Source of the DNA: Bacillota bacterium
GTDB taxonomy: Bacteria > Bacillota > UBA994
Length of the DNA stretch: 64,000 nt
NCBI GenBank assembly: GCA_009773495.1
Contig: WSXW01000008.1
Location: 64,050 to 128,049 of the forward strand
Direction: 5' to 3'
Below, piece after piece: positions 1 through 64,000 of the stretch. The first letter of the stretch is position 1. Every line of letters starts with the position of its first letter. The notes below the pieces were generated by a model. That model was given only the letters and a program-made list of their open reading frames with translations, did no database searches and was not told the origin of the DNA. A program made the translations under genes and the position numbers.

Positions 1-906
1 AAGGCCAGTATTGTAGACGACAAACTATGGTCTCTACCGACCACCGTGCGCACGCTCGCGCTCCTGTGGAACAAAGACCATTTCACCGCAGCTGGACTCG
101 ACCCTGAAAAACCACCCACAACCTGGGCAGAGCTCGTCGAAATGTCCAAGCAGCTTACCAAGCGCGAGGCTAACGGGCAATTGACTCAAGCTGGCTTTGC
201 CTATAACACCGCTGGTCAAGGCCATAACTGGCTAAGAGAAGTACTCCTGCCCCAAGCCGGCGTGCAACTTCTCAGCAACGACGGACGTACCGTTACCTGG
301 AACTCTACCCCTGCAGCCTATGACGCGCTGCAATGGTTTGTAGACCTTGCCAAGAAAGAAAAGGTCGGCGAAATCGGTTTCTTTGACAACGATTCTAACG
401 CCTTTATAAATGGCAAAGCCTCAATTACAGTTGACGGTTCATTCCGTTTAGGCACACTGAGGAAGAATGCCCCTGATCTCAAGTTTGGCGTGGCCGAGCT
501 ACCAGTTAAAGAAGCTGGCGACGACAAGCTGACTTTCGCTTCTTACTGGACCCACGCTATCACCAAGAGCGCCTCTGGTGCCAAGCTCGAGGCAGCAGCT
601 AAGTTCCTGCAGTTTATTACCAGCGAAGCCTCGATGGAGCTCTACATGAAAGAGACAGGTGAATTGGCAGCTCGTAAATCCTTTGCAGCGCGTAAAGACC
701 TGTCCGAAGATCCTAAGCTCGGCGGCTTTGTACGTGGCTTGGCTTATGCCGAAACCACCTTTATGCCAGACGAGTCTATCATTCGTACGGCTATGATCGA
801 CGCTGTAGACAGGATGCTGCTGCAAGGCGCCTCCGCCAAAGACTCCCTAGACCAAGCCGCCAAAGACGCCCAAGCAGCCTACGACGAATTCTACAAGGGC
901 AAATAA
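1..906 (+). CDS. ABC transporter extracellular solute-binding protein (carbohydrate family), 5'-partial (continues upstream of window)
   Basis: Open frame runs from nt 1 with no start in the window and ends at 906. Sequence resembles family-1 sugar SBPs. Two ABC permease genes follow immediately. Confidence 0.75.
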   Translation, partial: KASIVDDKLWSLPTTVRTLALLWNKDHFTAAGLDPEKPPTTWAELVEMSKQLTKREANGQLTQAGFAYNTAGQGHNWLREVLLPQAGVQLLSNDGRTVTWNSTPAAYDALQWFVDLAKKEKVGEIGFFDNDSNAFINGKASITVDGSFRLGTLRKNAPDLKFGVAELPVKEAGDDKLTFASYWTHAITKSASGAKLEAAAKFLQFITSEASMELYMKETGELAARKSFAARKDLSEDPKLGGFVRGLAYAETTFMPDESIIRTAMIDAVDRMLLQGASAKDSLDQAAKDAQAAYDEFYKGK

Positions 907-1139
907 ACGACGAGAACAGGTAACTGTACCACTGATTTGTACTGATTATGGGGGCGGATTGACACTGATTCAACTTAAGGACCTAGGTCGCCTAGGGATG
1001 TCACAATTCCATATCCACAGCAAAACACCTACCCTCTCAGTGCCCTCAGAGTAATCAGGTCTCGTTCAGTGGTGCCGTATCCTCCCTCCCCACGTAATCG
1101 AAGGAGCTGGCTCTCGCGAGTCAGCTCCACTCTAGAAGG

Positions 1140-2069
1140 GTGGCGATAGCAGTGAAACCAGAGCTTAAACCCAGGCACAAAGGACTGACACTGCGTCAAC
1201 AAAACAACCTATGGGCGTATGCCTTCATTGCTGTGCCCGTTATCTACTTCTTTTTAGTCCGGGTATGGCCCACTTTATCTTCATTTAACGTCAGCTTGCG
1301 CAGCTGGAACATCGTCTCTACCAATCGCCCCTTTGTAGGGCTAGACAACTATAAGCAGATGTATGCTGACCCCATATTCCGTAAAGCTTTGTATAACACA
1401 CTGCGATATGTCCTAATCGGTGTGCCAGCACAAATGGTTATAGCCCTAGGCATAGCGCTCTTGATCCAGCGCGTAGTCAAGTTTGCCGGGGTATTTAGAA
1501 CAGCCTATTTTATACCCTTTATTACCTCAGCTGTCGCCGTCAGCTGGGTATGGCGATTTATGTTTATGCGCCACTCCGGCTTGATTAATGGTATACTGCT
1601 TAAACTCGGATTCCCTCAGCAAGGCTTTCTCAACGACCCCCAACAGGCCCTGTGGGTTATTGCCGCCTCGATCATTTGGCAAGGGCTCGGTTTTCAGATT
1701 GTTATCTTCCTCGCAGGGTTATTGACCATCCCCCAGATGTATTATGAAGCTGCACAAATTGATGGGGCCAGCGAATGGCAGATCTTTAAGAACATTACCA
1801 TCCCCCTGCTTAACCCCACCATTGTCTTTTCATCTGTATTGGCGACCATCCGTTTCTTGCAGACCTTTACCCAGATAGTTAACATGAGCAGCCAAGGTCG
1901 CGGTGGGCCCCTCAACAGTACCTTGAGCGTGGTGCTGCATATCTATCAGACCGCCTTTGAGCGCTTTAATATGGGCTATGCCTCGGCCATGACCGTAGTG
2001 CTCTTCCTGATTATTATGGCCATAACTATCTTTCAGCTTAAAGTGCTGACTAAGAAATTTGAGTATTAG
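1140..2069 (+). CDS. carbohydrate ABC transporter permease (MalF/UgpA-like)
   Basis: 309 aa multi-TM protein with an EAA-loop-like region (AAQIDGASEWQIFKNITIPLL). It follows the SBP. Confidence 0.85.
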   Translation: MAIAVKPELKPRHKGLTLRQQNNLWAYAFIAVPVIYFFLVRVWPTLSSFNVSLRSWNIVSTNRPFVGLDNYKQMYADPIFRKALYNTLRYVLIGVPAQMVIALGIALLIQRVVKFAGVFRTAYFIPFITSAVAVSWVWRFMFMRHSGLINGILLKLGFPQQGFLNDPQQALWVIAASIIWQGLGFQIVIFLAGLLTIPQMYYEAAQIDGASEWQIFKNITIPLLNPTIVFSSVLATIRFLQTFTQIVNMSSQGRGGPLNSTLSVVLHIYQTAFERFNMGYASAMTVVLFLIIMAITIFQLKVLTKKFEY

Positions 2070-2910
2070 GGGGGTAGAGATGAACGAGAGCATCTCCAGA
2101 CGCAAGATTGTCCAGGCTGTAATCTACGCCCTCTTGATCATAGGGTCGATAGTAATGCTGTTCCCATTTGTATGGATGTTATCTACTTCGTTTAAGCTCC
2201 CATCCGAGGTTTACGATCTCAATATTGTGCCAAAGACCTTTACCCTTGACAATTACCGCACCGTACTTACCAGCAACATGTTTGGCCGCTGGTTCGTTAA
2301 TAGTCTCTTGATTGCAGTTATCAGCACCGTCACTACAGTCTTTTTTGCCTCCATGGTCGGATACGCCTTCGCCAAGAAGAAATTCCCCGGCCAGAACTTC
2401 TTCTTCCTAATGATCTTGAGTTCTCTCATGGTGCCGGTAGAAATGCTGATTATTCCCTGGTACATCACAGCTGTAAAGTACGGCTGGACAGACAGCTACT
2501 GGGGCATTATGTTCCCCGGGCTGATCACGGCCTTTGGCGTGTTCTTAATGAAGCAATTTATGGAGGGCGTGCCTACAGATATGCTCGATGCCGCCCGTAT
2601 CGATGGTATGAGCGAGCTTGGCATCTGGTGGCACATCGCCATGCCGCAGGTGCGCTCAGCTCTAGCGGCACTCGGCATCTTCACCTTTTTGGGCACGTGG
2701 AATGCCTTTCTCTGGCCAGTGATAATTATAGACAGCCCGCATATGCGTACGCTGCCGGTAGGCATCTCGCTCTTTGCTACGGAGAATGCCGCCAACTGGC
2801 ACCTCTCTATGACGGCAGCGGCGATTGCCTTAATCCCCGTGCTGGTCGTCTTTGCTATCTTCCAGAAGCACATTATCGAGGGTATAACCATTACGGGGAT
2901 GAAGGGGTAG
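2059..2910 (+). CDS. carbohydrate ABC transporter permease (MalG/UgpE-like)
   Basis: 283 aa with 6 predicted TM segments and an ARIDGMSELGIWWHIAMP EAA motif. Its start overlaps the stop of the upstream permease. Confidence 0.85.
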   Translation: MSIRGVEMNESISRRKIVQAVIYALLIIGSIVMLFPFVWMLSTSFKLPSEVYDLNIVPKTFTLDNYRTVLTSNMFGRWFVNSLLIAVISTVTTVFFASMVGYAFAKKKFPGQNFFFLMILSSLMVPVEMLIIPWYITAVKYGWTDSYWGIMFPGLITAFGVFLMKQFMEGVPTDMLDAARIDGMSELGIWWHIAMPQVRSALAALGIFTFLGTWNAFLWPVIIIDSPHMRTLPVGISLFATENAANWHLSMTAAAIALIPVLVVFAIFQKHIIEGITITGMKG

Positions 2911-3095
2911 TATTGTTGCTACTACCTACCAAAACGGCATAGGCATTGCCGGTGCAATTATCATGTTTCTGGTATCCTTCAACCCCTTCATAAAATTCAG
3001 TCCCTTCTGTTACCCGACAGCCAGCCTGCGAAAAGGGTGGCGATAGGGCGTGTCAACAAGAAGAATTAGCATCTTTTTTTGAAACGACTAAAGAT

Positions 3096-3973
3096 GTGAA
3101 AAGAATTTTACAAAACTTAACGATGGTGAACGGCTCGCCAATTTTACCGGAAAAAACTTTAATTATATTTGATGAAATACAGGAGTGCAACAAGGCGCTC
3201 AATACACTAAAGTATTTCTGCGAGAAGGCACCGGAATATCATCTAGCTTGCGCAGGTTTGCTTTTAGGGATTGCCCTGTCTAAGCCCTCATCATTTCCTG
3301 TAGGTAAAGTTGACTTTATTACTATCAATCCAATGAGCTTTACTGAATTTTTAATTGCCAATGGTGATGAGAATTTAGTGGACTATCTGAAAAGTATTGA
3401 TGTAATTGAACTAGTGCAGTAAAAGATGGCGCAAGGGCAAGGGAGTATGAAGATGCTGTTACCTGGCTGTGCAATGCCGGTATGGCCTATAAGATATATA
3501 GAAGTACAAAACCCGGACTACCCATGTCTGCTTATGATGATTTGACAGCTTTCAAATTATATGCCGTGGATACTGGATTGTTACGTAGATTGGCGCATCT
3601 TGATCCTATTGCTTTTAATGAAGGTATCCGTCTGTTTACTGAATTTAAAAGTGCATTGGCCGAAAACTTTATATTACAAGGTTTAGCGGACAAATATGAA
3701 GCAATACCGAGATATTGGACATCGGGAGGGCAGGCGGAAGTCGACTTTATCATCCAACGCGGTAATGATATTATCCCAATCGAAGTAAAAGCTGAGCAAA
3801 ATATTAATAGTAGAAGTCTCACGTTATATAGACAAAAATATCAAGCTGAAACAAAAATACGCTTAAGGTTTTCACTTAGGAATCTGAAACAAGACGGAAA
3901 CTTATTAAATATCCCGCTTTTCATGATCGATTATGTAGATAAGCTTATAGAGCTGGGATTAAAAAATAGCTGA
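3096..3973 (+). pseudogene. AAA-ATPase/DUF4143 family gene, 5'-truncated and frameshifted (two ORF pieces 3096-3422 and 3482-3973)
   Basis: LIIFDEIQ (Walker B-like) is present but there is no Walker A. The region 3422-3482 reads as DUF4143 in a third frame. The C-terminal piece matches the end of the intact paralog at 54427-55890. Local GC is about 35% against about 50% in the flanks. Confidence 0.6.
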
Positions 3974-4027
3974 GCCCCCTATTATCTATAGGGCGGCTGG
4001 AACCGTGACATTTAGCTCTTCAAGCTC

Positions 4028-4200
4028 TTAGCCTAGGTTCTCGGACGACTTCGCCTCTAGTGGGATAATGTTGCCTTGCCTGTCCTGGAACACGAAGTCT
4101 AGCTCAGCCTTACCCTCAGAGGACCAGTAGTACGTTCCATAAAGTGTAGTCACCTCACATTTATTATAACTATAATGTGATCGCAGCAATATCCCCATTT
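4028..4200 (-). pseudogene. DUF4143 C-terminal remnant (inverted relative to 3096-3973 fragment)
   Basis: The tail of minus ORF 4028-4450 (YYWSSEGKAELDFVFQDRQGNIIPLEAKSSENLG) parallels YWTSGGQAEVDFIIQRGNDIIPIEVKAEQN of the plus-strand fragment. The rest of that ORF is antisense read-through. Confidence 0.4.
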
Positions 4201-4242
4201 TGAGCCCCTTTCCTTGCAGAAGTAGCCAACGCTTTATGAGGA

Positions 4243-4410
4243 TGTCCAGGCTGTAATCTACGCCCTCTTGATCATAGGGTCGATAGTGCCGGTAGAGATG
4301 CTGATTATTCCCTGGTACATCACAGCTGTAAAGTACGGCTGGACAGACAGCTACTGGGGCATTATGTTCCCCGGGCTGCTCACGGCCTTTGGCGTGTTCT
4401 TTGATGAAGG
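4243..4410 (+). repeat. degraded partial duplicate of the ABC permease gene (copy of about 2106-2152 joined to about 2434-2560, with internal deletion of about 280 bp and point differences)
   Basis: Near-identical strings to the 2059-2910 permease: attgtccaggctgtaatctacgccctcttgatcatagggtcgatagt, then gtgccggtaga[g/a]atgctgattattccctggtacatcacagctgtaaagtacggctggacagacagctactggggcattatgttccccgggctg. Confidence 0.8.
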
Positions 4411-4430
4411 GATAACACACTAGTATAAAA

Positions 4431-5273
4431 TCAGCTATGTCCGAACACATCTGCCAGTGTGCAGGTCAAAGACCCAGAGGCTGCGGAGTCCAATACACGG
4501 GATTCAGCTTTGAATAGTGGCATGATTCCCAATAGCGAGTTCGTCAGAAAGGCTTCGTCCGCTTGTTTGAAGTCCTGTGGAGTCAGAACTGTCTCCCTGA
4601 CGGCTAGGCCCTTCTCTTTACAGAGTTCCAGCACTTTGCCGCGGATAATTCCCGGCAGGGCCCCGTCTGCAATGCGGGGGGTGAGGATTTCACCATCTTT
4701 GATCAGAAACAAGTTGGAGACAGAACCTTCCGCGAGGTGGCCCTTGGTATTTAGGAGGATAGCTTCGTCCGCGTTCCGGGATCGCGCCTCTTTTCTGGCG
4801 AGAATACTGTCCATGAAGTTGGTTGTTTTATGACGGGATAGGGGAGATTGTTCATTGCGGCGGGTGGTTTGGGCAATAAGGGCGGTGAGGCCCCGCTCGT
4901 AGAGACTTTGTGTGTACTGTTCACCACGGCGGAAGGTAATCAGGATGTTTAAAGTGCTGTCCGGAGCGCATAGGAGACCTTCGCTCTCTTGGGGGGAGAT
5001 TGTGAGACGAAGTGCTGCGGCCTCTAAGGCGTTGGCTTCAATGACTTCCCGGACGGAATCAGTAAGCTTATCCTGAGAAGGTGCGTTGTAGTCGAACGCG
5101 ACACAGGAGGTAAGGAGCCGCTGCAGATGCTCAGCAAAGTAGACCGGTTTTCCCCGGCGAACGAGCATGGTCTCAAAGAGGCCGTCGCCCAGTAGGTAGG
5201 AACGGTCTGTAACGCCAAGGCGGCAGTCGGTTGTGGGCAATAGAGCGCCGTTAAGATAGTAGCAGTCAGTCAC
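4431..5273 (-). CDS. pabC: aminodeoxychorismate lyase / class IV aminotransferase
   Basis: 280 aa with a class-IV aminotransferase fold pattern. It lies immediately downstream of pabB-pabA in the folate operon with overlapping stop/start. Confidence 0.65.
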   Translation of the reverse strand: MTDCYYLNGALLPTTDCRLGVTDRSYLLGDGLFETMLVRRGKPVYFAEHLQRLLTSCVAFDYNAPSQDKLTDSVREVIEANALEAAALRLTISPQESEGLLCAPDSTLNILITFRRGEQYTQSLYERGLTALIAQTTRRNEQSPLSRHKTTNFMDSILARKEARSRNADEAILLNTKGHLAEGSVSNLFLIKDGEILTPRIADGALPGIIRGKVLELCKEKGLAVRETVLTPQDFKQADEAFLTNSLLGIMPLFKAESRVLDSAASGSLTCTLADVFGHS

Positions 5274-6706
5274 AGGTTCACCTCCGGGAATTGGGAGACG
5301 CCCAGACTCTTCAGCAGCGCTTTAGCTTTATGGAGAGTCTCTTCGTATTCCAGGCTGGCCTCTGAATCGAAAACAATGCCGCCGCCAACCTGCAGATGTA
5401 CATTTTCCCCTTTGTTAATGAGGGTACGGATAACAATATTTAAATCGGCGTGGCCGTCAAATCCAATATAGCCGATGGAGCCGGTGTAGATGCCTCGGCG
5501 GACTGGTTCTAGCTCTTCGATGATTTCCATGGCCCGGATTTTTGGGGTGCCGGTAATGGAACCGCCGGGGAAGGACGCTTTTAACAGGTCTATGGCGTCT
5601 TTGCCGGGGGCCAGTTCACCGCGGATGGTGGACACCAGGTGGAACACGGTGGCATACTCTTCCAGAACGATCAGTTCCGGAACGCGGACGGTGCTGTAAG
5701 AGCAGACCCGCCCCAGGTCGTTTCTTTGCAGGTCAATAATCATGACCAGCTCGGCGCGGTCTTTTTCACTGACAAGGAGTTCCTCGCGGTTGGCTTTGTC
5801 TTCTTCCGGCGTTTTGCCGCGGGGGCGTGTACCTTTGATGGGGCGTGACTCCACCACATTGTTTTCCAAGCGGAGAAAGCGCTCCGGTGAAGAACTGAGG
5901 ACACGGAGATTATCGCCGCAGTCCAGGTAAGCGGCAAAAGGTGCCGGATTGGCCTGGCGGAGCCGCCGGTAGAGCTGATAAGGTGGCATGCGCAGAGGCG
6001 CGTCCAAGCGCTGCGTCATATTTGCCTGGTAGATATCACCGGCTACGATATAATCCTTAATAGTCTCCACGGCCCTGCAGTAGTCAGCATAGCTGAAGTG
6101 TGTGCGGATATCTGCGGTGTCGATAGCGGGCTCTGACCATGGATCGGATAGCTTGGGTGCGGGTTGTGTTAGTTTTTCTTTAAATAGGGCCAAGTCAGCT
6201 ACTGCCTTGGCAGCAGCCTTTTCGCCCTCTGCGGGGAGGCCGGAGGCGATAATGTAGGCCCGGTTTTCCAGGTGTTCAACAGCAAGGATGGTATGATAGA
6301 AACCGAGAGAGATATCGGGGACGTTCAAATCGTTTGTAGTCCGGTCCGGTATGCGCTCCGCCATGCGGCCGAGGTCATATGAAAAAAAGCCCACAGCGCC
6401 GCCGAGGAAAGGGATGTTCAGGTCCCCCCGCTCCAGAGGGAAGCGGTTAAGCTGTGTGCGCAGAACAGTAAAGGGATTGGCCGTAGTTTGAAGGGTTACG
6501 CCCTTTTCTTCGATACGGATGTCCCGGCCAAATGTTTTCAGAACCAAGAAAGGGTCGCTGCCTATAAAGGACCAGCGGCCCATTTTACCGCCTGGAAGGC
6601 TGCTGTCGAGCCAAAACGGATACGGGTCGTCTGTAAATAAGGAAAATATTTCTTCAAGGGGACGATCCAACACCAATTCCTCAACAATAGGTCTTAGCCG
6701 ACTCAC
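5270..6706 (-). CDS. pabB: aminodeoxychorismate synthase component I (chorismate-binding enzyme)
   Basis: 478 aa with chorismate-utilising enzyme motifs ([18 protein letters not shown]). Sits between pabA and pabC. Confidence 0.8.
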
Positions 6707-7296
6707 TGGCTCCCCCCCTTTTCGTGCGCCTGGCAGCGCAGGAAATTAGCAAGCAGTTCCATGCCGTGCTCTGTGAGGATTGCTTCCGGGTGGAACTGGA
6801 TCCCTTCCAGGAAGGGAAGATGTTTGTGACGGAGCCCCATAATATCTCCCTGCTCTGTTACGGCGGTAATTTCCAGGCAGTCCGGGAGGGTCTCCCGCTC
6901 CACCAAGAGGGAATGATAGCGTGTAGCCCAAAAAGGCGTGGGGAGGCCGGAGAAAACTCCTTTACTGCAGTGTTTGATGAGCGATGTTTTGCCGTGGACC
7001 GGCACTCCTGCGCGGATGATACGGCCGCCAAAAACCTGTCCCAGGCACTGGTGCCCGAGGCAGATGCCCAAGATAGGAATTTCTCCGGCGAAACGGCGGA
7101 TTACATCCATGGAGATGCCGGCTTCGCTTGGTGTACAGGGGCCGGGTGAAATGACAATGCGGTCGGGATTCAGCCCGGCGATACCTTCCAAGGTAATGCA
7201 ATTGTTGCGAAAGACGCGAATTTCAGCGCCGAGTTCGCCCAGGAACTGTACCAGATTGTATGTGAAGGAATCGTAGTTGTCGATCATCACAAGCAT
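6703..7296 (-). CDS. pabA: aminodeoxychorismate/anthranilate synthase component II (class I glutamine amidotransferase)
   Basis: 197 aa GATase1 with a GICLGHQ catalytic Cys motif and a translationally coupled stop/start. Confidence 0.8.
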
Positions 7297-7300
7297 AAGC

Positions 7301-7768
7301 TCACCTGCTTTGGCGGTAATTGTTTAAAAGCTCTCGTATAGTCAAATTGTCGGGCGGGACAGGCACGTCCGGCCCGATTTCAGTCAGAGGCAGCAGGACA
7401 AATTCCCGTTCCTTCATACGCGGATGAGGGATAGTAAGATTGGGTTCATCCATTACCCAGTCGTCATATAAAAGTATATCGATATCTAGGGTGCGCGGCC
7501 CCCAGCGGATAGTGCGGATACGACCCGCCTCCTCTTCGATGGTCTGCAACACCCAGAGGAGTGTATACGGGTCTAGTATTGTCCGGATTTCTACAACCGT
7601 ATTTATAAATTTACCCTGTTCCAGATAACCAACAGGGTCGGTTTCCAGGTATGGGGCGACCTGAATCAGTTCGATACCCGGGTGCTGACGCAGGCGGCAT
7701 ACGGCAAAATCCAGCTCATTTTTTCGCTCGCCCAAGTTGCTGCCAAGTCCCAGGAAGACTCGTGGCAT
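7301..7768 (-). CDS. folK: 2-amino-4-hydroxy-6-hydroxymethyldihydropteridine diphosphokinase
   Basis: 155 aa HPPK-like protein ([14 protein letters not shown]) in the folate operon. Confidence 0.85.
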
Positions 7769-8124
7769 CAGGTGCGGCTCCTTTCAATCTCCACCGCGGC
7801 ATAATCCATTTGTCCGGGGATGGGGGGGTGGAGTTTTTTTACTCTGACGCGCACCCACAGCGCACCCATATCGAGGACATTGTCAGCGATGGTTTCCGCC
7901 AGCCTCTCCAGGAGTTTCACAGGAGTTCCTGCCATGATTTTTTTCACCGCGTCATAAACCTCGGCGTAGTTTAATGACAGGGCTAGGTCGTCGCTTAGGC
8001 CGGCGGCGCTAGTGTTCGTGCCGATAACCAGGCTGACGGCGAAGCGCTGGCCGAGGCGGTTTTCTTCCGCCAGAACACCGTGGTAACCGTAAAACAGCAT
8101 GTTCTCCAGGATAATTTTATCCAA
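7768..8124 (-). CDS. folB: dihydroneopterin aldolase
   Basis: 118 aa with an N-terminus (MDKIILENMLFYGYHGVLAEE) typical of FolB. Located between folP and folK. Confidence 0.8.
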   Translation of the reverse strand: MDKIILENMLFYGYHGVLAEENRLGQRFAVSLVIGTNTSAAGLSDDLALSLNYAEVYDAVKKIMAGTPVKLLERLAETIADNVLDMGALWVRVRVKKLHPPIPGQMDYAAVEIERSRT

Positions 8125-8949
8125 TTAAAATCCTCCTCGCATCATGGCGTCTGTCATACGCGCCACCCTGCTCATCGCTTGGACGTCGTGGACGCGGACA
8201 ATACTGGCTCCGAGGGCAATACCAAATGCAACAGTCGCGGCCGTCCCCTCCAGCCGCTGGTCAACCGGCAGGTTGAGAACCTTGCCGATCACCGATTTGC
8301 GGGATGTGCCCAGCAGGACGGGGTAGCCCAGTGATGCAACCTCATTTAAACGCTTCATTACAATAAGGTTGTGGGCCGGTGTCTTGCCAAAGCCAATCCC
8401 CGGGTCAAGAATAATATTTTCCTCGCGGACGCCGCTGGCGCTGGCCAGGGCGGCACTGGCCAAAAGATCGGCCCTGATTTCCGACATCAAGTCATGGTAG
8501 ACGGCCTCCGCGCGGTTGTGCATCAGACAGATGGGCACACCGGCGGAGGCGGCCAGCTTCAGCATGTTATGGTCCCTGCGGCCGCCCCAGACATCGTTAA
8601 GCATAGCGGCTCCGGCGGCCAGAGCTTGTCGGGCCACCGAGACTTTGTAGGTGTCGATGGAGACCGGAGTATCAGTGGCGGCACAGATAGCGCGGATTAC
8701 AGGGATAACACGCGCCGCTTCCTCTTCCGCACCAAGCGGTTTGTGATCAGGGCGGGTGGATTCACCGCCGATGTCGATGATGTCGGCTCCTTCGTCTACC
8801 ATGCGGAGGGCGTGCTCTACCGCTTTCTTGGGGTCATAAAAAAGCCCGCCGTCGGAAAACGAATCGGGCGTCACATTGAGAATCCCCATAATCAAGGTGT
8901 TGTTTTTCAGGTTGTATTCTTTCCCCTTGATAATCATTTTCCTCGTCAT
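8125..8949 (-). CDS. folP: dihydropteroate synthase
   Basis: 274 aa with pterin-binding DHPS motifs (ILNVTPDSFSDGG, DIIDIGGESTRP). Confidence 0.85.
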   Translation of the reverse strand: MTRKMIIKGKEYNLKNNTLIMGILNVTPDSFSDGGLFYDPKKAVEHALRMVDEGADIIDIGGESTRPDHKPLGAEEEAARVIPVIRAICAATDTPVSIDTYKVSVARQALAAGAAMLNDVWGGRRDHNMLKLAASAGVPICLMHNRAEAVYHDLMSEIRADLLASAALASASGVREENIILDPGIGFGKTPAHNLIVMKRLNEVASLGYPVLLGTSRKSVIGKVLNLPVDQRLEGTAATVAFGIALGASIVRVHDVQAMSRVARMTDAMMRGGF

Positions 8950-8959
8950 AAGGCCTCCA

Positions 8960-9529
8960 TTACCGGCCGCCCTTTAAGAGGGAGAACGCCTCCGCCCTTG
9001 TCAGATGGTTGGTGCGGAAGATGCCCCTGACGGCTGAAGTCACGGTAGTGGAGCCGGGCTTGTTCACGCCGCGCATAGTCATACAGAGATGTTCCGCTTC
9101 AATGACCACCAGTACGCCTTTGGCATCGAGCTTCTTGGTAATAGTTTCGGCAATTTCGGTGGTTAACCGTTCCTGTAGCTGCGGACGGCGGGCCAGTGTC
9201 TCCACAACACGGACCAGTTTGCTTAAGCCGGCGATTTTATCCGGGTTTGGGATGTAAGCCACATGGGCCCTCCCGTAGAAAGGCAACAAATGGTGTTCGC
9301 ACATGGAATAGATGCTGATATCCTTAACCATAACCATTTCATCATGCTTTTCCTCATAGAAACAGGTCGCCAGATGATCGCCGGGGTCGCAGTGCAATCC
9401 CGAAAAAACTTCGGAATACATTTTAGCCACCCGGGACGGCGTGTCCTGCAGGCCCTCCCGGTCGGGGTCCTCACCAATCGCTTCCAGAATCATACGTACG
9501 GCCTTCTGGATTTTTTGCTGATCTATCAT
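8960..9529 (-). CDS. folE: GTP cyclohydrolase I
   Basis: 189 aa with FolE motifs ([23 protein letters not shown]). First gene of the operon, with a divergent promoter region at 9530-9756. Confidence 0.9.
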
Positions 9530-9756
9530 AATGCCTCCAGATAAAAGTATTTTTTACTGTAATTCTTCATCGCTCCCTCTTTCCCTGCCGTGTTGGACTG
9601 TTTTTTAAGGTCCCGGCAAGAGACTGGCTAGGTACAAGGTATTGTCGGCTCTATTACAAATGTTTTGCCATGGTGCTTGTAATAGGAGAATTGGTGTTCC
9701 GCGTCGAAAGCTATAGGGAGAATGCGTACAACGAACAGAATCAGGAGGGAATTAAT

Positions 9757-11041
9757 TGTGCATGACGAAGCAGAAATCTCCTTGCGTGAAATTATCGAGG
9801 TACTACTAAAGTTTAAAGGGCTAATTGCCTTAGTCACAGCATCGGCAGTTTTAGCCGCCAGCATCGCTGTGTTCTGGGTAATAGAGCCCAAGTATGAGGC
9901 AGAAGCCAAATTGATCGTTGCAGACTTTAAGCCCAGCACTGAAGCCATTAGTACCGATTTAGTAGGCGGGCTTCCCATCTATCCTGATTTCACTATAGAT
10001 AGCTACCGAGAGCAGTTAAAGAACCCAGAGGTCATGGAGAAAGTCCTAGCGGAACTTAATCTTAGTGAATTAGGTTATACCGTCTCCTCACTATCTAGGG
10101 CCGTCTCAGTCGAAGCGATTAGGGGCACCAATCTTATTAAGATCAAAGTAAGAGATGGCTCCCCAGAGCTAGCCGCCCAAATAGCCAATGCCCTTGCCTT
10201 AAACTTTACGGAGTTCATTACTACGCTAACCCAAGAACAGGCCAGCAAGACCTTGGACCTTCTAGAAGAGGCGTTGCTCATCCAAGATGCCAATCTTAAT
10301 GCAGCTCAGTTAGCATATTCCAACTTCCTAAAACAACCTAATGGAGTAGCAGAGCTTGGGAGCGAGATATCGTCCAAAATTTCACAAATAACCTCCTTCA
10401 AGAGCATTCTTGCTCAGCTTGAGATTGACATAGCGGTCGAAACAGCCGCTCAGCTTTCCACCCAGGCACAGTTGGCGCAAACCGAGCGATACTTATATAC
10501 TACAAAGACCATTGTAGACGATCCCGTGCTTTACAACCTGGTGCAAGGTCAAGAAACCACTGGTGGAACAGCCCTGCTTGAGGTCAAGAGCCAAGAGCAC
10601 AATCCATTATATTTAAGCTTACAAGCAGGTCTCAGCACGAGAGTAACAACTCTAGCTCGTTTACGTGCACAAAACAAAGATACGATAGCTAGATTAACGC
10701 AACTCCAAGTCCGTCTGGAAACACTTCAGGTCGATCTAGCAGATAAAACCTATCAGGCGGAGTTACTACAGAGGAACGTAGCCGTGGCTCAGAAGAGCTT
10801 TAATACATACATAGATAGGCGCGAAGAAGTTCGTATCGCCCAATCTGCCAAGCTAGGCGAGGCGGCAGTAGTCATTTCATCGCGTGCTGTGGCACCCATA
10901 GTGCCAGTGTCGCCAAAGAAACTGCTAACGTTGGTCGTCGCAGCATTCGCAGGTATGATGATAGGTGTCTTTTCCGCTTTTCTCAAGGGTTACTGGGATG
11001 CCACGACTCCCGCTGGCCGTTCTCGCCCAGTGGTTGGCTAG
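9757..11041 (+). CDS. Wzz-like polysaccharide chain-length determinant protein (no kinase domain seen)
   Basis: About 428 aa with N- and C-terminal TM helices and a long coiled periplasmic region. The N-terminus EISLREIIEVLLKFKG resembles the Wzz consensus. A strong RBS (aggagg) precedes the GTG at 9757; the ORF track starts at 9722. Confidence 0.7.
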
Positions 11042-11124
11042 CTGTTTCCATGTCCACTTTTTATCGCTAAGAAAAGCCCCCAGCTGTAAATGCCGCGAAG
11101 CAAACAAATTGAATGGAGTAGAAG

Positions 11125-11721
11125 TTGAGTATGGCTGATGAAGTTACCATAAGGAGAACAGTTAGAGACTACTTAAAAGTTAAGCGAATTATAGATATGG
11201 TTCTCTCACTGATAGGGTTAATAGTCTTGTCACCGCTATTTTTAATTACCATACTTGCTATAAAGCTTGACTCCACAGGACCTATACTGTTCACACAAAA
11301 GCGCATCGGGATACATAAGTGTCATTTTAATATATTAAAGTTCCGTACCATGAGGATAGATACACCTAAAGACACACCAACTCATCTACTTGAAAATCCA
11401 GAACAGTACATCACAACTGTGGGTAAATTTCTGCGAAAGACGAGCCTTGATGAGTTGCCCCAGATTATTAATATACTGTGTGGAACTATGTCAATAATCG
11501 GTCCCCGCCCCGCTCTATGGAATCAGTATGATTTAATTGCGGAACGAGACAAATATAGTGCTAATGATGTGCCACCAGGGCTCACAGGTTGGGCGCAGAT
11601 AAATGGTCGAGATGAACTTCCTATTGAGGTTAAGGCCAAGCTTGATGGGGAGTATGTTGCGAGAATGAGCTTTATATTGAAGGTGGGACTGGAACGACAG
11701 GGAAGACGGATGTCTGCATGA
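11125..11721 (+). CDS. sugar phosphotransferase (PglC/WbaP C-terminal-type, initiating undecaprenyl-phosphate glycosyl-1-phosphate transferase)
   Basis: 198 aa with a single N-terminal TM helix and the bacterial sugar-transferase core (KRIIDMVLSLIGLIVLSPLFL, PGLTGWAQING). Confidence 0.8.
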   Translation: MSMADEVTIRRTVRDYLKVKRIIDMVLSLIGLIVLSPLFLITILAIKLDSTGPILFTQKRIGIHKCHFNILKFRTMRIDTPKDTPTHLLENPEQYITTVGKFLRKTSLDELPQIINILCGTMSIIGPRPALWNQYDLIAERDKYSANDVPPGLTGWAQINGRDELPIEVKAKLDGEYVARMSFILKVGLERQGRRMSA

Positions 11722-11740
11722 CGAAGGAGACTACGTCAGG

Positions 11741-12553
11741 ATGAAGAAGATACTTGTGACGGGAGCAGATAGTTACGTAGGGACGGCTTTTGAGAGATGG
11801 CTTTCACAGTATCCTGATGAGTATTCTGTCGATACCATTGATATGAGGGATAATGTTTGGCAAGACAAGCCCTTTGAAGCGTATGATGTGGTACTTCATG
11901 TAGCTGCAGTTGTTCATAAAAAGGAAAGCCCTAAAATAGAAAGTATATATTTAAAAGTGAATGTAGATTTGCCAGTTGCCGTCGCTAAGAAAGCTAGGGC
12001 GGCAGGGGTAAGACAGTTCATTTTCATGAGTACGATGGCTGTTTACGGCGAAGAAGGTGAGATCGGTCATGAGGTAATTATCACTAGAGACACTACACCC
12101 AATCCTAAGACGTATTACGGGAAGAGCAAACTTGCAGCTGAATATGAGCTGAACAAGTTGGCTAATGAAAACTTCAAAATTCTGGTCTTAAGACCCCCTA
12201 TGATTTATGGGTCAAATTGTCCTAGCAATTACGCTAAACTGGTGAAGCTAGCAAAATTAACGCCTATTTTTCCTATGATTGAAAATAAGAGAAGCATGTT
12301 GTATATTGATAAACTATGTCAACACCTCAAGGGGCACATCGATAAGGAATCTAAAGGATTGTTTTTTCCACAAGACAACGAGTACTGGAACACAAGCTTG
12401 CTGGTGAAGAAGCTTGCTGAGCAAAGTGGCAAGAAGATTTACTTGTCTGAATCAATGGGGTGGTTGATAAGGCTCATTGGTGCCCGATCAGGGGTAATAA
12501 AAAAAGTTTTTGGTAATTTGGTGTACGAGCGCGAAGAGGCGGAAAATGGCTAA
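11741..12553 (+). CDS. NAD-dependent epimerase/dehydratase family protein (sugar-nucleotide reductase; substrate unknown)
   Basis: 270 aa with a Rossmann N-terminus (VTGADSYVG). Sits in the glycan locus; AT-rich. Confidence 0.6.
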   Translation: MKKILVTGADSYVGTAFERWLSQYPDEYSVDTIDMRDNVWQDKPFEAYDVVLHVAAVVHKKESPKIESIYLKVNVDLPVAVAKKARAAGVRQFIFMSTMAVYGEEGEIGHEVIITRDTTPNPKTYYGKSKLAAEYELNKLANENFKILVLRPPMIYGSNCPSNYAKLVKLAKLTPIFPMIENKRSMLYIDKLCQHLKGHIDKESKGLFFPQDNEYWNTSLLVKKLAEQSGKKIYLSESMGWLIRLIGARSGVIKKVFGNLVYEREEAENG

Positions 12554-12572
12554 TAAAATGGCTCACTGTTAT

Positions 12573-12710
12573 GACCATAGACCCTAGCCTTACAGGTTGC
12601 ACTCCGCTAGACTTGATTAAGTCCCTAGAGAAACACAACATCGAATCCCGCCCAGTGTGGAAGCCCATGCATTTACAACCGGCTTGTGCCTACCTTCCGG
12701 GTCCAGTCTG
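12573..12710 (+). pseudogene. DegT/DnrJ/EryC1/StrS aminotransferase C-terminal remnant (about last 45 codons only)
   Basis: Translation LDLIKSLEKHNIESRPVWKPMHLQPACAYLPGPV* matches the conserved C-terminal ...R..Y.P.HLQPAY motif of sugar aminotransferases. No upstream body is present. Confidence 0.55.
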
Positions 12711-12899
12711 ACCATTGCCTACCCAGAGGGTCAAACGAATATCCTATACCGACCTAATGGAGGAGTTTCGTGACCGCGGTCATAAGGTGTGCGTAGTATG
12801 CTCGAGGGATAGGCGCTACAAAAATGCTACCCTGTTTGAAGTAGGGTGGTAGGGACTGGCGCGTGAGCACTCTACCACCAATAGCAGAGGAGGACCCAC

Positions 12900-13670
12900 A
12901 TGAAAGTAGTTATTCTAGCTGGTGGATTCGGAACTCGGATTTCTGAAGAAACGCACCTCAAACCAAAGCCCATGATTGAGATAGGTGAAAAACCGATCTT
13001 ATGGCACATCATGAAGATTTATAGTTATTATGGTTTCAACGAATTCGTCATATGCCTAGGGTTTAAGGGGTATGTCGTCAAAGAGTATTTTTATAACTAT
13101 TTTTTGCATAACTGCGACGTCACTTTCGACGTTCGAACACAGGGGATGGAGATACACCAAAACTCGGCCGAGCCCTGGCGGGTAACGCTAGTCGATACAG
13201 GTCCAGCTACCATGACGGGTGGACGTGTGAAACGGATTAAGCCATACGTCAAAAATGAGACTTTCATGCTCACTTATGGAGATGGGGTTGCTGATATAAC
13301 TATCCCTGCCCTGCTAGAGTTTCATCGCCGCCATGGCAAGATGGCCAGCGTAACGGCTGTGCAGCCATCAGGCCGTTTCGGAGCGATGCATATAAGTGAA
13401 GACCAAATGGTGCAGGCATTTCAAGAAAAGCCTGAGGGAGATGGCGGCTGGGTTAACGGGGGTTTTTTCGTGTTCGAACCTGGCGTTTTCAACTATATCG
13501 ATGGAGATCAGACCATCCTTGAAAGAGACCCACTTGAGAAGTTAGCTACTGACGGACAGCTTCAAGCTTATAAGCACGCGGGGTTTTGGCAGCCGATGGA
13601 CACTCTGCGCGATAAAACTCGCTTGGAGGAATTATGGCAAAACAATAAAGCCCCTTGGAAGGTGTGGTGA
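12900..13670 (+). CDS. rfbF: glucose-1-phosphate cytidylyltransferase
   Basis: 256 aa with the N-terminus MKVVILAGGFGTRISEETHLKPKPMIEIGEKPILWHIM characteristic of RfbF/DdhA. RBS gaggagg. Confidence 0.85.
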   Translation: MKVVILAGGFGTRISEETHLKPKPMIEIGEKPILWHIMKIYSYYGFNEFVICLGFKGYVVKEYFYNYFLHNCDVTFDVRTQGMEIHQNSAEPWRVTLVDTGPATMTGGRVKRIKPYVKNETFMLTYGDGVADITIPALLEFHRRHGKMASVTAVQPSGRFGAMHISEDQMVQAFQEKPEGDGGWVNGGFFVFEPGVFNYIDGDQTILERDPLEKLATDGQLQAYKHAGFWQPMDTLRDKTRLEELWQNNKAPWKVW

Positions 13671-14800
13671 GCAAGATGGTATCACACGCAAGGCGACAAC
13701 TTTTTGATGACATCTACCGGGGCAAGACGGTCTTAGTCACGGGGCATACCGGCTTCAAAGGCTCGTGGCTAGCATTGTGGCTGCATTCGCTGGGTGCCAA
13801 AGTGGTTGGGTATGCATTGGAGCCGCTCACGGACCCAAGCATGTTCAACGCCATAGACCTACCCACGAAGATTACTCACATAATCGGAGATGTGCGTGAT
13901 TTTGGTCACCTTTCTGCGGTCATGGAAACCCACCAGCCGCAGATTGTGTTCCATCTGGCAGCACAGCCACTGGTACGCTTGTCCTACCGTGAGCCTCAGC
14001 TAACATACGAGACTAACGTGATGGGCACAGTCAACCTCTTGGAAGCTGTCCGCCGCACATCCAGTGTGCGAGTCGTCGTGAATGTCACCAGCGACAAGTG
14101 TTACGAAAATAAGGAATGGGATTACAGCTATAGGGAAAATGATCCCCTGGGCGGCTTCGACCCCTATAGCTCCAGCAAGGGTTGCGCCGAGTTAGTGTCA
14201 GCGTCCTATCACAGGTCTTTTTTTAACAATCCAGATAGTGTACACATGGCCTCGGCGCGGGCCGGAAATGTGGTTGGCGGTGGAGACTGGGCCTCAGATC
14301 GCATCGTTCCGGATTGCATACGTTCGTTGCAGAGCAGCGCGCGAGTTGTTTTGAGAAACCCTCAGGCGATTCGCCCTTGGCAACACGTTTTGGAGTCACT
14401 TTCAGGGTATCTTTGGTTGGGGAATCTGCTCTGGGTGAAAGGGCATGCGTACAGCGGTCCGTGGAATTTCGGCCCCGAACCAGGAGGCAACATCACAGTC
14501 CAAGAAGTGGTGGAGAAGATTATCAAGCACTGGGGAGAAGGCGCCTGGGGTGGAGACGCGGACACGAGTCAACAACTTCATGAGGCCAAGTTTTTAAAGC
14601 TCGACTGTACGAGGGCCAATAATCTCTTAAAGTGGTTTTCGGTTTATGATATCGAACAGACTTTACGGGTGACAACCGCCTGGTACCGAGCATACTACTG
14701 CAGCCACGGTAAGATGTGGGAACACTCACTCAGGGACATCGAGGAGTATGTGGAAGCGGCATCAGTGAAGAAACTGGCTTGGGTTGGTAAAACACTTTGA
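13655..14800 (+). CDS. rfbG: CDP-glucose 4,6-dehydratase
   Basis: 381 aa SDR-family protein (LVTGHTGFKGSWL, YSSSK) located directly after rfbF. Confidence 0.85.
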   Translation: MEGVVSKMVSHARRQLFDDIYRGKTVLVTGHTGFKGSWLALWLHSLGAKVVGYALEPLTDPSMFNAIDLPTKITHIIGDVRDFGHLSAVMETHQPQIVFHLAAQPLVRLSYREPQLTYETNVMGTVNLLEAVRRTSSVRVVVNVTSDKCYENKEWDYSYRENDPLGGFDPYSSSKGCAELVSASYHRSFFNNPDSVHMASARAGNVVGGGDWASDRIVPDCIRSLQSSARVVLRNPQAIRPWQHVLESLSGYLWLGNLLWVKGHAYSGPWNFGPEPGGNITVQEVVEKIIKHWGEGAWGGDADTSQQLHEAKFLKLDCTRANNLLKWFSVYDIEQTLRVTTAWYRAYYCSHGKMWEHSLRDIEEYVEAASVKKLAWVGKTL

Positions 14801-14824
14801 TAAGAATTTCAGGGAGGAAGACGA

Positions 14825-16207
14825 TTGCAACGACTAAATAACGAACAACCGAACAGCCAGCATATGAGCCGAGAACAATTAAACGTGGCACAACTAAGGC
14901 AAGAGATTCTTGACAAAGTGGCGCACTATTACGACTTGGCGTATGCTACGAAAAACTTCTTCGTTCCCGGGCAATCCCGCATTCCTTACGCAGGTCGGGT
15001 TTTCGATGCGACCGAGATGGTCAATCTCGTTGATTCAGCCCTTGAGTTTTGGTTGACACATGGCCGTTTTGCCCAAGAGTTTGAAGCCAAACTAGCCACT
15101 TTTCTGGACGTAAAATACTGCTGCTTGGTCAATTCCGGATCATCGGCTAACCTGCTGGCTTTTATGGCTTTGACGGCCGACAATCTAGGGCGAAGAAAGA
15201 TCGAGCGCGGAGATGAAGTAATCACCGTCGCGGCCGGTTTTCCCACCACAGTGACCCCCATTATTCAATATGGTGCCATTCCTGTATTTGTCGACATCGA
15301 ACTTGCTACGGCAAATATCGATGTTACCCAACTGGAGTCGGCCTTGAGCAAAAAGACCAAGGCTGTGATGATCGCCCACACTTTGGGCAACCCCTTCGAT
15401 ACTCGGGCGGTAGTGGATTTTTGCCGGAAACATGATTTGTGGCTGATCGAAGACAATTGCGATGCCTTGGGGTCGACATACGAGGGTAAGTACACCGGTA
15501 CATTCGGCGACATCGGAACCAGCAGCTTCTATCCTCCCCACCATATGACGATGGGAGAAGGGGGAGCGGTCTACACCAAAAACCCGCTACTTGCCAAGAT
15601 AATCTTGTCCATGCGAGATTGGGGAAGAGACTGCGTCTGCCCGTCAGGCGTTGATAACATGTGCGGTCATCGCTTTGATCGGAAGCTTGGGGAACTCCCC
15701 CTCGGCTATGACCACAAGTACGTGTACTCACACTTGGGCTACAACTTAAAGGCGACGGACATGCAGGCGGCTGTGGGTTGTGCGCAGTTGGATAAATTGC
15801 CGTCTTTCATATCCGCCCGTCGAAGAAACTGGAGGTTATTGCGAGACGCTCTGACCGACTTGTCTGATGTGTTCATCCTTCCAGAAGCTACCAGGGGTTC
15901 AGACCCAAGTTGGTTTGGCTTCTTACTCACGGTGAGAGAAAATGCGGGTTTTACGAGAGACCAAATTGTGAAGCATCTTGAATCACGAGGGGTACAAACC
16001 CGAATGCTGTTTGCCGGCAACCTCATTAAGCACCCGTGCTTTGATGGGCTGAGATCCAGGGGTGAGGGATATAGGGTGGCAAGCGAACTCCGCAACACCG
16101 ACGCAATAATGAATCAGGCGTTTTGGGTAGGGGTTTATCCGGGGATGACGGAAGAGATGGTCCAGTATATAGCTAAGAGTATTAGAGATCTTGCTTGGGG
16201 TGATTAA
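14825..16207 (+). CDS. ddhC: CDP-6-deoxy-D-xylo-4-hexulose-3-dehydrase (E1; PMP-dependent DegT-fold with [2Fe-2S] motif)
   Basis: DegT-fold protein in which His replaces the PLP lysine ([14 protein letters not shown]). Exact C-X57-C-X1-C-X7-C spacing (DNCDAL...[14 protein letters not shown]), counted by hand. TTG start with RBS gggagga. Confidence 0.85.
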
Positions 16208-16212
16208 ATGAC

Positions 16213-16776
16213 ATGCGCATCGAGAGTACAGTGATCCCTGACTGCTACGAAATGCATCCCGTGATCCACACAGATAAGCGCGGCGTTTTTGTAAAGACAT
16301 TTTACGAAGACTTCTTCGCCAAGAACGGGCTGAAAACGAGCTTTGCGGAGGAATACTATTCGTGTTCATGGCGAGGCGTTCTCAGGGGGTTGCACTTTCA
16401 GGCCCCCCCCCACGATCATACCAAGTTGGTTTTCTGCGTATTAGGTGAAGTTCTTGATGCCGTTGTTGACCTCAGGGTTGGTTCTCCCACATACGGTAAG
16501 TTTGAAACGTTCAGGCTAAGTGCCCAGAAGGCAAACATGATCTACGTTCCTCAAGGGTTAGCGCACGGCTTTTACGTACTGAGCGAAAGTGCGATACTTA
16601 TGTATAAAGTAACGACCATACATTCGCCCGAGCATGACACAGGCATCCTCTGGAGTTCAGCCGGAATACCTTGGCCGTGCCTAAACCCCATAATGTCAGC
16701 CCGAGACAGCATGTTTCCACCATTAGCAAGTTTCGTTAGCCCGTTCAAATATTACTTCGGTTCCGGAGGTGAGTAG
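16213..16776 (+). CDS. dTDP-4-dehydrorhamnose 3,5-epimerase-like cupin (AscE-like sugar-nucleotide epimerase)
   Basis: 187 aa RmlC-fold protein (GVLRGLHFQAPPH, QGLAHGFYVLSE). Confidence 0.75.
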   Translation: MRIESTVIPDCYEMHPVIHTDKRGVFVKTFYEDFFAKNGLKTSFAEEYYSCSWRGVLRGLHFQAPPHDHTKLVFCVLGEVLDAVVDLRVGSPTYGKFETFRLSAQKANMIYVPQGLAHGFYVLSESAILMYKVTTIHSPEHDTGILWSSAGIPWPCLNPIMSARDSMFPPLASFVSPFKYYFGSGGE

Positions 16777-16779
16777 CAC

Positions 16780-17679
16780 ATGAATCCAAGAAAGGCCCTC
16801 ATTACGGGTGGCACGGGGTTTATTGGGTCTGCTTTATGTAGGCGCCTAGTGACCGATGGCTGGGATGTCCATCTGGTTGTGAGAAACGAATCTGCCTTAT
16901 CTCAACTTGATGGTATACTCGATCGGGTAACCTTGGGTGTTCACGATGGATCGACAGAAGGGATACAGGCCATTCTCCGGAAGGCGAAGCCGACAACGGT
17001 CTTCCACCTGGCATCCTTGTTTCTCGTCGAGCATAAACCAGCAGATATTGAAGCTCTTATTAAAAGTAACATTGTTTTTGGCACTCAGTTAGTGGAGGCA
17101 ATGGCGGCCAATGGTGTCTATGAACTGGTGAATACTGGGACATCTTGGCAGCATTTTGAGAGTCACGAATATGATCCAGTCTCCCTCTATGCTGCCACGA
17201 AACAAGCTTTCGAGAGCATTCTAACCTTTTATGTTAAAGTAACGCCTCTGCGTGTGATAACCCTAAAGCTGTTTGACACTTATGGACCTAACGACCCGCG
17301 CAATAAGCTCTTTAGCCTGCTACGACGCGCGGCGAAAACTCAAGTTCCTCTAGCTATGTCCCCTGGGGAACAGCTTGTGGATCTAGTGTATTTGGACGAC
17401 GTAATTGAAGCCTATCTTGAAGCGGCCCGTAGACTGAGCGACCCAGAGGTGCAGCAGGAAGCTTACGCGGTCTCCTCGGGGTGTCTTATTAGGCTAAAGG
17501 AGCTAGTGCAAATTTATGGCAGGGTAACAGGGATCCCGGTACCTGTTGAGTGGGGTTCTCGTCCTTATCGATTTCGTGAAGTGATGATTCCGTGGCACAA
17601 GGGGCTACCCTTGCCGGGATGGTTACCGAGAACCAACATCGAAGAGGGAATCAGAAGAATGGAGGGGATTTGTCGGTGA
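16780..17679 (+). CDS. NAD-dependent epimerase/dehydratase (candidate CDP-4-keto-3,6-dideoxyhexose 4-reductase, AscF/RfbS-like)
   Basis: 299 aa SDR-family protein (ITGGTGFIGSAL, YAATK) located directly after the E1 and epimerase genes. Confidence 0.65.
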   Translation: MNPRKALITGGTGFIGSALCRRLVTDGWDVHLVVRNESALSQLDGILDRVTLGVHDGSTEGIQAILRKAKPTTVFHLASLFLVEHKPADIEALIKSNIVFGTQLVEAMAANGVYELVNTGTSWQHFESHEYDPVSLYAATKQAFESILTFYVKVTPLRVITLKLFDTYGPNDPRNKLFSLLRRAAKTQVPLAMSPGEQLVDLVYLDDVIEAYLEAARRLSDPEVQQEAYAVSSGCLIRLKELVQIYGRVTGIPVPVEWGSRPYRFREVMIPWHKGLPLPGWLPRTNIEEGIRRMEGICR

Positions 17680-17784
17680 AGTGCCTCAAACCGTTAGTTA
17701 CAGTGGCCATTCCCACCCGCAATCGGGCTAACTACTTGCGGGAGGAACTCTGTCTTGGCCACCGTTCCCCGCAAAAGTGAAGCG
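17678..17784 (+). pseudogene. GT2 glycosyltransferase N-terminal remnant (about 34 codons)
   Basis: VKCLKPLVTVAIPTRNRANYLRE is a typical GT2 N-terminus, followed by a stop. The body is missing and an IS remnant follows. Confidence 0.4.
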
Positions 17785-17930
17785 GCACCCTTCTTTTTGA
17801 AGTATTTATGGCGGCACTACGATCAAAATTAGCACATTTTTGCTAAGGGGGCTCATTGCGCTGAAAAACAAAGACATTTGTCCACCCCAAAAATGGGGTT
17901 TGACAGACCCTAGAAACTCCTGTAAACCAT

Positions 17931-18611
17931 AAAATGGTTATCCATTTTACTCAGGTTGAGAAAACCCTTATAATTAGAGCATGAGAGAATATCCAATGAC
18001 ATTTGGTGAGTCTATCAAGCAATTTATGACAGAAGAACAATGCCGGGACTATCTTTACAGTTTAAGATGGCCAGATGGGTTTGTCTGTCCAAAATGTGGA
18101 CTGCATACAACGGCGTGGCCTGTGAGAAAAGTCTTGTATGAGTGTTCTGCCTGTGGTCATCAGGCATCTGTAATAGCTGGCACGGTTTTTCAAGATACCA
18201 GAAAGCCTTTGAGAGAGTGGTTTATAGCCATATGGTGTGTGTCCACGCAAAATAATGGGACAAGTGCAAATGGCTTACAGCAGGTTCTGGGTCTTAGGAG
18301 TTATCAAACGGTGTGGACTTGGTTGCACAAAATCAGAACAGCTATGGTCAATCCGAATCGTGCAAAATTAGCGGGTGATGTTGAAGTTGATGAAACCTAT
18401 ATTGGCGGGCTAGAAACTGATGGCAAACGCGGCAGAGGAACTGAAAACAAGGTTCTTGTTGCTATAGCTGTTGAACTCGTGACCAAAAACCTAGGGAAAA
18501 AGGAAAGAAGGACTATTACTGGAAAACGCTATGCAGATTTCTCCGACAACCTACAAAGACCTGATAAATCATGATTTTTAGCACTTACCTGAGTGAAGTG
18601 GATAACCATTT
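17931..18611 (+). mobile_element. internally deleted IS1595-family insertion sequence remnant (about 681 bp) with 26-bp terminal inverted repeats
   Basis: Left IR aaaatggttatccattttactcaggt (17931-17956) matches the reverse complement of the right IR (18586-18611; 23/26). Carries a truncated transposase ORF. Confidence 0.6.
17981..18574 (+). pseudogene. IS1595-family (ISXO2-like) transposase, C-terminally truncated (197 aa)
   Basis: Has an N-terminal zinc-finger (CPKCG...CSACGH) and conserved FQDTRKPLREWF / VEVDETYIGG motifs. The ORF is too short to contain the complete DDE domain expected of the family. Confidence 0.65.
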
Positions 18612-18998
18612 TAGCTATAATTAGCAAAAGGGGTATCCGCTTAGCTCCACCTCACGGACAACCGTGCCACCAAAAGGCGACTATTGCGGTCAAAACTGGT
18701 TCAATCTCCCACTTTCGGTGGGGTAGTCGCGTTTTTAGGAACACACGCTCCACAGGAGGAACTAAACGGATGATCCCCTATTATTGCTATTGGGGCTGTC
18801 TTTAAGGTTCATCAACTATTTTGTTGTTGGCTAGCGGCGTACTGCTTACGGGCTTTATCCTTGAATTCTTACAGGTACGACCTACGGTCCGAAAATGCTT
18901 TTCGGTGATATTTCCCTGGGTATGCAGAGATTGCGGGTTATCGGGCTTTTTTTGCCTGGTTTTCGTGGAGGAATATTCTGGATGCTTCAGACAGAGAG

Positions 18999-19892
18999 AT
19001 GGTCTCCAAAGTGGTGCAATTTATGGCAATAGCCGAGGGAGCGCAGGTTAAAGTGCCTAAAGTAAGCGTGTGTATACCAGTCTATAATGGTGAGCTATTC
19101 ATTGGCGAGGCGATTGATTCAGTTCTCAAGCAGGATTATGATGCTATTGAAATCATAGTGAATGACAATGCCTCCACGGATAAGACAACAGATATTGTGC
19201 GTTCTTATATTTTACTTCAGCCGGATAAGATTCGGCTATACGAAAATGAGAGCAATATTGGGATGGCCAATAATTGGAATAAAGTTATAAATAAATCGAC
19301 CGGTGATTACTTTGTCCTACTTAGTGCCGATGACACACTTAGACTAGGCATGATCCGCAGATGCATGGCTGTGATGGACGCATCGGTTGATGCTGTCAGC
19401 GTAGACCATTTTATTCAGGAAAGCCATGGTCTCAGGCTGCGGCGAGTTAAAATAAAGTCCGGCGAATATACAAACTGTGCCTCACTTATCATGATGAAAA
19501 ACCCATTCTCTATCAACTTTACGATATTTAACCGCTCCCGTGTGTGTGAAAAAATTGATTGCAGAAACTTTTTTTCTGTTACTTATCAAACATGTGATTA
19601 TGATTTATGGCTGCGGTTGGCATTAAGCGGTGCTACCATAAAATATATAGATGAACCCTTAGGAGTATATCGCGTACACGACACAAATCTGTCACACGAT
19701 AGACGAAAAATGAGACGGCAAACCTCGCTTGTTATTTTCAGGCACAGCGCTATTTTGCGTGAAAAAGCATGTCTGCCGTATAAGCTGACACTCTTTCGTT
19801 TTTTGATAAGAGTGATATATGATACAATATTGGTGAGGGGATTTGATAGTCGTCATTTCAAGATATTATTGCAAAGGCTGATATGGAGATAG
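18999..19892 (+). CDS. glycosyltransferase family 2
   Basis: VSVCIPVYNGELFIGEAIDSVLKQ...IVNDNASTD. The true start is possibly the ATG at 19023. AT-rich. Confidence 0.8.
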   Translation: MVSKVVQFMAIAEGAQVKVPKVSVCIPVYNGELFIGEAIDSVLKQDYDAIEIIVNDNASTDKTTDIVRSYILLQPDKIRLYENESNIGMANNWNKVINKSTGDYFVLLSADDTLRLGMIRRCMAVMDASVDAVSVDHFIQESHGLRLRRVKIKSGEYTNCASLIMMKNPFSINFTIFNRSRVCEKIDCRNFFSVTYQTCDYDLWLRLALSGATIKYIDEPLGVYRVHDTNLSHDRRKMRRQTSLVIFRHSAILREKACLPYKLTLFRFLIRVIYDTILVRGFDSRHFKILLQRLIWR

Positions 19893-19916
19893 TATGATAC
19901 CGGAGGGGTCTGAAAA

Positions 19917-20954
19917 ATGAGCATTAAGCTTTCTATTTGTATTCCTACTTACAACAGGTCGTCTTTTCTTACGTTTGCAGTAAATACAATAGGGCCGCAA
20001 TTGACAGACGGTGTTGAGATAGTGATTTCCGATAACGCTTCGTCTGATGACACTCAGGCTGTGGTCGGGGAACTGATGCAGCGATGGCCGGCGATCAGGT
20101 ATGTAAGGCAGGATCAAAATGTTGGCCTTGACCGTAATCTGCTTTATCTTGTAGAACAGGCCAGAGGCGAGTATTGCTGGTTTGTCAGTGATGACGATGG
20201 TTTTTGTGAGGGTGCTATCAGCACAATGCTTGGCGCTCTAGGCGATGGTTGTGATGTCTATATTTGCGGGACTAAAGGGCATTCCAGAGAAATGGCGTAT
20301 ATAGAAGACGACTTCCCTTTAAACGGCGATGGCAAGACTTTTGATCTTTCTGACCGGCGCCAGATGCTTGATTTTCTCAAATCTGCCAGAAGGCCTCCAT
20401 TTTCTTTCATTAGTGTGCTGTGTTTCAAGCGAGAAAAGTGGCTGTCGGTTCTGGACAAAAATGCTATGGTCGGGACTGTGTTTAATCATGTTTATTGTGT
20501 ATTTGCCATGGTTCAGAGCGGTCTTCTATTAAGATATGTCAATAAACCTTTGGTTATATTCAGAGCCGGCAACTGTGGATTTGGCAAAACTGGAATGGTC
20601 GAAAGATTTCTTGCTGATATAGGGGCATATATTCAAGTTGCAGAAAGATGTTTTGCACAAAAAAAAGATGTTCAAGAACTTCTCGTTTCCTTAGTTGCCC
20701 GTCAACATCCCATTTATAAATTGGCGTTTATGTTTTACCTTGCTAACTCCAAGCAAAAAGCACGGCTTAAGCAGGTTGTTAAGCGTGTTTATGGAAAGCG
20801 TGTGTATTACAGTAGCAGGTTTATGTCGCAGTTAGGCTCATTCTGGGTTATAATGTATTTTATAAGACAATGCGTTGTGTTGAAAAATGATGTTGAATTT
20901 GTTGAACTCTGGCGATCAGTTCGCGGCACTGCAAATAATCAAGGGTGGCATTGA
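19917..20954 (+). CDS. glycosyltransferase family 2
   Basis: LSICIPTYNRSSFL...IVISDNASSDDT. Confidence 0.8.
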   Translation: MSIKLSICIPTYNRSSFLTFAVNTIGPQLTDGVEIVISDNASSDDTQAVVGELMQRWPAIRYVRQDQNVGLDRNLLYLVEQARGEYCWFVSDDDGFCEGAISTMLGALGDGCDVYICGTKGHSREMAYIEDDFPLNGDGKTFDLSDRRQMLDFLKSARRPPFSFISVLCFKREKWLSVLDKNAMVGTVFNHVYCVFAMVQSGLLLRYVNKPLVIFRAGNCGFGKTGMVERFLADIGAYIQVAERCFAQKKDVQELLVSLVARQHPIYKLAFMFYLANSKQKARLKQVVKRVYGKRVYYSSRFMSQLGSFWVIMYFIRQCVVLKNDVEFVELWRSVRGTANNQGWH

Positions 20955-20978
20955 ACATAAAGAAAGAGGATAGGCAAT

Positions 20979-22367
20979 ATGGAGATTACATTAATTGGAT
21001 TTATTTTAATGCCTTTTGGTGTCCTGTTGTTTTTATTTAAACCGGGCTGGCTATTTTATTCATTTATATTTTTTATACCGTTTTTTGCCACTGCTGTCCT
21101 TAATGTGCAGAGCATTTCCTTTGGCGTTACTCCCGCACATTTTTTTGCCTTGCTCTGGGTTACAAGAAGGATTATTGATAATTTAACGGGGAAAGCTTTT
21201 TATCTCCATAAGAAAAGCAACGTTGTCCTTGGCTCATTGCTGTTGTTTCTGTTTGTTATTTCTCTGTCCCTGATAATGCCGGTTGTAATCGCAGGCGAAA
21301 CAGAGGTTTATAAAGGTAATCCTTTAATGCTTGCTCCTGTTGCTCATGAATTTACTTTTAGCAATGTTTCCGTATTTTTGTTTCTGGCGTTTGCTGTTCT
21401 GATGACGATATTTGTTTCTTTGGAAATAAATAGTCCAGAAAAATTTAAACGCTCCATAAAAGTCTTTTTAATATCAGCATTTACAGTAAGCATCTGGGGT
21501 TTCTTGCAATTGCTGACTCACTATGCCGGCCTACCTTATCCTGCTTTTCTGTTTAACAACAGCATCAGCGATGCTATTGTGTCAGGACCGATTGCTGAAG
21601 CGGAAGGAGCATCAAGGATCTTTTCCGTTACTCCGGAGCCCTCGGTGTTTGCCCGTTACTTGCTGGCGGGTTTACCTTTGGCTTTAATTCTGATGATAAA
21701 AAAGATAAAGGTTTTTAGCAGCGCTTTTATTTTACCTTGTTTTGTTTTTGCTTATATCTTGGCATTAATCCTCACCGTTTCTACCTCGGCCTACTTTGGT
21801 CTGGGTTTTATGGCCATAGCAGCATTTTTCTTTTTAAGAAGATATAAGGATTTAAGCCCTTTTTTAAGAATAGCTGCGATGTTTCTATTGGCTTTAGGGG
21901 CGGTTGTTTCTGTTAATCCGGAGATGTTTGATAATACTTTGCAAATGACTGTTTTTAAAGCACTGACTTTTTCAGGAATGGAAAGAATCTTTGCTTTCCA
22001 GGAGGCGTTAGGACTGTTTTCAGCATATCCTTTGCTTGGCGTTGGCTGGGGCAGCAATGCTTCATTTGACCTGATAAGTTATCTATTAGCAAATAGCGGC
22101 CTATTTGGCGCTCTTTGTTTTGCTTTGTTTGTGTTGTCAGCCTATAAGCACTTTCGTTGGTTACAAAAAAATAACAATATAGGATTTGAAACCAAAGCAT
22201 ATACAGACGGCATAGGTTTGAGTTTATTGACAGGTATATTTTTAAACTTAACAGGAGGACTTGACTTAGTGTTCTTACATCTTTGGTTTTTATTGGGGTT
22301 GATGCTTTCTTTGTCTAAAATTATAAGTCTGCAAACTACTAAAGATAGAGGTTACAATGAAATATAA
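20979..22367 (+). CDS. Wzy-like O-antigen polymerase/ligase-family integral membrane protein
   Basis: 462 aa with at least 10 TM helices and a central periplasmic loop, positioned between GT genes. Confidence 0.6.
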   Translation: MEITLIGFILMPFGVLLFLFKPGWLFYSFIFFIPFFATAVLNVQSISFGVTPAHFFALLWVTRRIIDNLTGKAFYLHKKSNVVLGSLLLFLFVISLSLIMPVVIAGETEVYKGNPLMLAPVAHEFTFSNVSVFLFLAFAVLMTIFVSLEINSPEKFKRSIKVFLISAFTVSIWGFLQLLTHYAGLPYPAFLFNNSISDAIVSGPIAEAEGASRIFSVTPEPSVFARYLLAGLPLALILMIKKIKVFSSAFILPCFVFAYILALILTVSTSAYFGLGFMAIAAFFFLRRYKDLSPFLRIAAMFLLALGAVVSVNPEMFDNTLQMTVFKALTFSGMERIFAFQEALGLFSAYPLLGVGWGSNASFDLISYLLANSGLFGALCFALFVLSAYKHFRWLQKNNNIGFETKAYTDGIGLSLLTGIFLNLTGGLDLVFLHLWFLLGLMLSLSKIISLQTTKDRGYNEI

Positions 22368-23376
22368 GGTTGTTCTCATAACCGGGTCATATCCGCCTGA
22401 TACCTGTGGAGTAGGTGATTATACCGCATCACTTGTGGCCGCCTTGCAAAAATGTGGGACCAATGTTGAAGTTCTGCACAATCATAAATGGCATCTATCC
22501 TGTTTAAATCAGATTATTAAACATTTAAATTCTCTCAAACCTGATATTGTGCATATTCAATATCCAACAGTAGGTTATGGAAATAGTTTAACACCCCATA
22601 TATTAAGCCTTTTTAAAAACAAGGTAATTACGATACATGAAATCAGCCAAGCACATATTCTGCGCAGATTGTCGTTGTATTTTTTTTCCATGCGATCGGA
22701 ACACTTAATATTCACCAATCAGTTTGAACTTGATTATGCAAAAAGATGGGCGCCATGGATATCAAGACGCGCAAGTGTTATACCCGTTGGAAGCAGTATA
22801 CCAGCCGGTCACGCATCTAAACGAGATATTAAAGATATTATTTACTTTGGCTTGATAGGTCCCAAAAAAGGTCTCGATGATTTTTTGAGCCTAGCTACAT
22901 TAATTAAAAAGGAAAATCTGAATCTGCAGCTTCGCATCATAGGCTTGCCAAATCCAAAGTGGCCTGACTATCTTGAGTACATTTATAAGAAAGCCGGCAA
23001 TCTGCCTATATCACTGGAAATCGGTTTGCCAGAAAGAGATGTTGCTCAGTTACTATCACGTGCACAAATTGCTTATATGCCATTTCCTGACGGAGCGTCC
23101 GAGCGTCGGACATCATTAATGGCACTTTTGATTAATGGTGTAGCGACTATTACGACTTATGGGAAGCACACCCCTGAGAATTTTAAGAAGGCAGTTGCTT
23201 TTGCCCAATCTCCGGAGGATGCACTGGCGATAATTAAAAAACTCACTACTGATGCCCAGGAACGAGAAACCTTATCTATTAATGGAAAGCGGTGTGCTGA
23301 AAGTTATAGTTGGGATAATATTGCTCAGAAGCATATACAAATTTACGAAATATTTTTCTCGAAAAGTCTGAGATGA
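22357..23376 (+). CDS. glycosyltransferase (GT4/GT1-like)
   Basis: 339 aa with a GT-B pattern (Rossmann-like halves; FPDGASE). Confidence 0.65.
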   Translation: MKYKVVLITGSYPPDTCGVGDYTASLVAALQKCGTNVEVLHNHKWHLSCLNQIIKHLNSLKPDIVHIQYPTVGYGNSLTPHILSLFKNKVITIHEISQAHILRRLSLYFFSMRSEHLIFTNQFELDYAKRWAPWISRRASVIPVGSSIPAGHASKRDIKDIIYFGLIGPKKGLDDFLSLATLIKKENLNLQLRIIGLPNPKWPDYLEYIYKKAGNLPISLEIGLPERDVAQLLSRAQIAYMPFPDGASERRTSLMALLINGVATITTYGKHTPENFKKAVAFAQSPEDALAIIKKLTTDAQERETLSINGKRCAESYSWDNIAQKHIQIYEIFFSKSLR

Positions 23377-23411
23377 TTCATAATTAACATGTGAAAGGAT
23401 AGTCATAATAT

Positions 23412-24536
23412 ATGAAAGTTCTTCAGATATCCAAACTATATTTCCCTCATATCGGCGGCGTGGAGAAGGTTGTGCAGGACATCGCTGAAGGCTTGGCGAA
23501 TAAAGTCGATATGAATGCCCTTGTTTGTCAACCAAAAGGGAAAGGAAAAAGGGAAATTACTAATGGCATCAGGGTTATACGAGCAGGCAGCTTTGGAATT
23601 TATTTTTCTATGCCTGTTTCTTTAAGCTTTCCGTTCATATTAAAAAAAATAGGCAAAGAATTTGACATATTACATTTTCATATGCCGTTTCCTTTAGCCG
23701 ATTTATCTTATTTGTGGGCAAAGCCACAAGGGAAGGTCGTTGTTTGGTGGCATAGCGATATTGTGAAGCAAAGGAATTTGTTGAGAGTCTATAAGCCATT
23801 CATGATGCGATTCTTAAATAAAGCGCACAAAATCATTGTTGCTACACCTCGGCATATAGAAAGCTCCCCTTTCTTAAAAAATTTCAGAGATAAATGCGTA
23901 GTAATCCCTTTCGGAATAGATTTAACCCGATTCAGATTGAACGATAAGAACAGAGAAAAAATCATGAGTATTGGTGATATGTATGGCTCAAAAATAATCT
24001 TATTTGTTGGAAGGCTTATTTACTATAAGGGCGTGGAGTACCTTGTTGAGGCAATGAAGAAAGTTGACGCCAAATTGCTATTAGTTGGTGAGGGGCATTT
24101 AAAAGAGAGTTTAATCAACTTAGCAGATAAGATTGGGATTAGAGACAAGATTGTTTTTATAGGCAGGATTGATGACGAAGACCTCATTCATTATTATCAT
24201 GCCTGCAGTGTTTTTGTACTGCCTTCTATTGCCAACAGTGAGGCATTTGGGATTGTTCAGCTTGAAGCAATGGCATGTGGAAAGCCTGTAGTAAACACTG
24301 AGCTTCCTACCGGTGTTCCGTGGGTTAGTGTTCATGGAGAAACTGGTATCACGGTTCCTCCAAGAGACTCATCGGCATTGGCTGACGCTCTAAACGTTTT
24401 GCTCAACGATGCAGATTTGTGTGAGAAATATGGCCAAAATGCCCGAAAAAGAGTGGAAGAAGAATTTACGATGGAATTGATGATGGATAGAATTTTATCA
24501 GTTTATAAGCAGGTGACAGATAATAAAACTAAGTGA
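23412..24536 (+). CDS. glycosyltransferase family 4
   Basis: 374 aa GT4 protein (LFVGRLIYYKGVEYL, LPSIANSEAFGIVQLEAMACGKPVV). Confidence 0.8.
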   Translation: MKVLQISKLYFPHIGGVEKVVQDIAEGLANKVDMNALVCQPKGKGKREITNGIRVIRAGSFGIYFSMPVSLSFPFILKKIGKEFDILHFHMPFPLADLSYLWAKPQGKVVVWWHSDIVKQRNLLRVYKPFMMRFLNKAHKIIVATPRHIESSPFLKNFRDKCVVIPFGIDLTRFRLNDKNREKIMSIGDMYGSKIILFVGRLIYYKGVEYLVEAMKKVDAKLLLVGEGHLKESLINLADKIGIRDKIVFIGRIDDEDLIHYYHACSVFVLPSIANSEAFGIVQLEAMACGKPVVNTELPTGVPWVSVHGETGITVPPRDSSALADALNVLLNDADLCEKYGQNARKRVEEEFTMELMMDRILSVYKQVTDNKTK

Positions 24537-24547
24537 GGTGTTATATC

Positions 24548-25606
24548 ATGAAAAAGGCATTAATCACAGGCATCAGGGGTCAGGACGGAGCATATCTGGC
24601 TCAATTATTGCTTGAGAAGGGCTGCGAGGTTTACGGTGCTGACAGAAGAAGCGGGGATTCTGGCAACTGGAGATTGAAGGAACTTGGCATCGAAAAAGAT
24701 GTAAAGATTGTTTACATGGATTTATTAGAGCTTACTAATATTATGCGGGTAATTGAAAAAATAAAGCCGGATGAGGTCTATAACCTTGCAGCTCAGAGCT
24801 TTGTGCAGACAGCCTTTGAACAGCCGATCCTCACATCCGATATTGATGCAATCGGGGTTTTAAGACTCCTTGAGACAATAAGGACAATAAAACCTGACGC
24901 TAAATTTTATCAGGCTTCTTCAAGCGAAATGTTTGGAAGGGTTCAGGAAACACCTCAAACTGAAAAAACACCATTTTATCCAAGAAGTCCTTATGGAGTA
25001 TCTAAGCTTTTCGGGCATTGGATAACCGTCAATTACAGAGAATCTTATAATATGTTTGCATGTTCTGGAATTTTATTTAATCACGAGTCCCCATTAAGAG
25101 GCTTAGAGTTTGTAACGAGAAAGATTACATATGGTATAGCAAGGATAAAATATGGTCTTCGTGACAAAATTGTTCTTGGCAATTTAGATTCTAAAAGGGA
25201 CTGGGGATTTGCAAAGGAATATGTAGAAGGAATGTGGCTGATGCTACAGCAGGAAGGGCCAGATGATTATGTTTTAGCAACGAACGAAGCGCACAGTGTA
25301 AAAGAGTTTGTTGAGAATGCCTTCAAAGCTGCTGAATACAGTATTGCATGGGAAGGTGAAGGCGTAAATACAAAATGTATAGATAAAAAAACAGGAAAGA
25401 TTTTAGTAGAGATTTCACCTGAATTTTACAGACCAGCAGAGGTGGATATACTAATCGGCGACCCATCAAAGGCAAAAGAAAAGCTCGGTTGGAAGCCTGT
25501 AACTAAATTTGCGGATTTAGTAGGAATTATGGTTGAGGCTGACTTGGAAAAAGTTGGTATGGAAAAAAGGACAGGCTATTTTAATGAAACTGGTGGGAAT
25601 AGATAG
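24548..25606 (+). CDS. gmd: GDP-mannose 4,6-dehydratase
   Basis: MKKALITGIRGQDGAYLAQLLLEKG and ASSSEMFG motifs. RBS gaggtg. The ORF track starts 15 nt earlier. Confidence 0.9.
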   Translation: MKKALITGIRGQDGAYLAQLLLEKGCEVYGADRRSGDSGNWRLKELGIEKDVKIVYMDLLELTNIMRVIEKIKPDEVYNLAAQSFVQTAFEQPILTSDIDAIGVLRLLETIRTIKPDAKFYQASSSEMFGRVQETPQTEKTPFYPRSPYGVSKLFGHWITVNYRESYNMFACSGILFNHESPLRGLEFVTRKITYGIARIKYGLRDKIVLGNLDSKRDWGFAKEYVEGMWLMLQQEGPDDYVLATNEAHSVKEFVENAFKAAEYSIAWEGEGVNTKCIDKKTGKILVEISPEFYRPAEVDILIGDPSKAKEKLGWKPVTKFADLVGIMVEADLEKVGMEKRTGYFNETGGNR

Positions 25607-25700
25607 GGATTGCACAGTCCGGCCGGGGGAAGCGCACTCCTAGGCTTAGTGCGGAGGGCGGTAATGAAACGAAGGCTGGCAGCAAGTTAGGAGGCAAAAA

Positions 25701-27146
25701 ATGACGATCATAGCCGTGATCATGGCCGGTGGGCGGGGAGAACGCCTGTGGCCGAAGAGTACAGCCAACAGGCCTAAACAATTCCAGAGCTTTGCAGGGG
25801 GGAAAACTCTCCTGCAGGAAGCGGCTGAGCGTATCAGCCACTTGGTGCCTTGGAGCCAAGTCTACGTTGTTACCGGGCGGCAGTACTCGGCAACGGTTTA
25901 CAGCCAGCTCCCTAGCGTCCCAAAGGAAAATGTAATCTTGGAGCCAGTAGGTCGTGATACCGCTCCTTGCATCGGTTATGCCGCGCTTCACGTAGAAAAG
26001 AAGTTTCCTGGGGCTACGATGTTAGTCTTGCCCGCCGACCACTATGTTGGTGATGACGAAGAATTTGTAGATATCCTCAAAGCAGCCACAGAAGCGGCCC
26101 AAAGGGATCACGCCCTTGTCACCGTAGGGCTTAAGCCCACTCGACCGGAAACAGGTTACGGATATATTCAAGTGGGTCTGGAGACATGCCGTTTTGGACA
26201 TCGACTGCTGCATCGGGTTAGCCGCTTTGTCGAGAAGCCGCCTTTCGAACGGGCAGTGCGGCTGTACCAGGACGGGCAACACCTTTGGAATAGTGGGATG
26301 TTTATCTGGCGTGTGGAGGTGATCCGTTCAGCGATTGCCCTGTACCTGCCGGAACTTCACCAAGGGCTTGAGGAGATTAAAGTTGCAGTCGGTACACCAG
26401 CTGAACAGGCTGTGGTGGAACAGCTCTTTCCCCGTTTGCCCAAGGTCTCTATCGACTTCGGGGTAATGGAGAAGGCGGACCGGGTGCTTGTGGTTCCGGC
26501 ATCGTTCCCCTGGGACGATCTAGGCAACTGGGTCGCCCTTGACCGCGCCTCTTCCCGGGGTGATGCTGGCAATAACCTGTCGGGCCAAGTCGGCACCATT
26601 GATACCCATAACTCTATCATCCATGATGACGACGGAATTACTGTGACGGTCGGTGTTAAGGATTTAATTATTGTGCGTTCGGGTGGGTCTCTGCTGGTCT
26701 GTGACAAGGCTCGGGCGCAGGATGTGAAGAAGGCTGCGGCCTTGGCCGACGAACTGGGAGGAGACCCAGACTACCCGGTGGACTACCGGATAGTCGAGAA
26801 ACCATGGGGCCGGGAAATTTGGTGGGGCGTCACCGAGGCCTACGTTGGCAAGATTCTGGAGGTCAGGGCCGGGCACAGCCTCAGCCTCCAATACCATCGC
26901 CAGAAGCTGGAGACTATGTTTTTTCAGAAGGGCCGAGGTACGCTCATCCTTGACGAAAAGGAGCTGACGATTCAGCCAGGGATGGCGGTGACGATCCGGC
27001 CCGGGACTGTACACAAGATTGTTGCCGAGAGCGATCTTACCATCCTAGAGGTATCGACTACGGAGCTGGATGATGTGGTGAGGTTGCAGGATACGTATGG
27101 ACGGGCGCAGACCGAAGTGCCGGTAACGCCCGAACCGCAAAAATAA
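25701..27146 (+). CDS. manC: mannose-1-phosphate guanylyltransferase / mannose-6-phosphate isomerase (bifunctional, C-terminal cupin)
   Basis: 481 aa with an N-terminal nucleotidyltransferase (IMAGGRGERLWP) and a C-terminal cupin. RBS taggagg. Confidence 0.85.
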   Translation: MTIIAVIMAGGRGERLWPKSTANRPKQFQSFAGGKTLLQEAAERISHLVPWSQVYVVTGRQYSATVYSQLPSVPKENVILEPVGRDTAPCIGYAALHVEKKFPGATMLVLPADHYVGDDEEFVDILKAATEAAQRDHALVTVGLKPTRPETGYGYIQVGLETCRFGHRLLHRVSRFVEKPPFERAVRLYQDGQHLWNSGMFIWRVEVIRSAIALYLPELHQGLEEIKVAVGTPAEQAVVEQLFPRLPKVSIDFGVMEKADRVLVVPASFPWDDLGNWVALDRASSRGDAGNNLSGQVGTIDTHNSIIHDDDGITVTVGVKDLIIVRSGGSLLVCDKARAQDVKKAAALADELGGDPDYPVDYRIVEKPWGREIWWGVTEAYVGKILEVRAGHSLSLQYHRQKLETMFFQKGRGTLILDEKELTIQPGMAVTIRPGTVHKIVAESDLTILEVSTTELDDVVRLQDTYGRAQTEVPVTPEPQK

Positions 27147-27285
27147 GCAGTGAAGCAAAGCGGTGGGGACGGAGCCTATTGCTTTCAGGGCGGTCGCTAA
27201 TCTGTTATATGAAATGCAGTTCGTTTTAGCCTAACAAGCATTTATAACATACATGTTCAATTATGATATTCCTCAAATACTTTCA

Positions 27286-28533
27286 TCAAGCAGTCTCCAT
27301 TTTCACGTTTGGCAAGACGAGAAGAGCAACAAGAAAAGCACACACGATACCAGCAGCTCCCACAATAAATACTAGTCTATGCGATTGTAGCCATAAGAAT
27401 CCGACCAAAATTGGTACAAGAGTCGCATTTATCCCGTCAATAGATGAAAGCAAACCCAAGACAAACTGAGCGTTGCTTTCAGGGAAACAATCAAAGAAAT
27501 ATGAGAATGATATAGGGGCAAATACATCCTTTAATCCAGTAATAAGATAAGCTATAACAAAGAATACAGTGCTGCCCGTGAACGCAAAAGTCAAGGCAGG
27601 TATTAAGTCTATGAAAATATCAATAAGATATATCAGTTTCCTACTCCTCATATCAAAGAAGTACCCCAGTACCAGGCCCAAGATAGCGTTCACAATCGTT
27701 GTAAATCCCACCAAAGTCAACAGTCTTGAAACGTCAAATCCAAGCTGAAGGCCGAGTAACGGTAAGAAACGTACCGAGATGTTATAAATAGAGGTAAAAA
27801 CGTTTATGAGAACAAACGCCCAGAATACTCTCTTCTTCAAAACAGCACTCAGTGTAAGCTCATCGCTTCCATTTTTCTTAACGTCATCTGACATAGTCTT
27901 GTCTGAATGAGTAGCATTATTATTTTCAGTTATCTGATCGGATAAAATGCTCTTTGTTCTCATAATAAAAATGACTAAGCAAGTTAGAACGAAGAGGGAA
28001 GAAAAAATGAAGTACAACTTCAAAATACTAAATCTCGTAGTCAAGAATCCACCAGCTAATAGACCAACCGAAATAGCACCAAAAAGAAAAAAATCACGCA
28101 GTGCAAAATATTTGCTCCGATTCCCACTTTCTATTACTGTGTTAATTTTATTTCCTATTGAGTAATTAAAGATTACCCTTGATAGTAAGATCATATAACA
28201 AAACACAAAAACAAGCCAAGCAGGTAGCAAATCCAAACGTAGCATTATCGCACCTAAGAATCCTATGAGTGAACCTAATGTTCCAAGTGCATATGCGCCG
28301 AACTTTTTTATTGAAAGGTAAGCAATTATCGTAGGAGCAAAAATAAAAGTAAATGAAACGATTGATAAAAAGATCCCGTAGGTCGCTTCAGACAATCCGT
28401 GATAGGCAATAACTAGAGGAACTGCTTTTTCGAGAGGCCCGCTTGCTAGGAAGAATAGCGCATACAACAAAAAGAAGTACTTATATCTTTTGCCTGCAAA
28501 TACTTTGTATGAATTTATGAAGTTTGTTAACAC
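27286..28533 (-). CDS. MFS transporter
   Basis: 415 aa with 12 predicted TM helices. Strongly AT-rich (about 33% GC) relative to flanks. Confidence 0.7.
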   Translation of the reverse strand: MLTNFINSYKVFAGKRYKYFFLLYALFFLASGPLEKAVPLVIAYHGLSEATYGIFLSIVSFTFIFAPTIIAYLSIKKFGAYALGTLGSLIGFLGAIMLRLDLLPAWLVFVFCYMILLSRVIFNYSIGNKINTVIESGNRSKYFALRDFFLFGAISVGLLAGGFLTTRFSILKLYFIFSSLFVLTCLVIFIMRTKSILSDQITENNNATHSDKTMSDDVKKNGSDELTLSAVLKKRVFWAFVLINVFTSIYNISVRFLPLLGLQLGFDVSRLLTLVGFTTIVNAILGLVLGYFFDMRSRKLIYLIDIFIDLIPALTFAFTGSTVFFVIAYLITGLKDVFAPISFSYFFDCFPESNAQFVLGLLSSIDGINATLVPILVGFLWLQSHRLVFIVGAAGIVCAFLVALLVLPNVKMETA

Positions 28534-28649
28534 ATTTCCCCCTGCCTTTTTTACAGTATATTACAATAGCTCGTCAAAGTTTCTGTTCTGTGCTCTGGCA
28601 ATGTTCCTGAGCCTAGCTCTAACAGAGGCTGCCATATTCTTGGGGTTGT

Positions 28650-29252
28650 TCATAATAGCACCTCGAAGTAGGTTTTTACTGGGCCGTAAATACGCATCTT
28701 CTTAGCATATTCAGTGAGGAGCTTGATGTTTATCTGTGGTTTGCCAACGTAATTGCCCAGAATCTCCTTCACTAGATCGAGTCCTATCCTATTTCTATGA
28801 ACAATCGCGTCGCAGACGGTTTTCTCAAGGTCGTATACCATGACCACTGAGTTTCCTTCTTGAGCGGATGTAATACCCGTGTTGTAGCGCACATCATTAT
28901 ATTTCACGACCTTGATTTTGGGATAGGGTGGAAGGGATGGTATTCGCATATGTCGAGGGACTGCAAGGGTATGTTGCTTCGGAATATAGGTGCTGAGCTC
29001 CCAATAAGCAAACGCTGAGTAGAGGCAGAAGACACCGGCTGGGACAATCTGAGCTACTTCTGCCATTTCGCTATATTCGATACTGCTTTCTACCCATCGA
29101 TAGAGGCCTCGCTTAATACGTTGTATTTCACCATCAATGATTAGATTACTTATGTCATAGTCGCTAAGTCCGCATTCTTTGAGAGCGCTGGTGGGCAAAT
29201 GAACTATTTTATTCCTAAGGGCTCTGATTGCACGTAGTTTCTCGTCGTTCAC
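28650..29252 (-). CDS. AbiEi-like antitoxin/transcriptional regulator (COG5340 family), orphan (no AbiEii partner)
   Basis: 200 aa. GVFCLYSAFAYWELSTYIPKQHTLAVPR matches the AbiEi consensus. An AbiEii gene would be expected at lower coordinates, where the MFS gene lies instead. Confidence 0.6.
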   Translation of the reverse strand: MNDEKLRAIRALRNKIVHLPTSALKECGLSDYDISNLIIDGEIQRIKRGLYRWVESSIEYSEMAEVAQIVPAGVFCLYSAFAYWELSTYIPKQHTLAVPRHMRIPSLPPYPKIKVVKYNDVRYNTGITSAQEGNSVVMVYDLEKTVCDAIVHRNRIGLDLVKEILGNYVGKPQINIKLLTEYAKKMRIYGPVKTYFEVLL

Positions 29253-29649
29253 TAGCCATCTTTCCTTTCTATTGATACGGTCATTATATCCGTCAATCTG
29301 CGGTCAGGCAATACAGTCAGCATTTGGCCACTTTGGGGGAGCGGAAACAATCAATGACCGCTGTGATCGAGAATTAAGGTGTCAAACAAGGTGTCAAGCT
29401 CTCTTCCAAAAACGTCGGCGGCACGGATGCTATTGACAGCTATCCACTCTATATGGCGATGTTTCTATAGGTCAGAGGCGTATGGTCATGTAGCACGAGG
29501 TTTCTGGGCGTGTACAACCTTGACTAAGCGTGCCCACGGATGTTAGTGTAAAGGTAATAATTGGTGAGCCCGAGAGGAGGAAAGTCGATGAGATTACGTG
29601 AGTTGCTCACCGTGGCGAGGACTCCTTTCGCAACGATGAGCTTATCTAG

Positions 29650-29901
29650 GTGTATGTAGTCCACAACCTGCAAATATTGGGCGAGGCAGCATACAAGCTC
29701 CCCTTGGAATACAAGGAGGCTAATCCAGACATACCGTGGCATAGTTTGGTGGGTATGCGGCACATCTTGGTACACAATTATTTCCATGTTGACCTAGATA
29801 TTGTTTGGGCTGTGGTAACCAACGAACTACCAAGCCTAAAGGCTCAGGTCCAACGTTTGCTTAATCATTTGAAGAGCAGACTGGCAGACGTGTCTCAGTA
29901 A
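29650..29901 (+). pseudogene. HepT/DUF86 nucleotidyltransferase-substrate-binding toxin fragment (N-terminally truncated)
   Basis: MRHILVHNYFHVDLDIVWAVV matches the HepT R-x4-H-x-Y motif region. Begins directly after an in-frame stop; no MntA partner recognised. Confidence 0.5.
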
Positions 29902-30132
29902 GTTTGTGGGAGAAGGCAAATGGCAACCTACACTGCAAGCCTGTGCGCGTGGGAATGTATCTGACATAATAGTGACAACCCCGACAAAATGTCGGGGTTG
30001 TCGACATATTTCGACTATTTTCGCGGAATATGTCTTGTATAATTGGTGATACCGCTTGCCCCTAGGGGGCTGAGCAGGATTTTTGGGCTTTGTCGGAGAA
30101 TATTTCGGATATTAAGATTAGGAGGCGTCGAG

Positions 30133-30921
30133 ATGCTTGAGCTTGAGCGACTGGCTTTCTTAGATGTGAATTTGGCCAGCGGACGAGTACAGTTTGGCAG
30201 TGGGTTACCTCAGGTTAACCCAGCCTGCCGGTACTTGCGGGAGGCACGGTATGCCTTTAGCGATGAGGGAGTGGAGGGCTTGGAGGAGCTCTACTATATG
30301 TATCGCGATGTGGCTAGGTGCGAAGACAGGCCGATTATCGCACAGCACGGCCTTCGTTTTGATATTACCCTCATCCCCGCGGGGTTGATTGGCCAAGAGT
30401 ATAATAAGACTGTGGGGCATTACCACCCAGTTAAGCTGGGGACTGTATATACCTATCCGGAAGTATACGAGGTACTGCATGGAGAGGCTACATACCTGCT
30501 GCAGCGCCCTAGTGTATCTAGGGGTGAGGTGGATGATGTGGCGGTAGTTGTGGCGAGGGCGGGAGACAAGGTCGTTATCCCCCCTGGGTACGGCCATATT
30601 ACTATCAATGCGGGGGTCGAACCGCTACTCATGGCCAACTGGGTAGCCTCGGAGTTTGATTCGATATATGGTGAGATTAAAGAGCTAAAGGGTGGGGCCC
30701 ACTACCTAGTAGGCAGTGGTAGGGAACCCGAGTGGATTAACAACCACAGATACATAAAGGCACCTGACATAAGGAGGGTGGAGACAAGGGACTACCCGGA
30801 GTTGGGACTATTTAGCGGGCAGCCCATGTACAAGCTAATTATTGAAGCACCGGAGAAGTTGAGGTTTTTGACCCATCCTGAAGAATATCAATGGGTTAAG
30901 CTATGTCACCTGCACAACTAG
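30133..30921 (+). CDS. cupin-type glucose-6-phosphate isomerase-like protein (archaeal-type cPGI family)
   Basis: GHYHP...EVYEVLHGEA and IPPGYGHITINAG metal-binding cupin motifs. Strong RBS aggagg 7 nt before the ATG at 30133; the ORF track starts at 30043. Confidence 0.6.
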   Translation: MLELERLAFLDVNLASGRVQFGSGLPQVNPACRYLREARYAFSDEGVEGLEELYYMYRDVARCEDRPIIAQHGLRFDITLIPAGLIGQEYNKTVGHYHPVKLGTVYTYPEVYEVLHGEATYLLQRPSVSRGEVDDVAVVVARAGDKVVIPPGYGHITINAGVEPLLMANWVASEFDSIYGEIKELKGGAHYLVGSGREPEWINNHRYIKAPDIRRVETRDYPELGLFSGQPMYKLIIEAPEKLRFLTHPEEYQWVKLCHLHN

Positions 30922-30933
30922 GGGGAGTCATAA

Positions 30934-32787
30934 ATGAAGAAGGCAAACCGCATGGTCTTTCTAGCGGCGGTAGACGGGATTTCAATATATGCTGCTGGAT
31001 TGCTGGGGAGCACCATTATTCTTAATGGGGGTTTCTCTTTAGAGTACATAACCGTATGGACCAAACTAGCGCTGCTTATTTTGCCTATGCAGATTATGCT
31101 CAACTACTACGTAGGCCTATACTCCAAGGTGTGGACTTATGCTAGCATAGGTGAGCTTGTGAGTGTGCTAAAGGCATCTACTCTAGGTAGTGGGGCTTTG
31201 TTTGTTGTGTTGAGGTTCAATCCTAACCTAGGAATGGGGTCCCTGCGAACTTCTACGCTGTACTGGCTCTTAGCCACGGCGGTGATAGGGGCCTTGCGCT
31301 TTGCGATGCGAATACGGCGTGAAATTGTGGTAGACGCATCTGCTAAGGGCGTGAGAGCACTGATTGTGGGTGCGGGGGATGCCGGGCATATGCTGCTGCG
31401 TGAGATACAGAAGCACCCGGAGCTCAAGATTAAGGCGGTGGTGCTGGTGGATGACGAGCCCTCTAAACAAGGCATGAGCATTTGTAACGTGCCGGTGGTG
31501 GGGCCGCTAGCAGATTTAGAGATAGCCATAGACGAGCACGATATTAAACAGGTAATCCTAGCGATGCCTACGGCCAAGCCTGAGGTGGTGCGCCGGGTGG
31601 TACAGAGCTGCACTAAGCTTGGGGTGGATGTGCGGACCATGCCTGGACTGTATGAGGTTATTAATGGCTACTATACTCCTACTCGTCTGCGTGAGGTGCA
31701 GATTGAGGATCTCTTGCGTAGAGAAGTGACTAAAGTTGACTTCGCGGCGATAGGTTCGTACATAACCGGTAAGAGAGTGTTAGTTACGGGGGCAGGTGGC
31801 TCGATAGGCTCGGAGCTCTGCCGCCAAATCATGGGGTGCGGTCCAGCAGAGATAATACTACTAGGTCACGGGGAGAATAGCATCTTTAACATTCATCGTG
31901 AGTTGCTAGGCAAAGCGGGCGGTATTGCGGTGGTGCCGATTATAGCCGATGTGCAGAGCCCGCAGCGTATGAAGGGTGTGTTTGGCAAGCATAGGCCGCA
32001 AGTGGTTTTCCATGCAGCGGCGCATAAGCATGTGCCGTTGATGGAGAGCAATGCAGTTGAGGCTATTAAGAATAACGTGTGGGGAACGAGTAATGTAGCG
32101 GAGGCGGCCTCAGAATATGGGGTGGAGCGGTTTGTGCTTATCTCATCGGATAAGGCAGTAAACCCGACCAACGTTATGGGCGCTACAAAGCGCGCGGCGG
32201 AAATGGTAATACAAAAAATCAGCCTCGGTTCAGGTACTAAATTTATGGCGGTGCGTTTTGGCAATGTGCTGGGCAGTAGGGGGAGCGTTGTCCCCATATT
32301 TAAGGAGCAAATTGCCGAGGGTGGGCCGGTTACGGTAACCCATCCAGATATGGAGCGCTATTTTATGACTATACCTGAGGCCGTGTCGCTGGTGCTGCAG
32401 GCGGGTTCCATGGGGCAAGGCGGTGAAGTTTTTGTGCTCGATATGGGCAGCCCGGTTAAAATTACGGATATGGTTAGAGATCTAATAGCGTTATCGGGGC
32501 TACGGCCCGATGTGGACATTAAGATTGTGTATACAGGTATAAGACCTGGCGAAAAGATGTATGAGGAGCTGCTTACTGCCGAAGAAGGCACGGCGGCTAC
32601 CAAGCATAAGAAGATCCTGGTGGCCAAACAAGCGGCGGTGGTAGTCGAGGCGGTCAATGAAATGCTGGCGAGTCTGTCGCAGATGGTGCACGGCGACTGC
32701 GCCAATAATGCAGAAGTGATAAAACTGACTCAGCTAGCGTTGCAAAGTAAGTCGTTTGAGCAGGTGGCGGCAGCTGAGACTCAGTGA
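30934..32787 (+). CDS. polysaccharide biosynthesis protein CapD/PglF/WbpM-like (membrane-anchored NDP-sugar 4,6-dehydratase)
   Basis: 617 aa with N-terminal TM helices and two Rossmann domains (VTGAGGSIGSEL). Confidence 0.8.
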   Translation: MKKANRMVFLAAVDGISIYAAGLLGSTIILNGGFSLEYITVWTKLALLILPMQIMLNYYVGLYSKVWTYASIGELVSVLKASTLGSGALFVVLRFNPNLGMGSLRTSTLYWLLATAVIGALRFAMRIRREIVVDASAKGVRALIVGAGDAGHMLLREIQKHPELKIKAVVLVDDEPSKQGMSICNVPVVGPLADLEIAIDEHDIKQVILAMPTAKPEVVRRVVQSCTKLGVDVRTMPGLYEVINGYYTPTRLREVQIEDLLRREVTKVDFAAIGSYITGKRVLVTGAGGSIGSELCRQIMGCGPAEIILLGHGENSIFNIHRELLGKAGGIAVVPIIADVQSPQRMKGVFGKHRPQVVFHAAAHKHVPLMESNAVEAIKNNVWGTSNVAEAASEYGVERFVLISSDKAVNPTNVMGATKRAAEMVIQKISLGSGTKFMAVRFGNVLGSRGSVVPIFKEQIAEGGPVTVTHPDMERYFMTIPEAVSLVLQAGSMGQGGEVFVLDMGSPVKITDMVRDLIALSGLRPDVDIKIVYTGIRPGEKMYEELLTAEEGTAATKHKKILVAKQAAVVVEAVNEMLASLSQMVHGDCANNAEVIKLTQLALQSKSFEQVAAAETQ

Positions 32788-32816
32788 GCAGCTCGGATTG
32801 GCAAGGGGGGAGAACT

Positions 32817-35411
32817 ATGAAAAACAAAGTTCGTCCGGTTGTGGCAAAGAAAGCGGGTTGGAGCTTAAACCGTTATATAGACTACGTATGGTTTGCGGTG
32901 GTGTTTCTATTAGCTAGTGCATTACCGTGGCTTAGGGGCTTGTACTGGCCGCTGCATCGGCTGGGGGTGCAAGCGCTGCTGCTTGTTTTTATTGCATTCT
33001 GGGTGGTGGCTAAAACGGGCAAGGGACCCATAAAGGTTACACTGCTCGATGCCTTGGCGGTTGTGCTGGCCATGCTTTATGTACTGGGTATAATAACTCC
33101 GGCATCGATGAATGGGGCTATTCAGGGGGCTATTACTTGGGTTTCGCTTATGGCCCTCTTTTTGTGGGTGCGTTCGCTAAGGTTAGGGGATAAGGGCCGG
33201 GGTATTGTTGTGGGAGGCATTGCGGCGGCCGGGGTATTGTGGGCGTTGCTAGGAATGGCTGCGCATAACAGTCTGATTAAGTTTCCGATCTGGTTTCAGG
33301 GGGCTCGTCTAGCGGCAGGCTTTGAGTATCCTAATGCAGCAGCGGGCTTTTACCTTATGGCCCTAGTGCTGTGCCTGTACTCGGGCTTTGTGTCGGAGAG
33401 TAAAAGAGTCAAGTGGGGGTATGCTGCGGGGGCGGTTGTGCTCCTTGTTGCTTTGCTGCTTACACAGTCGCGTGGGGCGTGGCTGGGGCTCGCCATAACC
33501 TTGTTGCTCTCATTGTGGTGGTTGAGAGCAAGGGCAGTAGATTTTGCGGTGCAGGCAGGCCTGATTCTCGCTGTGGGGTTAGCTACAGCAGGGTTAGTAA
33601 TGGCTAGGCCGAGTGTTCTGAGTATGGGCCTGTCCCTGTTAGCGGCGGTAATTTGCGGTGGATTGGTTTCATTGATAAGACCGCTGGGTGTACGCAAGAG
33701 TGTGGCTGTTATTGGCGGTATCTGCATATTGCTGCTAGCTGGGGTGCTGTGGCTAACGATGAGTCCAAACGTTTATACATTGAAAAATATTACAAAGGAT
33801 GTAGTATGGCAAACAATTACATACGGTGCGGGCCAGCTACCTGCCGGGGATTATAGGTTTGAAGGAACGTTTAAATTGGCAGCACAGGGTGATCAGCCCG
33901 CCACCGGGCATGTTGCAGTGCAGGTTATAGGTGCAGATAACAAGGGCACCGCGGTTGGCTATGGAAGCTTCGCTGAGAGCGGTTCGTCAAGAGCGGTGAA
34001 TTTTACTGTTCCTCCCGGGGTTAAGCGAGTAGAAGCTGTTTTTTCTTCAGGGCAGCCCCAGACTACAGTCACACTTGAAAATCCACGGATAGTCGGCGCA
34101 AGAAGTGTCACGTTAAAACACTACTTGCATAAAGCCCTTCCGCACTCAATTGCGGCGAGGCTTTCGCAGATGAGCTGGAGGAGCTTGGCTGCAGACGGAC
34201 GCCTCGTGTTCATTGAGGATGGTCTTAAGGCCGTCAGGCAAAAGCCGGTCTTTGGCTTTGGCGGGGGTGCGTGGAATGCAGTTTATCATGGCGTTCAGAG
34301 CTACTTCTATGGCTCAGGGCGAGCCCACGCTGACTGGTTGGACATAACCCTAGAGGTTGGAATAGTGGGGCTTTTGATCTATTTGGCTATAGTTATCGGG
34401 TCGCTGATGCCGTTTGTTAGACGGGAGCAAGTGAATTCCAAGCTTGGGCTTGGCATGGCTTCGCTCGCGATTTTTGTACATTCTTTTGGCGAGGCCCTGC
34501 TGGCGTTTCCGTCTAGCTACTATTTTCTGACAATCTTGCTGGGGGTCTTATCGTCACGGGAGACAGAACGCCAGATAGTGTTTTTACCTAAGATTAAGGG
34601 CCTGAAAGCATCGACCCTCGTAGCAATCATGTTGTGCGCATGTGTTACAGTCGGATTTTGGCTAGCTGAGGTCGAACTACAGGCCTTGTTTAGCGAGAAA
34701 AAAGAGATGGAGAGTGTGAGCGCACTAAAGTCCATAGATAGAGTGCTCCTTTTTAACCCATACAGTTTTAACGCAATGATGACTAAGCTAGACTTTTTAA
34801 GCCAGTTGCCAAACAATCGCAACGAATACGGAGCAATACTGAAGCGTGCGCAATACTTAGAGCCGCACGATCCTAGGGTCCCAAACATGCTCGGATGGCA
34901 TTACTTGCTGACCGCGCACTTTAGTGACGCATTAGTTCAATTTCAAAGAGGAAAGAGTCTGCAGCCCTACAATGTGCAAGGCTATGAGATGCTGGCTATA
35001 GCGGGGGCCCGCGCTGCTTTTAGCTCTGCCGCGAGTGGAGACGGTGCGTGGCAGGGCTTTGCGGAGACGGTTATTGATGTAGAGCAGGAGTTTTTAGAGA
35101 CGCGTAATGCCGCTCGGCAGGCACTGCTTCCGCTTAGCATAGTGCCTTTTGAGCAGGGGCAACCGTTTATGTTTGCTGTTGGCGCGGCACACGCTTTGCT
35201 TGGCAACTTCGATGCCGCACGGACTTCATTTAGTAAGGCCTTGGAGGGTTCCGACCAAACCTTGCGGGATAGGTCGACATTGTGGCTTGCCTGGGGCCTG
35301 CTCAGGCAGGGTGACAATGTACAGCCTCTAACAATGATTGAGCGGTTGTTGTCGCAGGAGGCATATCTGGAGGAGTGGAATGCATTGCTTAAGATAAGCG
35401 GCGGAAAATAA
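32817..35411 (+). CDS. O-antigen ligase-family (Wzy_C) membrane protein with C-terminal TPR-like domain; candidate oligosaccharyl:protein transferase (WsaB/WsfB-like)
   Basis: About 12 TM helices with a QSRGAWLGL ligase motif, then a soluble C-terminal helical repeat region. RBS gggggag before the ATG at 32817. Directly upstream of the surface protein gene. Confidence 0.55.
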   Translation: MKNKVRPVVAKKAGWSLNRYIDYVWFAVVFLLASALPWLRGLYWPLHRLGVQALLLVFIAFWVVAKTGKGPIKVTLLDALAVVLAMLYVLGIITPASMNGAIQGAITWVSLMALFLWVRSLRLGDKGRGIVVGGIAAAGVLWALLGMAAHNSLIKFPIWFQGARLAAGFEYPNAAAGFYLMALVLCLYSGFVSESKRVKWGYAAGAVVLLVALLLTQSRGAWLGLAITLLLSLWWLRARAVDFAVQAGLILAVGLATAGLVMARPSVLSMGLSLLAAVICGGLVSLIRPLGVRKSVAVIGGICILLLAGVLWLTMSPNVYTLKNITKDVVWQTITYGAGQLPAGDYRFEGTFKLAAQGDQPATGHVAVQVIGADNKGTAVGYGSFAESGSSRAVNFTVPPGVKRVEAVFSSGQPQTTVTLENPRIVGARSVTLKHYLHKALPHSIAARLSQMSWRSLAADGRLVFIEDGLKAVRQKPVFGFGGGAWNAVYHGVQSYFYGSGRAHADWLDITLEVGIVGLLIYLAIVIGSLMPFVRREQVNSKLGLGMASLAIFVHSFGEALLAFPSSYYFLTILLGVLSSRETERQIVFLPKIKGLKASTLVAIMLCACVTVGFWLAEVELQALFSEKKEMESVSALKSIDRVLLFNPYSFNAMMTKLDFLSQLPNNRNEYGAILKRAQYLEPHDPRVPNMLGWHYLLTAHFSDALVQFQRGKSLQPYNVQGYEMLAIAGARAAFSSAASGDGAWQGFAETVIDVEQEFLETRNAARQALLPLSIVPFEQGQPFMFAVGAAHALLGNFDAARTSFSKALEGSDQTLRDRSTLWLAWGLLRQGDNVQPLTMIERLLSQEAYLEEWNALLKISGGK

Positions 35412-35688
35412 CGCTACAAGTCAAAATTTCTTTTGTTACGGTATCCTTACAAGAACAATTGAAAAATTGTTTGAGAGTTTTGGGCATAATATACTAATCA
35501 TAGTCCAAGGAAAACAGGGAGTTGCTTTTGTTTGTACTAGGTAAGTTCCCTGTGCCTCTTGTGAATCAAGCTTTCTCCCGAGTGCCCTAACGAGGGGTGC
35601 GAGGTCGATCATCAGGGTTGAAGCTACGGGCGCAGGTTGTATCCGGGACGCGAACTGATAAACAATTCAAAGGAGGGAAACTTTACTA

Positions 35689-38600
35689 ATGAAGAAGATA
35701 TTTGCTCTTCTATTAAGCGTAGCGATGGTTGCTAGCTTGTTTGTAGGCGTAGCTTTTGCGGCTGGCGGCACTTACACCGTAGCCTACAAAACTGGCGCAT
35801 CTACTGCGGCTGGCGCTAACTCTACTCTAGTATTTACTGTAACTCCGCCCGTAAGTGGCACAGCCACAACAGTCAAAGTCGACTTTGCGGCTAGCGGTTT
35901 CGTGCCCATCGGCGCTGCTACCTGGGCCGGCAGTACCAACGTTACCTCGAATATTGTAGGCAACGTTATCACCATCGCTCGCACCGAAAATATAACTACA
36001 GGCACTGTTGAAATCCCTGTTCGCAACCCGCTGACTGCTAAGGTAGTCAACCAAGCGGTTTCTGCCGATGCTTTTGTAGTTACCACTGGCACCCCACCTA
36101 CTGCCCTCGTAGTTGCTACTTCTGTTAGCGTTCTTAATGTTAACTACACAGTTACCCCTAGCATAACCACACCCGTTATCGGTGGAACATCTACTGTTTC
36201 TTTCAATGTTACCCAAGGCGGGGCTGCTGTAACTGACGCCTTAGTTTACAATTTTTACAGAGGATTGACCCTGTTGACTCACGGCTCTACCTCTACTGGC
36301 AACTTCAGTGCAGCTATTTCCTTCACTGCTGAACCCGGTGCTTTTTCTCAAGAGTACACCGTTAACGTTGCAAAGGCTACTGACACTACTGTCACTGGCA
36401 GTACAAAGCTTACAGCTCTTTACAACCTCACTGTTGACGGCATTACCACAGTTAAGTATCTCGACGCTCGCACTCTCACCGGCAGGCTTACCAATGCTGC
36501 TGGCACGGGCATTGCTAACGCTCCCATAACTCTTCGCAACAAGACAAACGCTTCTGATGTAGCTAATGCTACCACAGCTGCTGACGGCTCCTTCGCTATG
36601 ACCGCAGTGTTCGCTGATGCTGCTGTTTATGCATTCAACGTCGGGACTGTTGAGTATTCTACATTTACCGTTGCTGGACTTGACCTCACAGTAGCAGCAG
36701 CGCCTACCTCCATCGTGAAGACTCTCGGCACAACTGCTATGACCTTCACTGTGAGGCTTCCTGGCACCACAACCACTCCTACAAATGCAAATCCTGAGAT
36801 CCGCATCCTCAATCCAGACGGCACTGTCCGTCTAGATTGGACCTCTACTTTGGTATGGTCCGCTCCAGCTGACCTAGCTACCGGTACCTACAAGGTAGAA
36901 GCTCGCTGGGAAGATACTGCTAACGGTAACACCCCTACGGTTTCTGACCGTACCGGTTCTACCACCTTTGCAGTAACGAATCCTTCCAAGCTCAACGTAT
37001 CCTATGCTCCTACTGTCGCTGTCGACGGCGTACTCACCGTTGGTGCTAATGGCGTAGCCATCACCATCCGTGACGTTGCTGGCGCTGGTTTCGTGGGCGC
37101 TACTGCCACCGCAGCTCAAATTAAGCAGGTTCTTATCACTGTTACTGGCCCTCTCACATCGGCAGTAACTATTAATACCGCTGTTACTGCTCCTGGTGCG
37201 GCGGCTCCTTGGAATGGCTCCCTAATTACTGTAACCCCCACGTTCAACATCGAACAAGCTGGCAACATCGTTGTTACTGGTACAGTGACCTTCGGTGACA
37301 ACTCCACGGAGACCTTCACCAGGACCTATACCAACAACGGCTGGATTGTTACAACTGAGAAGGTTCTCGGCACTGTTGGCGACGTAGTAACCCTCCGCGC
37401 AGTAGTTACTACCGCTGCTGGAGTACCAGTTAACAATGCTATCGTTACTTGGACTGGCGTAGCCAACGCCTTCTTGACCGCGAAGGACGCTGCCGGCGTC
37501 TGGATTACCCCAGCTGCCGCAGTACCTGTTGATGGGTCCATTACAAACATCAACAACGGCGTATACGAAAAGGAAGTTAAGCTCAATACGAACGGTGATG
37601 TAACAGTTGGTGTGACCACCACTGCCCTTGCCGCTCGCGCTTCTCTTGTAGCTAATATTACCGGCCAAAACGTTTACACCGTAACTCCTAGCGTCTCTTC
37701 CGTAATTGCAACGCTTGCTACCCAGACCGTCAGGGTTGCTGTTACTAACGCTTCCGGCGCTGCTATGACCAACCTCCAGGCTCTTGATGTAACTGGTTCT
37801 ACCGGCGTTCTAGCGGCTCCTCTCGCTATCACTGATGCTACCATGTACGATGCAAATGCCGACGGCATTGTGGATGGCTACCAGTTCAGCGTTTCTCCGC
37901 TGGCTAGCGGTACCCTCACCATTACTGCTAAGACCGATAACGGCAACAAAATTGGCGTTGGGACCGTAGCTGTAGTAGCTCCTGGCGTTACCGTAACTGC
38001 TGCTGCTAAGGCTACTCAGAACGTAACTGAAAAGCTCAATGTTAAGGTTAACGACATGACCGGTACCCCTGCAGCAGCTCGCCCGATCTCCGTTAGGGTT
38101 ACTGCAGTCGGCGCATTCATGGAGCTCAAGACTGACGTTGCCACACCTGTTATACTCACAAATGGTACAGTTGAGAACCAAGCCCACCTAGTAGCTGCAG
38201 CTGCCGCTGAGCACAAGCTTCTAGTTACCGCTTGGGACTTTGTAGAAGCTACCCCCGTTGCTCCTCTTGTACGCGTAGAAGTCAGCTACAATGGCACAAA
38301 CTGGGTCAAGGCTGCTGACCTCGCTGTAACTCCTCTTGACATCACACTCAATAGCGACACCATTTTCGTAGGTGGCGTTAACAAGATCGATGCTACCGTT
38401 ACCGACGCTCACGGCGTAGCTTACGCTGGCAAGGCTGTTGCTGTTGCTGGTTCTACCGGCACAACCGATGCTAATGGTAAGGTCAGCCTGTTTGTTAACC
38501 CAAGCAGCACTGGCACCGCTACTCTTACCGTCGCAACCAGCCGCACTGGTGTAACCGCTAACAAGACGATCACCATCACTGCTGACAGCGTGAAGCCTGC

Positions 38601-39516
38601 TGTGGCTATCACCTCGGCTCCTGTTTCCGAAAAGGCTACCTATCTGCTGACGGGTACTTTCTCTGATAACCTCGGCGTAGCCAATATCTACGTAAACGGC
38701 GCCCCAATTCCGTTTATCGCAGCTCTTGGTACATTTGAGAGGACAGTTACCCTCGTAGATGGCGCCAATGTGTTCACAGTATTCGCCTTTGATGCAGCAG
38801 GCAATGGTGCCACGACCTCAATTACCGTTTCTTATGCTGCACCAATTACTCCTGCTCCAGTAAAAGATACTACCCTGCCGACCATTGTGATCGCCGCTCC
38901 AGCTACCGTTGCCACCGACTTTACGGTTGTTACCGTGACGGCTACCGACGCTGGCGGACTCGCACAAGTTGTTATCAACAATGTGCCGAAGTTCTTCATC
39001 CCTGGCAACACTGCAGTTGTAACCGAGCGGATCTCCCTCAATGAAGGTCCAAACGTAGTGACTGTAAATGTTGCCGACGTGGCTGGCAACTGGGCTACTT
39101 CGACGAGGACTATCACTTATACTAAGCCTACACCTCCTCCTGCTCCAGTTCCTGTAACGCACGTTATCACCATCGGCAAGGCTGATCCTGCCTTCGGTCT
39201 TGACGTACCTGCAGTAGCTAAGAATGGCCGCCTCATGGTTCCCTTCCGTTGGTTCGGCGAACGCATCCTCGGCGCTACAGTTGACTATAAGGTAGTTGCC
39301 GGTGTTGAGATCGTAACCCTCCATAAGGGTGGCACCCATGTTGAGCTAACCCTCAACAGCGCTATCGCTAAGGTTAACGGAGTTGCTGTTGCTCTTGATG
39401 TAGCTGCTTACGCTGAAGCTGGCCGTACACTCGTTCCGGCTCGCTTCCTAGCTGAAGCATTCGGCTACAAGATTGAGTGGCATCCCGCTACCAACAACGT
39501 TACCATCACCAAGTAG
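35689..39516 (+). CDS. large secreted Thr/Val/Ala-rich surface protein with Ig-like repeats and C-terminal copper-amine-oxidase-N-terminal-like (cell-wall-associated) domain
   Basis: Signal peptide MKKIFALLLSVAMVASLFVGVAFA. 1275 aa, low-complexity beta-rich. C-terminus RTLVPARFLAEAFGYKIEWHPATNNVTI matches Cu_amine_oxidN1. Strong RBS and a rho-independent terminator. Confidence 0.7.
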   Translation: MKKIFALLLSVAMVASLFVGVAFAAGGTYTVAYKTGASTAAGANSTLVFTVTPPVSGTATTVKVDFAASGFVPIGAATWAGSTNVTSNIVGNVITIARTENITTGTVEIPVRNPLTAKVVNQAVSADAFVVTTGTPPTALVVATSVSVLNVNYTVTPSITTPVIGGTSTVSFNVTQGGAAVTDALVYNFYRGLTLLTHGSTSTGNFSAAISFTAEPGAFSQEYTVNVAKATDTTVTGSTKLTALYNLTVDGITTVKYLDARTLTGRLTNAAGTGIANAPITLRNKTNASDVANATTAADGSFAMTAVFADAAVYAFNVGTVEYSTFTVAGLDLTVAAAPTSIVKTLGTTAMTFTVRLPGTTTTPTNANPEIRILNPDGTVRLDWTSTLVWSAPADLATGTYKVEARWEDTANGNTPTVSDRTGSTTFAVTNPSKLNVSYAPTVAVDGVLTVGANGVAITIRDVAGAGFVGATATAAQIKQVLITVTGPLTSAVTINTAVTAPGAAAPWNGSLITVTPTFNIEQAGNIVVTGTVTFGDNSTETFTRTYTNNGWIVTTEKVLGTVGDVVTLRAVVTTAAGVPVNNAIVTWTGVANAFLTAKDAAGVWITPAAAVPVDGSITNINNGVYEKEVKLNTNGDVTVGVTTTALAARASLVANITGQNVYTVTPSVSSVIATLATQTVRVAVTNASGAAMTNLQALDVTGSTGVLAAPLAITDATMYDANADGIVDGYQFSVSPLASGTLTITAKTDNGNKIGVGTVAVVAPGVTVTAAAKATQNVTEKLNVKVNDMTGTPAAARPISVRVTAVGAFMELKTDVATPVILTNGTVENQAHLVAAAAAEHKLLVTAWDFVEATPVAPLVRVEVSYNGTNWVKAADLAVTPLDITLNSDTIFVGGVNKIDATVTDAHGVAYAGKAVAVAGSTGTTDANGKVSLFVNPSSTGTATLTVATSRTGVTANKTITITADSVKPAVAITSAPVSEKATYLLTGTFSDNLGVANIYVNGAPIPFIAALGTFERTVTLVDGANVFTVFAFDAAGNGATTSITVSYAAPITPAPVKDTTLPTIVIAAPATVATDFTVVTVTATDAGGLAQVVINNVPKFFIPGNTAVVTERISLNEGPNVVTVNVADVAGNWATSTRTITYTKPTPPPAPVPVTHVITIGKADPAFGLDVPAVAKNGRLMVPFRWFGERILGATVDYKVVAGVEIVTLHKGGTHVELTLNSAIAKVNGVAVALDVAAYAEAGRTLVPARFLAEAFGYKIEWHPATNNVTITK

Positions 39517-39531
39517 ACCCTCCTCGGCATA

Positions 39532-39564
39532 GCAAAGACCCCCGCAAGGGGGTCTTTGCTTTTA
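39532..39564 (+). terminator. rho-independent terminator after surface protein gene
   Basis: gcaaagaccccc-gcaa-gggggtctttgc followed by tttt. Confidence 0.75.
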
Positions 39565-39686
39565 AGGACAGGGACTGGACAAAGGGGATGGTTCTTTTTG
39601 TTTGCTCTGTTGCTATTTAGAAGGAAAGAGCAGGGCTGAGGTAGAATAGGTAATGCTAGACAAGTATCGGGAGGTGCTCATATATA

Positions 39687-40082
39687 ATGAAAGCAATGAT
39701 TAGACTGCGCATAAGTTTGCACGAGGCCCACTATGGGGGAGGCCTTGTGGATGGGGCCAGAATCTTAGCCCTGTTCGGCGATGTGGCTACCGAGCTGCTG
39801 ATCCGTCACGACGGCGACGAAGGCCTCTTTGTCGCCTACGATATGGTAGAGTTTAAGGCCCCGACCTTCGCCGGCGATTATATCGAAGTCCACGGGGAGA
39901 TCACCAAAGTAGGGAATACCTCGCGGAAAATGGAGTTTGCGGCGTACAAGGTGATTAGGGCGCTTAACGACCCCGAGAATCCCTCCGCAGCGGAAGTCCT
40001 GGATGAGCCGATGCTGGTGTGTAGGGCGAGTGGGACGTGTGTGGTTCCGGCTGCGAAGCAGCGAATTAAACATGAATCATGA
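39687..40082 (+). CDS. kal: hotdog-fold protein, candidate 3-aminobutyryl-CoA ammonia-lyase (Kal)
   Basis: 131 aa hotdog-fold protein directly upstream of kce, the usual partner in lysine-fermentation clusters. RBS gggagg. Confidence 0.5.
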
Positions 40083-40091
40083 AACATGACC
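40068..40091 (+). repeat. left inverted repeat of IVS-like cassette 1 (aaacatgaatcatgaaacatgacc)
   Basis: 23/24 match to the reverse complement of 40516-40539. Overlaps the last codons of kal. Confidence 0.65.
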
Positions 40092-40127
40092 TTCACGGGG
40101 GAGTGGGTGCCCCATGCATACTCGAGC

Positions 40128-40497
40128 ATGCCACTTGTGAGGCAGGCCCACAAACGCGCTAGCAGTCTATAAGTCTTCACTAAACTTCCCTAGGGAAGAG
40201 TTATATGGCATTACCAGTCAGCTTAGGCGTGCTGTTGTATCTGTGCCTACGAACATCTGCGAAGGTAAGGGCCATCGGAACGACCGCGAGCTGCATCGCT
40301 ACCTTGGTATCGCAAGGGCGTCTTTATCTGAAGTAGTCTATCTAATGTTCTTAGCACAGGATTTAGGTTTTTTGCCGGAAGACCAATATAGATGCCTTTT
40401 TACGCAAGCAGATGAGATTAGCAGGATGATAGTGGGTCTACAGGGCTACATCAGGAAAAATGTTGCTAGACGCAAAGGCTCTGCCAAAGCTCCCTAG
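40128..40497 (+). pseudogene. four-helix-bundle protein (Avd / 23S rRNA intervening-sequence protein family, PF05635-like), frameshifted
   Basis: ELYGITSQLRRAVVSVPTNICEGKGH...ASLSEV core in one frame; MPLVRQAHKRASSL N-terminus in another frame, with a stop at 40138. Confidence 0.6.
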
Positions 40498-40515
40498 GCG
40501 GGTCTTAGGGCTTTT

Positions 40516-40539
40516 GGTCATGTTTCACGATTCATGTTT
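40516..40539 (+). repeat. right inverted repeat of IVS-like cassette 1
   Basis: ggtcatgtttcacgattcatgttt is the reverse-complement match of 40068-40091. Confidence 0.65.
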
Positions 40540-40565
40540 CATGATTACTAAAGGGAGGTGCCCCC

Positions 40566-41381
40566 ATGTCCAAACTCATCATAACCGCCGCACTCGTTGG
40601 TGCAGAGGTTACGCGTGAGCAGACGCCTTATATTCCGTTAACGCCCGCAGAGATTGCCGACGCAGCGTTCGACTGCTACCAAGCTGGCGCAAGTATCGTA
40701 CATATTCATGTGCGGGATAAAGATGGAAAAGCAACACAAGACAAGGCCGTTTTTGCAGAGACTATTAGGCTCATTAAAGAGAAGTGCGATATTATCGTGC
40801 AGATATCTACCGGTGGGGCTGTAACCGCAAGGATAGAGGAGAGGATTGCGCCTATAGGTCTTAAGCCTGAAATGGCCACCCTCAGCACCGGAACGGTTAA
40901 CTTCGGGGCAGATATTTTCCTTAACACCCAAGAGTATATGGAGAAGATTGCCCGGGCCATACAAGAGAACGGTGTAAAGGCTGAGGTAGAGGTCTTTGAA
41001 GTGGGAATGATACAGAATGCTCTCAATCTAGTTAAGAAGGGCTTACTGTCTGAGCCGGTCCACTTTGACTTTGTGATGGGCGTGCCGGGGGCCTTACCTG
41101 GTACACCAAAGAACTTGATGCATTTAATCGAGAGTATCCCCCAGAATGCTACGTGGACGGTGGCTGGTATAGGCCGGGCTGAGCTGCCCTTGGCAGTGAT
41201 GTCCATTGTCCTTGGCGGCCACGTGCGGGTGGGGTTTGAGGATAACATTTTCTACTCACGCGGAGTTCTAGCTAAGAGCAATGCGGAATTGGTAGCTCGC
41301 ATTGTGCGGATAGCAAAGGAGTGCGGCCGCGAGGTCGCCACCCCCAACGAAACCCGCAGAATGCTTGGGATAAAGCAGTAA
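40566..41381 (+). CDS. kce: 3-keto-5-aminohexanoate cleavage enzyme (BKACE/DUF849 family)
   Basis: 271 aa. The N-terminus MSKLIITAALVGAEVTREQTPYIPLTPAEIA is typical of Kce. RBS gggagg. Confidence 0.75.
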   Translation: MSKLIITAALVGAEVTREQTPYIPLTPAEIADAAFDCYQAGASIVHIHVRDKDGKATQDKAVFAETIRLIKEKCDIIVQISTGGAVTARIEERIAPIGLKPEMATLSTGTVNFGADIFLNTQEYMEKIARAIQENGVKAEVEVFEVGMIQNALNLVKKGLLSEPVHFDFVMGVPGALPGTPKNLMHLIESIPQNATWTVAGIGRAELPLAVMSIVLGGHVRVGFEDNIFYSRGVLAKSNAELVARIVRIAKECGREVATPNETRRMLGIKQ

Positions 41382-41406
41382 AGCAGTAGGGACGGAGCCT
41401 ACTGCT
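41382..41406 (+). repeat. conserved hairpin (9-bp stem, GACGGAG loop) immediately after kce stop; second copy at 27159-27183
   Basis: agcagtagg-gacggag-cctactgct. The copy after manC differs at three stem positions; all three changes are G·U wobble-compatible in RNA. Confidence 0.5.
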
Positions 41407-41551
41407 TCCTAGGGCTCAGTGTTTTATCGGGCGCAGGTGTCTTTTTGCTTGTCCGATGTACAGGCATAAATTTGACATTAGGGCAGTATAGTCTATCAAC
41501 AGCAAGAATTGGAGCAGCATAGCAGTTGAACTAAATAAGGAGGTTTGTTCA

Positions 41552-44176
41552 GTGAGAAAGAAGCTTGCCATCTTCGTAGTTCTGATGTTGCTGGTATCCG
41601 TAACTGCTGGTGCAGGAAACTACCCCACATTGCAGCCGCTGACTCCCGCACCGATCATGTGGTCCGGTACTATGATTGACGAAACCCCTGTAGCGTGGTT
41701 TGTTGAACTCTCCGGCTCGCCGTTAGTAGAGGGCGGAAATTATACAGCTCTTTGTAAAGAAAAAGATGCTTTCCGCTCTCAGGTGAAAGACGCTAAGCTA
41801 AAGGTCAAAGAACGATTTGCCTTTGATAGCCTATGGAACGGGTTTTCTGTGAGTGTTGCTCCCGAGGATGTTGACAAGCTCTCCCTGATTCCAGGGGTCA
41901 AGGCCCTATACCCTGTGGTCTTGTTCTCTCTTCCTCCGGTTTATCCTACCGAAACCCCAGAGCTTTTTACGGCCCTTGCTATGACTGGAGCGGACTATGC
42001 ACAGAATGAACTAGGGTTTACCGGCAAGGGAATTAAGGTCGGCGTAATTGACACCGGTATTGACTATACTCACCCGGATTTAGGCGGCGGCTTCGGCCCA
42101 GGGTACCGCGTGTACACAGGGTATGACTTTGTGGGGGATGCCTTCGATGCAAACCCTGCCAATGCTACGTTTAATCCCATCGCCGCACCGAAACTAGACC
42201 CCATGGATAAGGCCGGCCATGGCACCCATGTGGCCGGAATTGTGGGGGCGAAGGGTAGAGTAAAGGGGGTAGCTCCAGAAGTAACCTTTGGTGCCTACAA
42301 GGTATTTGGCACCGTGGGTTCGACCACGGCTGACGTAATATTGGCAGCCATGGAGCGGGCTCTTGCTGATGATATGGATGTAATTAACATGAGTATCGGT
42401 GCTGCATTCCAGTGGCCGCAATATCCCACCGCTGTGGCCAGCGACCGCTTAGTTAGAAAGGGTGTAGTAGTGGTTGCCTCTATCGGCAATAGCGGCACTA
42501 GCGGCTTGTATGCTGTGGGTGCTCCTGGCGTTGGCAAAGACGTTATTGGTGTAGCTTCCTTTGATAACAGCCATGTATACTTGCCGTCTTTCACGGTTTC
42601 TCCTGGTGGGAACGCCGTGGGTTACACAGCTGCTACAGCCGCTCCAGCCCCACCAAAGTCGGGCACTTTCGCTATGGCCCGTACTGGTACAAAAACCTCA
42701 CTGGCTGACGCAGCGAATCCTCTCCCTGCCGGCAGCTTAATCGACAAAGTCGCGCTGATACGGCGCGGTTCAGTAAGTTTTTATCAAAAGGCTCTCAATG
42801 CCCAAAACGCAGGGGCCAGAGGGGTGGTGCTGTACAATAACGCTCCAGGCAGTGTAAGCCCGACTGTGGCAGGTGCTGTTCCTATCACTATCCCCGTAGT
42901 GATGATTTCTCAGGTTGAAGGTGAACAAATCGACGATCTGTTTACTGCAGGCCATACTGTAGGAATTACCTGGACCGAAAATATGGTCAGTTCACCCAAT
43001 GCTACAGGCGGTCGCATTTCTTCCTTCAGCTCCTATGGTTTAGCACCTGATCTCAGCCTGAAACCCGACCTAGGTGCCCCCGGCGGCCAAATTTACTCCG
43101 CTTACCCCATGGCTCTTGGCGGCTATGCTACTCTGAGTGGCACTTCAATGTCTTCCCCTCATGTAGCAGGTGCGGCAGCACTGTTATTGCAGGCCAGACC
43201 CGAAATTTCGGCCAAGGCTGTCCGCACGATTTTGCAGAATGCTGCCCAGCCTAAAAACTGGCAAGGAAATCCTGGCCTAGGGTATCTTGATCAGGTTCAC
43301 CGCCAGGGTGCCGGCATGATTAATATTACAGACGCAATCTTAGCTACCACCAAGATAGAGCCATCCAAACTGGCTCTGGGGGAAAGCGAGTTTGGTCCGT
43401 CGGTAAGTACAATTAGCATTGAGAACGATGGCCCTTCAGCCGTCACCTATACCTTATCACACACACCCGCGCTCGCTACCGGTCCAAACTCCTTCTTAGT
43501 TAGCGCCCAAGCGGGCTTTGCCACTGTAGAATTCAGTGTGCCCAGTATTACTATTGCGGCTGGTGCAACGGCAACTGTACAAGCAACTGTTACGGCCCCT
43601 GGACTGGCGGAGGGTGCGTTATACGGTGGGTACCTAGTGTTCACTGGTAGCGACGAGAGGATCCTACGCGTACCTTACGCTGGCTATAAGGGCGACTACC
43701 AAAAGAGAATAGTACTTACCCCCACTGCTAATATCTTTCCGTGGTTGGCAAGCCTAGAAGGTGGTTCGTACTATAAGCAGGGTGATGCCACCTTCACTTT
43801 CACAAATGGAGACATCCCTTACTTCCTAGTACACTTTGACCATCACCCTCAACTGTTCAAGGCCGAAGTCTATGAGACAGGAACAGGCAAATACATGCAT
43901 CAGGCCTTTGAATACAAATACCTACCCCGCAACTCTACCGCAGGTGGCTTCTTTGCATTTGCCTGGAATGGAGTTGTTACCAAGGGCAACAAAGAATCGA
44001 TGATACCCAATGGTTCTTACGTGGTAAAATTGTCGGTACTAAAGGCGCTTGGTGACGCTTCTAATCCAGAGCATTGGGAAATGTGGACGTCACCTGTGAT
44101 AAAAGTTGAAAATGGAGAGAACCCTGTGGATAAGCCCATAGGAAACGACAAGGCCGAGGCTCCTAAAGACAAGTAG
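41552..44176 (+). CDS. S8 family serine peptidase (subtilisin-like, cell-envelope type) with signal peptide, PA-domain insert and C-terminal beta domains
   Basis: VGVIDTGID, HGTHVAG and GTSMSSPHVAG catalytic triad motifs. 874 aa. RBS aaggagg. A terminator follows. Confidence 0.85.
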   Translation: MRKKLAIFVVLMLLVSVTAGAGNYPTLQPLTPAPIMWSGTMIDETPVAWFVELSGSPLVEGGNYTALCKEKDAFRSQVKDAKLKVKERFAFDSLWNGFSVSVAPEDVDKLSLIPGVKALYPVVLFSLPPVYPTETPELFTALAMTGADYAQNELGFTGKGIKVGVIDTGIDYTHPDLGGGFGPGYRVYTGYDFVGDAFDANPANATFNPIAAPKLDPMDKAGHGTHVAGIVGAKGRVKGVAPEVTFGAYKVFGTVGSTTADVILAAMERALADDMDVINMSIGAAFQWPQYPTAVASDRLVRKGVVVVASIGNSGTSGLYAVGAPGVGKDVIGVASFDNSHVYLPSFTVSPGGNAVGYTAATAAPAPPKSGTFAMARTGTKTSLADAANPLPAGSLIDKVALIRRGSVSFYQKALNAQNAGARGVVLYNNAPGSVSPTVAGAVPITIPVVMISQVEGEQIDDLFTAGHTVGITWTENMVSSPNATGGRISSFSSYGLAPDLSLKPDLGAPGGQIYSAYPMALGGYATLSGTSMSSPHVAGAAALLLQARPEISAKAVRTILQNAAQPKNWQGNPGLGYLDQVHRQGAGMINITDAILATTKIEPSKLALGESEFGPSVSTISIENDGPSAVTYTLSHTPALATGPNSFLVSAQAGFATVEFSVPSITIAAGATATVQATVTAPGLAEGALYGGYLVFTGSDERILRVPYAGYKGDYQKRIVLTPTANIFPWLASLEGGSYYKQGDATFTFTNGDIPYFLVHFDHHPQLFKAEVYETGTGKYMHQAFEYKYLPRNSTAGGFFAFAWNGVVTKGNKESMIPNGSYVVKLSVLKALGDASNPEHWEMWTSPVIKVENGENPVDKPIGNDKAEAPKDK

Positions 44177-44205
44177 AAGATACGAACTGAACAAGAGTAA
44201 CTACT

Positions 44206-44238
44206 AGAGGCCCGGGCAATCCGGGCCTCTACTTCTTT
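44206..44238 (+). terminator. rho-independent terminator after S8 peptidase
   Basis: agaggcccgg-gcaat-ccgggcctct followed by acttcttt. Confidence 0.7.
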
Positions 44239-44367
44239 GGCGCTACCATTAGGTTGGCTTTCACTTACTTTTGCGTAGCCTTACAAGGAATGCGCTCCTT
44301 AACATAGAATAGGTAATAGCTAGACATGCCATGATATTTCTAGAGTTGTCAGAAGGGAGATGGAATA

Positions 44368-45036
44368 GTGAAGGGTAAAATAAGGATAGCACAGGAAGCT
44401 CTCGCCGGACTCAAAGACGGAATGACTGTTATGATCGGTGGGTTCTTGGGGGTAGGTGCGCCAGAGGGGCTAGTGACAGAGGTGTTGGAGAAGGGCACTA
44501 CGGATCTCACCGTAATCGGAAATGATACTGGCTTCCCGGATAAGGGTATCGGCCGTTTAATCGTCGCCAAGAAGATTAAAAAGGTCATTGCCTCGCACGT
44601 CGGCACTAACCCCGAGACGGGGCGGCAGATGAATGCTGGGGAGACAGAGGTAGTCTTGGCACCACAGGGTACGTTGGCGGAGCAGGTTCGCGCTGCTGGT
44701 GCCGGCCTTGGGGGGATACTCACGCCAACCGGCGTAGGCACAGTAATAGAAGAGGGAAAACAGAAGATTACTGTAGACGGTAAGGAATACTTACTAGAAC
44801 TACCTATACATGCGGACTATGCACTTATTAGGGCTTATAAGGCTGACGAAAAAGGCAACCTGGTATATCGCCGTTCCGCACGCAATTTTAACCCTCTTAT
44901 GGCTATGGCCGCTAAGGTAGTTGTGGCTGAGGTGGAGCAAATTGTAGCGGTAGGAGAGATAGATCCTGACGAAGTCGTAACCCCAGGGCTTTTTGTGACC
45001 TACCTCGTGAAAAAGGGGGGCTCTGGCTGTGAGTAA
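44368..45036 (+). CDS. 3-oxoacid CoA-transferase subunit A (AtoD/ScoA-like)
   Basis: 222 aa family-I CoA-transferase alpha subunit with typical glycine-rich N-terminal region. Confidence 0.8.
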
Positions 45037-45688
45037 GGATATTAAGCGCGAGCGCATCGCCAGGCGCGTGGCCATGGAGCTAAGCGATGGCATGGTCGTC
45101 AACCTCGGTATTGGTATACCGACCTTTGTGGCTAATTTTGTGCCTGAGGGTATCGATGTAATGTTCCAGTCGGAGAACGGTTTTGTGGGCTTAGGCCCGG
45201 CCCCGAGCCCGGATAACATTGACCCAGATATCACTAACGCCGGAGCCCAACCGGTAACCATACTCCCGGGCGGAGCCTGTTTTGACTCCGCTACTTCGTT
45301 TGCAATTATCCGCGGTGGGCACGTGGATTTAACGGTATTAGGGGCACTAGAGGTAGACGAAAAGGGTAACCTCGCTAACTGGATGGTGCCAGGCAAGATT
45401 GTCCCAGGTATGGGCGGAGCAATGGATTTGACCGTAGGAGCCAAGCGGGTAATCATTGCTATGGAACACACTGCTAAAGGTAACCCTAAAATCCTGCCGT
45501 TGTGCACGCTGCCCCTCACAGCGAAGGAGCAAGTGGATCTGATTGTTACGGATATGGCGGTGATTGAGGTGATTCCGGCGGGATTGGTCTTGAAAGAGAT
45601 TGCTCCGGATACCACGGTGGAAGAGGTTGTCGCTGCCACAGCTGCGAAGCTGATAGTGTCGGCTCATGTAGCTGTCATGGCTGTTTAG
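45029..45688 (+). CDS. 3-oxoacid CoA-transferase subunit B (AtoA/ScoB-like)
   Basis: 219 aa beta subunit with the catalytic-Glu region motif ENG ([11 protein letters not shown]). Overlaps the subunit A stop. Confidence 0.8.
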
Positions 45689-45694
45689 GGGTAG

Positions 45695-45726
45695 CCAAAG
45701 CAGTTCCCCTTTGGTTGGTTTTTTTG
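45695..45726 (+). terminator. putative terminator after CoA-transferase genes
   Basis: ccaaag-cagttccc-ctttgg followed by ttggttttttt. Confidence 0.5.
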
Positions 45727-45755
45727 ATTTTATTAACTTCGAGGAGGTCCCCCAC

Positions 45756-46400
45756 ATGAAATTCTTCTTAGACACTGCTAACGTCGACGAGATCCGCAAA
45801 GCAGTAAAGCTCGGCGTTATAGCCGGCGTTACCACCAACCCCACCCTCATAGCCAAGGAGGGCAAGGAGTTTCATCCTACCGTAAAGGAAATCTGCGCCA
45901 CCACACCCGGACCTGTGAGCGCAGAAGCGATCAGCCTAGACGTGGAGGGCCTGCTGCGCGAAGCCCGCGAGCTAGCCGCGCTTGCTCCTAATGTTGTCGT
46001 TAAAATACCCATGACCGAAGCTGGGCTCGAAGCTGTTGCTACCCTCACTAAAGAAGGCATTAAGACCAACGTGACTTTAATTTTCTCTGCCAACCAAGCC
46101 CTCCTCGCTGCCCGCGCTGGCGCTAGCTACGTATCTCCCTTTGTCGGGCGCTTAGACGATATCTCCAGCCCCGGCATGAAGGTAGTCGAAGACATTGCTG
46201 ATATCTTCGCCATCCACGACCTCCCTACTGAGATAATTGCCGCCTCCATCCGCCACCCACAACACGTGCACGAAGCAGCCCTCGCTGGCGCGCATATCGC
46301 TACGGTGCCGTACAAGGTAGTGCAGCAGATGATAAGTCATCCGTTGACGACGAGTGGGATAGAGAGATTTATGGATGATTGGAAGAAAGTGAGTAAGTAG
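45756..46400 (+). CDS. tal: fructose-6-phosphate aldolase / short transaldolase family protein
   Basis: [16 protein letters not shown]...VTTNPTL with Schiff-base Lys context (VVVKIP). RBS gaggagg. The ORF track starts at 45711. Confidence 0.8.
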
Positions 46401-46406
46401 ACTTTA

Positions 46407-46428
46407 GTTCTCAGTTCTCAGTGCCCAG
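46407..46428 (+). repeat. left inverted repeat of IVS-like cassette 2 (gttctcagttctcagtgcccag)
   Basis: 19/22 match to the reverse complement of 46851-46873. Contains an internal tandem agttctc repeat. Confidence 0.6.
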
Positions 46429-46447
46429 AAAAGGGGTGTGATCTCAT

Positions 46448-46801
46448 ATGCCCAAAGGATTTGTGCAGTTGAAGGTGTGGCAGCAGGTCAGGATAATGGC
46501 TAAGGAAGTATATAACTTGACAGAACAGTTCCCCAATAGGGAACAGTACTCTTTGGCATAGCAGATGCGTAGAGCCGCTGTATCAGTGATGTCAAACATC
46601 GCTGAAGGGCAAGGTAGGTTTACACGGAAGGACTTCCGCCACTTTCTTTTTATGTCCCGAGGTTCTCTACTGGAGTTGCACAGTTGTCTTATTCTTTCTA
46701 TCGACTTGGGTTATCTTGACCGAGACCCTGTATTCGCTTGTTACAAACACTGCAACCAGATTGGGCGTATGCTAAACGGCCTTATTGCATCATTAGTATA
46801 G
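46448..46801 (+). pseudogene. four-helix-bundle protein (Avd / 23S rRNA IVS protein family) interrupted by in-frame TAG at 46559-46561
   Basis: MPKGFVQLKVWQQV...EQYSLA*QMRRAAVSVMSNIAEGQGR...GSLLEL. The stop replaces the conserved Ser of the ...G L T/S S Q... motif. Confidence 0.6.
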
Positions 46802-46850
46802 AACGAAAGACGGGGATGCAGCAGAAGCCTAGGACTACGAGTGCTGGGAT

Positions 46851-46873
46851 CCGAGCACCGAGAACTGAGAACC
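46851..46873 (+). repeat. right inverted repeat of IVS-like cassette 2
   Basis: ccgagcaccgagaactgagaacc. Preceded by a small palindrome gtgctgggatccgagcac. Confidence 0.6.
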
Positions 46874-46894
46874 AACCAGATAAGGGGTGAGATT

Positions 46895-47863
46895 ATGGAA
46901 AGAGAATTGGCTTTAGAGTTTGTGAGAGTAACGGAAGCCGCCGCCATCGCCTCCGGCCGCCTGATGGGTCGGGGGCAGAAGGAAGCGGCAGATGCCGCTG
47001 CGGTTGACGCCATGCGGGCGATGTTGGATACGGTGCAAATTAAGGGTACCGTTGTTATTGGCGAAGGGGAGATGGATGAGGCCCCGATGCTCTATATTGG
47101 TGAGCGCGTGGGTGGAGCAGATTTTCCGGAGGTAGACATTGCGGTTGACCCGCTAGAAGGTACTAGTCTTGTAGCCAAAGGATTGCCCAATGCCATCGCT
47201 GTATTGGCAGTGGCAGAAAAGGGGGGGCTACTACACGCACCCGATATGTATATGGATAAAATAGCTGTAGGTCCTGAGGCCAGGGGTTGTATTGATTTCG
47301 ACGCCCCGATTAAAGACAACTTGGCGCGTGTAGCGCGGGCTAAGGGGCGCCGTATTGAGGACCTGACGGTGGTAATTTTAGACCGCGACCGCCACGCCAG
47401 AATCATCCGTGAAGTACGGGAAGCCGGTGCGCGCATTAAACTTATCACCGATGGTGATGTGGCACCTGCTGTGGCTACTGCCTTTGGCGAGAGCGGTGTT
47501 GATATGCTGCTCGGCATTGGCGGTGCGCCGGAGGGTGTGCTGGCAGCAGCTGCGCTCAAATGCCTAGGCGGCGAAATGCAGGCCAGGTTAGTACCAGGTT
47601 CGCCTCTGGAGGCAGAACGCGCCCTAGCTATGGGCTTAAAGGATATAGGCTTAGTGCTTACCCTCAACGATTTGGTAAGTAGTAACGACGTTATTTTCGC
47701 TGCCACAGGTATTACTGATGGAGATCTCCTGCGTGGAGTGCGCTACTTTGGCGGAAAAGCCTCAACCCATTCCATTGTCATGCGCAGCAAAACCGGCACC
47801 ATCCGCCTCGTCGAAGCCACGCATATGCTCGATAGGAAGACGTTTGTAAAGCGGGGGTGCTAG
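46895..47863 (+). CDS. glpX: fructose-1,6-bisphosphatase class II
   Basis: [41 protein letters not shown] is the canonical GlpX N-terminus. RBS aaggggtg. The ORF track starts upstream at a GTG at 46841. Confidence 0.85.
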
Positions 47864-48015
47864 TAGGGCCGGTACGTGGCACATGGCACTTAGCAGGCGG
47901 CTATTTCACACTTTTTTCACACTCCTCTCCCACTCTTGCGATAGCTTGCGGGTAAACTAAGAGTAGCAGGGGAGCAGAATCCAAAATAGTCTTCCCTTCG
48001 AAAAGGAGTGGTTCA

Positions 48016-48537
48016 ATGTTTAAGAAGATTCTTGTTTTTACAGTGTTGTTCTGTCTGATAGCGCAGGGTGCGCTAGCTTCATCCGGGCAGGCTCTGACAG
48101 AAGAAGGCCTCGCAACCCTCAAGGCTAAACTCCTCGAACGCCACGAGGCCCTAGTAGCCAAGGCAGAAGAGGTCCTTGCTAATAAGGACAACCTGCTAGA
48201 GTACATTAAGACTAAGGCTGATGAGTCGCAGGCTAAGGCTCTGGAGCTAGCGCAACAAAGGGCGGCTGAGGCTACAGATCAGGAACTCGCGGCCAAGTGG
48301 CTCAACAAGGCCAACGCTAAGCAAGAGTATAGGACAGCTCACATTGAGAAGAACGCCGACAAGATGGCGGAGAACATGCTTAAGCGCGCCGAAGCAGTTT
48401 TAGAAAATGCGGCCGAGATTCGTACTAAAATCGAAGCGGCAGAGAATTTAGAGGAGCTCCGCGAATTGCGCCCTGACCGTGGTATTAAACGCCCCATGAT
48501 GCGTCTTAAGGGTATCCTAAAGAGGTTCGGGAGATAA
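48016..48537 (+). CDS. secreted alpha-helical/coiled-coil hypothetical protein
   Basis: Signal peptide MFKKILVFTVLFCLIAQGALA followed by A/E/K-rich heptad-like sequence. RBS aaaggag. Confidence 0.5.
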   Translation: MFKKILVFTVLFCLIAQGALASSGQALTEEGLATLKAKLLERHEALVAKAEEVLANKDNLLEYIKTKADESQAKALELAQQRAAEATDQELAAKWLNKANAKQEYRTAHIEKNADKMAENMLKRAEAVLENAAEIRTKIEAAENLEELRELRPDRGIKRPMMRLKGILKRFGR

Positions 48538-48543
48538 AGAGTA

Positions 48544-48700
48544 GCCCGATTGTAGGGGCATCATGCGCCCGATTGTAGGGGCACAACATGTTGTGCCCGC
48601 CAGGCGTTGTAGGGTTGCGCCCAGGGCACGATGCCGTGCCCCTACACCAAACCCCGATTGTAGGGGCACAACATGTTGTGCCCTGGGTCGAACTCCCACC
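48544..48700 (+). repeat. array of palindromic repeat elements (unit about CCCGATTGTAGGGGCACAACATGTTGTGCCC; 2 full + 1 truncated + degenerate/inverted partial copies)
   Basis: Copies at 48544-48560, 48567-48598 and 48652-48690. The perfect 20-bp palindrome gggcacaacatgttgtgccc occurs twice. An inverted partial copy gtgcccctacaccaa lies at about 48635. Confidence 0.75.
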
Positions 48701-48719
48701 CCTAGAGAGAGGGATTATA

Positions 48720-49396
48720 TGCGTAGTATTCACGTGGTGGAGGATGAGCAAAACGTACGCGAGCTTTTGGGCCGTTACCTTGAGCACGAGGGCTACAAGG
48801 TCTATTTGCATGCCAGCGGCGAAGGCGTGCTTGAAGCCTTGCAGGTCAATGGTGCTGACTTAATAGTCTTAGATATTATGCTGCCGGGTATTGATGGCCT
48901 AGAGCTATGCAAACGCATCCGGGCCAAATACGAGACGCCGATTATTTTTGTTTCTGCTCGCAGCGAGGAATTTGACCGAATCCTAGGGATTGAGCTGGGC
49001 GGCGATGATTACTTGGTCAAACCCTTTAGCCCCCGCGAGCTCTTGGCGCGCATACGGGCTATCTTTCGCCGCGTAGACCAACAGCAGTCAGTGGCGGTGA
49101 GCGGGCTCAAACCCTTTAAGGATCTCACTATTGATTCAGCCGCAAGGCTAGTGCGCTGTGGACAGTATACTCTAGATTTCACAAACAAAGAGTTTGAACT
49201 CCTGCTCTACCTGATAGATAATGTCGGCCGCGCTTTTACACGTGAGCAAATGGTTACTGCGGTGTGGGGCTATGCCTATGTAGGCGATAGCCGTTCGGTA
49301 GATGATCTAATTCGCCGCATCCGCAAGAAATTAGACGGCGTATCGACTATCGAGATTAAGACTGTATGGGGCTATGGGTATCGGATTGATGGGTGA
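48720..49396 (+). CDS. OmpR-family response regulator (receiver + winged-helix)
   Basis: MRSIHVVEDEQNVRELL...LDIMLPGIDGLELC...winged-helix C-terminus. RBS gagagaggg. The ORF track extension from 48563 reads through the repeats. Confidence 0.85.
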
Positions 49397-50729
49397 TTTT
49401 AAGCTCGCTCGTCGCATCTCCTGGTACAATACGGTATTTGCCCTGTTTGCTTGCTTGTTGCTGGCCTTTAGCTCTAACTACTTGCTCAAGCACCACGTCA
49501 TTCGTACCACACAAGATGAGCTCTACGAGGCGGCTACGTTGCTGGCGCAAACCATCGATATGTCCGACCCAATACAAAACGCCATTAGGATCCGCACTGC
49601 TAGTAGGTCTGTGGGCATGGATATAGTGCTGCTCAATACATCCGGACGGGTAGTAGCCAGCACCTTGCGCCATTTTCAGCCCGGGGGACTGCTTGATGTC
49701 CCTCTGAAAGACTCCTCGCGTTTGAGCCGTAGTGAACGTTCGCGTTTACAGGATAGCCAGCACGTGTTTGCCCTTGCCGCGGTACAGCGGGGGGGGACCA
49801 AGGCGGGGTATATACTAGCCGTAACGCAGCTGCAGGACCTTGCTGCCATCACTCGCGGCATCATGTCTATTTTGGTGCCTGTTTCGGTAGTAGTAGCGCT
49901 CATTAGCTCGATGCTTGGAGGCATTTGGACTAGGAAGATTTCGTTACCGCTGCAGCAGCTTAACCAGGCGGCACATGGTATTGCGGCCGGAGATTTTCAG
50001 GCTGTACCTACAATCTCGGGTGACGACGAAATAGCTGAGCTCAGCGCCTCGTTGCGTTCCATGGCTGGGCAGCTGCAGGCCGGTGAGCAAGCTCAGCGAC
50101 AATTTGTGCAGAATGCTTCGCATGAGCTTAAGACACCGCTCATGAATATCCAGGGTTACGCCGAAGCTCTGCGCGACGGCGTCTATGTAGGCAATGAAGC
50201 TACCCACTGCTTAGAGGTAATTGGGCGAGAGACAGTGCGCATGCGCAAATTAGTCGATGACATGATTTACCTCTCCAAACTGACCTCTAAGGCCGAGGCC
50301 TTCAACGAAGAAAGTATTAGGGTGGGTGACTTAGTTCAGGCTATGGAGGAGTCAACGCGTGGCATACTGCTGGATGCAAATCTTGTGCTAGAGTGCGGGC
50401 AGATGCCAGACATTACAATCACAGGCGACTTTGACAAGCTGGTGCGTTCGTTTACTAACTTGATCGCTAATGGCGCAAGATACGCTAAGTCCACAATCCG
50501 TCTAGCTGTGGCGAGGGAAGCAAACGCACTTTTGTTCGAAGTGCGTGATGACGGCCCAGGAATCGAACCGCAGTTAATGGAAAAAGTCTTTGATCGCTTT
50601 ACTAAAGGTAGCAGCGGCCAAACAGGCCTAGGTCTGGCTATCGTCAAGGCCATTGTTGAACGCCACGGCGGCAGCGTGAGTGTGCGTAATGAAAACGGTG
50701 CGGTGTTCGAAGTAAGGCTACCAACCTAA
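49374..50729 (+). CDS. sensor histidine kinase (2 TM, HAMP, HisKA, HATPase_c)
   Basis: H-box (ASHELKTPL) and G-boxes (DDGPGI, GLGLAIVK). Overlaps the response regulator stop. Confidence 0.8.
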   Translation: MGIGLMGDFKLARRISWYNTVFALFACLLLAFSSNYLLKHHVIRTTQDELYEAATLLAQTIDMSDPIQNAIRIRTASRSVGMDIVLLNTSGRVVASTLRHFQPGGLLDVPLKDSSRLSRSERSRLQDSQHVFALAAVQRGGTKAGYILAVTQLQDLAAITRGIMSILVPVSVVVALISSMLGGIWTRKISLPLQQLNQAAHGIAAGDFQAVPTISGDDEIAELSASLRSMAGQLQAGEQAQRQFVQNASHELKTPLMNIQGYAEALRDGVYVGNEATHCLEVIGRETVRMRKLVDDMIYLSKLTSKAEAFNEESIRVGDLVQAMEESTRGILLDANLVLECGQMPDITITGDFDKLVRSFTNLIANGARYAKSTIRLAVAREANALLFEVRDDGPGIEPQLMEKVFDRFTKGSSGQTGLGLAIVKAIVERHGGSVSVRNENGAVFEVRLPT

Positions 50730-50785
50730 GAAGAGCTACGGTTGGGCTACGGTGCCACTGATTTTGACTCGGTCAGTGATACCGT

Positions 50786-51778
50786 TTACCTCCTCGTTCC
50801 TCTCCTCCTTACCTCCACATCCCCCAACACCTGCTCCCACCGCTGAACCCAGGTGTGGTCGCGCAGGAGCCGCGCCCGCGCATTTTCTGCTAAGGTAGTT
50901 AGCTTACTAGGATGAGGCAGGTAATTCTTCAGCTTATGCACTAGCTCTTCGAGCGAACTGTAACCAACTATCTCCGTACCGTACTCAAAGTACTTCTCCA
51001 TCTCCGGGAATTCCTCCGTAAACACCGCGGTTCCGCAAGCCACAGCCTCAAACAGCCCAACCTTCACATTTATAAATCCAGCCACAGTCTTAGAGAACGA
51101 AATATAGGCCCTGCCGGTGTTCAGCGCCTTTACATGCTCCACTCCGTTTACCTGTCTACTGCGGGGAATGAGGCCCCACCGTTTCCACCCCTTGCCGTAT
51201 AGGCCTACGTTAAAATGCTTATCTAACTCCTTTACAGCCGCCAGTCTATCTGCGCGGGGGTGGCCGACAATAATCACGTCATAAATCTTCTTCACACTAG
51301 GCATAGGTCTATGAAACTCGGGCGAGGCCGCAAATGGCAGCAGCCGTGCTTTCACGCCGATGGCTTCATACTGGGCTATCGACACCTCAGCGTTGGTATA
51401 ATAGAGGTCAAAAAGACTAGCGTAATGCTGGCCTTGCGCAGCAAAGACGTCTGGGTCAGATAGAGCAATCCCGACGGTAACAATTCCACGCCTGCGTAAC
51501 TCTCTATGCATATCGGGTGTTAGACTCATGCCGCCGGCGTTACACACTACGGCGTCAGGCGTATAGTTCGCCATTAATTCCAGCATCTTATCGTCGTTTA
51601 TCCAGTTTACCGCCTGGTGCTCGGGATCACTATCTTTGTGTAACCAGGGCGATGGTCTACCGGTATAAAGCTCTGTATCAACAATCTTTGCCTCCGTTAC
51701 GCCCTTCAAATCCTTGGCCATCAAGGCCACAATATCGTTGCCACCCATCCAATAGCTGCCAAAGTGTAGAACTTTCAT
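50786..51778 (-). CDS. CgeB-family (spore maturation-like) glycosyltransferase, DUF3880/GT1-like
   Basis: Start MKVLHFGSYWMGG... with RBS aggtg at the ATG on the minus strand at 51778-51776. The 38-codon ORF-track N-terminal extension is unsupported. Confidence 0.55.
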   Translation of the reverse strand: MKVLHFGSYWMGGNDIVALMAKDLKGVTEAKIVDTELYTGRPSPWLHKDSDPEHQAVNWINDDKMLELMANYTPDAVVCNAGGMSLTPDMHRELRRRGIVTVGIALSDPDVFAAQGQHYASLFDLYYTNAEVSIAQYEAIGVKARLLPFAASPEFHRPMPSVKKIYDVIIVGHPRADRLAAVKELDKHFNVGLYGKGWKRWGLIPRSRQVNGVEHVKALNTGRAYISFSKTVAGFINVKVGLFEAVACGTAVFTEEFPEMEKYFEYGTEIVGYSSLEELVHKLKNYLPHPSKLTTLAENARARLLRDHTWVQRWEQVLGDVEVRRRGTRR

Positions 51779-52021
51779 TAAATAACACCTCATATCATGT
51801 CGCTTGTCGCTTGGGGATTGCCGCCCGTTAGCCGCCAGCCGCCAGCTTCTAGGCTTGTGCATCGTGGTAAACCACGATGTCTTCGGGGGCACAGCAGTCT
51901 TCTGCTACAGCATAGCACTTCTCATAAAACACGAAAAGAAAAAAGCTGTTTGCATAGACCTCGTTTAATGCGGCAAGAATACAAGAGAACTTGCCCGTAA
52001 CAAAAGGCGAGGTGAAAATCT

Positions 52022-53044
52022 GTGTCAACATTCATTTCATATCTGCGTAAGGCCCTAGCCTTCTCCATCTTCGTGGCCGCCATGAGCACCCTACCCATCG
52101 GCGCCATAGCCCCCGAATACCGCATAGCCTACCTAGTCGCAGACCAACTATCCCTCGGTGGAAAGCCACCGCAGCAAGAACCACTCGTGGTGCCCAAAGC
52201 AGCTCCTGTTAAAGATAACCCTGCAGCTAGTATGCCCGAGATGCCCAAGTTAGTGGTTGCGTCAGCGGGCACTGCCGTACAGCCTGCAGCCACAACTACG
52301 CCAGCTCCCACGGCAGTGGGCGGACCTACGCTAACGCATGTGGTCACTTCCGGAGAGACGCTCTCCGGCATCGCTAATAAGTACAAGCTTACTGTGGCAC
52401 AGTTATCGGCCTTGAACGGGATTACTAATCTGGACATGATCCGTCCCGGGCAGAAACTGCTTCTCGCCGCAGAACCACCTTTACCAGTAAGCCACACGGT
52501 ACGCAACGGCGAGAATCTTTCTTACATCGCCGCAAAGTATGGAGTAACTGTTTCGGCGATAATCCAATCAAACGACCTACCGGACATCAACAGGTTGAAA
52601 ATCGGGCAAGTGCTTAACATTCCTTCGGCATCCACCGGGGCACTGGCTTCACGCAGTGCGGTGAGCTCCGCTGGCTATATATGGCCACTCACAGGGTCAA
52701 TCAGCTCTTTCTTTGGTGAACTTCGGGGGGCCTCACGTCATAGCGGGCTTGACATAGCTGCCCCGACTGGTAAGGACATAAAGGCAGCCAGAGCAGGTAG
52801 AGTAGATTCAGCAGGTTGGATGGGCGGTTATGGGTATGCGGTTATTATCGATCATGGTGAAGGTTACAAGACCCTCTACGCACATGCCTCGAAACTCCTC
52901 GCTAAGGCAGGTGATCGCGTGGTGCAGGGGCAGGTCATAGCTAGGGTCGGTAGCACCGGGAATTCCACCGGGCCGCATGTGCACCTTGAGGTGCGGATGA
53001 ATAGCAAGTTCATGGACCCCCTCAAGTATCTTCCCAGGCGATAG
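52022..53044 (+). CDS. LysM-domain M23 family metallopeptidase (peptidoglycan endopeptidase)
   Basis: Signal/TM N-terminus, two LysM repeats (HVVTSGETLSGIANKY, HTVRNGENLSYIAAKY), and an M23 core (HSGLDIAAPTG, GNSTGPHVHLEV). A terminator follows. Confidence 0.8.
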   Translation: MSTFISYLRKALAFSIFVAAMSTLPIGAIAPEYRIAYLVADQLSLGGKPPQQEPLVVPKAAPVKDNPAASMPEMPKLVVASAGTAVQPAATTTPAPTAVGGPTLTHVVTSGETLSGIANKYKLTVAQLSALNGITNLDMIRPGQKLLLAAEPPLPVSHTVRNGENLSYIAAKYGVTVSAIIQSNDLPDINRLKIGQVLNIPSASTGALASRSAVSSAGYIWPLTGSISSFFGELRGASRHSGLDIAAPTGKDIKAARAGRVDSAGWMGGYGYAVIIDHGEGYKTLYAHASKLLAKAGDRVVQGQVIARVGSTGNSTGPHVHLEVRMNSKFMDPLKYLPRR

Positions 53045-53049
53045 CCAGA

Positions 53050-53071
53050 GCGGCCTCCGGGCCGCTTTTTT
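53050..53071 (+). terminator. rho-independent terminator
   Basis: gcggcc-tccg-ggccgc followed by tttttt. Confidence 0.8.
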
Positions 53072-53210
53072 GTGCTATACTTTTAAAGAAAGTTACTGCA
53101 AATTGTAACCAAAACTTAAAAAGCTAATCCAATGGCATGTGGACCTAGGGCTATTATTGGCCCGGTTTTCTTATTGGGTTTTTGATTTTAGTTTCAAAGG
53201 AGGTCTCTCG

Positions 53211-54425
53211 ATGTTCACCCTCGTCTACGCCGACAAAAACGGTCTCGTCTACGACGATCCGCAGTACGGCGCCGTCAGCCGCACGGGATCTCTCCTGATC
53301 GAGCCCACGGCCGAAGAATTTATACCAATGCCAAAGGGTTCTAGCCTGGTAGTACTGCCGGGGCGCGCTCCGGTTGCTCTCGATGATCAAGGCAACATCG
53401 TGCTCTACCCTCGCAGCGGCGCGCAGACAGTAGCTGCCCTGCTGCCGCAGGGATATCTTCGCACTTTGCTCCCCGCCTACAAGCGGGTCCAAGAGGTCCT
53501 GCCCCTGTTCGGCTACGCTTCTGTAGCTTGGCGCGAGGGGCAATTTTGGGTTGCGGCTAGTGCTGTGGCTGACACCGCAGACCTGTACCGCTGGGATCCA
53601 GCGCTCTTTAATACATATAACCTAGAGTCCTTAGTAGAGGAGCGCAAGAATGAGTTTGCGGGCAATAGGGTATTAGCCCAGTTGGCCCATTGTTCGCTGG
53701 AATATGGTTGCTTTACAGCGCAAAACATAATATACCGCCGTTTCGAAGCAGGACTACCCCTATCCCCCGTGTGTAATGCCAACTGCGTGGGGTGCATTTC
53801 CCTTCAGCCCTCCGAGTGCTGTCCGTCCCCGCAGAACCGCATCGACTTTCTGCCGACAGTTGAAGAGGTAGCAACTCTCGCTGTCAAGCATCTCACTGGC
53901 GGTGGCGATATGGTGAGTTTTGGTCAGGGCTGCGAAGGCGAGCCGCTAGTACAAGGGGAGCTGGCCGCAGAAATCATTGGTACTGTGCGCTCCTCAACCA
54001 AACAGGGCCGCATCAACGCCAATACCAACGCCGGTAATTTTGCTGGTGTTAAGGCTGTGGTGGATGCAGGCATAGACTCGCTGCGGGTAAGTCTTAACAC
54101 GCCACGCCAGGAGGGATATAACACGTATTACCGCCAGCAGGGGTATAGCTTCGCCGATGTCGTTCGCTCAGTAAAATACGCTCGCGAGCAGGGTGTATTC
54201 GTATCTATTAACCTCTTAGTCTTACCCGGGGTATCAGATCGGGAGGAAGAAGTAGAGGCGCTGCTCAAGTTTATTGAAGAGACTAACGTCAACCAGGTAC
54301 AGTTTAGAAATCTCAACATAGATCCGGATGTGTATCTAAACCTTATGCCCAAAGCCCAGGGCGAAATACTCGGCATGCTCACCCTGGTCGAGGCTGTGCG
54401 CAAGGCTGGCGTGCTTGTTAGGTAA
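53211..54425 (+). CDS. radical SAM domain protein with about 190-aa N-terminal extension, function unknown
   Basis: Canonical C-x3-C-x2-C (CNANCVGC) located about 190 aa from the N-terminus. RBS aaaggagg before the ATG at 53211; the ORF track starts at 53139. Confidence 0.6.
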   Translation: MFTLVYADKNGLVYDDPQYGAVSRTGSLLIEPTAEEFIPMPKGSSLVVLPGRAPVALDDQGNIVLYPRSGAQTVAALLPQGYLRTLLPAYKRVQEVLPLFGYASVAWREGQFWVAASAVADTADLYRWDPALFNTYNLESLVEERKNEFAGNRVLAQLAHCSLEYGCFTAQNIIYRRFEAGLPLSPVCNANCVGCISLQPSECCPSPQNRIDFLPTVEEVATLAVKHLTGGGDMVSFGQGCEGEPLVQGELAAEIIGTVRSSTKQGRINANTNAGNFAGVKAVVDAGIDSLRVSLNTPRQEGYNTYYRQQGYSFADVVRSVKYAREQGVFVSINLLVLPGVSDREEEVEALLKFIEETNVNQVQFRNLNIDPDVYLNLMPKAQGEILGMLTLVEAVRKAGVLVR

Positions 54426-54426
54426 C

Positions 54427-55890
54427 TTATCCCAGCAAATAAAGGAACATAAACGCTGGGATTCTGAACATCCTGCTCGAATTAGCAAAAGGCCCATAGT
54501 CTCGGCTAGACTTAGTAACAAAGAACCCTTGGCATTCGGGCCGCAGCTCTAAAAACTCTAGCAGCGGGTCGCTGCCGAGTATATCTGGCCTGTCGCGGTA
54601 TTTCACCTGGGCGGCCACTAGTGCTCTGCCGGGTACAAAGGCCACGGTACTTAGCTCGCGGCTCGTCCTGATTGACTTCCAGTGCCCTAGGGTAGGCCGC
54701 AGTCTCTCGAAATGCCCTGCAAGGTGAGAAAGCACCGCTGCTTCTACTAGGCTCTCTAGATAGCTGGCATCAGTAAGGGCATCTTCCCATTTAAGCAATA
54801 CGGCATTGCGTAAGGCTGCATCGGCAACGTAAACCTTGGCCCTAGATTTCGGGATGCGGTTGCCCTTATGGTCAAGAGGGGGTGAGGTAAGGGTGAGGTA
54901 GGCGCGTTCTAAGCTCTGAAGGTGGCTATTAAGCGTGATGCGAGAGATATTAAGCTCGCGCGCCACGCTATCTTGCCCAATGAGTTGCCCGGAGTTGAGG
55001 CTGAGATATACAAAGACCTTCTCGAGGTCTAGTACGTTTCGTACTCCAAAGAGTGTCGCCATATCGCGCTTGAGGACTCTGTCTAGGCAGTCTTCGCGTA
55101 GGAGCTGCTGGGCTAGCTGCGTATCGTTGAGTGTAGCTGTCTCGGGGAAGCCGCCTACTAGTAGGTAACGCGAAAAGAAGGGTTCAAGCGCCGAAAAAAG
55201 GGCTAGGGCTTGTTGTTGCTGCTCTCGCGGCAGGCTAGGTAGGGTAGACAAACTAATCCCGCCGGGCAGGGGTAGGGGCCCCTGCCCGCGCACCCCCAAG
55301 TACTCGTAGAAAGAGAGGGTGGGTACGACTATCTCTACCCTGCGCCCTGTGCCCGTGTCTCCCTCCCCCGAGCCAACCGTAGCCGCTACGGAGCCTGTCG
55401 CCACCACTTTGTATTGGGGTGAGTAATCAGTGAGGTACTTGAGCCAGGTGCTCCAGTCTTCAGCATGATTTATCTCATCCAGCAATAGCAGCGCTGACTC
55501 GCTGCCGCCGAGGATGTTGGCACGGTAGATCTCCATAATGCGATTCATGGGTAGCATCTTGAGCATAGGATGATCGAAGGATATGTATAGTACTTGGTGG
55601 GCTTGCAGACTTGTCTGTATTGTCTCCTGAGCGAGCTGATACAGGATGGTGGTCTTACCCACCCGGCGTGCACCGGTTAGTAGCACTGTCCGGCGAATAG
55701 AATCGTTGTTAAGCCATGTGAAGGCCCTAACAAAGGCGGAGCGACGGAAGGACCTGGCGCATTCGGTGCTCACAACGCCTGTCTGCCACCAAGGGTTAAA
55801 CCCGCGCAGCACCTGCAGTACTTGAGTGTCTTCAAGAAAACTCATGGAAATAACCCTCCTATACAACATTTTAAGATTATTGTATACCAT
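54427..55890 (-). CDS. AAA-family ATPase with DUF4143 C-terminal domain (intact paralog of the 3096-3973 pseudogene)
   Basis: Walker A (GARRVGKTT) and Walker B (LLLDEIN), with the DUF4143 tail. Convergent with the radical SAM gene; their stops are 1 nt apart. Confidence 0.7.
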   Translation of the reverse strand: MVYNNLKMLYRRVISMSFLEDTQVLQVLRGFNPWWQTGVVSTECARSFRRSAFVRAFTWLNNDSIRRTVLLTGARRVGKTTILYQLAQETIQTSLQAHQVLYISFDHPMLKMLPMNRIMEIYRANILGGSESALLLLDEINHAEDWSTWLKYLTDYSPQYKVVATGSVAATVGSGEGDTGTGRRVEIVVPTLSFYEYLGVRGQGPLPLPGGISLSTLPSLPREQQQQALALFSALEPFFSRYLLVGGFPETATLNDTQLAQQLLREDCLDRVLKRDMATLFGVRNVLDLEKVFVYLSLNSGQLIGQDSVARELNISRITLNSHLQSLERAYLTLTSPPLDHKGNRIPKSRAKVYVADAALRNAVLLKWEDALTDASYLESLVEAAVLSHLAGHFERLRPTLGHWKSIRTSRELSTVAFVPGRALVAAQVKYRDRPDILGSDPLLEFLELRPECQGFFVTKSSRDYGPFANSSRMFRIPAFMFLYLLG

Positions 55891-56148
55891 AGTATACTAG
55901 TTAGTAAATAGGAGGGCTGTTTAGATGTAGGCGGCCTGGCGGGGAGGGGTGCAGTTGCGCTTAAATGCAAAAGTAAAGGGGATTTTGACAACATTCAGCA
56001 TAAACTTGCATAGTATGCTGACTTTCGTGCGTGGGTAATATAAATTTCCCGGGAAAATGTCGAATGGAAGGTAACGAACCGAAAAGGGGAACGGTACGTA
56101 GAAGCCGGATAATCAGGCTTGCCGTGCTGTCCTAGTCGGCGCTACAAC

Positions 56149-56180
56149 AAGAAGGCGTGGGGTTATCCCCACGCCTTCTT
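56149..56180 (-). terminator. hairpin terminator downstream of DAACS transporter gene (perfect 14-bp stem)
   Basis: aagaaggcgtgggg-ttat-ccccacgccttctt. The U-tract is weak on the minus strand. Confidence 0.5.
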
Positions 56181-56210
56181 GACCCGAAGCAATCTTTCTA
56201 CTGGCTCGCC

Positions 56211-57473
56211 TTACGCCGGCCTGCCCTTAGAATGGATGGCGATTGTTGTGGGGTAATCTATGGCATTCTCGCCTCTGGCGATAGCTAGGGTGCAAGCGAG
56301 GTCGCCGGTAACGTTCATGCAGGTACGGCCCATATCGATGAGACGGTCTACGCCCATGATGATGCCGATAGCCGATACCGGTAATCCTACGGACTCAAGC
56401 ACCATGGCTAGCATGATCATGCCAGCGCCCGGAACACCAGCGGTACCAATTGAGGCCAAAGTAGCTGAAAGAACGATGGTTACCATTTGACCAATTGATA
56501 GGTCCACGCCGAGTAGCTGGGCTAAGAACAGGGCAGAAACACCATGATAGAGCGCTGTGCCATCCATGTTGATGGTGGCGCCGAGCGGTAGGGTAAAGGC
56601 ACAGACCTCGCGTTTAATGCCGAGGTTTTTCTCGCCGCATTCAATGGTGAGTGGCAGGGTGGCAGCGGAAGAAGCACTGCTGTAAGCGAGGAGCATGGCT
56701 GGGGATACTCTCTTAAAGAAGTCTATGGGGCTGACCTTGCCAAAGATCTTGGCAATACCACCGTATACAACTATGGCGTGAATGATTAAGCCCACATAAA
56801 TGATTATGATGTATTTGGCCAGAGGCATTAGTATAGCAGCACCTTGGTTTGTGACAGTTCTAGTCATTAAGCAGAAGACTGCATATGGAGCTGCTTCCAT
56901 TACGAACATGGTCAGTTTCATCATGGCTTCGTTGAGGCCTTCGATTACTTTGAGAAGCGCCTTAGCGGGCTCTCCTACTAAGGATATCGCGATGCCCAAG
57001 AGGATGGCGAAGACGATGATTTGCAGCATATCTGCACGAGCGAGGGCATCGACAGGGTTAACGGGTATCATATTAAGGATGGTAGTCATAAATGGGGGCG
57101 CTTTGGCGGCGGTGTAAGTGACGCCCTCTGTCTTGATAGTGGTGCCGACGCCAGGGGTGAAGACGCTGGCAAGTAATAGCCCGAGTATTACTGCCATGGC
57201 AGTGGTGATGAGATAGAAGGCGATGGTTTTGCCACCAATGCGGCCTACCTTTCGAATGTCACCAAGGCTAGCAGTACCAACTACGATGCTGGCCAAGACC
57301 AGCGGTACGACGATCATACGAATTGCACGAATGAAGGCATCGCCCACAGGAGAGATAAGATAGGTGAGTAGGTTTTTGACTAAACCAGTTTCCGCGCCCA
57401 CAGCCAGATTAAAGATTAGACCGACAACAATACCTAAAATGAGACCAATAAAAATACGCGTCGCCAGCTTCAC
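56211..57473 (-). CDS. dicarboxylate/amino acid:cation symporter (DAACS/GltP family)
   Basis: 420 aa with about 8-10 TM helices and reentrant-loop motifs typical of the family. Confidence 0.8.
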   Translation of the reverse strand: MKLATRIFIGLILGIVVGLIFNLAVGAETGLVKNLLTYLISPVGDAFIRAIRMIVVPLVLASIVVGTASLGDIRKVGRIGGKTIAFYLITTAMAVILGLLLASVFTPGVGTTIKTEGVTYTAAKAPPFMTTILNMIPVNPVDALARADMLQIIVFAILLGIAISLVGEPAKALLKVIEGLNEAMMKLTMFVMEAAPYAVFCLMTRTVTNQGAAILMPLAKYIIIIYVGLIIHAIVVYGGIAKIFGKVSPIDFFKRVSPAMLLAYSSASSAATLPLTIECGEKNLGIKREVCAFTLPLGATINMDGTALYHGVSALFLAQLLGVDLSIGQMVTIVLSATLASIGTAGVPGAGMIMLAMVLESVGLPVSAIGIIMGVDRLIDMGRTCMNVTGDLACTLAIARGENAIDYPTTIAIHSKGRPA

Positions 57474-57749
57474 AGAATCGTTCCTCCTTTTTTTGCTCCT
57501 AAGTAATCATATTATAATAAGCGCCCTACAATATCCTACAGAAAAATACTAAAAAATACTTTATAATTCAGAATATTATGTCATAGTGAGTGATAGAACA
57601 AATGAGCACATAGCACATGGCGCATGGAACATAGTGTGCGGGGCGCTCTTAGAAAGCGGCAAGCGGAAGGCGGAAAGCGCTAACGGCTGACGGCCACTCT
57701 ACAAGAGACAAGGGACAAGCGACAAAATCCCACTCAATTCAAATCTTAC

Positions 57750-57779
57750 TTGCCCACACCAATTTCCACATGATATAAT
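57750..57779 (+). promoter_or_regulatory. putative sigma-A promoter for rpmE (TTGCCC -35, 18-nt spacer, extended TGaTATAAT -10)
   Basis: ttgcccacaccaatttccacatgatataat lies 34 nt upstream of the rpmE GTG. Confidence 0.5.
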
Positions 57780-57812
57780 AGCTGAGTAGTGCCAGAAAAG
57801 AGGTGAACCAGC

Positions 57813-58022
57813 GTGAAGGAGAAAATACATCCAAATTATAATACGTCGCTAGCAACCTGCCAGTGCGGCGAGACCTTCGAGACAGGTTCTGTCAAGAAAC
57901 AACTCCGCGTTGAGCTTTGTTCCAAATGCCATCCTTTCTATACCGGTAAGCAAAAGTTTGCTGAGATAGGCGGACGTGTAGATCGTTTCAAGAAGAAATA
58001 CGGTCTGGCTGAGACTAAATAG
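57813..58022 (+). CDS. rpmE: 50S ribosomal protein L31
   Basis: 69 aa [10 protein letters not shown]...[11 protein letters not shown]...[10 protein letters not shown], the zinc-ribbon form. Confidence 0.9.
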
Positions 58023-58077
58023 GGACACGGTGAAGCAGAGCAAGCGCTCTGCTTCTTGTGCGTAAGGAGGTTGCAGG

Positions 58078-58974
58078 ATGGCAGATAAGACTGTGGGTGG
58101 ACAGGCTATTATGGAAGGCGTAATGATGCGTGGCCCCAAAGGTCTGTGCATGGCAGTAAGGAAGCCCGACGGAACTATTAGCATCTGCAAGAAGCGACCA
58201 GCAACTTTATCATCGCGCTGGAAGATCCTAAAATGGCCAGTTCTGCGCGGAACCGCGGCCTTTGTCGATACATTAGTTATAGGGCTAGATGCCCTTATGT
58301 ACTCGGCTAATGAGTCGGGTGACGAGGATATGCAACTTAGTAAGGGCACACTAGGTTTAACGATGTTCGCAGGACTTGCCATAGCGGTGGGCTTATTTAT
58401 GATTCTACCAACGGTGTTAATTCGCCTCTTAGGGGTAGTTAACGTTGCGCCTATCGTGAAAAATCTACTTGAGGGTGCCGTCCGATTGACTATCTTCCTT
58501 ATATATATTGTTGCCATCTCGGCCATGCCGGATATGCGGCGCTTATATCAGTACCACGGTGCAGAACACAAGGCGATCTTTAGTTATGAGGCCGATCAAG
58601 AGCTGCTGGTAGAAAACGTGCGCAGCAATTCGTGTTTGCACCCGCGCTGCGGTACAGCATTTCTGCTGATAGTAATGATCACCAGCATCCTCGTGTTTTC
58701 GCTGTTTGGTTGGCCTAACATGGTAGTACGCATTATAACGCGCTTGCTACTGCTGCCAATTGTCGCGGGTATAGCATATGAGGTGATTAAGGCGGCAGCT
58801 AGAGGCAAGAGCCCTTTGTGGGGAATTATAATCTGGCCGGGTTTATTGTTGCAAACGGCTACAACCCGCGAACCGGATGATGGACAGATCGAAGTGGCGA
58901 TTGCTGCGCTTAAAGGGGTGCGAGAGCTTGAGGACGAGGCAGAGGAACTAGGGCTGAGAAATCGGCACCACTGA
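58078..58974 (+). CDS. DUF1385 domain membrane-associated protein (conserved upstream of prfA in Firmicutes)
   Basis: N-terminus GGQAIMEGVMMRGPKG is typical of DUF1385. Confidence 0.7.
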   Translation: MADKTVGGQAIMEGVMMRGPKGLCMAVRKPDGTISICKKRPATLSSRWKILKWPVLRGTAAFVDTLVIGLDALMYSANESGDEDMQLSKGTLGLTMFAGLAIAVGLFMILPTVLIRLLGVVNVAPIVKNLLEGAVRLTIFLIYIVAISAMPDMRRLYQYHGAEHKAIFSYEADQELLVENVRSNSCLHPRCGTAFLLIVMITSILVFSLFGWPNMVVRIITRLLLLPIVAGIAYEVIKAAARGKSPLWGIIIWPGLLLQTATTREPDDGQIEVAIAALKGVRELEDEAEELGLRNRHH

Positions 58975-59083
58975 GAGTCACTGATCAGAGCCCCGATTTA
59001 CACTGATAAGTGGTCTATCATACAAGGGGCACAACTGCGTTGCCCTCCATTCATATCCACATTTCTAACTGAGGTGTTTACCA

Positions 59084-60148
59084 ATGCTTGAAAAATTAAG
59101 ATTAATTAAAAACCGTTACGAGCTGCTTACAGATCTCGTCAGTGACCCTAACGTAATTGCCAGACAAAACGAATGGCGTGCTTACATTAAAGAGCAGGCC
59201 AGCTTAACTACCCTTGTTAATGCTTTTAACAGGTACGAGAAGACTCTGCAGGAGCATGAACAGTCTAAGCAGGCCCTATCGGGGCAGAATGACCCCGATT
59301 ATAGGGAGATGCTAGAGCTTGAGGTAGATGAACTGGAAGAACAAATCGAGAAGATAGAAGAAGAGATAAAGGTTCTGCTGCTCCCCAAAGATCCTAAAGA
59401 CGACAAGAACGTGATCTTAGAAGTGCGTGCCGGCACAGGCGGCAACGAAGCCGCTTTGTTTGCTGCGGATTTATTCCGCATGTACACCCGTTACGCGGAG
59501 CGCCAAGGTTGGAAGACCGAGGTTATGTCCGCATCACCTAGCGACTTGGGTGGCTATAGAGAAGTAATCTTTATGGTTGAGGGCAAGGGCGCCTATAGCA
59601 AGCTAAAGTTTGAGAGTGGCGCTCACCGCGTGCAACGCGTTCCGCTGACTGAAGCTAGCGGGCGTATTCATACTTCTACCGCCACTGTGGCGGTTCTGCC
59701 CGAAGCCGAAGAGGTAGACATCGAGATCGATCAAAATGACCTCCGTATCGATACTTTCTGCTCCAGTGGCCCAGGTGGGCAGTCTGTAAATACAACTTAC
59801 TCCGCTGTACGTCTGACACACATACCCTCGGGTGTAGTGGTGAATATGCAGGATGAAAAGTCGCAGATAAAGAATCGTGAGAAGGCCATGCGCGTACTCC
59901 GTGCTAGGCTGTTCGACTTGGAGCAAGCCAAGCGCGATGCCGAGATGTCCGAAAACCGCCGCGGACAAGTGGGTACTGGTGATCGCAGTGAGCGTATTCG
60001 TACTTTTAATTTTTCGCAGAGTCGTGTATCGGATCATCGCATTAGCTTTACTACTCACCGATTAGAGGCGATTCTTGACGGTGACCTCAACGAACTTATT
60101 GATGCTCTGACGACTGCTGACCAGATGGATAAACTGCAACGGGCGTGA
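59084..60148 (+). CDS. prfA: peptide chain release factor 1
   Basis: PxT-region and GGQ motif ([11 protein letters not shown]). 354 aa. Confidence 0.9.
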
Positions 60149-60227
60149 TATGCATTATTTGGGGAGATACGTTCCTTGTTCCTCGTAACGAAGAGCTAGG
60201 AACGAGGAGCTAGGAACGAGGTTTACC

Positions 60228-61163
60228 ATGTCCCTTCATTCTTTATGGCAGTGGGGTACTGCGGAGCTTGCAGCTGCGGGCCTTGAGGACTCCCGGTGGC
60301 AAGCAGAGCTACTCCTGCGGGGTATTGTCGAGGTGACTCGGGCTAAGTTTATGACCTACCCGGAGTTACAAGTAACGCATCTCGACACTGAGCGCTTTCG
60401 GGACGCAATCCGTAGGCGCTCTTTAGGTATGCCCGTGCAGTATATCCTTGGCAAGCAGGAGTTTTATGGGCGGGAGTTTATAGTGACCCCCGATGTATTA
60501 ATCCCCAGACCTGAGACGGAGGTGCTGGTGGAGGAAGTGTTGAGTAAGATGTTGCCTTTGTGTAGGGGCACGACACTGTCGTGCCCCTACACAAAGGCAA
60601 GCGGTTCTCAGTTTCCAGATCGCTTACGCCTCCTCGACCTGTGCACAGGTTCTGGTTGCATCGGTCTAACCCTGGCTGCAGAACTACCGCAGGCTAGGGT
60701 GGTGGCGACGGATATTTCGCTGCAGGCGTTAGGGGTAGCTAAACAGAATGCACATAAAGTAGGTGTGGCCAACCGGGTGGAGTTTAAGCAAGGGGACTTG
60801 TGCTCTGCTCTACAAGGTGACATTTTTGATGTTATAGTCTCTAATCCGCCGTATATCGAAACGGCTGCTATACCTACACTAAGTAGGGATGTCCAGAATG
60901 AACCTATTGGAGCCTTAGACGGCGGGGCAGATGGGTTAGAGTTTTATAGGCGTATTGCAGATGGGCTCGGGCAACACCTGGCCCCTGGGGGTCTCGTGGC
61001 GGTAGAAATCGGCCACGGACAGGGCCAAGATGTAATGCAGTTATTCGCCCAGGCTGGGCTTATCGACATAACCCTAATCCTCGACCTAGCAGGCAAAGAA
61101 CGCGTCGTGATGGGGAAAATGCCGAAGGCAGAAGGAGCTTGTACTTTCCCCGTATCAGTGTAA
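60228..61163 (+). CDS. prmC: release factor glutamine N5-methyltransferase PrmC/HemK, with in-frame palindromic-element insertion in the inter-domain linker
   Basis: NPPY motif (VSNPPYIE) and SAM motif LDLCTGSGCIG. The linker is about 17 aa longer than in typical orthologs. Confidence 0.85.
   Translation: MSLHSLWQWGTAELAAAGLEDSRWQAELLLRGIVEVTRAKFMTYPELQVTHLDTERFRDAIRRRSLGMPVQYILGKQEFYGREFIVTPDVLIPRPETEVLVEEVLSKMLPLCRGTTLSCPYTKASGSQFPDRLRLLDLCTGSGCIGLTLAAELPQARVVATDISLQALGVAKQNAHKVGVANRVEFKQGDLCSALQGDIFDVIVSNPPYIETAAIPTLSRDVQNEPIGALDGGADGLEFYRRIADGLGQHLAPGGLVAVEIGHGQGQDVMQLFAQAGLIDITLILDLAGKERVVMGKMPKAEGACTFPVSV
60555..60597 (+). repeat. perfect 43-bp palindrome (two 21-nt arms around a central C) of the TGTAGGGGCAC...GTGCCCCTACA family, in-frame inside prmC
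   Basis: cctttgtgtaggggcacgaca-c-tgtcgtgcccctacacaaagg encodes ...LPLCRGTTLSCPYTKA... Related copies occur at 48544-48700. Confidence 0.8.
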
Positions 61164-61364
61164 ATCAGCTTTAAATCAGGTCTCGTTCAGTGGTACCGTT
61201 TCCCTCCCTCGTCCTCCCGGATGCCCGCTAATTTTCCCCTACATTTTCCCCCCAATATACGTTGACATATTAGACCGGTGGGCGTACAATTAACCCGAGG
61301 AAAATACTCGGCTTTTTTATAATCTTAATACTGAGTAATTTAGTCGGATATAAGGGGGTATTTT

Positions 61365-61781
61365 ATGAGACTTTCAACAAAAGGCCAATACGCGGTCCGA
61401 GCTATGGTTGTGGTAGCATTACACGACAGCACGGGTCCGGTGCCGTTACGCTATATAGCTGAGATCGAGGACATCTCAGAACAGTACTTAGAACAGATTT
61501 TTATGGATTTGCGCAAAGATGATTTGGTTACCGGTCTGAGAGGTGCGCGGGGGGGCTACGTTCTGAATAGGCCTGCTGAGGAGATCACTTCTGGTGACAT
61601 TGTCCGTGCTGTAGAGGGTCCGATTGTACTAGTCGATTGCGACCATGATGGCGCCTGTCAAAGGGCCCATGTGTGCGCTACTAGGGCGCTGTGGGCGAGG
61701 GTATCCGAGAGTATGAGTCAAGTGTTAGATGGAACTACCTTGGCTGATTTAGCTAATTGGGCTCGAGAGAAGAGCCGCTAA
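61365..61781 (+). CDS. Rrf2-family transcriptional regulator (IscR/CymR-like, Cys-cluster ligands present)
   Basis: MRLSTKGQYAVRAMV with a winged-helix and a C-terminal CDHDGACQRAHVC cysteine set. Confidence 0.8.
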   Translation: MRLSTKGQYAVRAMVVVALHDSTGPVPLRYIAEIEDISEQYLEQIFMDLRKDDLVTGLRGARGGYVLNRPAEEITSGDIVRAVEGPIVLVDCDHDGACQRAHVCATRALWARVSESMSQVLDGTTLADLANWAREKSR

Positions 61782-61796
61782 AGGAGGTTGATTTTA

Positions 61797-62978
61797 ATGC
61801 GTAGGATTTATTTAGATCACGCAGCTACTACCCCGGTTAACCCCGAAGTAATTGCTGCCATGCTGCCATACTTTCATAATAACTTTGGCAACCCCTCTAG
61901 TGTTCATGGTTTTGGTCGCGAAGCCCGCAAGGCTGTAGATGAGGCCCGCGAAAAAGTAGCCAAGGCCATAGGGGCTGACGTGCGGGAGATAGTGTTTACC
62001 TCTGGGGGTACAGAAGCTGATAATCTTGCTATTCAAGGAATAGTGCTGGCTAAGCAAGACAAAGGTAAGCACATCGTTACCAGTGCCATTGAGCATCATG
62101 CTGTCATTGATACCTGTGGGTTTTTAGGGACCCAGGGGTTTGAAGTTACTTATCTACCGGTGGATGAGTACGGCCTAGTTACACCAGCGGACGTTCTAGC
62201 TGCCATCCGTCCGGACACCATTCTTATAACTATAATGCATGCGAACAACGAGATGGGCACGGTTCAGCCTATTGCGGAGATTGGTAAGATCGCTAGAGCC
62301 CATGGTATTACTTTTCATACCGATGCAGTACAGTCCATCGGGAGTATCCCAGTTGATGTCAATGAGCTTAACGTCGATTTGCTATCACTCTCGGCTCATA
62401 AATTTTATGGTCCTAAGGGTATCGGCGTCCTGTATATACGCAAGGGCACTAAAATTAAACCCGTAACTCACGGGGGCGGCCAGGAGAGAAAGTATAGGCC
62501 GGGTACCGAAAACCATGCTAGCATCGTCGGTCTGGGTAAGGCCATTGAGCTAGCCACGACCAACTTGGTAGAGAAGCAAAGCAAAATCCGGATGCTGCGC
62601 CATAGACTGATAGCCGGACTGCTTGCTATACCTGAGGTTAAGCTAAACGGGCATCCGGAGCAGCGCTTGTCCGGCAATGTTAACGTCAGCATTCGCTATG
62701 TAGAAGGGGAGTCTCTGATTCTTAGCCTGGACATGAAGGGTGTAGCCGTCTCTAGCGGATCGGCCTGCACATCGGGATCGCTCGATCCCTCTCATGTACT
62801 GTTAGCAATGGGGCTCAGTCATGAGGAAGCCCATGGCAGCCTGAGGTTAACTCTAGGACATGACAATACAGAAGAAGAAGTTGATTACGTGTTGAGCGTA
62901 TTGCCGGAGATAATAGAGCGGCTGAGAAAAATGTCACCGCTGTACAGCCAGAGGTACAGTATCCCCGTCAGGACATAA
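61797..62978 (+). CDS. nifS: cysteine desulfurase (NifS/IscS class V aminotransferase)
   Basis: MRRIYLDHAATT with a PLP-Lys context (SLSAHKFYGPKG) and active-site Cys (SSGSAC). RBS aaaggagg. The ORF track starts 9 nt earlier. Confidence 0.85.
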   Translation: MRRIYLDHAATTPVNPEVIAAMLPYFHNNFGNPSSVHGFGREARKAVDEAREKVAKAIGADVREIVFTSGGTEADNLAIQGIVLAKQDKGKHIVTSAIEHHAVIDTCGFLGTQGFEVTYLPVDEYGLVTPADVLAAIRPDTILITIMHANNEMGTVQPIAEIGKIARAHGITFHTDAVQSIGSIPVDVNELNVDLLSLSAHKFYGPKGIGVLYIRKGTKIKPVTHGGGQERKYRPGTENHASIVGLGKAIELATTNLVEKQSKIRMLRHRLIAGLLAIPEVKLNGHPEQRLSGNVNVSIRYVEGESLILSLDMKGVAVSSGSACTSGSLDPSHVLLAMGLSHEEAHGSLRLTLGHDNTEEEVDYVLSVLPEIIERLRKMSPLYSQRYSIPVRT

Positions 62979-63016
62979 CAGCGGAGAGCGGAAAGTGCTA
63001 AAAGGAGGACTTAATA

Positions 63017-63406
63017 ATGAGTGTATATAACGAGAAGGTTTTGGAGCATTTTCAGAACCCCCGCAACGTAGGCACGATGGAAAATGCCGACGGGGTGGGC
63101 GAAGTAGGTAACATTAACTGCGGTGATATTATGCGCATCTATATTAAGGTAGATGGTGACGAGCGCATTACGGATATTAAGTTCCAGACCTTTGGGTGTG
63201 GAGCGGCAGTCGCTACTAGTAGCATGGTTACGGAGTTAGCCATAGGTAAGACGGTTGATGAGGCTTTAATCATGAACAACAAAGATGTAGCTGAGTCCTT
63301 GGGTGGGCTTCCGCCTATCAAAATGCACTGTAGCAACTTAGCTGCAGATGCTCTCCACGCTGCAGTAAAGAATTATCGGGAGAAAAGGGCATTACATCAA
63401 CGGTAG
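63017..63406 (+). CDS. nifU: Fe-S cluster assembly scaffold protein NifU/IscU
   Basis: 129 aa with GCGDIMRIY, FQTFGCGAA and MHCSNLA conserved Cys motifs. RBS aaaggagg. Confidence 0.85.
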   Translation: MSVYNEKVLEHFQNPRNVGTMENADGVGEVGNINCGDIMRIYIKVDGDERITDIKFQTFGCGAAVATSSMVTELAIGKTVDEALIMNNKDVAESLGGLPPIKMHCSNLAADALHAAVKNYREKRALHQR

Positions 63407-64000
63407 TACACTAGCTTCCCTAATGTTCTTCAATCCTAACAACTGCATGGTAAGCCTCTCGGCGCCGATGGCGAAACCGCCATGTGGTGGCATGCCGTAT
63501 CTAAACACCTGTAGGTAGAATTCATATTTCTCTGGGGTCAGGCCTCGCTCGCGCATACTATCGAGCAACAAATTTAGCTGGTGCTGTCTGAGCCCGCCTG
63601 TGGTAATCTCTTGGCCCCGGAATATTAGGTCAAATGACTCCGTTAGGCCTGCGTTTTTAACCCCAGGCAAGGCATAAAAGGGGCGAATATGCCGGGGGTA
63701 GCTATGCAAGAAGGCCGCCGGCACGCCATGCTCCCGCTCTGCCCACTGACAGATAAGCCGCTCTCCCTCAGGGTCGATGTTGCCGTCCTCGCTGACTTTA
63801 CCATGCTCCCTATGTATTATTCCTAGGGCTTCACCTAGGGGGAGACGCGGAATTGTAGGTAGCTCTGGCGCTATTGTTATTGTACTAAAGCGCTCATGGA
63901 GATCTTGGAGAAGTGAACGCAGAAAGCTTTCTTCTAGGTCCATGAGGACGTTAACATCCTCTACAAAGCCCATTTCGATGTCTAGGCTAATAAATTCGTT
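63392..64000 (-). CDS. class II aminoacyl-tRNA synthetase catalytic-core protein of the Asp/Asn type (archaeal-type AspRS or AsnA-like paralog), 3' part only (N-terminus beyond window end)
   Basis: Motif 3 region YGMPPHGGFAIGAERLTMQLLGLKNIRE. Overlaps the nifU 3' end by 15 nt on the opposite strand. Confidence 0.55.
   Translation of the reverse strand, partial: NEFISLDIEMGFVEDVNVLMDLEESFLRSLLQDLHERFSTITIAPELPTIPRLPLGEALGIIHREHGKVSEDGNIDPEGERLICQWAEREHGVPAAFLHSYPRHIRPFYALPGVKNAGLTESFDLIFRGQEITTGGLRQHQLNLLLDSMRERGLTPEKYEFYLQVFRYGMPPHGGFAIGAERLTMQLLGLKNIREASVLPLM

Follow-up and report, generated by a model that had tools for sequence, protein, structure and literature searches.

In work on the E. 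coli transposase TnpA_REP and on the IS200/IS605 elements, recognition of a hairpin together with its GTAG tag, and cleavage, have been described (cited in PMC6006769 and PMC3479197). According to the available text of three surveys, the elements closest to the locus described here are the following: (i) the GTAG REPs, 24 families from Proteobacteria, Cyanobacteria, Chloroflexi and the PVC group, with stems of 6-13 bp, often located just downstream of the upstream ORF, which form head-head and tail-tail dimers and clusters reiterated together with flanking DNA, and which also occur as intragenic copies (Di Nocera et al., 2013; PMC3733652); (ii) the REPs of RAYT/TnpA_REP subclass 2.4, found in "Cyanobacteria, Bacteroidetes and various phyla", which are G+C-rich stem-loops of 20-40 bp, include a "canonical long" form whose stem has three G-C pairs at its base and a "double-foot" form, GT[AG]G...C[TC]AC, and which are also inserted in tnpA_REP (Quentin et al., 2018; PMC6006769); and (iii) group 4, present in 17 bacterial classes, whose flanking 16-mers amount to about 14 per replicon (Bertels et al., 2017; PMC5581495). 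In the available text of these three papers, the term Firmicutes has no occurrences.

The window (the whole 64-kb stretch of DNA that was analysed, from a Bacillota MAG) contains an array of palindromic repeats directly ahead of a two-component operon. Very probably, these repeats are grouped, BIME-like, GTAG-tagged REPs of the RAYT/TnpA_REP subclass 2.4 (Bertels group 4) type, the subclass being assigned to the RAYTs from their motifs and from the REP inside their genes, not from phylogeny. An earlier sequence-only reading had offered a MITE- or REP-like pile-up as one option, and this option is supported: the GTAG-tagged REP recurs in prmC, in relatives and in many phyla, as well as beside RAYT genes.

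The locus has in common with the GTAG super-family the tag, the dimers, the clusters that include flanking sequence, the post-ORF position between co-directional genes and the in-frame intragenic copies. With the subclass 2.4 REPs it shares a 5' GTAG at the hairpin foot, three G-C pairs as the base of the stem and a double-foot copy, located in prmC. Furthermore, the identical core flanks, or sits in frame within, RAYT genes with NH[LIV]H / WQ / YIxNNP motifs, and its host range is wide and patchy. Unlike in the reports on subclass 2.4, the host is a Bacillota MAG. The array also resembles REPINs (Bertels and Rainey, 2011; PMC3116915) and the BIMEs of E. coli in its inverted doublet (48620-48687) and alternating orientation, but the doublet with its spacer is not repeated elsewhere in the sequences compared, and the copy number appears far below that of Pseudomonas or E. 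coli. Finally, the prmC palindrome is reminiscent of the Rickettsia palindromic elements, as it is an in-frame insert within a housekeeping protein, at a variable loop, whereas sequence family and host are unrelated and a single intragenic copy was seen. As for the sequence itself, GGGGCA and GGGCAC are absent from the main text of PMC3733652 (the family consensus sequences are in its figure), and a full-text literature search for GTAGGGGCAC returned only unrelated primer sequences.

Genomic Setting of the Array

The array lies between the first two of the following genes:

48016-48537, plus strand: upstream gene of 173 aa, with a hydrophobic N-terminal segment
48719-49396, plus strand: OmpR-type response regulator (Response_reg and Trans_reg_C), with a Shine-Dalgarno-like AGAGAGGG upstream
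49374-50729, plus strand: sensor histidine kinase, partner of the regulator (HAMP, HisKA and HATPase_c)

A Pfam search with the product of the upstream gene gave no match, and its orthologues carry DUF5667; the prediction of a secreted coiled-coil protein is plausible. Both genes that flank the array are on the plus strand. The array begins 7 nt past the upstream stop codon (48537), and 35 nt separate its end from the regulator ATG (48719), with about 20 nt left to AGAGAGGG, the distance to the ribosome-binding site that the sequence-only reading had given. On the plus strand between 47800 and 48900, neither a sigma-70-like promoter nor a terminator-like site was detected; there is no T-run after any array hairpin, the sequence that directly follows the hairpins being GCCAGG or TGGGTC. 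An Rfam search of the array returned sub-threshold matches to miRNA-like hairpins and nothing else.

The true start of the response regulator is the ATG at 48719. A longer ORF, from 48563, passes in frame through the REP units and adds 52 codons at the N-terminus. This extension is probably spurious, since the 85-nt deletion found in other strains (see below) would break the frame.

Structure of the Array

A complete unit consists of GTAG followed by a G+C-rich hairpin, GGGCAC-N6-8-GTGCCC. The array is made up of the following parts:

48544-48560, plus strand: unit a, truncated REP, with the GCCCGATT flank, GTAG at 48552-48555 and a stem cut short after 5 nt (GGGCA)
48567-48598, plus strand: unit b, complete REP, with the GCCCGATT flank, GTAG at 48575-48578 and the palindrome GGGCACAACATGTTGTGCCC at 48579-48598
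48607-48622, plus strand: degenerate REP-like unit TTGTAGGGTTGCGCCC, within the spacer that separates units b and c
48624-48645, minus strand: unit c, inverted REP, reading GTAG GGGCAC GGCATC GTGCCC on the minus strand
48652-48683, plus strand: unit d, complete REP, the same as unit b over 31 nt from 48653
48620-48687, no strand assigned: long REPIN-like hairpin of units c and d, with outer stem CCCAGGGCAC / GTGCCCTGGG and inner stem GTGCCCCTACA / TGTAGGGGCAC

Three direct copies, two of them extended to a perfect palindrome, had been noticed from the letters alone, together with a degenerate and an inverted copy, and all of these were recovered. According to both the sequence and a repeat finder, GCCCGATTGTAGGGGCA is located at 48544-48560 and 48567-48583, and CCCCGATTGTAGGGGCA at 48652-48668, giving start-to-start distances of 23 and 85 nt. 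The identical 31-mer CCCGATTGTAGGGGCACAACATGTTGTGCCC occurs twice, 85 nt apart (48568-48598 and 48653-48683), and its last 20 nt are the perfect palindrome GGGCACAACATGTTGTGCCC. The degenerate copy corresponds to TTGTAGGGTTGCGCCC and the inverted one to unit c. Likewise, the view that the array is not CRISPR-like holds: the units are irregularly spaced and include an inverted and a truncated one. A chance origin is excluded by the counts in the window: GTAGGGGCA occurs 6 times against 0.63 expected (0/100 shuffles), the array 16-mer has 3 exact occurrences and the 20-nt palindrome GGGCACAACATGTTGTGCCC has 2, against 0.00 expected.

Units b(+) and c(-), with GTAG tags on the outer side, constitute what Di Nocera et al. 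(2013) call a head-head dimer; the pair c(-) and d(+), with its tags on the inner side, is a tail-tail dimer in their terms. The b-c dimer carries 11-nt inverted termini. In units b, c and d, as well as in the prmC copy, GTAG abuts the foot of the stem, which opens with three G-C pairs. The predicted DNA hairpins of single units reach -8.7 kcal/mol (unit b) and -9.2 kcal/mol (unit c; z -4.0), while the stretch 48616-48691, which contains the c-d hairpin, folds at -27.4 kcal/mol (z -7.1); the c-d stem reappears in the RNA fold. The 196-nt array region folds much more stably than its shuffled versions (z = -6.0 as DNA and z = -4.5 as RNA).

The same reading had put forward, as its other option, an operator array in which the OmpR-type regulator autoregulates its operon through TGTAGGGGCAC half-sites. 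This is very improbable, in spite of the position immediately upstream of the ribosome-binding site of the regulator and the presence of direct repeats. OmpR-family regulators bind half-sites that are directly repeated in tandem at intervals of about one helical turn, and spacings of 23 and 85 nt do not fit such an arrangement. Further evidence against operators comes from the strains, the relatives and the wider family considered below.

Other Copies in the Window

Apart from the array, the window contains one further canonical REP locus and one degenerate locus:

60552-60600, no strand assigned: second REP locus, a 49-nt perfect palindrome in frame in prmC, encoding LPLCRGTTLSCPYTKA
59014-59045, no strand assigned: degenerate REP-like hairpin GGGGCACAACTGCGTTGCCC, in the strain-variable spacer upstream of prfA, with a similar unit in the relative L330

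The core of the prmC palindrome is a double-foot REP, GTAGGGGCACGACA C TGTCGTGCCCCTAC, of the form GTAG...CTAC, and its DNA fold reaches -29.9 kcal/mol (z -10.9). At the protein level, it corresponds to 16 additional residues, free of stop codons, in a variable loop of PrmC. Typical PrmC proteins carry nothing at this site, and four states can be listed: (i) no insert, as in those typical proteins; (ii) one double-foot REP, as in the window; (iii) a head-head REP dimer with a 44-nt insert, as in L328 (PrmC 78% identical); and (iv) in-frame tandem heptamers without a REP, as in L330 (PrmC 81% identical).

A further ~7 kb from the same strain (L332) contain no REP copy, which leaves two canonical REP loci in about 71 kb. 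This low density fits the approximately 14 copies per replicon reported for group 4.

Elsewhere in the window, the repeats at 2109-2546 and 4243-4401 were considered as a candidate diversity-generating retroelement and rejected: when aligned, they turn out to be an ABC permease gene that is partly duplicated, and not a template/variable-repeat pair.

Length Polymorphism Among Strains

The regulator is encoded in identical form by seven public contigs, which match the window at 99.7-100% identity. They differ in the following segment:

48599-48683 (equivalently 48568-48652), no strand assigned: 85-nt segment, from the alignment, with BLAST break points at 48598 and 48653

The exact ends of this segment are ambiguous because a 31-nt direct repeat, itself a REP unit, borders it, leaving no distinct target-site duplication of the kind that flanks a classical MITE. 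Exactly 85 nt are missing in L001, L002, L004 (GCA_018333435.1), L006 and L007, five contigs from five different samples which are 99.7-99.95% identical to the window; they are present in the window and in L005, and L003 breaks inside the repeat. If the 31-nt repeat is called A, the long allele reads A-B-A and the short allele A. The indel co-segregates with a SNP located at -3 relative to the ATG (T in the long allele, C in the short one), and the outgroup, with no REP at the array site, carries the C. The spacer upstream of prfA also differs between strains. The absence of part of the array from five near-identical strain contigs is one more argument against operators.

A collapsed assembly is an unlikely source of the short allele: the SNP co-segregates with it, and two of the short contigs bear k141-style names, taken to indicate a 141-nt k-mer, far above the 31-nt repeat, if the prefix gives the k-mer size. 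The simplest route from the long to the short allele is a single deletion between the 31-nt repeats, and the difference could also have arisen through insertion of a REP dimer beside an existing REP. In the window and the fetched contigs that were compared, the 54-nt middle of the segment was found at the array locus only; hence, the segment is unlike a dispersed REPIN unit in its behaviour.

The polymorphism bears on the possibility that the repeats are relics, i.e., decaying REPs with no active transposase, in which all recent change, the 85-nt difference included, would be deletion or duplication arising when the 31-nt repeats recombine or slip, with the hairpins assisting. The borders of the indel coincide exactly with the direct repeat, one deletion explains A-B-A versus A, and the array includes a truncated unit (a) as well as a degenerate one. 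Besides, a CCCGATT flank common to the three direct copies lies outside the family consensus, which points to local duplication rather than to three independent insertions, and tblastn found no RAYT gene in the window or in the contigs of the strain and its relatives. This possibility deserves some credence, yet it is the less likely one: the SNP of the long allele is derived relative to the relative L207, which is weakly compatible with a recent gain, and the non-orthologous copies in close relatives, together with the variable prmC site, imply insertions within the lineage.

Relic repeats and GTAG-tagged REPs of the subclass 2.4 type, the preferred reading, differ solely in whether transposition is still active.

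The Orthologous Operons of Relatives

The closest orthologous operons are those of L207 (kinase 90% identical) and L208 (kinase 75% identical). The spacers upstream of their regulators contain no REP. Instead of the array, both share (i) a promoter-like TGTRGTAATATRTAAGT box; and (ii) a hairpin, GTGAGGG..ACCTCAC, with a T-rich tract behind it, right before the ribosome-binding site. The window has neither the box nor the hairpin leader, and its alignment with L207 and L208 upstream of the regulator is limited to the last ~25 nt before the ATG. Judging from this comparison, the array occupies the place that the promoter-like box and hairpin leader hold in the relatives. With the box absent, it may be read-through from the upstream gene, past the REP hairpins, that the operon relies on.

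Both relatives do carry a REP directly after the kinase stop codon (GTAGGGGCACGGCATTGCCGTGCCC in L207 and GTAGGGGCGCAATATATTGCGCCC in L208), a site where the window has none. More generally, REP copies are located at non-orthologous intergenic sites in L207, L208, L328 and L330. The differing REP content at several sites indicates a fast turnover of REPs in this lineage. An operator array is at odds with these observations as well, given that the motif is missing upstream of the orthologous regulators and present after the kinase gene. The unit does occur elsewhere, and the region is not the conserved native promoter of the regulator: on both counts, this is the opposite of what the sequence-only reading had named as evidence against itself.

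Another explanation is that the array is an exapted RNA element, whose hairpins are kept to stabilise the upstream mRNA or to damp read-through or translation of the regulator-kinase pair. The array is placed between co-directional genes, 7 nt past a stop codon, the typical position of transcribed REPs (PMC3733652); its RNA fold is strong; and read-through is plausible in view of the missing box and leader. Nonetheless, exaptation is unlikely: no T-run follows the hairpins and no terminator-like site is found on the plus strand, while the lack of conservation in relatives and the strain-variable length argue against purifying selection on one structure.

Spread of the Family and Covariation of the Hairpin

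The same REP core was found far beyond the lineage, in three scans whose counts of stretches are lower bounds and not copy numbers. In viral contigs, the pattern TGTAGGGGCAC-N4-12-GTGCCC occurs in at least 80 stretches; the inner part is 8 nt long in 61/89 of the matches listed, which would not come from chance. In genome contigs, the stem variants of the window itself occur in at least 119 stretches. Hosts among the matches listed include Nostoc, Calothrix and Tolypothrix, many Chloroflexota, Acidobacteriota, Gemmatimonadota, Nitrospirae, Thermodesulfobacteria, Thermoleophilia, Bacteroidota, Armatimonadota, Chitinivibrionales and a deltaproteobacterium; the source genome of the window is not among these matches. 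In metagenomes, the CGATT-prefixed REP pattern occurs in at least 119 stretches. Altogether, the core spans more than 10 phyla, a lower bound among the matches listed. A motif found in this many phyla, in phage-like contigs and inside coding regions such as prmC is not what would be expected of an operator for one regulator.

Across the copies of the collection, the outer arms do not change (GTAGGGGCAC and GTGCCC(CTAC)), and the inner 8-mers vary as palindromes (GGCATGCC, GATGCATC, GCCATGGC, GACATGTC and AACATGTT, among others). Among 51 unique variants of the inner 8-mer, positions 1 and 8 form a Watson-Crick pair in 49 and positions 2 and 7 in 44, the latter with four pair types. Fixed arms around inner parts that change as palindromes indicate that the hairpin itself is maintained.

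CCCGATT was also considered as a family feature and rejected: where the flank was left free, the copies have no conserved prefix. CGATT-prefixed copies are enriched for those embedded in RAYT genes (coding ...D-C-R-G-T...).

Association With RAYT Genes

When the ORFs near REP copies were clustered over 199 loci, the RAYT cluster was the sole informative one, leaving aside phage structural genes common to related contigs. The proteins of this family have a weak but specific match to Pfam Y1_Tnp (IS200-like) and the motifs NHLH, WQRN[FY]YEH and YI[LR][NA]NP, and their homologues carry the JGI name "REP element-mobilizing transposase RayT". In three genomes, the Y1_Tnp gene is bracketed by inverted REP copies: L130 (an Anaerolineae MAG) and L121 and L184 (two Nostoc genomes). 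Another 17 metagenome loci have a RAYT gene beside or around a REP, which brings the number to 20 loci in all.

The REP is also found inside the gene. In 92 RAYT homologues out of 119, it sits in frame in the loop directly after the HUH motif, where the encoded peptide is of the VGARHAVPL type in 67 and of the (C)RGTACRAPT type in 25. These two peptides are one REP DNA read in two frames, and thus it is the DNA, not the peptide, that is conserved there.

The array was also considered as a remnant of a RAYT gene, on account of the peptides VGAQHVVP and DCRGTTCCA. This was rejected: the peptides are translated REP, with no RAYT motifs flanking them.

Proposed Origin of the Array

For GTAG-tagged REPs of this type, the following sequence of events can be proposed, by extension from E. 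coli TnpA_REP and the IS200/IS605 elements. A RAYT would recognise REP hairpins on single-stranded DNA, cut them and rejoin them. This activity would seed new REP copies between genes and, occasionally, in frame in tolerant loops of proteins. Once formed, REP clusters would grow or shrink through recombination or replication slippage between repeats. Any effect on expression would be a by-product of hairpins in the intercistronic RNA and not of sequence-specific binding by a regulator.

Significance of the Finding

The kind of element, its association with RAYTs, the double-foot form, the in-frame intragenic copies and the copies inside the RAYT gene are already published. What the locus adds is (i) the extension of the GTAG REPs of group 4 / subclass 2.4 to an uncultured Bacillota lineage; (ii) a clean natural example of length polymorphism of a REP cluster among near-identical strains; and (iii) a REP cluster apparently standing where a two-component operon had its ancestral promoter and leader. 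To our knowledge, active REP/RAYT systems in Bacillota are apparently undocumented. One nearly invariant REP core is common to many phyla and to phage-like contigs.

For annotation, a false binding-site lead is removed, and REPs are found to create a probably spurious 52-codon extension of the regulator and 16 extra residues in PrmC.

A more speculative proposal is that the REP pile-up replaced the ancestral promoter and leader of the operon and that the 85-nt indel acts as a regulatory polymorphism, altering read-through or translation of the regulator. The ATG at 48563, with AGGGG ahead of it, shares its reading frame with the regulator in the long allele but not in the short one, where it gives an overlapping upstream ORF. 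Although improbable, such a role would mean that REP turnover rewires a signalling operon within a species. If the polymorphism does affect expression, the locus would be a modest and testable example of two-component regulation reshaped by selfish repeats.

REP Insertion and Heptamer Repeats Within Coding Sequence

Besides intergenic spacers, the GTAG-tagged palindromic hairpin repeat (REP) is found inside a gene of the window:

60552-60600: double-foot REP (GTAG...CTAC form) in a 49-nt perfect palindrome, lying in frame inside prmC (60228-61163, + strand)

This palindrome adds the residues LPLCRGTTLSCPYTKA to PrmC, at a loop flanked by RPETE and LDLCTGSG that is hypervariable across the lineage (0-50 extra residues). 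The same loop also carries an in-frame tandem heptamer, GTTCTCA / GTTCCCA, of which two copies are retained in the window (60603-60618). In a relative with an 81%-identical PrmC (L330, about 10320-10400), six repeats of the GTTCCCA type encode a 7-residue repeat (VPSSQLP VPSSQFP). These heptamers resemble the short tandem heptamer repeats of cyanobacteria.

The heptamer is also the building unit of inverted repeats around another gene:

46404-46429 and 46850-46875: 26-nt inverted repeats around the 23S_rRNA_IVP gene
46449-46802: 23S_rRNA_IVP family gene (four-helix-bundle), between the transaldolase gene and glpX

The Pfam match to 23S_rRNA_IVP (E = 3e-23) extends over the residues encoded by 46565-46798, and an in-frame TAG appears to truncate the window copy. 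The gene is intact (101 aa) in the near-identical strain contig L001, and two genes of this type are present in the corresponding neighborhood of L208, a relative with an orthologous regulator-kinase operon.

Differences Among Strains and Relatives

The spacer upstream of prfA is wholly different between the window (58990-59045) and L001 (18240-18340), strains which are elsewhere 99.8% identical: (i) in the window, it carries a degenerate REP-like hairpin, GGGGCACAACTGCGTTGCCC; and (ii) in L001, it carries a longer insert, CCCGATTCTACAAAAGGGGCGGGC...GCCTAGCGCCTAGCGCCTAACGCCCGCC. These strains also differ in gene content:

44364-45643: two CoA-transferase subunit genes, about 1.28 kb (Pfam CoA_trans, E = 7e-71 and 8e-46)

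This segment of about 1.28 kb is missing from strain contigs L001 and L002, in which only an 80-nt remnant is left. Its loss is a strain-level deletion tied to the clade with the short allele, i.e., without 85 nt of the REP array.

Upstream of the orthologous regulator, the spacer of another relative, L207, is occupied by another kind of repeat:

L207 971-1147: MITE-like insert, about 177 nt, in the spacer 5' of the orthologous regulator

The termini of the insert are imperfect inverted repeats of 21 nt (ATTAAAGAAATTCAACGGGAT / ATCCCGTTTGAGTTCTTTCAT), and it contains four copies of GGGAT, three of ATCCC and three of the 9-nt tandem unit TCGTGTTAA; this spacer, therefore, gathers small repeats that differ between species. 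L207 (1174-1256) and L208 (5236-5334) have in common a promoter-like TGTRGTAATATRTAAGT box and, immediately 5' of the regulator ribosome-binding site, a hairpin resembling a terminator (GTGAGGG..ACCTCAC, with a T-rich tract after it). This element, a possible leader or attenuator, has been lost from the window.

REP Core in RAYT Genes and Phage-Like Contigs

The REP is found in frame behind the HUH motif in 92 of the 119 homologues of the REP-associated Y1 transposase, RAYT (P0144-P0263; loci L121 and L184 from Nostoc, L130 from an Anaerolineae MAG). It is read in two frames, VGARHAVPL or CRGTACRAPT, with tandem reiteration in some homologues. The embedding of REPs in RAYT genes was previously described for subclass 2.4 (Quentin et al., 2018; PMC6006769). 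In IMG/VR phage-like contigs (L008-L087), the REP core is present in intergenic spacers between structural genes (for instance, L060, 8466-8490 and 9124-9148), and such contigs may have carried it from one phylum to another.

Other Features of the Window

An ABC sugar-permease gene has a 159-nt partial duplicate (97-100% identical) 2 kb downstream of the intact copy (2109-2546, 4243-4401); a diversity-generating retroelement, considered for this pair, was rejected in favor of partial duplication. The two ORFs that separate them (3096-3973) resemble, by eye only, fragments of AAA_14/DUF4143 ATPases, a family annotated elsewhere on these contigs. The stretch at about 18000-30000, with a G+C content of 38-45% (vs. 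about 51% elsewhere) and a strongly positive GC skew, may be a foreign island.

Reading Frame of the Response Regulator

The REP array is open in the frame of the regulator, resulting in a 277-aa ORF (48563-49396) whose 52 N-terminal residues are REP-encoded. The identical-protein look-up for the regulator did not return the 151-kb contig recorded for the identical kinase and PrmC and, in consequence, the regulator may have a different annotated start there, perhaps the long one. The REP-extended ORF of the regulator is a hazard for annotation.

Follow-up and report, generated by a model that had tools for sequence, protein, structure and literature searches.

The prmC gene of a Bacillota (Peptococcaceae-like) MAG carries a long perfect palindrome within its reading frame, raising the questions of what this element is, how it came to lie within a conserved gene and whether it has any role there. 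The window refers here to the whole stretch of DNA that was analyzed (64 kb). A preliminary description had reported a palindrome of 43 bp, and the sequence quoted was located at exactly 60555 to 60597; perfect complementarity was found to reach further, however, giving a longest perfect palindrome of 49 bp in which two arms of 24 nt each (60552 to 60575 and 60577 to 60600; 100% matching by a repeat finder) flank one unpaired C at 60576. This palindrome ranked above all other inverted repeats in the 64-kb window, the runner-up perfect repeat having 15-nt arms. Folding of the palindrome as RNA yielded -49.9 kcal/mol versus -21.8 +/- 3.1 kcal/mol for shuffled sequences (z = -9), while folding as DNA yielded -30.5 kcal/mol. 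The 49 bp are translated within PrmC as residues L109 to A124, LPLCRGTTLSCPYTKA. The features of this region and of related copies elsewhere in the window are listed in Table 1.

Table 1. Positions in the window of the prmC palindrome, its host gene and related repeats
Feature	Position	Strand	Description
prfA (RF1)	59084..60148	+	Upstream partner of the prfA-prmC pair; NF001859, 525 bits
prmC (release-factor N5-glutamine methyltransferase)	60228..61163	+	Intact, host of the REP; TIGR03534, 281 bits, cutoff 199 (NCBIfam)
Perfect palindrome inside prmC	60552..60600		24-nt arms, centre 60576
"Double foot" REP core, 29 bp	60562..60590		GTAG + GGGCACGACA + C + TGTCGTGCCC + CTAC; GTAGGGGCAC matches both strands
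Left outer arm TTGCCTTTGT	60552..60561		Complements 60591-60600; outside the REP family unit
Right outer arm ACAAAGGCAA	60591..60600		Complement of 60552-60561
Palindrome centre base	60576		Strain-polymorphic: C (Leu117) here, G (Val117) in L218/L219
BIME-like REP array, intergenic	48552..48683		Between ORF 48016-48537 (173 aa) and a response-regulator gene (ATG 48720)
Array: truncated head	48552-48561		
Array: full unit	48575-48598		GTAG+GGGCACAACATGTTGTGCCC
Array: head fragment	48609-48614		GTAGGG
Array: inverted unit	48624-48645		GGGCACGATGCCGTGCCC-CTAC
Array: second full unit	48660-48683		GTAG-GGGCACAACATGTTGTGCCC
Degenerate REP-like hairpin	59024..59046	-	GGGGCACAAC TGC GTTGCCC; just upstream of prfA; segment replaced in a 99.9%-identical strain

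Four independent assemblies contained the palindrome: the window, L001 (Logan SRR8863439), L218 (ENA ERZ27300247) and L219 (Logan SRR6213607). L001 exhibited 100% identity to the window over 2718 bp with the palindrome DNA unchanged, while the palindromes of L218 and L219 were that of the window with one base altered. The agreement among these assemblies indicates that the palindrome is no assembly artefact. A Peptococcaceae MAG in NCBI had its contigs broken right at the palindrome (P0122 ends with ...CRGT and P0121 starts with TVSCPY...), and a break at a perfect palindrome is expected assembler behaviour.

An alignment of 22 PrmC proteins was used to locate the insert within the protein. 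The catalytic NPPY, the GxGxG motif and the remaining invariant columns were conserved. When the length of the insert region was taken between the (I)PRPETE and LDLCTGSG/LDLxTGSG motifs, the window protein had 37 residues versus 20 in the insert-free orthologs P0008 (64% identical) and P0014 to P0019, in agreement with the lengthening of about 17 residues proposed in the preliminary description. The same interval in other close relatives ranged from 30 to 61 residues, and E. coli HemK has 5 residues opposite 25 of the window protein. The extra residues had also been considered as a possible ancestral linker, present in PrmC orthologs without palindromic DNA; this was contradicted by the existence of insert-free orthologs.

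The insert had initially been assigned to the linker joining the N-terminal domain to the methyltransferase domain, an assignment that did not survive structural modelling. An AlphaFold2 model built from the PrmC alignment (mean pLDDT of 92, low only at residues 114-133 and the C-terminal tail) contained a helical N-terminal domain (residues 1-74), an interdomain beta-hairpin (76-85), a first methyltransferase-domain helix (95-113) and a strand beta1 (134-138) running into the GxGxG SAM motif. The loop between this helix and beta1, at residues 114-133, had pLDDT values of 49-59 across blocks 111-130. The insert sits in this helix-to-beta1 loop of the methyltransferase domain; in the model, the REP-encoded residues 109-124 are predicted to run from the last part of the helix into the disordered loop, apart from the interdomain linker. 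In methyltransferases of the Rossmann type, the N-terminal end of beta1 faces away from the cofactor and substrate site, and it is plausible from this topology that extra residues are tolerated in the helix-to-beta1 loop of PrmC. The element may thus have survived through tolerance of added residues by a loop lying opposite the SAM/substrate face of the Rossmann fold, and tolerance on that face would make the insert a neutral or near-neutral passenger rather than a functional module.

The anatomy of the element was compared with those of described repeats. REPs of the GTAG superfamily are recognized by a tetranucleotide, GTAG, placed at the foot of a hairpin rich in G+C (Di Nocera et al. 2013, PMC3733652). 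A REP of this kind is further defined by a 5' GT[AG]G located 0-2 nt from the hairpin foot and by a basal stem whose 7-20 nt are fully paired and which closes a short loop, and a "double foot" REP has the reverse complement, C[TC]AC, at its 3' end (PMC6006769). Two types of REP accompany TnpA_REP subclass 2.4, including long REPs with three G-C pairs at the bottom of the stem (Quentin et al. 2018, PMC6006769). In the prmC element, the GTAG at 60562-60565 abuts the stem GGGCACGACA, an arrangement repeated in the array units at 48575 and 48660. The stem, GGGCACGACA/TGTCGTGCCC, comprises 10 nt and leaves one base unpaired, has a 3-nt loop when folded and starts from three basal G-C pairs, while a CTAC is found at 60587-60590. 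The element is, therefore, a GTAG-tagged REP of the double-foot type of subclass 2.4 TnpA_REP/RAYT and represents a described kind of repeat rather than a new family. No GGGGCAC strings were detected in the supplementary files searched from Di Nocera et al. (2013), and none of the numbered families GTAG-1 to GTAG-24 was assigned to the element.

Several other classes were considered and rejected. A MITE (70-300 bp, with 15-30-bp terminal inverted repeats, a non-palindromic core and a target-site duplication) does not correspond to an element whose 49 bp are all palindromic and which has no flanking direct repeats. An intrinsic terminator was rejected as there is no T-run after the hairpin, the tail being GCGGTTCTCAG, and the terminator scan was silent. 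No support was obtained for a promoter role of the element, and no Rfam match was detected at gathering thresholds in the whole window.

The same core was found repeatedly outside prmC. Exact copies of GTAGGGGCAC occurred three times in an intergenic array (48575+, 48636- and 48660+), with a one-mismatch copy at 48552. REPs of the double-foot type are expected to recur within a genome, for the most part outside genes and frequently as arrays or inverted dimers; the 64-kb window holds one intergenic array (three full and two partial units), one degenerate copy (59024) and the prmC copy. The preliminary description was, hence, correct in reporting an in-frame, repeated palindromic element that is translated within prmC and whose core recurs intergenically; a lack of other copies, which would have spoken against this description, is countered by the array near 48.5 kb.

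In order to determine the spread of the family, one genome per GTDB species was scanned with the pattern TGTAGGGGCAC-N6-12-GTGCCC, which yielded at least 120 stretches. The matches listed came from Acidobacteriota, Chloroflexota, Cyanobacteria, Desulfobacterota, Planctomycetota, Omnitrophota, Armatimonadota and other phyla. Among these matches, gap lengths were far from uniform, with 8 nt (91 hits) and 9 nt (36 hits) predominating, and the inner stems covaried (GGCATGCC, GATATATC, AGCATGCT and others). Around one-third of the matches listed had a mirrored CTAC, and the pairing extended outward by at least 4 nt in 49 of the 136 strand-wise hits listed. A scan of JGI metagenomes for an exact 25-mer subfamily, GTAGGGGCACGACANTGTCGTGCCC, detected 86 copies in 85 stretches. 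From the genome and metagenome scans combined, the family spans >200 loci in many phyla.

These findings bear on the alternative that the insert is an ancestral, lineage-specific linker that is palindromic by chance, or else an assembly artefact. The PrmC loop is variable in general, which is the one observation favouring this alternative; against it stand the intergenic repetition of the same core in the window, the occurrence of this core in the many loci and phyla just described, a chance of ~4^-24 for 24 complementary bases and the agreement of the four assemblies. We regard a chance linker or an artefact as practically inconceivable.

Open reading frames within 600 bp of the 120 genome matches listed were clustered in a search for neighbouring genes. 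No gene family recurred beside the REP copies of these matches save for RAYT-like ORFs that themselves contained a REP. At eight loci the REP was in-frame within Y1/RAYT-like genes, six of these (L050, L063, L069, L091, L174 and L200) having the ORF itself and two (L033 and L078) having fragments. In the RAYT-like ORFs, the REP was positioned between the HUH motif (..VVMPNHVHGI..) and the Tyr motif (..WQRNYYEH..). These ORFs matched PF01797 with E values of 5e-7 to 1e-6 and the "REP-associated tyrosine transposase" model NF047646 with 59-65 bits, below its cutoff of 80. A REP lying in-frame inside the transposase gene has been described as a "unique feature of subclass 2.4" (Quentin et al. 2018, PMC6006769); REPs inside transposase ORFs are, therefore, already known, and their presence here ties the family of the prmC REP to the subclass 2.4 transposases. 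An arrangement in which a transposase is flanked by inverted REP pairs was rejected, the pairs at L029, L078 and L102 enclosing ordinary genes (GatB, QueA and pilins). A REP of this type is expected to share its genome with a cognate tnpA_REP/RAYT gene. With E. coli RayT and the L050 and L063 proteins as phmmer queries, neither the 64 kb of the window nor the loci of its relatives, L001 to L011 (~50 kb), yielded a RAYT gene, which weighs against the REP explanation of the prmC element. Further in-frame copies of the same family were found in the CCA-adding enzyme of Heteroscytonema crispum (L130) and in a YgiQ-type radical SAM protein (L076). In GC-rich genomes, most of the long ORFs lying over REP matches lacked any Pfam domain, and these were taken as spurious.

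The origin of the prmC copy was approached through its relatives. In L002, whose PrmC (P0002) is 78% identical to that of the window, the same prmC site holds two inverted REP units with their GTAG feet facing outward. This dimer follows the same TTG codon and consists of a long-loop unit, GTAG-GGGCACAGC...GCTGTGCCC, and then of GGGCACGACAGTGTCGTGCCC-CTAC. The window lineage shares with L002 the codon at which the left junction, TTG|TGTAGGGG, lies, as well as the orientation and frame of the right REP unit. If 57 nt (19 codons) are deleted between the two direct GGGCAC repeats present in the L002 dimer, the result is TGTAGGGGCACGACAGTGTCGTGCCCCTAC, which matches the core of the window lineage exactly. 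The single hairpin may, therefore, have been derived from an L002-like inverted REP dimer by a 57-nt in-frame deletion between these repeats. The REP core of the window and that of L002 are identical at 25 of 25 nt even though the proteins are only 78% identical; such identity would fit recurrent insertion or gene conversion equally well, and the direction from dimer to single hairpin is not proven from these sequences.

A near-identical second copy of the long REP unit was present in the prfA-prmC spacer of L002, 490 bp upstream. The orthologous spacer REP was present in L004 and absent from L008 and the window, a presence/absence polymorphism of the pattern seen for mobile or unstable repeats. 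The prmC gene of L006 contains what looks like a decayed REP remnant. The helix-to-beta1 loop was also filled by other repeats in relatives of the clade, all of them translated in-frame: heptamers were detected in L004 (CCCAGTT, five copies), L009 (TTCACAG, seven copies), L008 (GCTCANN, nine copies), L006 and L010 (GCTTTCC) and L221 (CCAGCCG, four copies), while L220 had a 42-nt palindromic unit that was duplicated.

Another protein may have been hit at this loop. The length of Rickettsia conorii RC1314, 524 aa, is one that we take to be the size of a PrmC/TrmB fusion. A CGTC-1 REP has been recorded at residues 109-117 of this 524-aa protein (Additional file 3 of Di Nocera et al. 2013, PMC3733652). 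As matched by residue numbers alone, this REP probably occupies the same PrmC loop and would have arrived there independently. No paper dealing with RPEs together with hemK was found in the literature searched.

These observations raise the alternative that the REPs of the window lineage and L002 were inserted independently, the loop being a hot spot preferred by a single-strand transposase and by repeat-generating processes. The perfect identity of the cores between lineages with diverged proteins is consistent with separate arrivals, as are the unrelated heptamers and 42-nt unit that fill the loop in relatives, the polymorphic REP in the adjacent prfA-prmC spacer and the R. conorii REP. On the other hand, the left junction lies at the same codon, the right unit shares its orientation and frame, and the 57-nt deletion gives an exact match, so that one insertion followed by a deletion needs fewer events than two insertions at one codon. 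Independent insertion is, accordingly, considered unlikely, while retaining some weight, and descent of the single hairpin from a dimer is the reading followed below.

The perfect arms of the prmC element exceed the family unit by 10 nt on each side (TTGCCTTTGT and ACAAAGGCAA). Arm lengths for the 86 copies of the JGI subfamily were 10 nt (52 copies), 14 nt (19 copies) or otherwise 11-16 nt, none being longer than 16 nt. The homologous flanks in L002 were not complementary, and a JGI scan for the left arm joined to the core (CCTTTGTGTAGGGGCAC-N6-12-GTGCCC) gave zero matches. The absence of longer arms among the JGI copies, the unpaired flanks of L002 and the lack of JGI matches together indicate that the arm extension is local. 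Comparable private arm extensions were observed in the genome copies of L068 and L102.

The centre base was a second unusual detail. Over 13.7 kb, L218 and L219 share 99.8-99.94% identity with the window, and within the block from 59042 to 64000 (4959 bp) only three SNPs separate L218 from the window, one of these being the C/G change at 60576 (Leu117/Val117). A G at this base was also found in L002, in the NCBI MAG (P0121) and in P0123. Inverting a perfect palindrome would leave just such a trace, C turned into G at the one base that is unpaired, and the chance of such a change at that base is ~5e-4 (at ~1.4 SNPs per kb). Template-switch mutation at quasipalindromes, for which hot spots are known in bacteria, makes imperfect inverted repeats perfect and longer and, like the inversion of hairpin loops in chloroplasts, flips the unpaired centre to its complement. 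Both the long arms and the centre flip would fit intrastrand template switching at hairpins. After the deletion, such switching may have copied one flank onto the other, generating the 24-nt perfect arms, a step suggested by the pattern of complementarity; it would also invert the element, with the change of the centre base between C and G as the sole visible trace. Quasipalindrome template switching is a mechanism and not an element family. The C/G change may instead be a plain transversion, the base concerned being exposed in the loop.

In the transcript, a perfect stem of 24 bp might slow ribosomes, attract RNase III or otherwise influence translation and the stability of the mRNA, raising the alternative that a selected RNA or DNA structure in the prfA-prmC transcript is cut by RNase III, makes ribosomes pause or, by blocking 3'-5' decay, sets the RF1:PrmC ratio; the perfection of the stem would then be a consequence of its function. 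Consistent with such a role are the high stability of the stem (z = -9), the extension of the perfect arms past the family unit, the identity of the REP core in a lineage with a PrmC of only 78% identity and the known influence of REPs on mRNA stability (PMC3733652). Close relatives, however, differ wholly at this site, which is occupied by heptamers, by a REP dimer or by a degenerate remnant, or else has no insert, and no structure is conserved there; the missing T-run argues against an intrinsic terminator and no Rfam match was obtained; and template switching accounts for the perfection of the arms without selection. A selected regulatory structure was, thus, judged very improbable. There was no sign that the hairpin is anything beyond a tolerated passenger, the site being unconserved among relatives and having neither a T-run nor an Rfam match.

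Taken as a whole, the element is very probably a copy of a GTAG REP (GGGCAC...GTGCCC stem, RAYT/TnpA_REP subclass 2.4) that became fixed in prmC. Directly observed were the REP anatomy of the element, its intergenic sister copies in the window and in relatives, with their presence/absence polymorphism, the orthologs lacking an insert and the position of the insert, in-frame and free of stop codons, in the loop of low AlphaFold confidence.

The prmC element resembles the subclass 2.4 GTAG REPs in the GTAG at the hairpin, the three basal G-C pairs and the mirrored 3' CTAC and also in the occurrence of intergenic arrays and inverted dimers, of in-frame copies in transposase and unrelated genes, in loops, and in its broad spread. 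It differs in that the host is a Bacillota (Peptococcaceae-like) MAG, Bacillota having no mention in the text of the 2013 survey (PMC3733652), and in that its perfect arms pass the family unit by 10 nt. With respect to REPINs (Bertels and Rainey 2011, PMC3116915), extragenic elements that were defined for RAYT groups 2 and 3 in Pseudomonas and Enterobacteria, the inverted pair with outer GTAG feet at the same prmC site of L002 has the layout of a REPIN or HH-dimer. The window copy is, in contrast, a single hairpin and not a spaced doublet; membership of the REPINs was rejected for the window element as it has one hairpin only. This element may instead be the remainder of a REPIN-like dimer after loss of the centre.

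Likeness to the Rickettsia repeats is of a more general nature. Ogata and coworkers, in 2000, are said to have reported RPE palindromic repeats inserted in-frame in Rickettsia genes. The intragenic REPs of Opitutus terrae and the Rickettsia RPEs have in common with the prmC element a short in-frame palindromic repeat in a housekeeping gene, adding ~7-30 residues in what is presumably a permissive loop. RPE-4 and RPE-6 are CGTC-tagged REPs (Di Nocera et al. 2013, PMC3733652). The preliminary description had set the element apart as an apparently distinct family, and it does differ from the Rickettsia RPEs, these either being longer or bearing a CGTC tag, but the family is not novel. Membership of the RPEs or CGTC-tagged REPs was rejected since the prmC element is tagged by GTAG and not CGTC and measures 29-49 bp, compared with ~100-150 bp for RPE-1; its stem is also unrelated. 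In-frame intragenic GTAG REPs were catalogued already in 2013 (PMC3733652). With in-frame REP insertions described before, neither the kind of element nor the mechanism is new.

A more far-reaching proposal is that the helix-to-beta1 loop is a true hot spot for single-strand hairpin elements and heptamers, that the palindrome is actively flipping and self-perfecting and that the stem has possibly been co-opted for prfA-prmC expression. We consider this proposal improbable; if true, the hot-spot hairpin would offer a natural and trackable means of following, in an uncultured bacterium, which targets a RAYT chooses and at what rate template switching inverts a hairpin.

In practical terms, perfect REP palindromes split MAG contigs within genes and lead to partial gene calls. 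The prmC locus provides a clean case of a REP tolerated in a conserved enzyme that modifies translation factors, in which insert-free orthologs, a relative with a dimer and near-identical strains allow insertion, central deletion, arm perfection and flip to be placed in order. Furthermore, it widens the range of subclass 2.4-type REPs to a lineage of the Bacillota.

The REP family with the GTAG tag and GGGCAC stem was found in-frame in two further housekeeping genes, one coding for a DHH-CBS-CCA-adding enzyme and the other for a YgiQ-type protein (Table). Copies were also detected in-frame within RAYT-like Y1 transposase genes at six loci, in each case between the HUH and Tyr motifs. A REP within a transposase gene is already known from TnpA_REP subclass 2.4 (PMC6006769).

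Among relatives, both close ones and more distant ones, the prmC loop (window 60522-60632) was composed of tandem heptanucleotide repeats translated in-frame. As a heptamer preserves the frame only in threes, such repeats are an oddity within the conserved enzyme PrmC. The same loop in a 48%-identical relative (L220:2824-2994) contained a tandemly duplicated 42-nt unit, each copy of which contained the hairpin GTGAATTTGC...GCAAATTCAC.

Repeats were also observed around prmC. The prfA-prmC spacers of two relatives (L002 and L004) contained a REP flanked by CACTG/CAGTG repeats resembling the heptamer repeats of the prmC loop. The segment immediately 5′ of prfA was replaced between 99.9%-identical strains, with window 59007-59041 in one corresponding to a block containing heptamer repeats in the other (L218). 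Directly 5′ of the prmC start codon, a 14-nt unit, AACGAGGAGCTAGG, was present in 2.5 copies (window 60187-60221), resulting in duplication of a Shine-Dalgarno-like GGAG. Elsewhere in the window, a further perfect G+C-rich hairpin, GGGCAGGGG-TAGGGG-CCCCTGCCC (55264-55287), had a loop that includes the string GTAGGGG and may represent a separate REP-like family.

Repeat and REP features in and near prmC and in other genes
Feature	Position	Strand	Remark
prmC-loop heptamer CCCAGTT x5	L004:10301-10414		in-frame
prmC-loop heptamer TTCACAG x7	L009:5295-5471		in-frame
prmC-loop heptamer GCTCANN x9	L008:1373-1504		in-frame
prmC-loop heptamer GCTTTCC	L006:401-550 and L010:896-985		in-frame
prmC-loop heptamer CCAGCCG x4	L221:5295-5477		in-frame
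Degenerate REP-like hairpin	window 59024-59046		in segment upstream of prfA
89-bp block with CGCCTAG heptamer repeats	L218:8726-8814		upstream of prfA
DHH-CBS-CCA-adding enzyme	L130:4806-7559	+	Heteroscytonema crispum; REP near residue 614, inside PolyA_pol head domain
YgiQ-type protein	L076:6539-7999	+	candidate division FCPU426 MAG; REP near residue 270, inside Radical_SAM_N domain
RAYT-like Y1 transposase with internal REP	L050:422-964	-	
RAYT-like Y1 transposase with internal REP	L063:1898-2590	-	
RAYT-like Y1 transposase with internal REP	L091:3177-4169	-	REP site grown into repeat array
RAYT-like Y1 transposase with internal REP	L069:1701-2562	-	gene split into two frames by REP site
RAYT-like Y1 transposase with internal REP	L174:3008-3727	+	
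RAYT-like Y1 transposase with internal REP	L200:763-1395	-	

A single perfect copy of the bacterial-type REP was present in a Methanosarcinales archaeon MAG (L088), on a contig with a very low coverage of 0.39; this contig may be a binning contaminant rather than evidence of an archaeal REP. For the response-regulator gene, the longest mechanical ORF (window 48563-49396) begins within the REP array and crosses it in-frame (MRPIVGAQHVVPARRCRV...), while the true start is likely to be the ATG at 48720. Such read-through of the array is a pitfall for gene callers. In a Peptococcaceae MAG, prmC was present as two partial genes (P0121 and P0122; NCBI MBS3950413.1 and MBS3950832.1) on two contigs, both ending within the palindrome. 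Perfect REP palindromes break up assemblies and give rise to partial proteins in databases.
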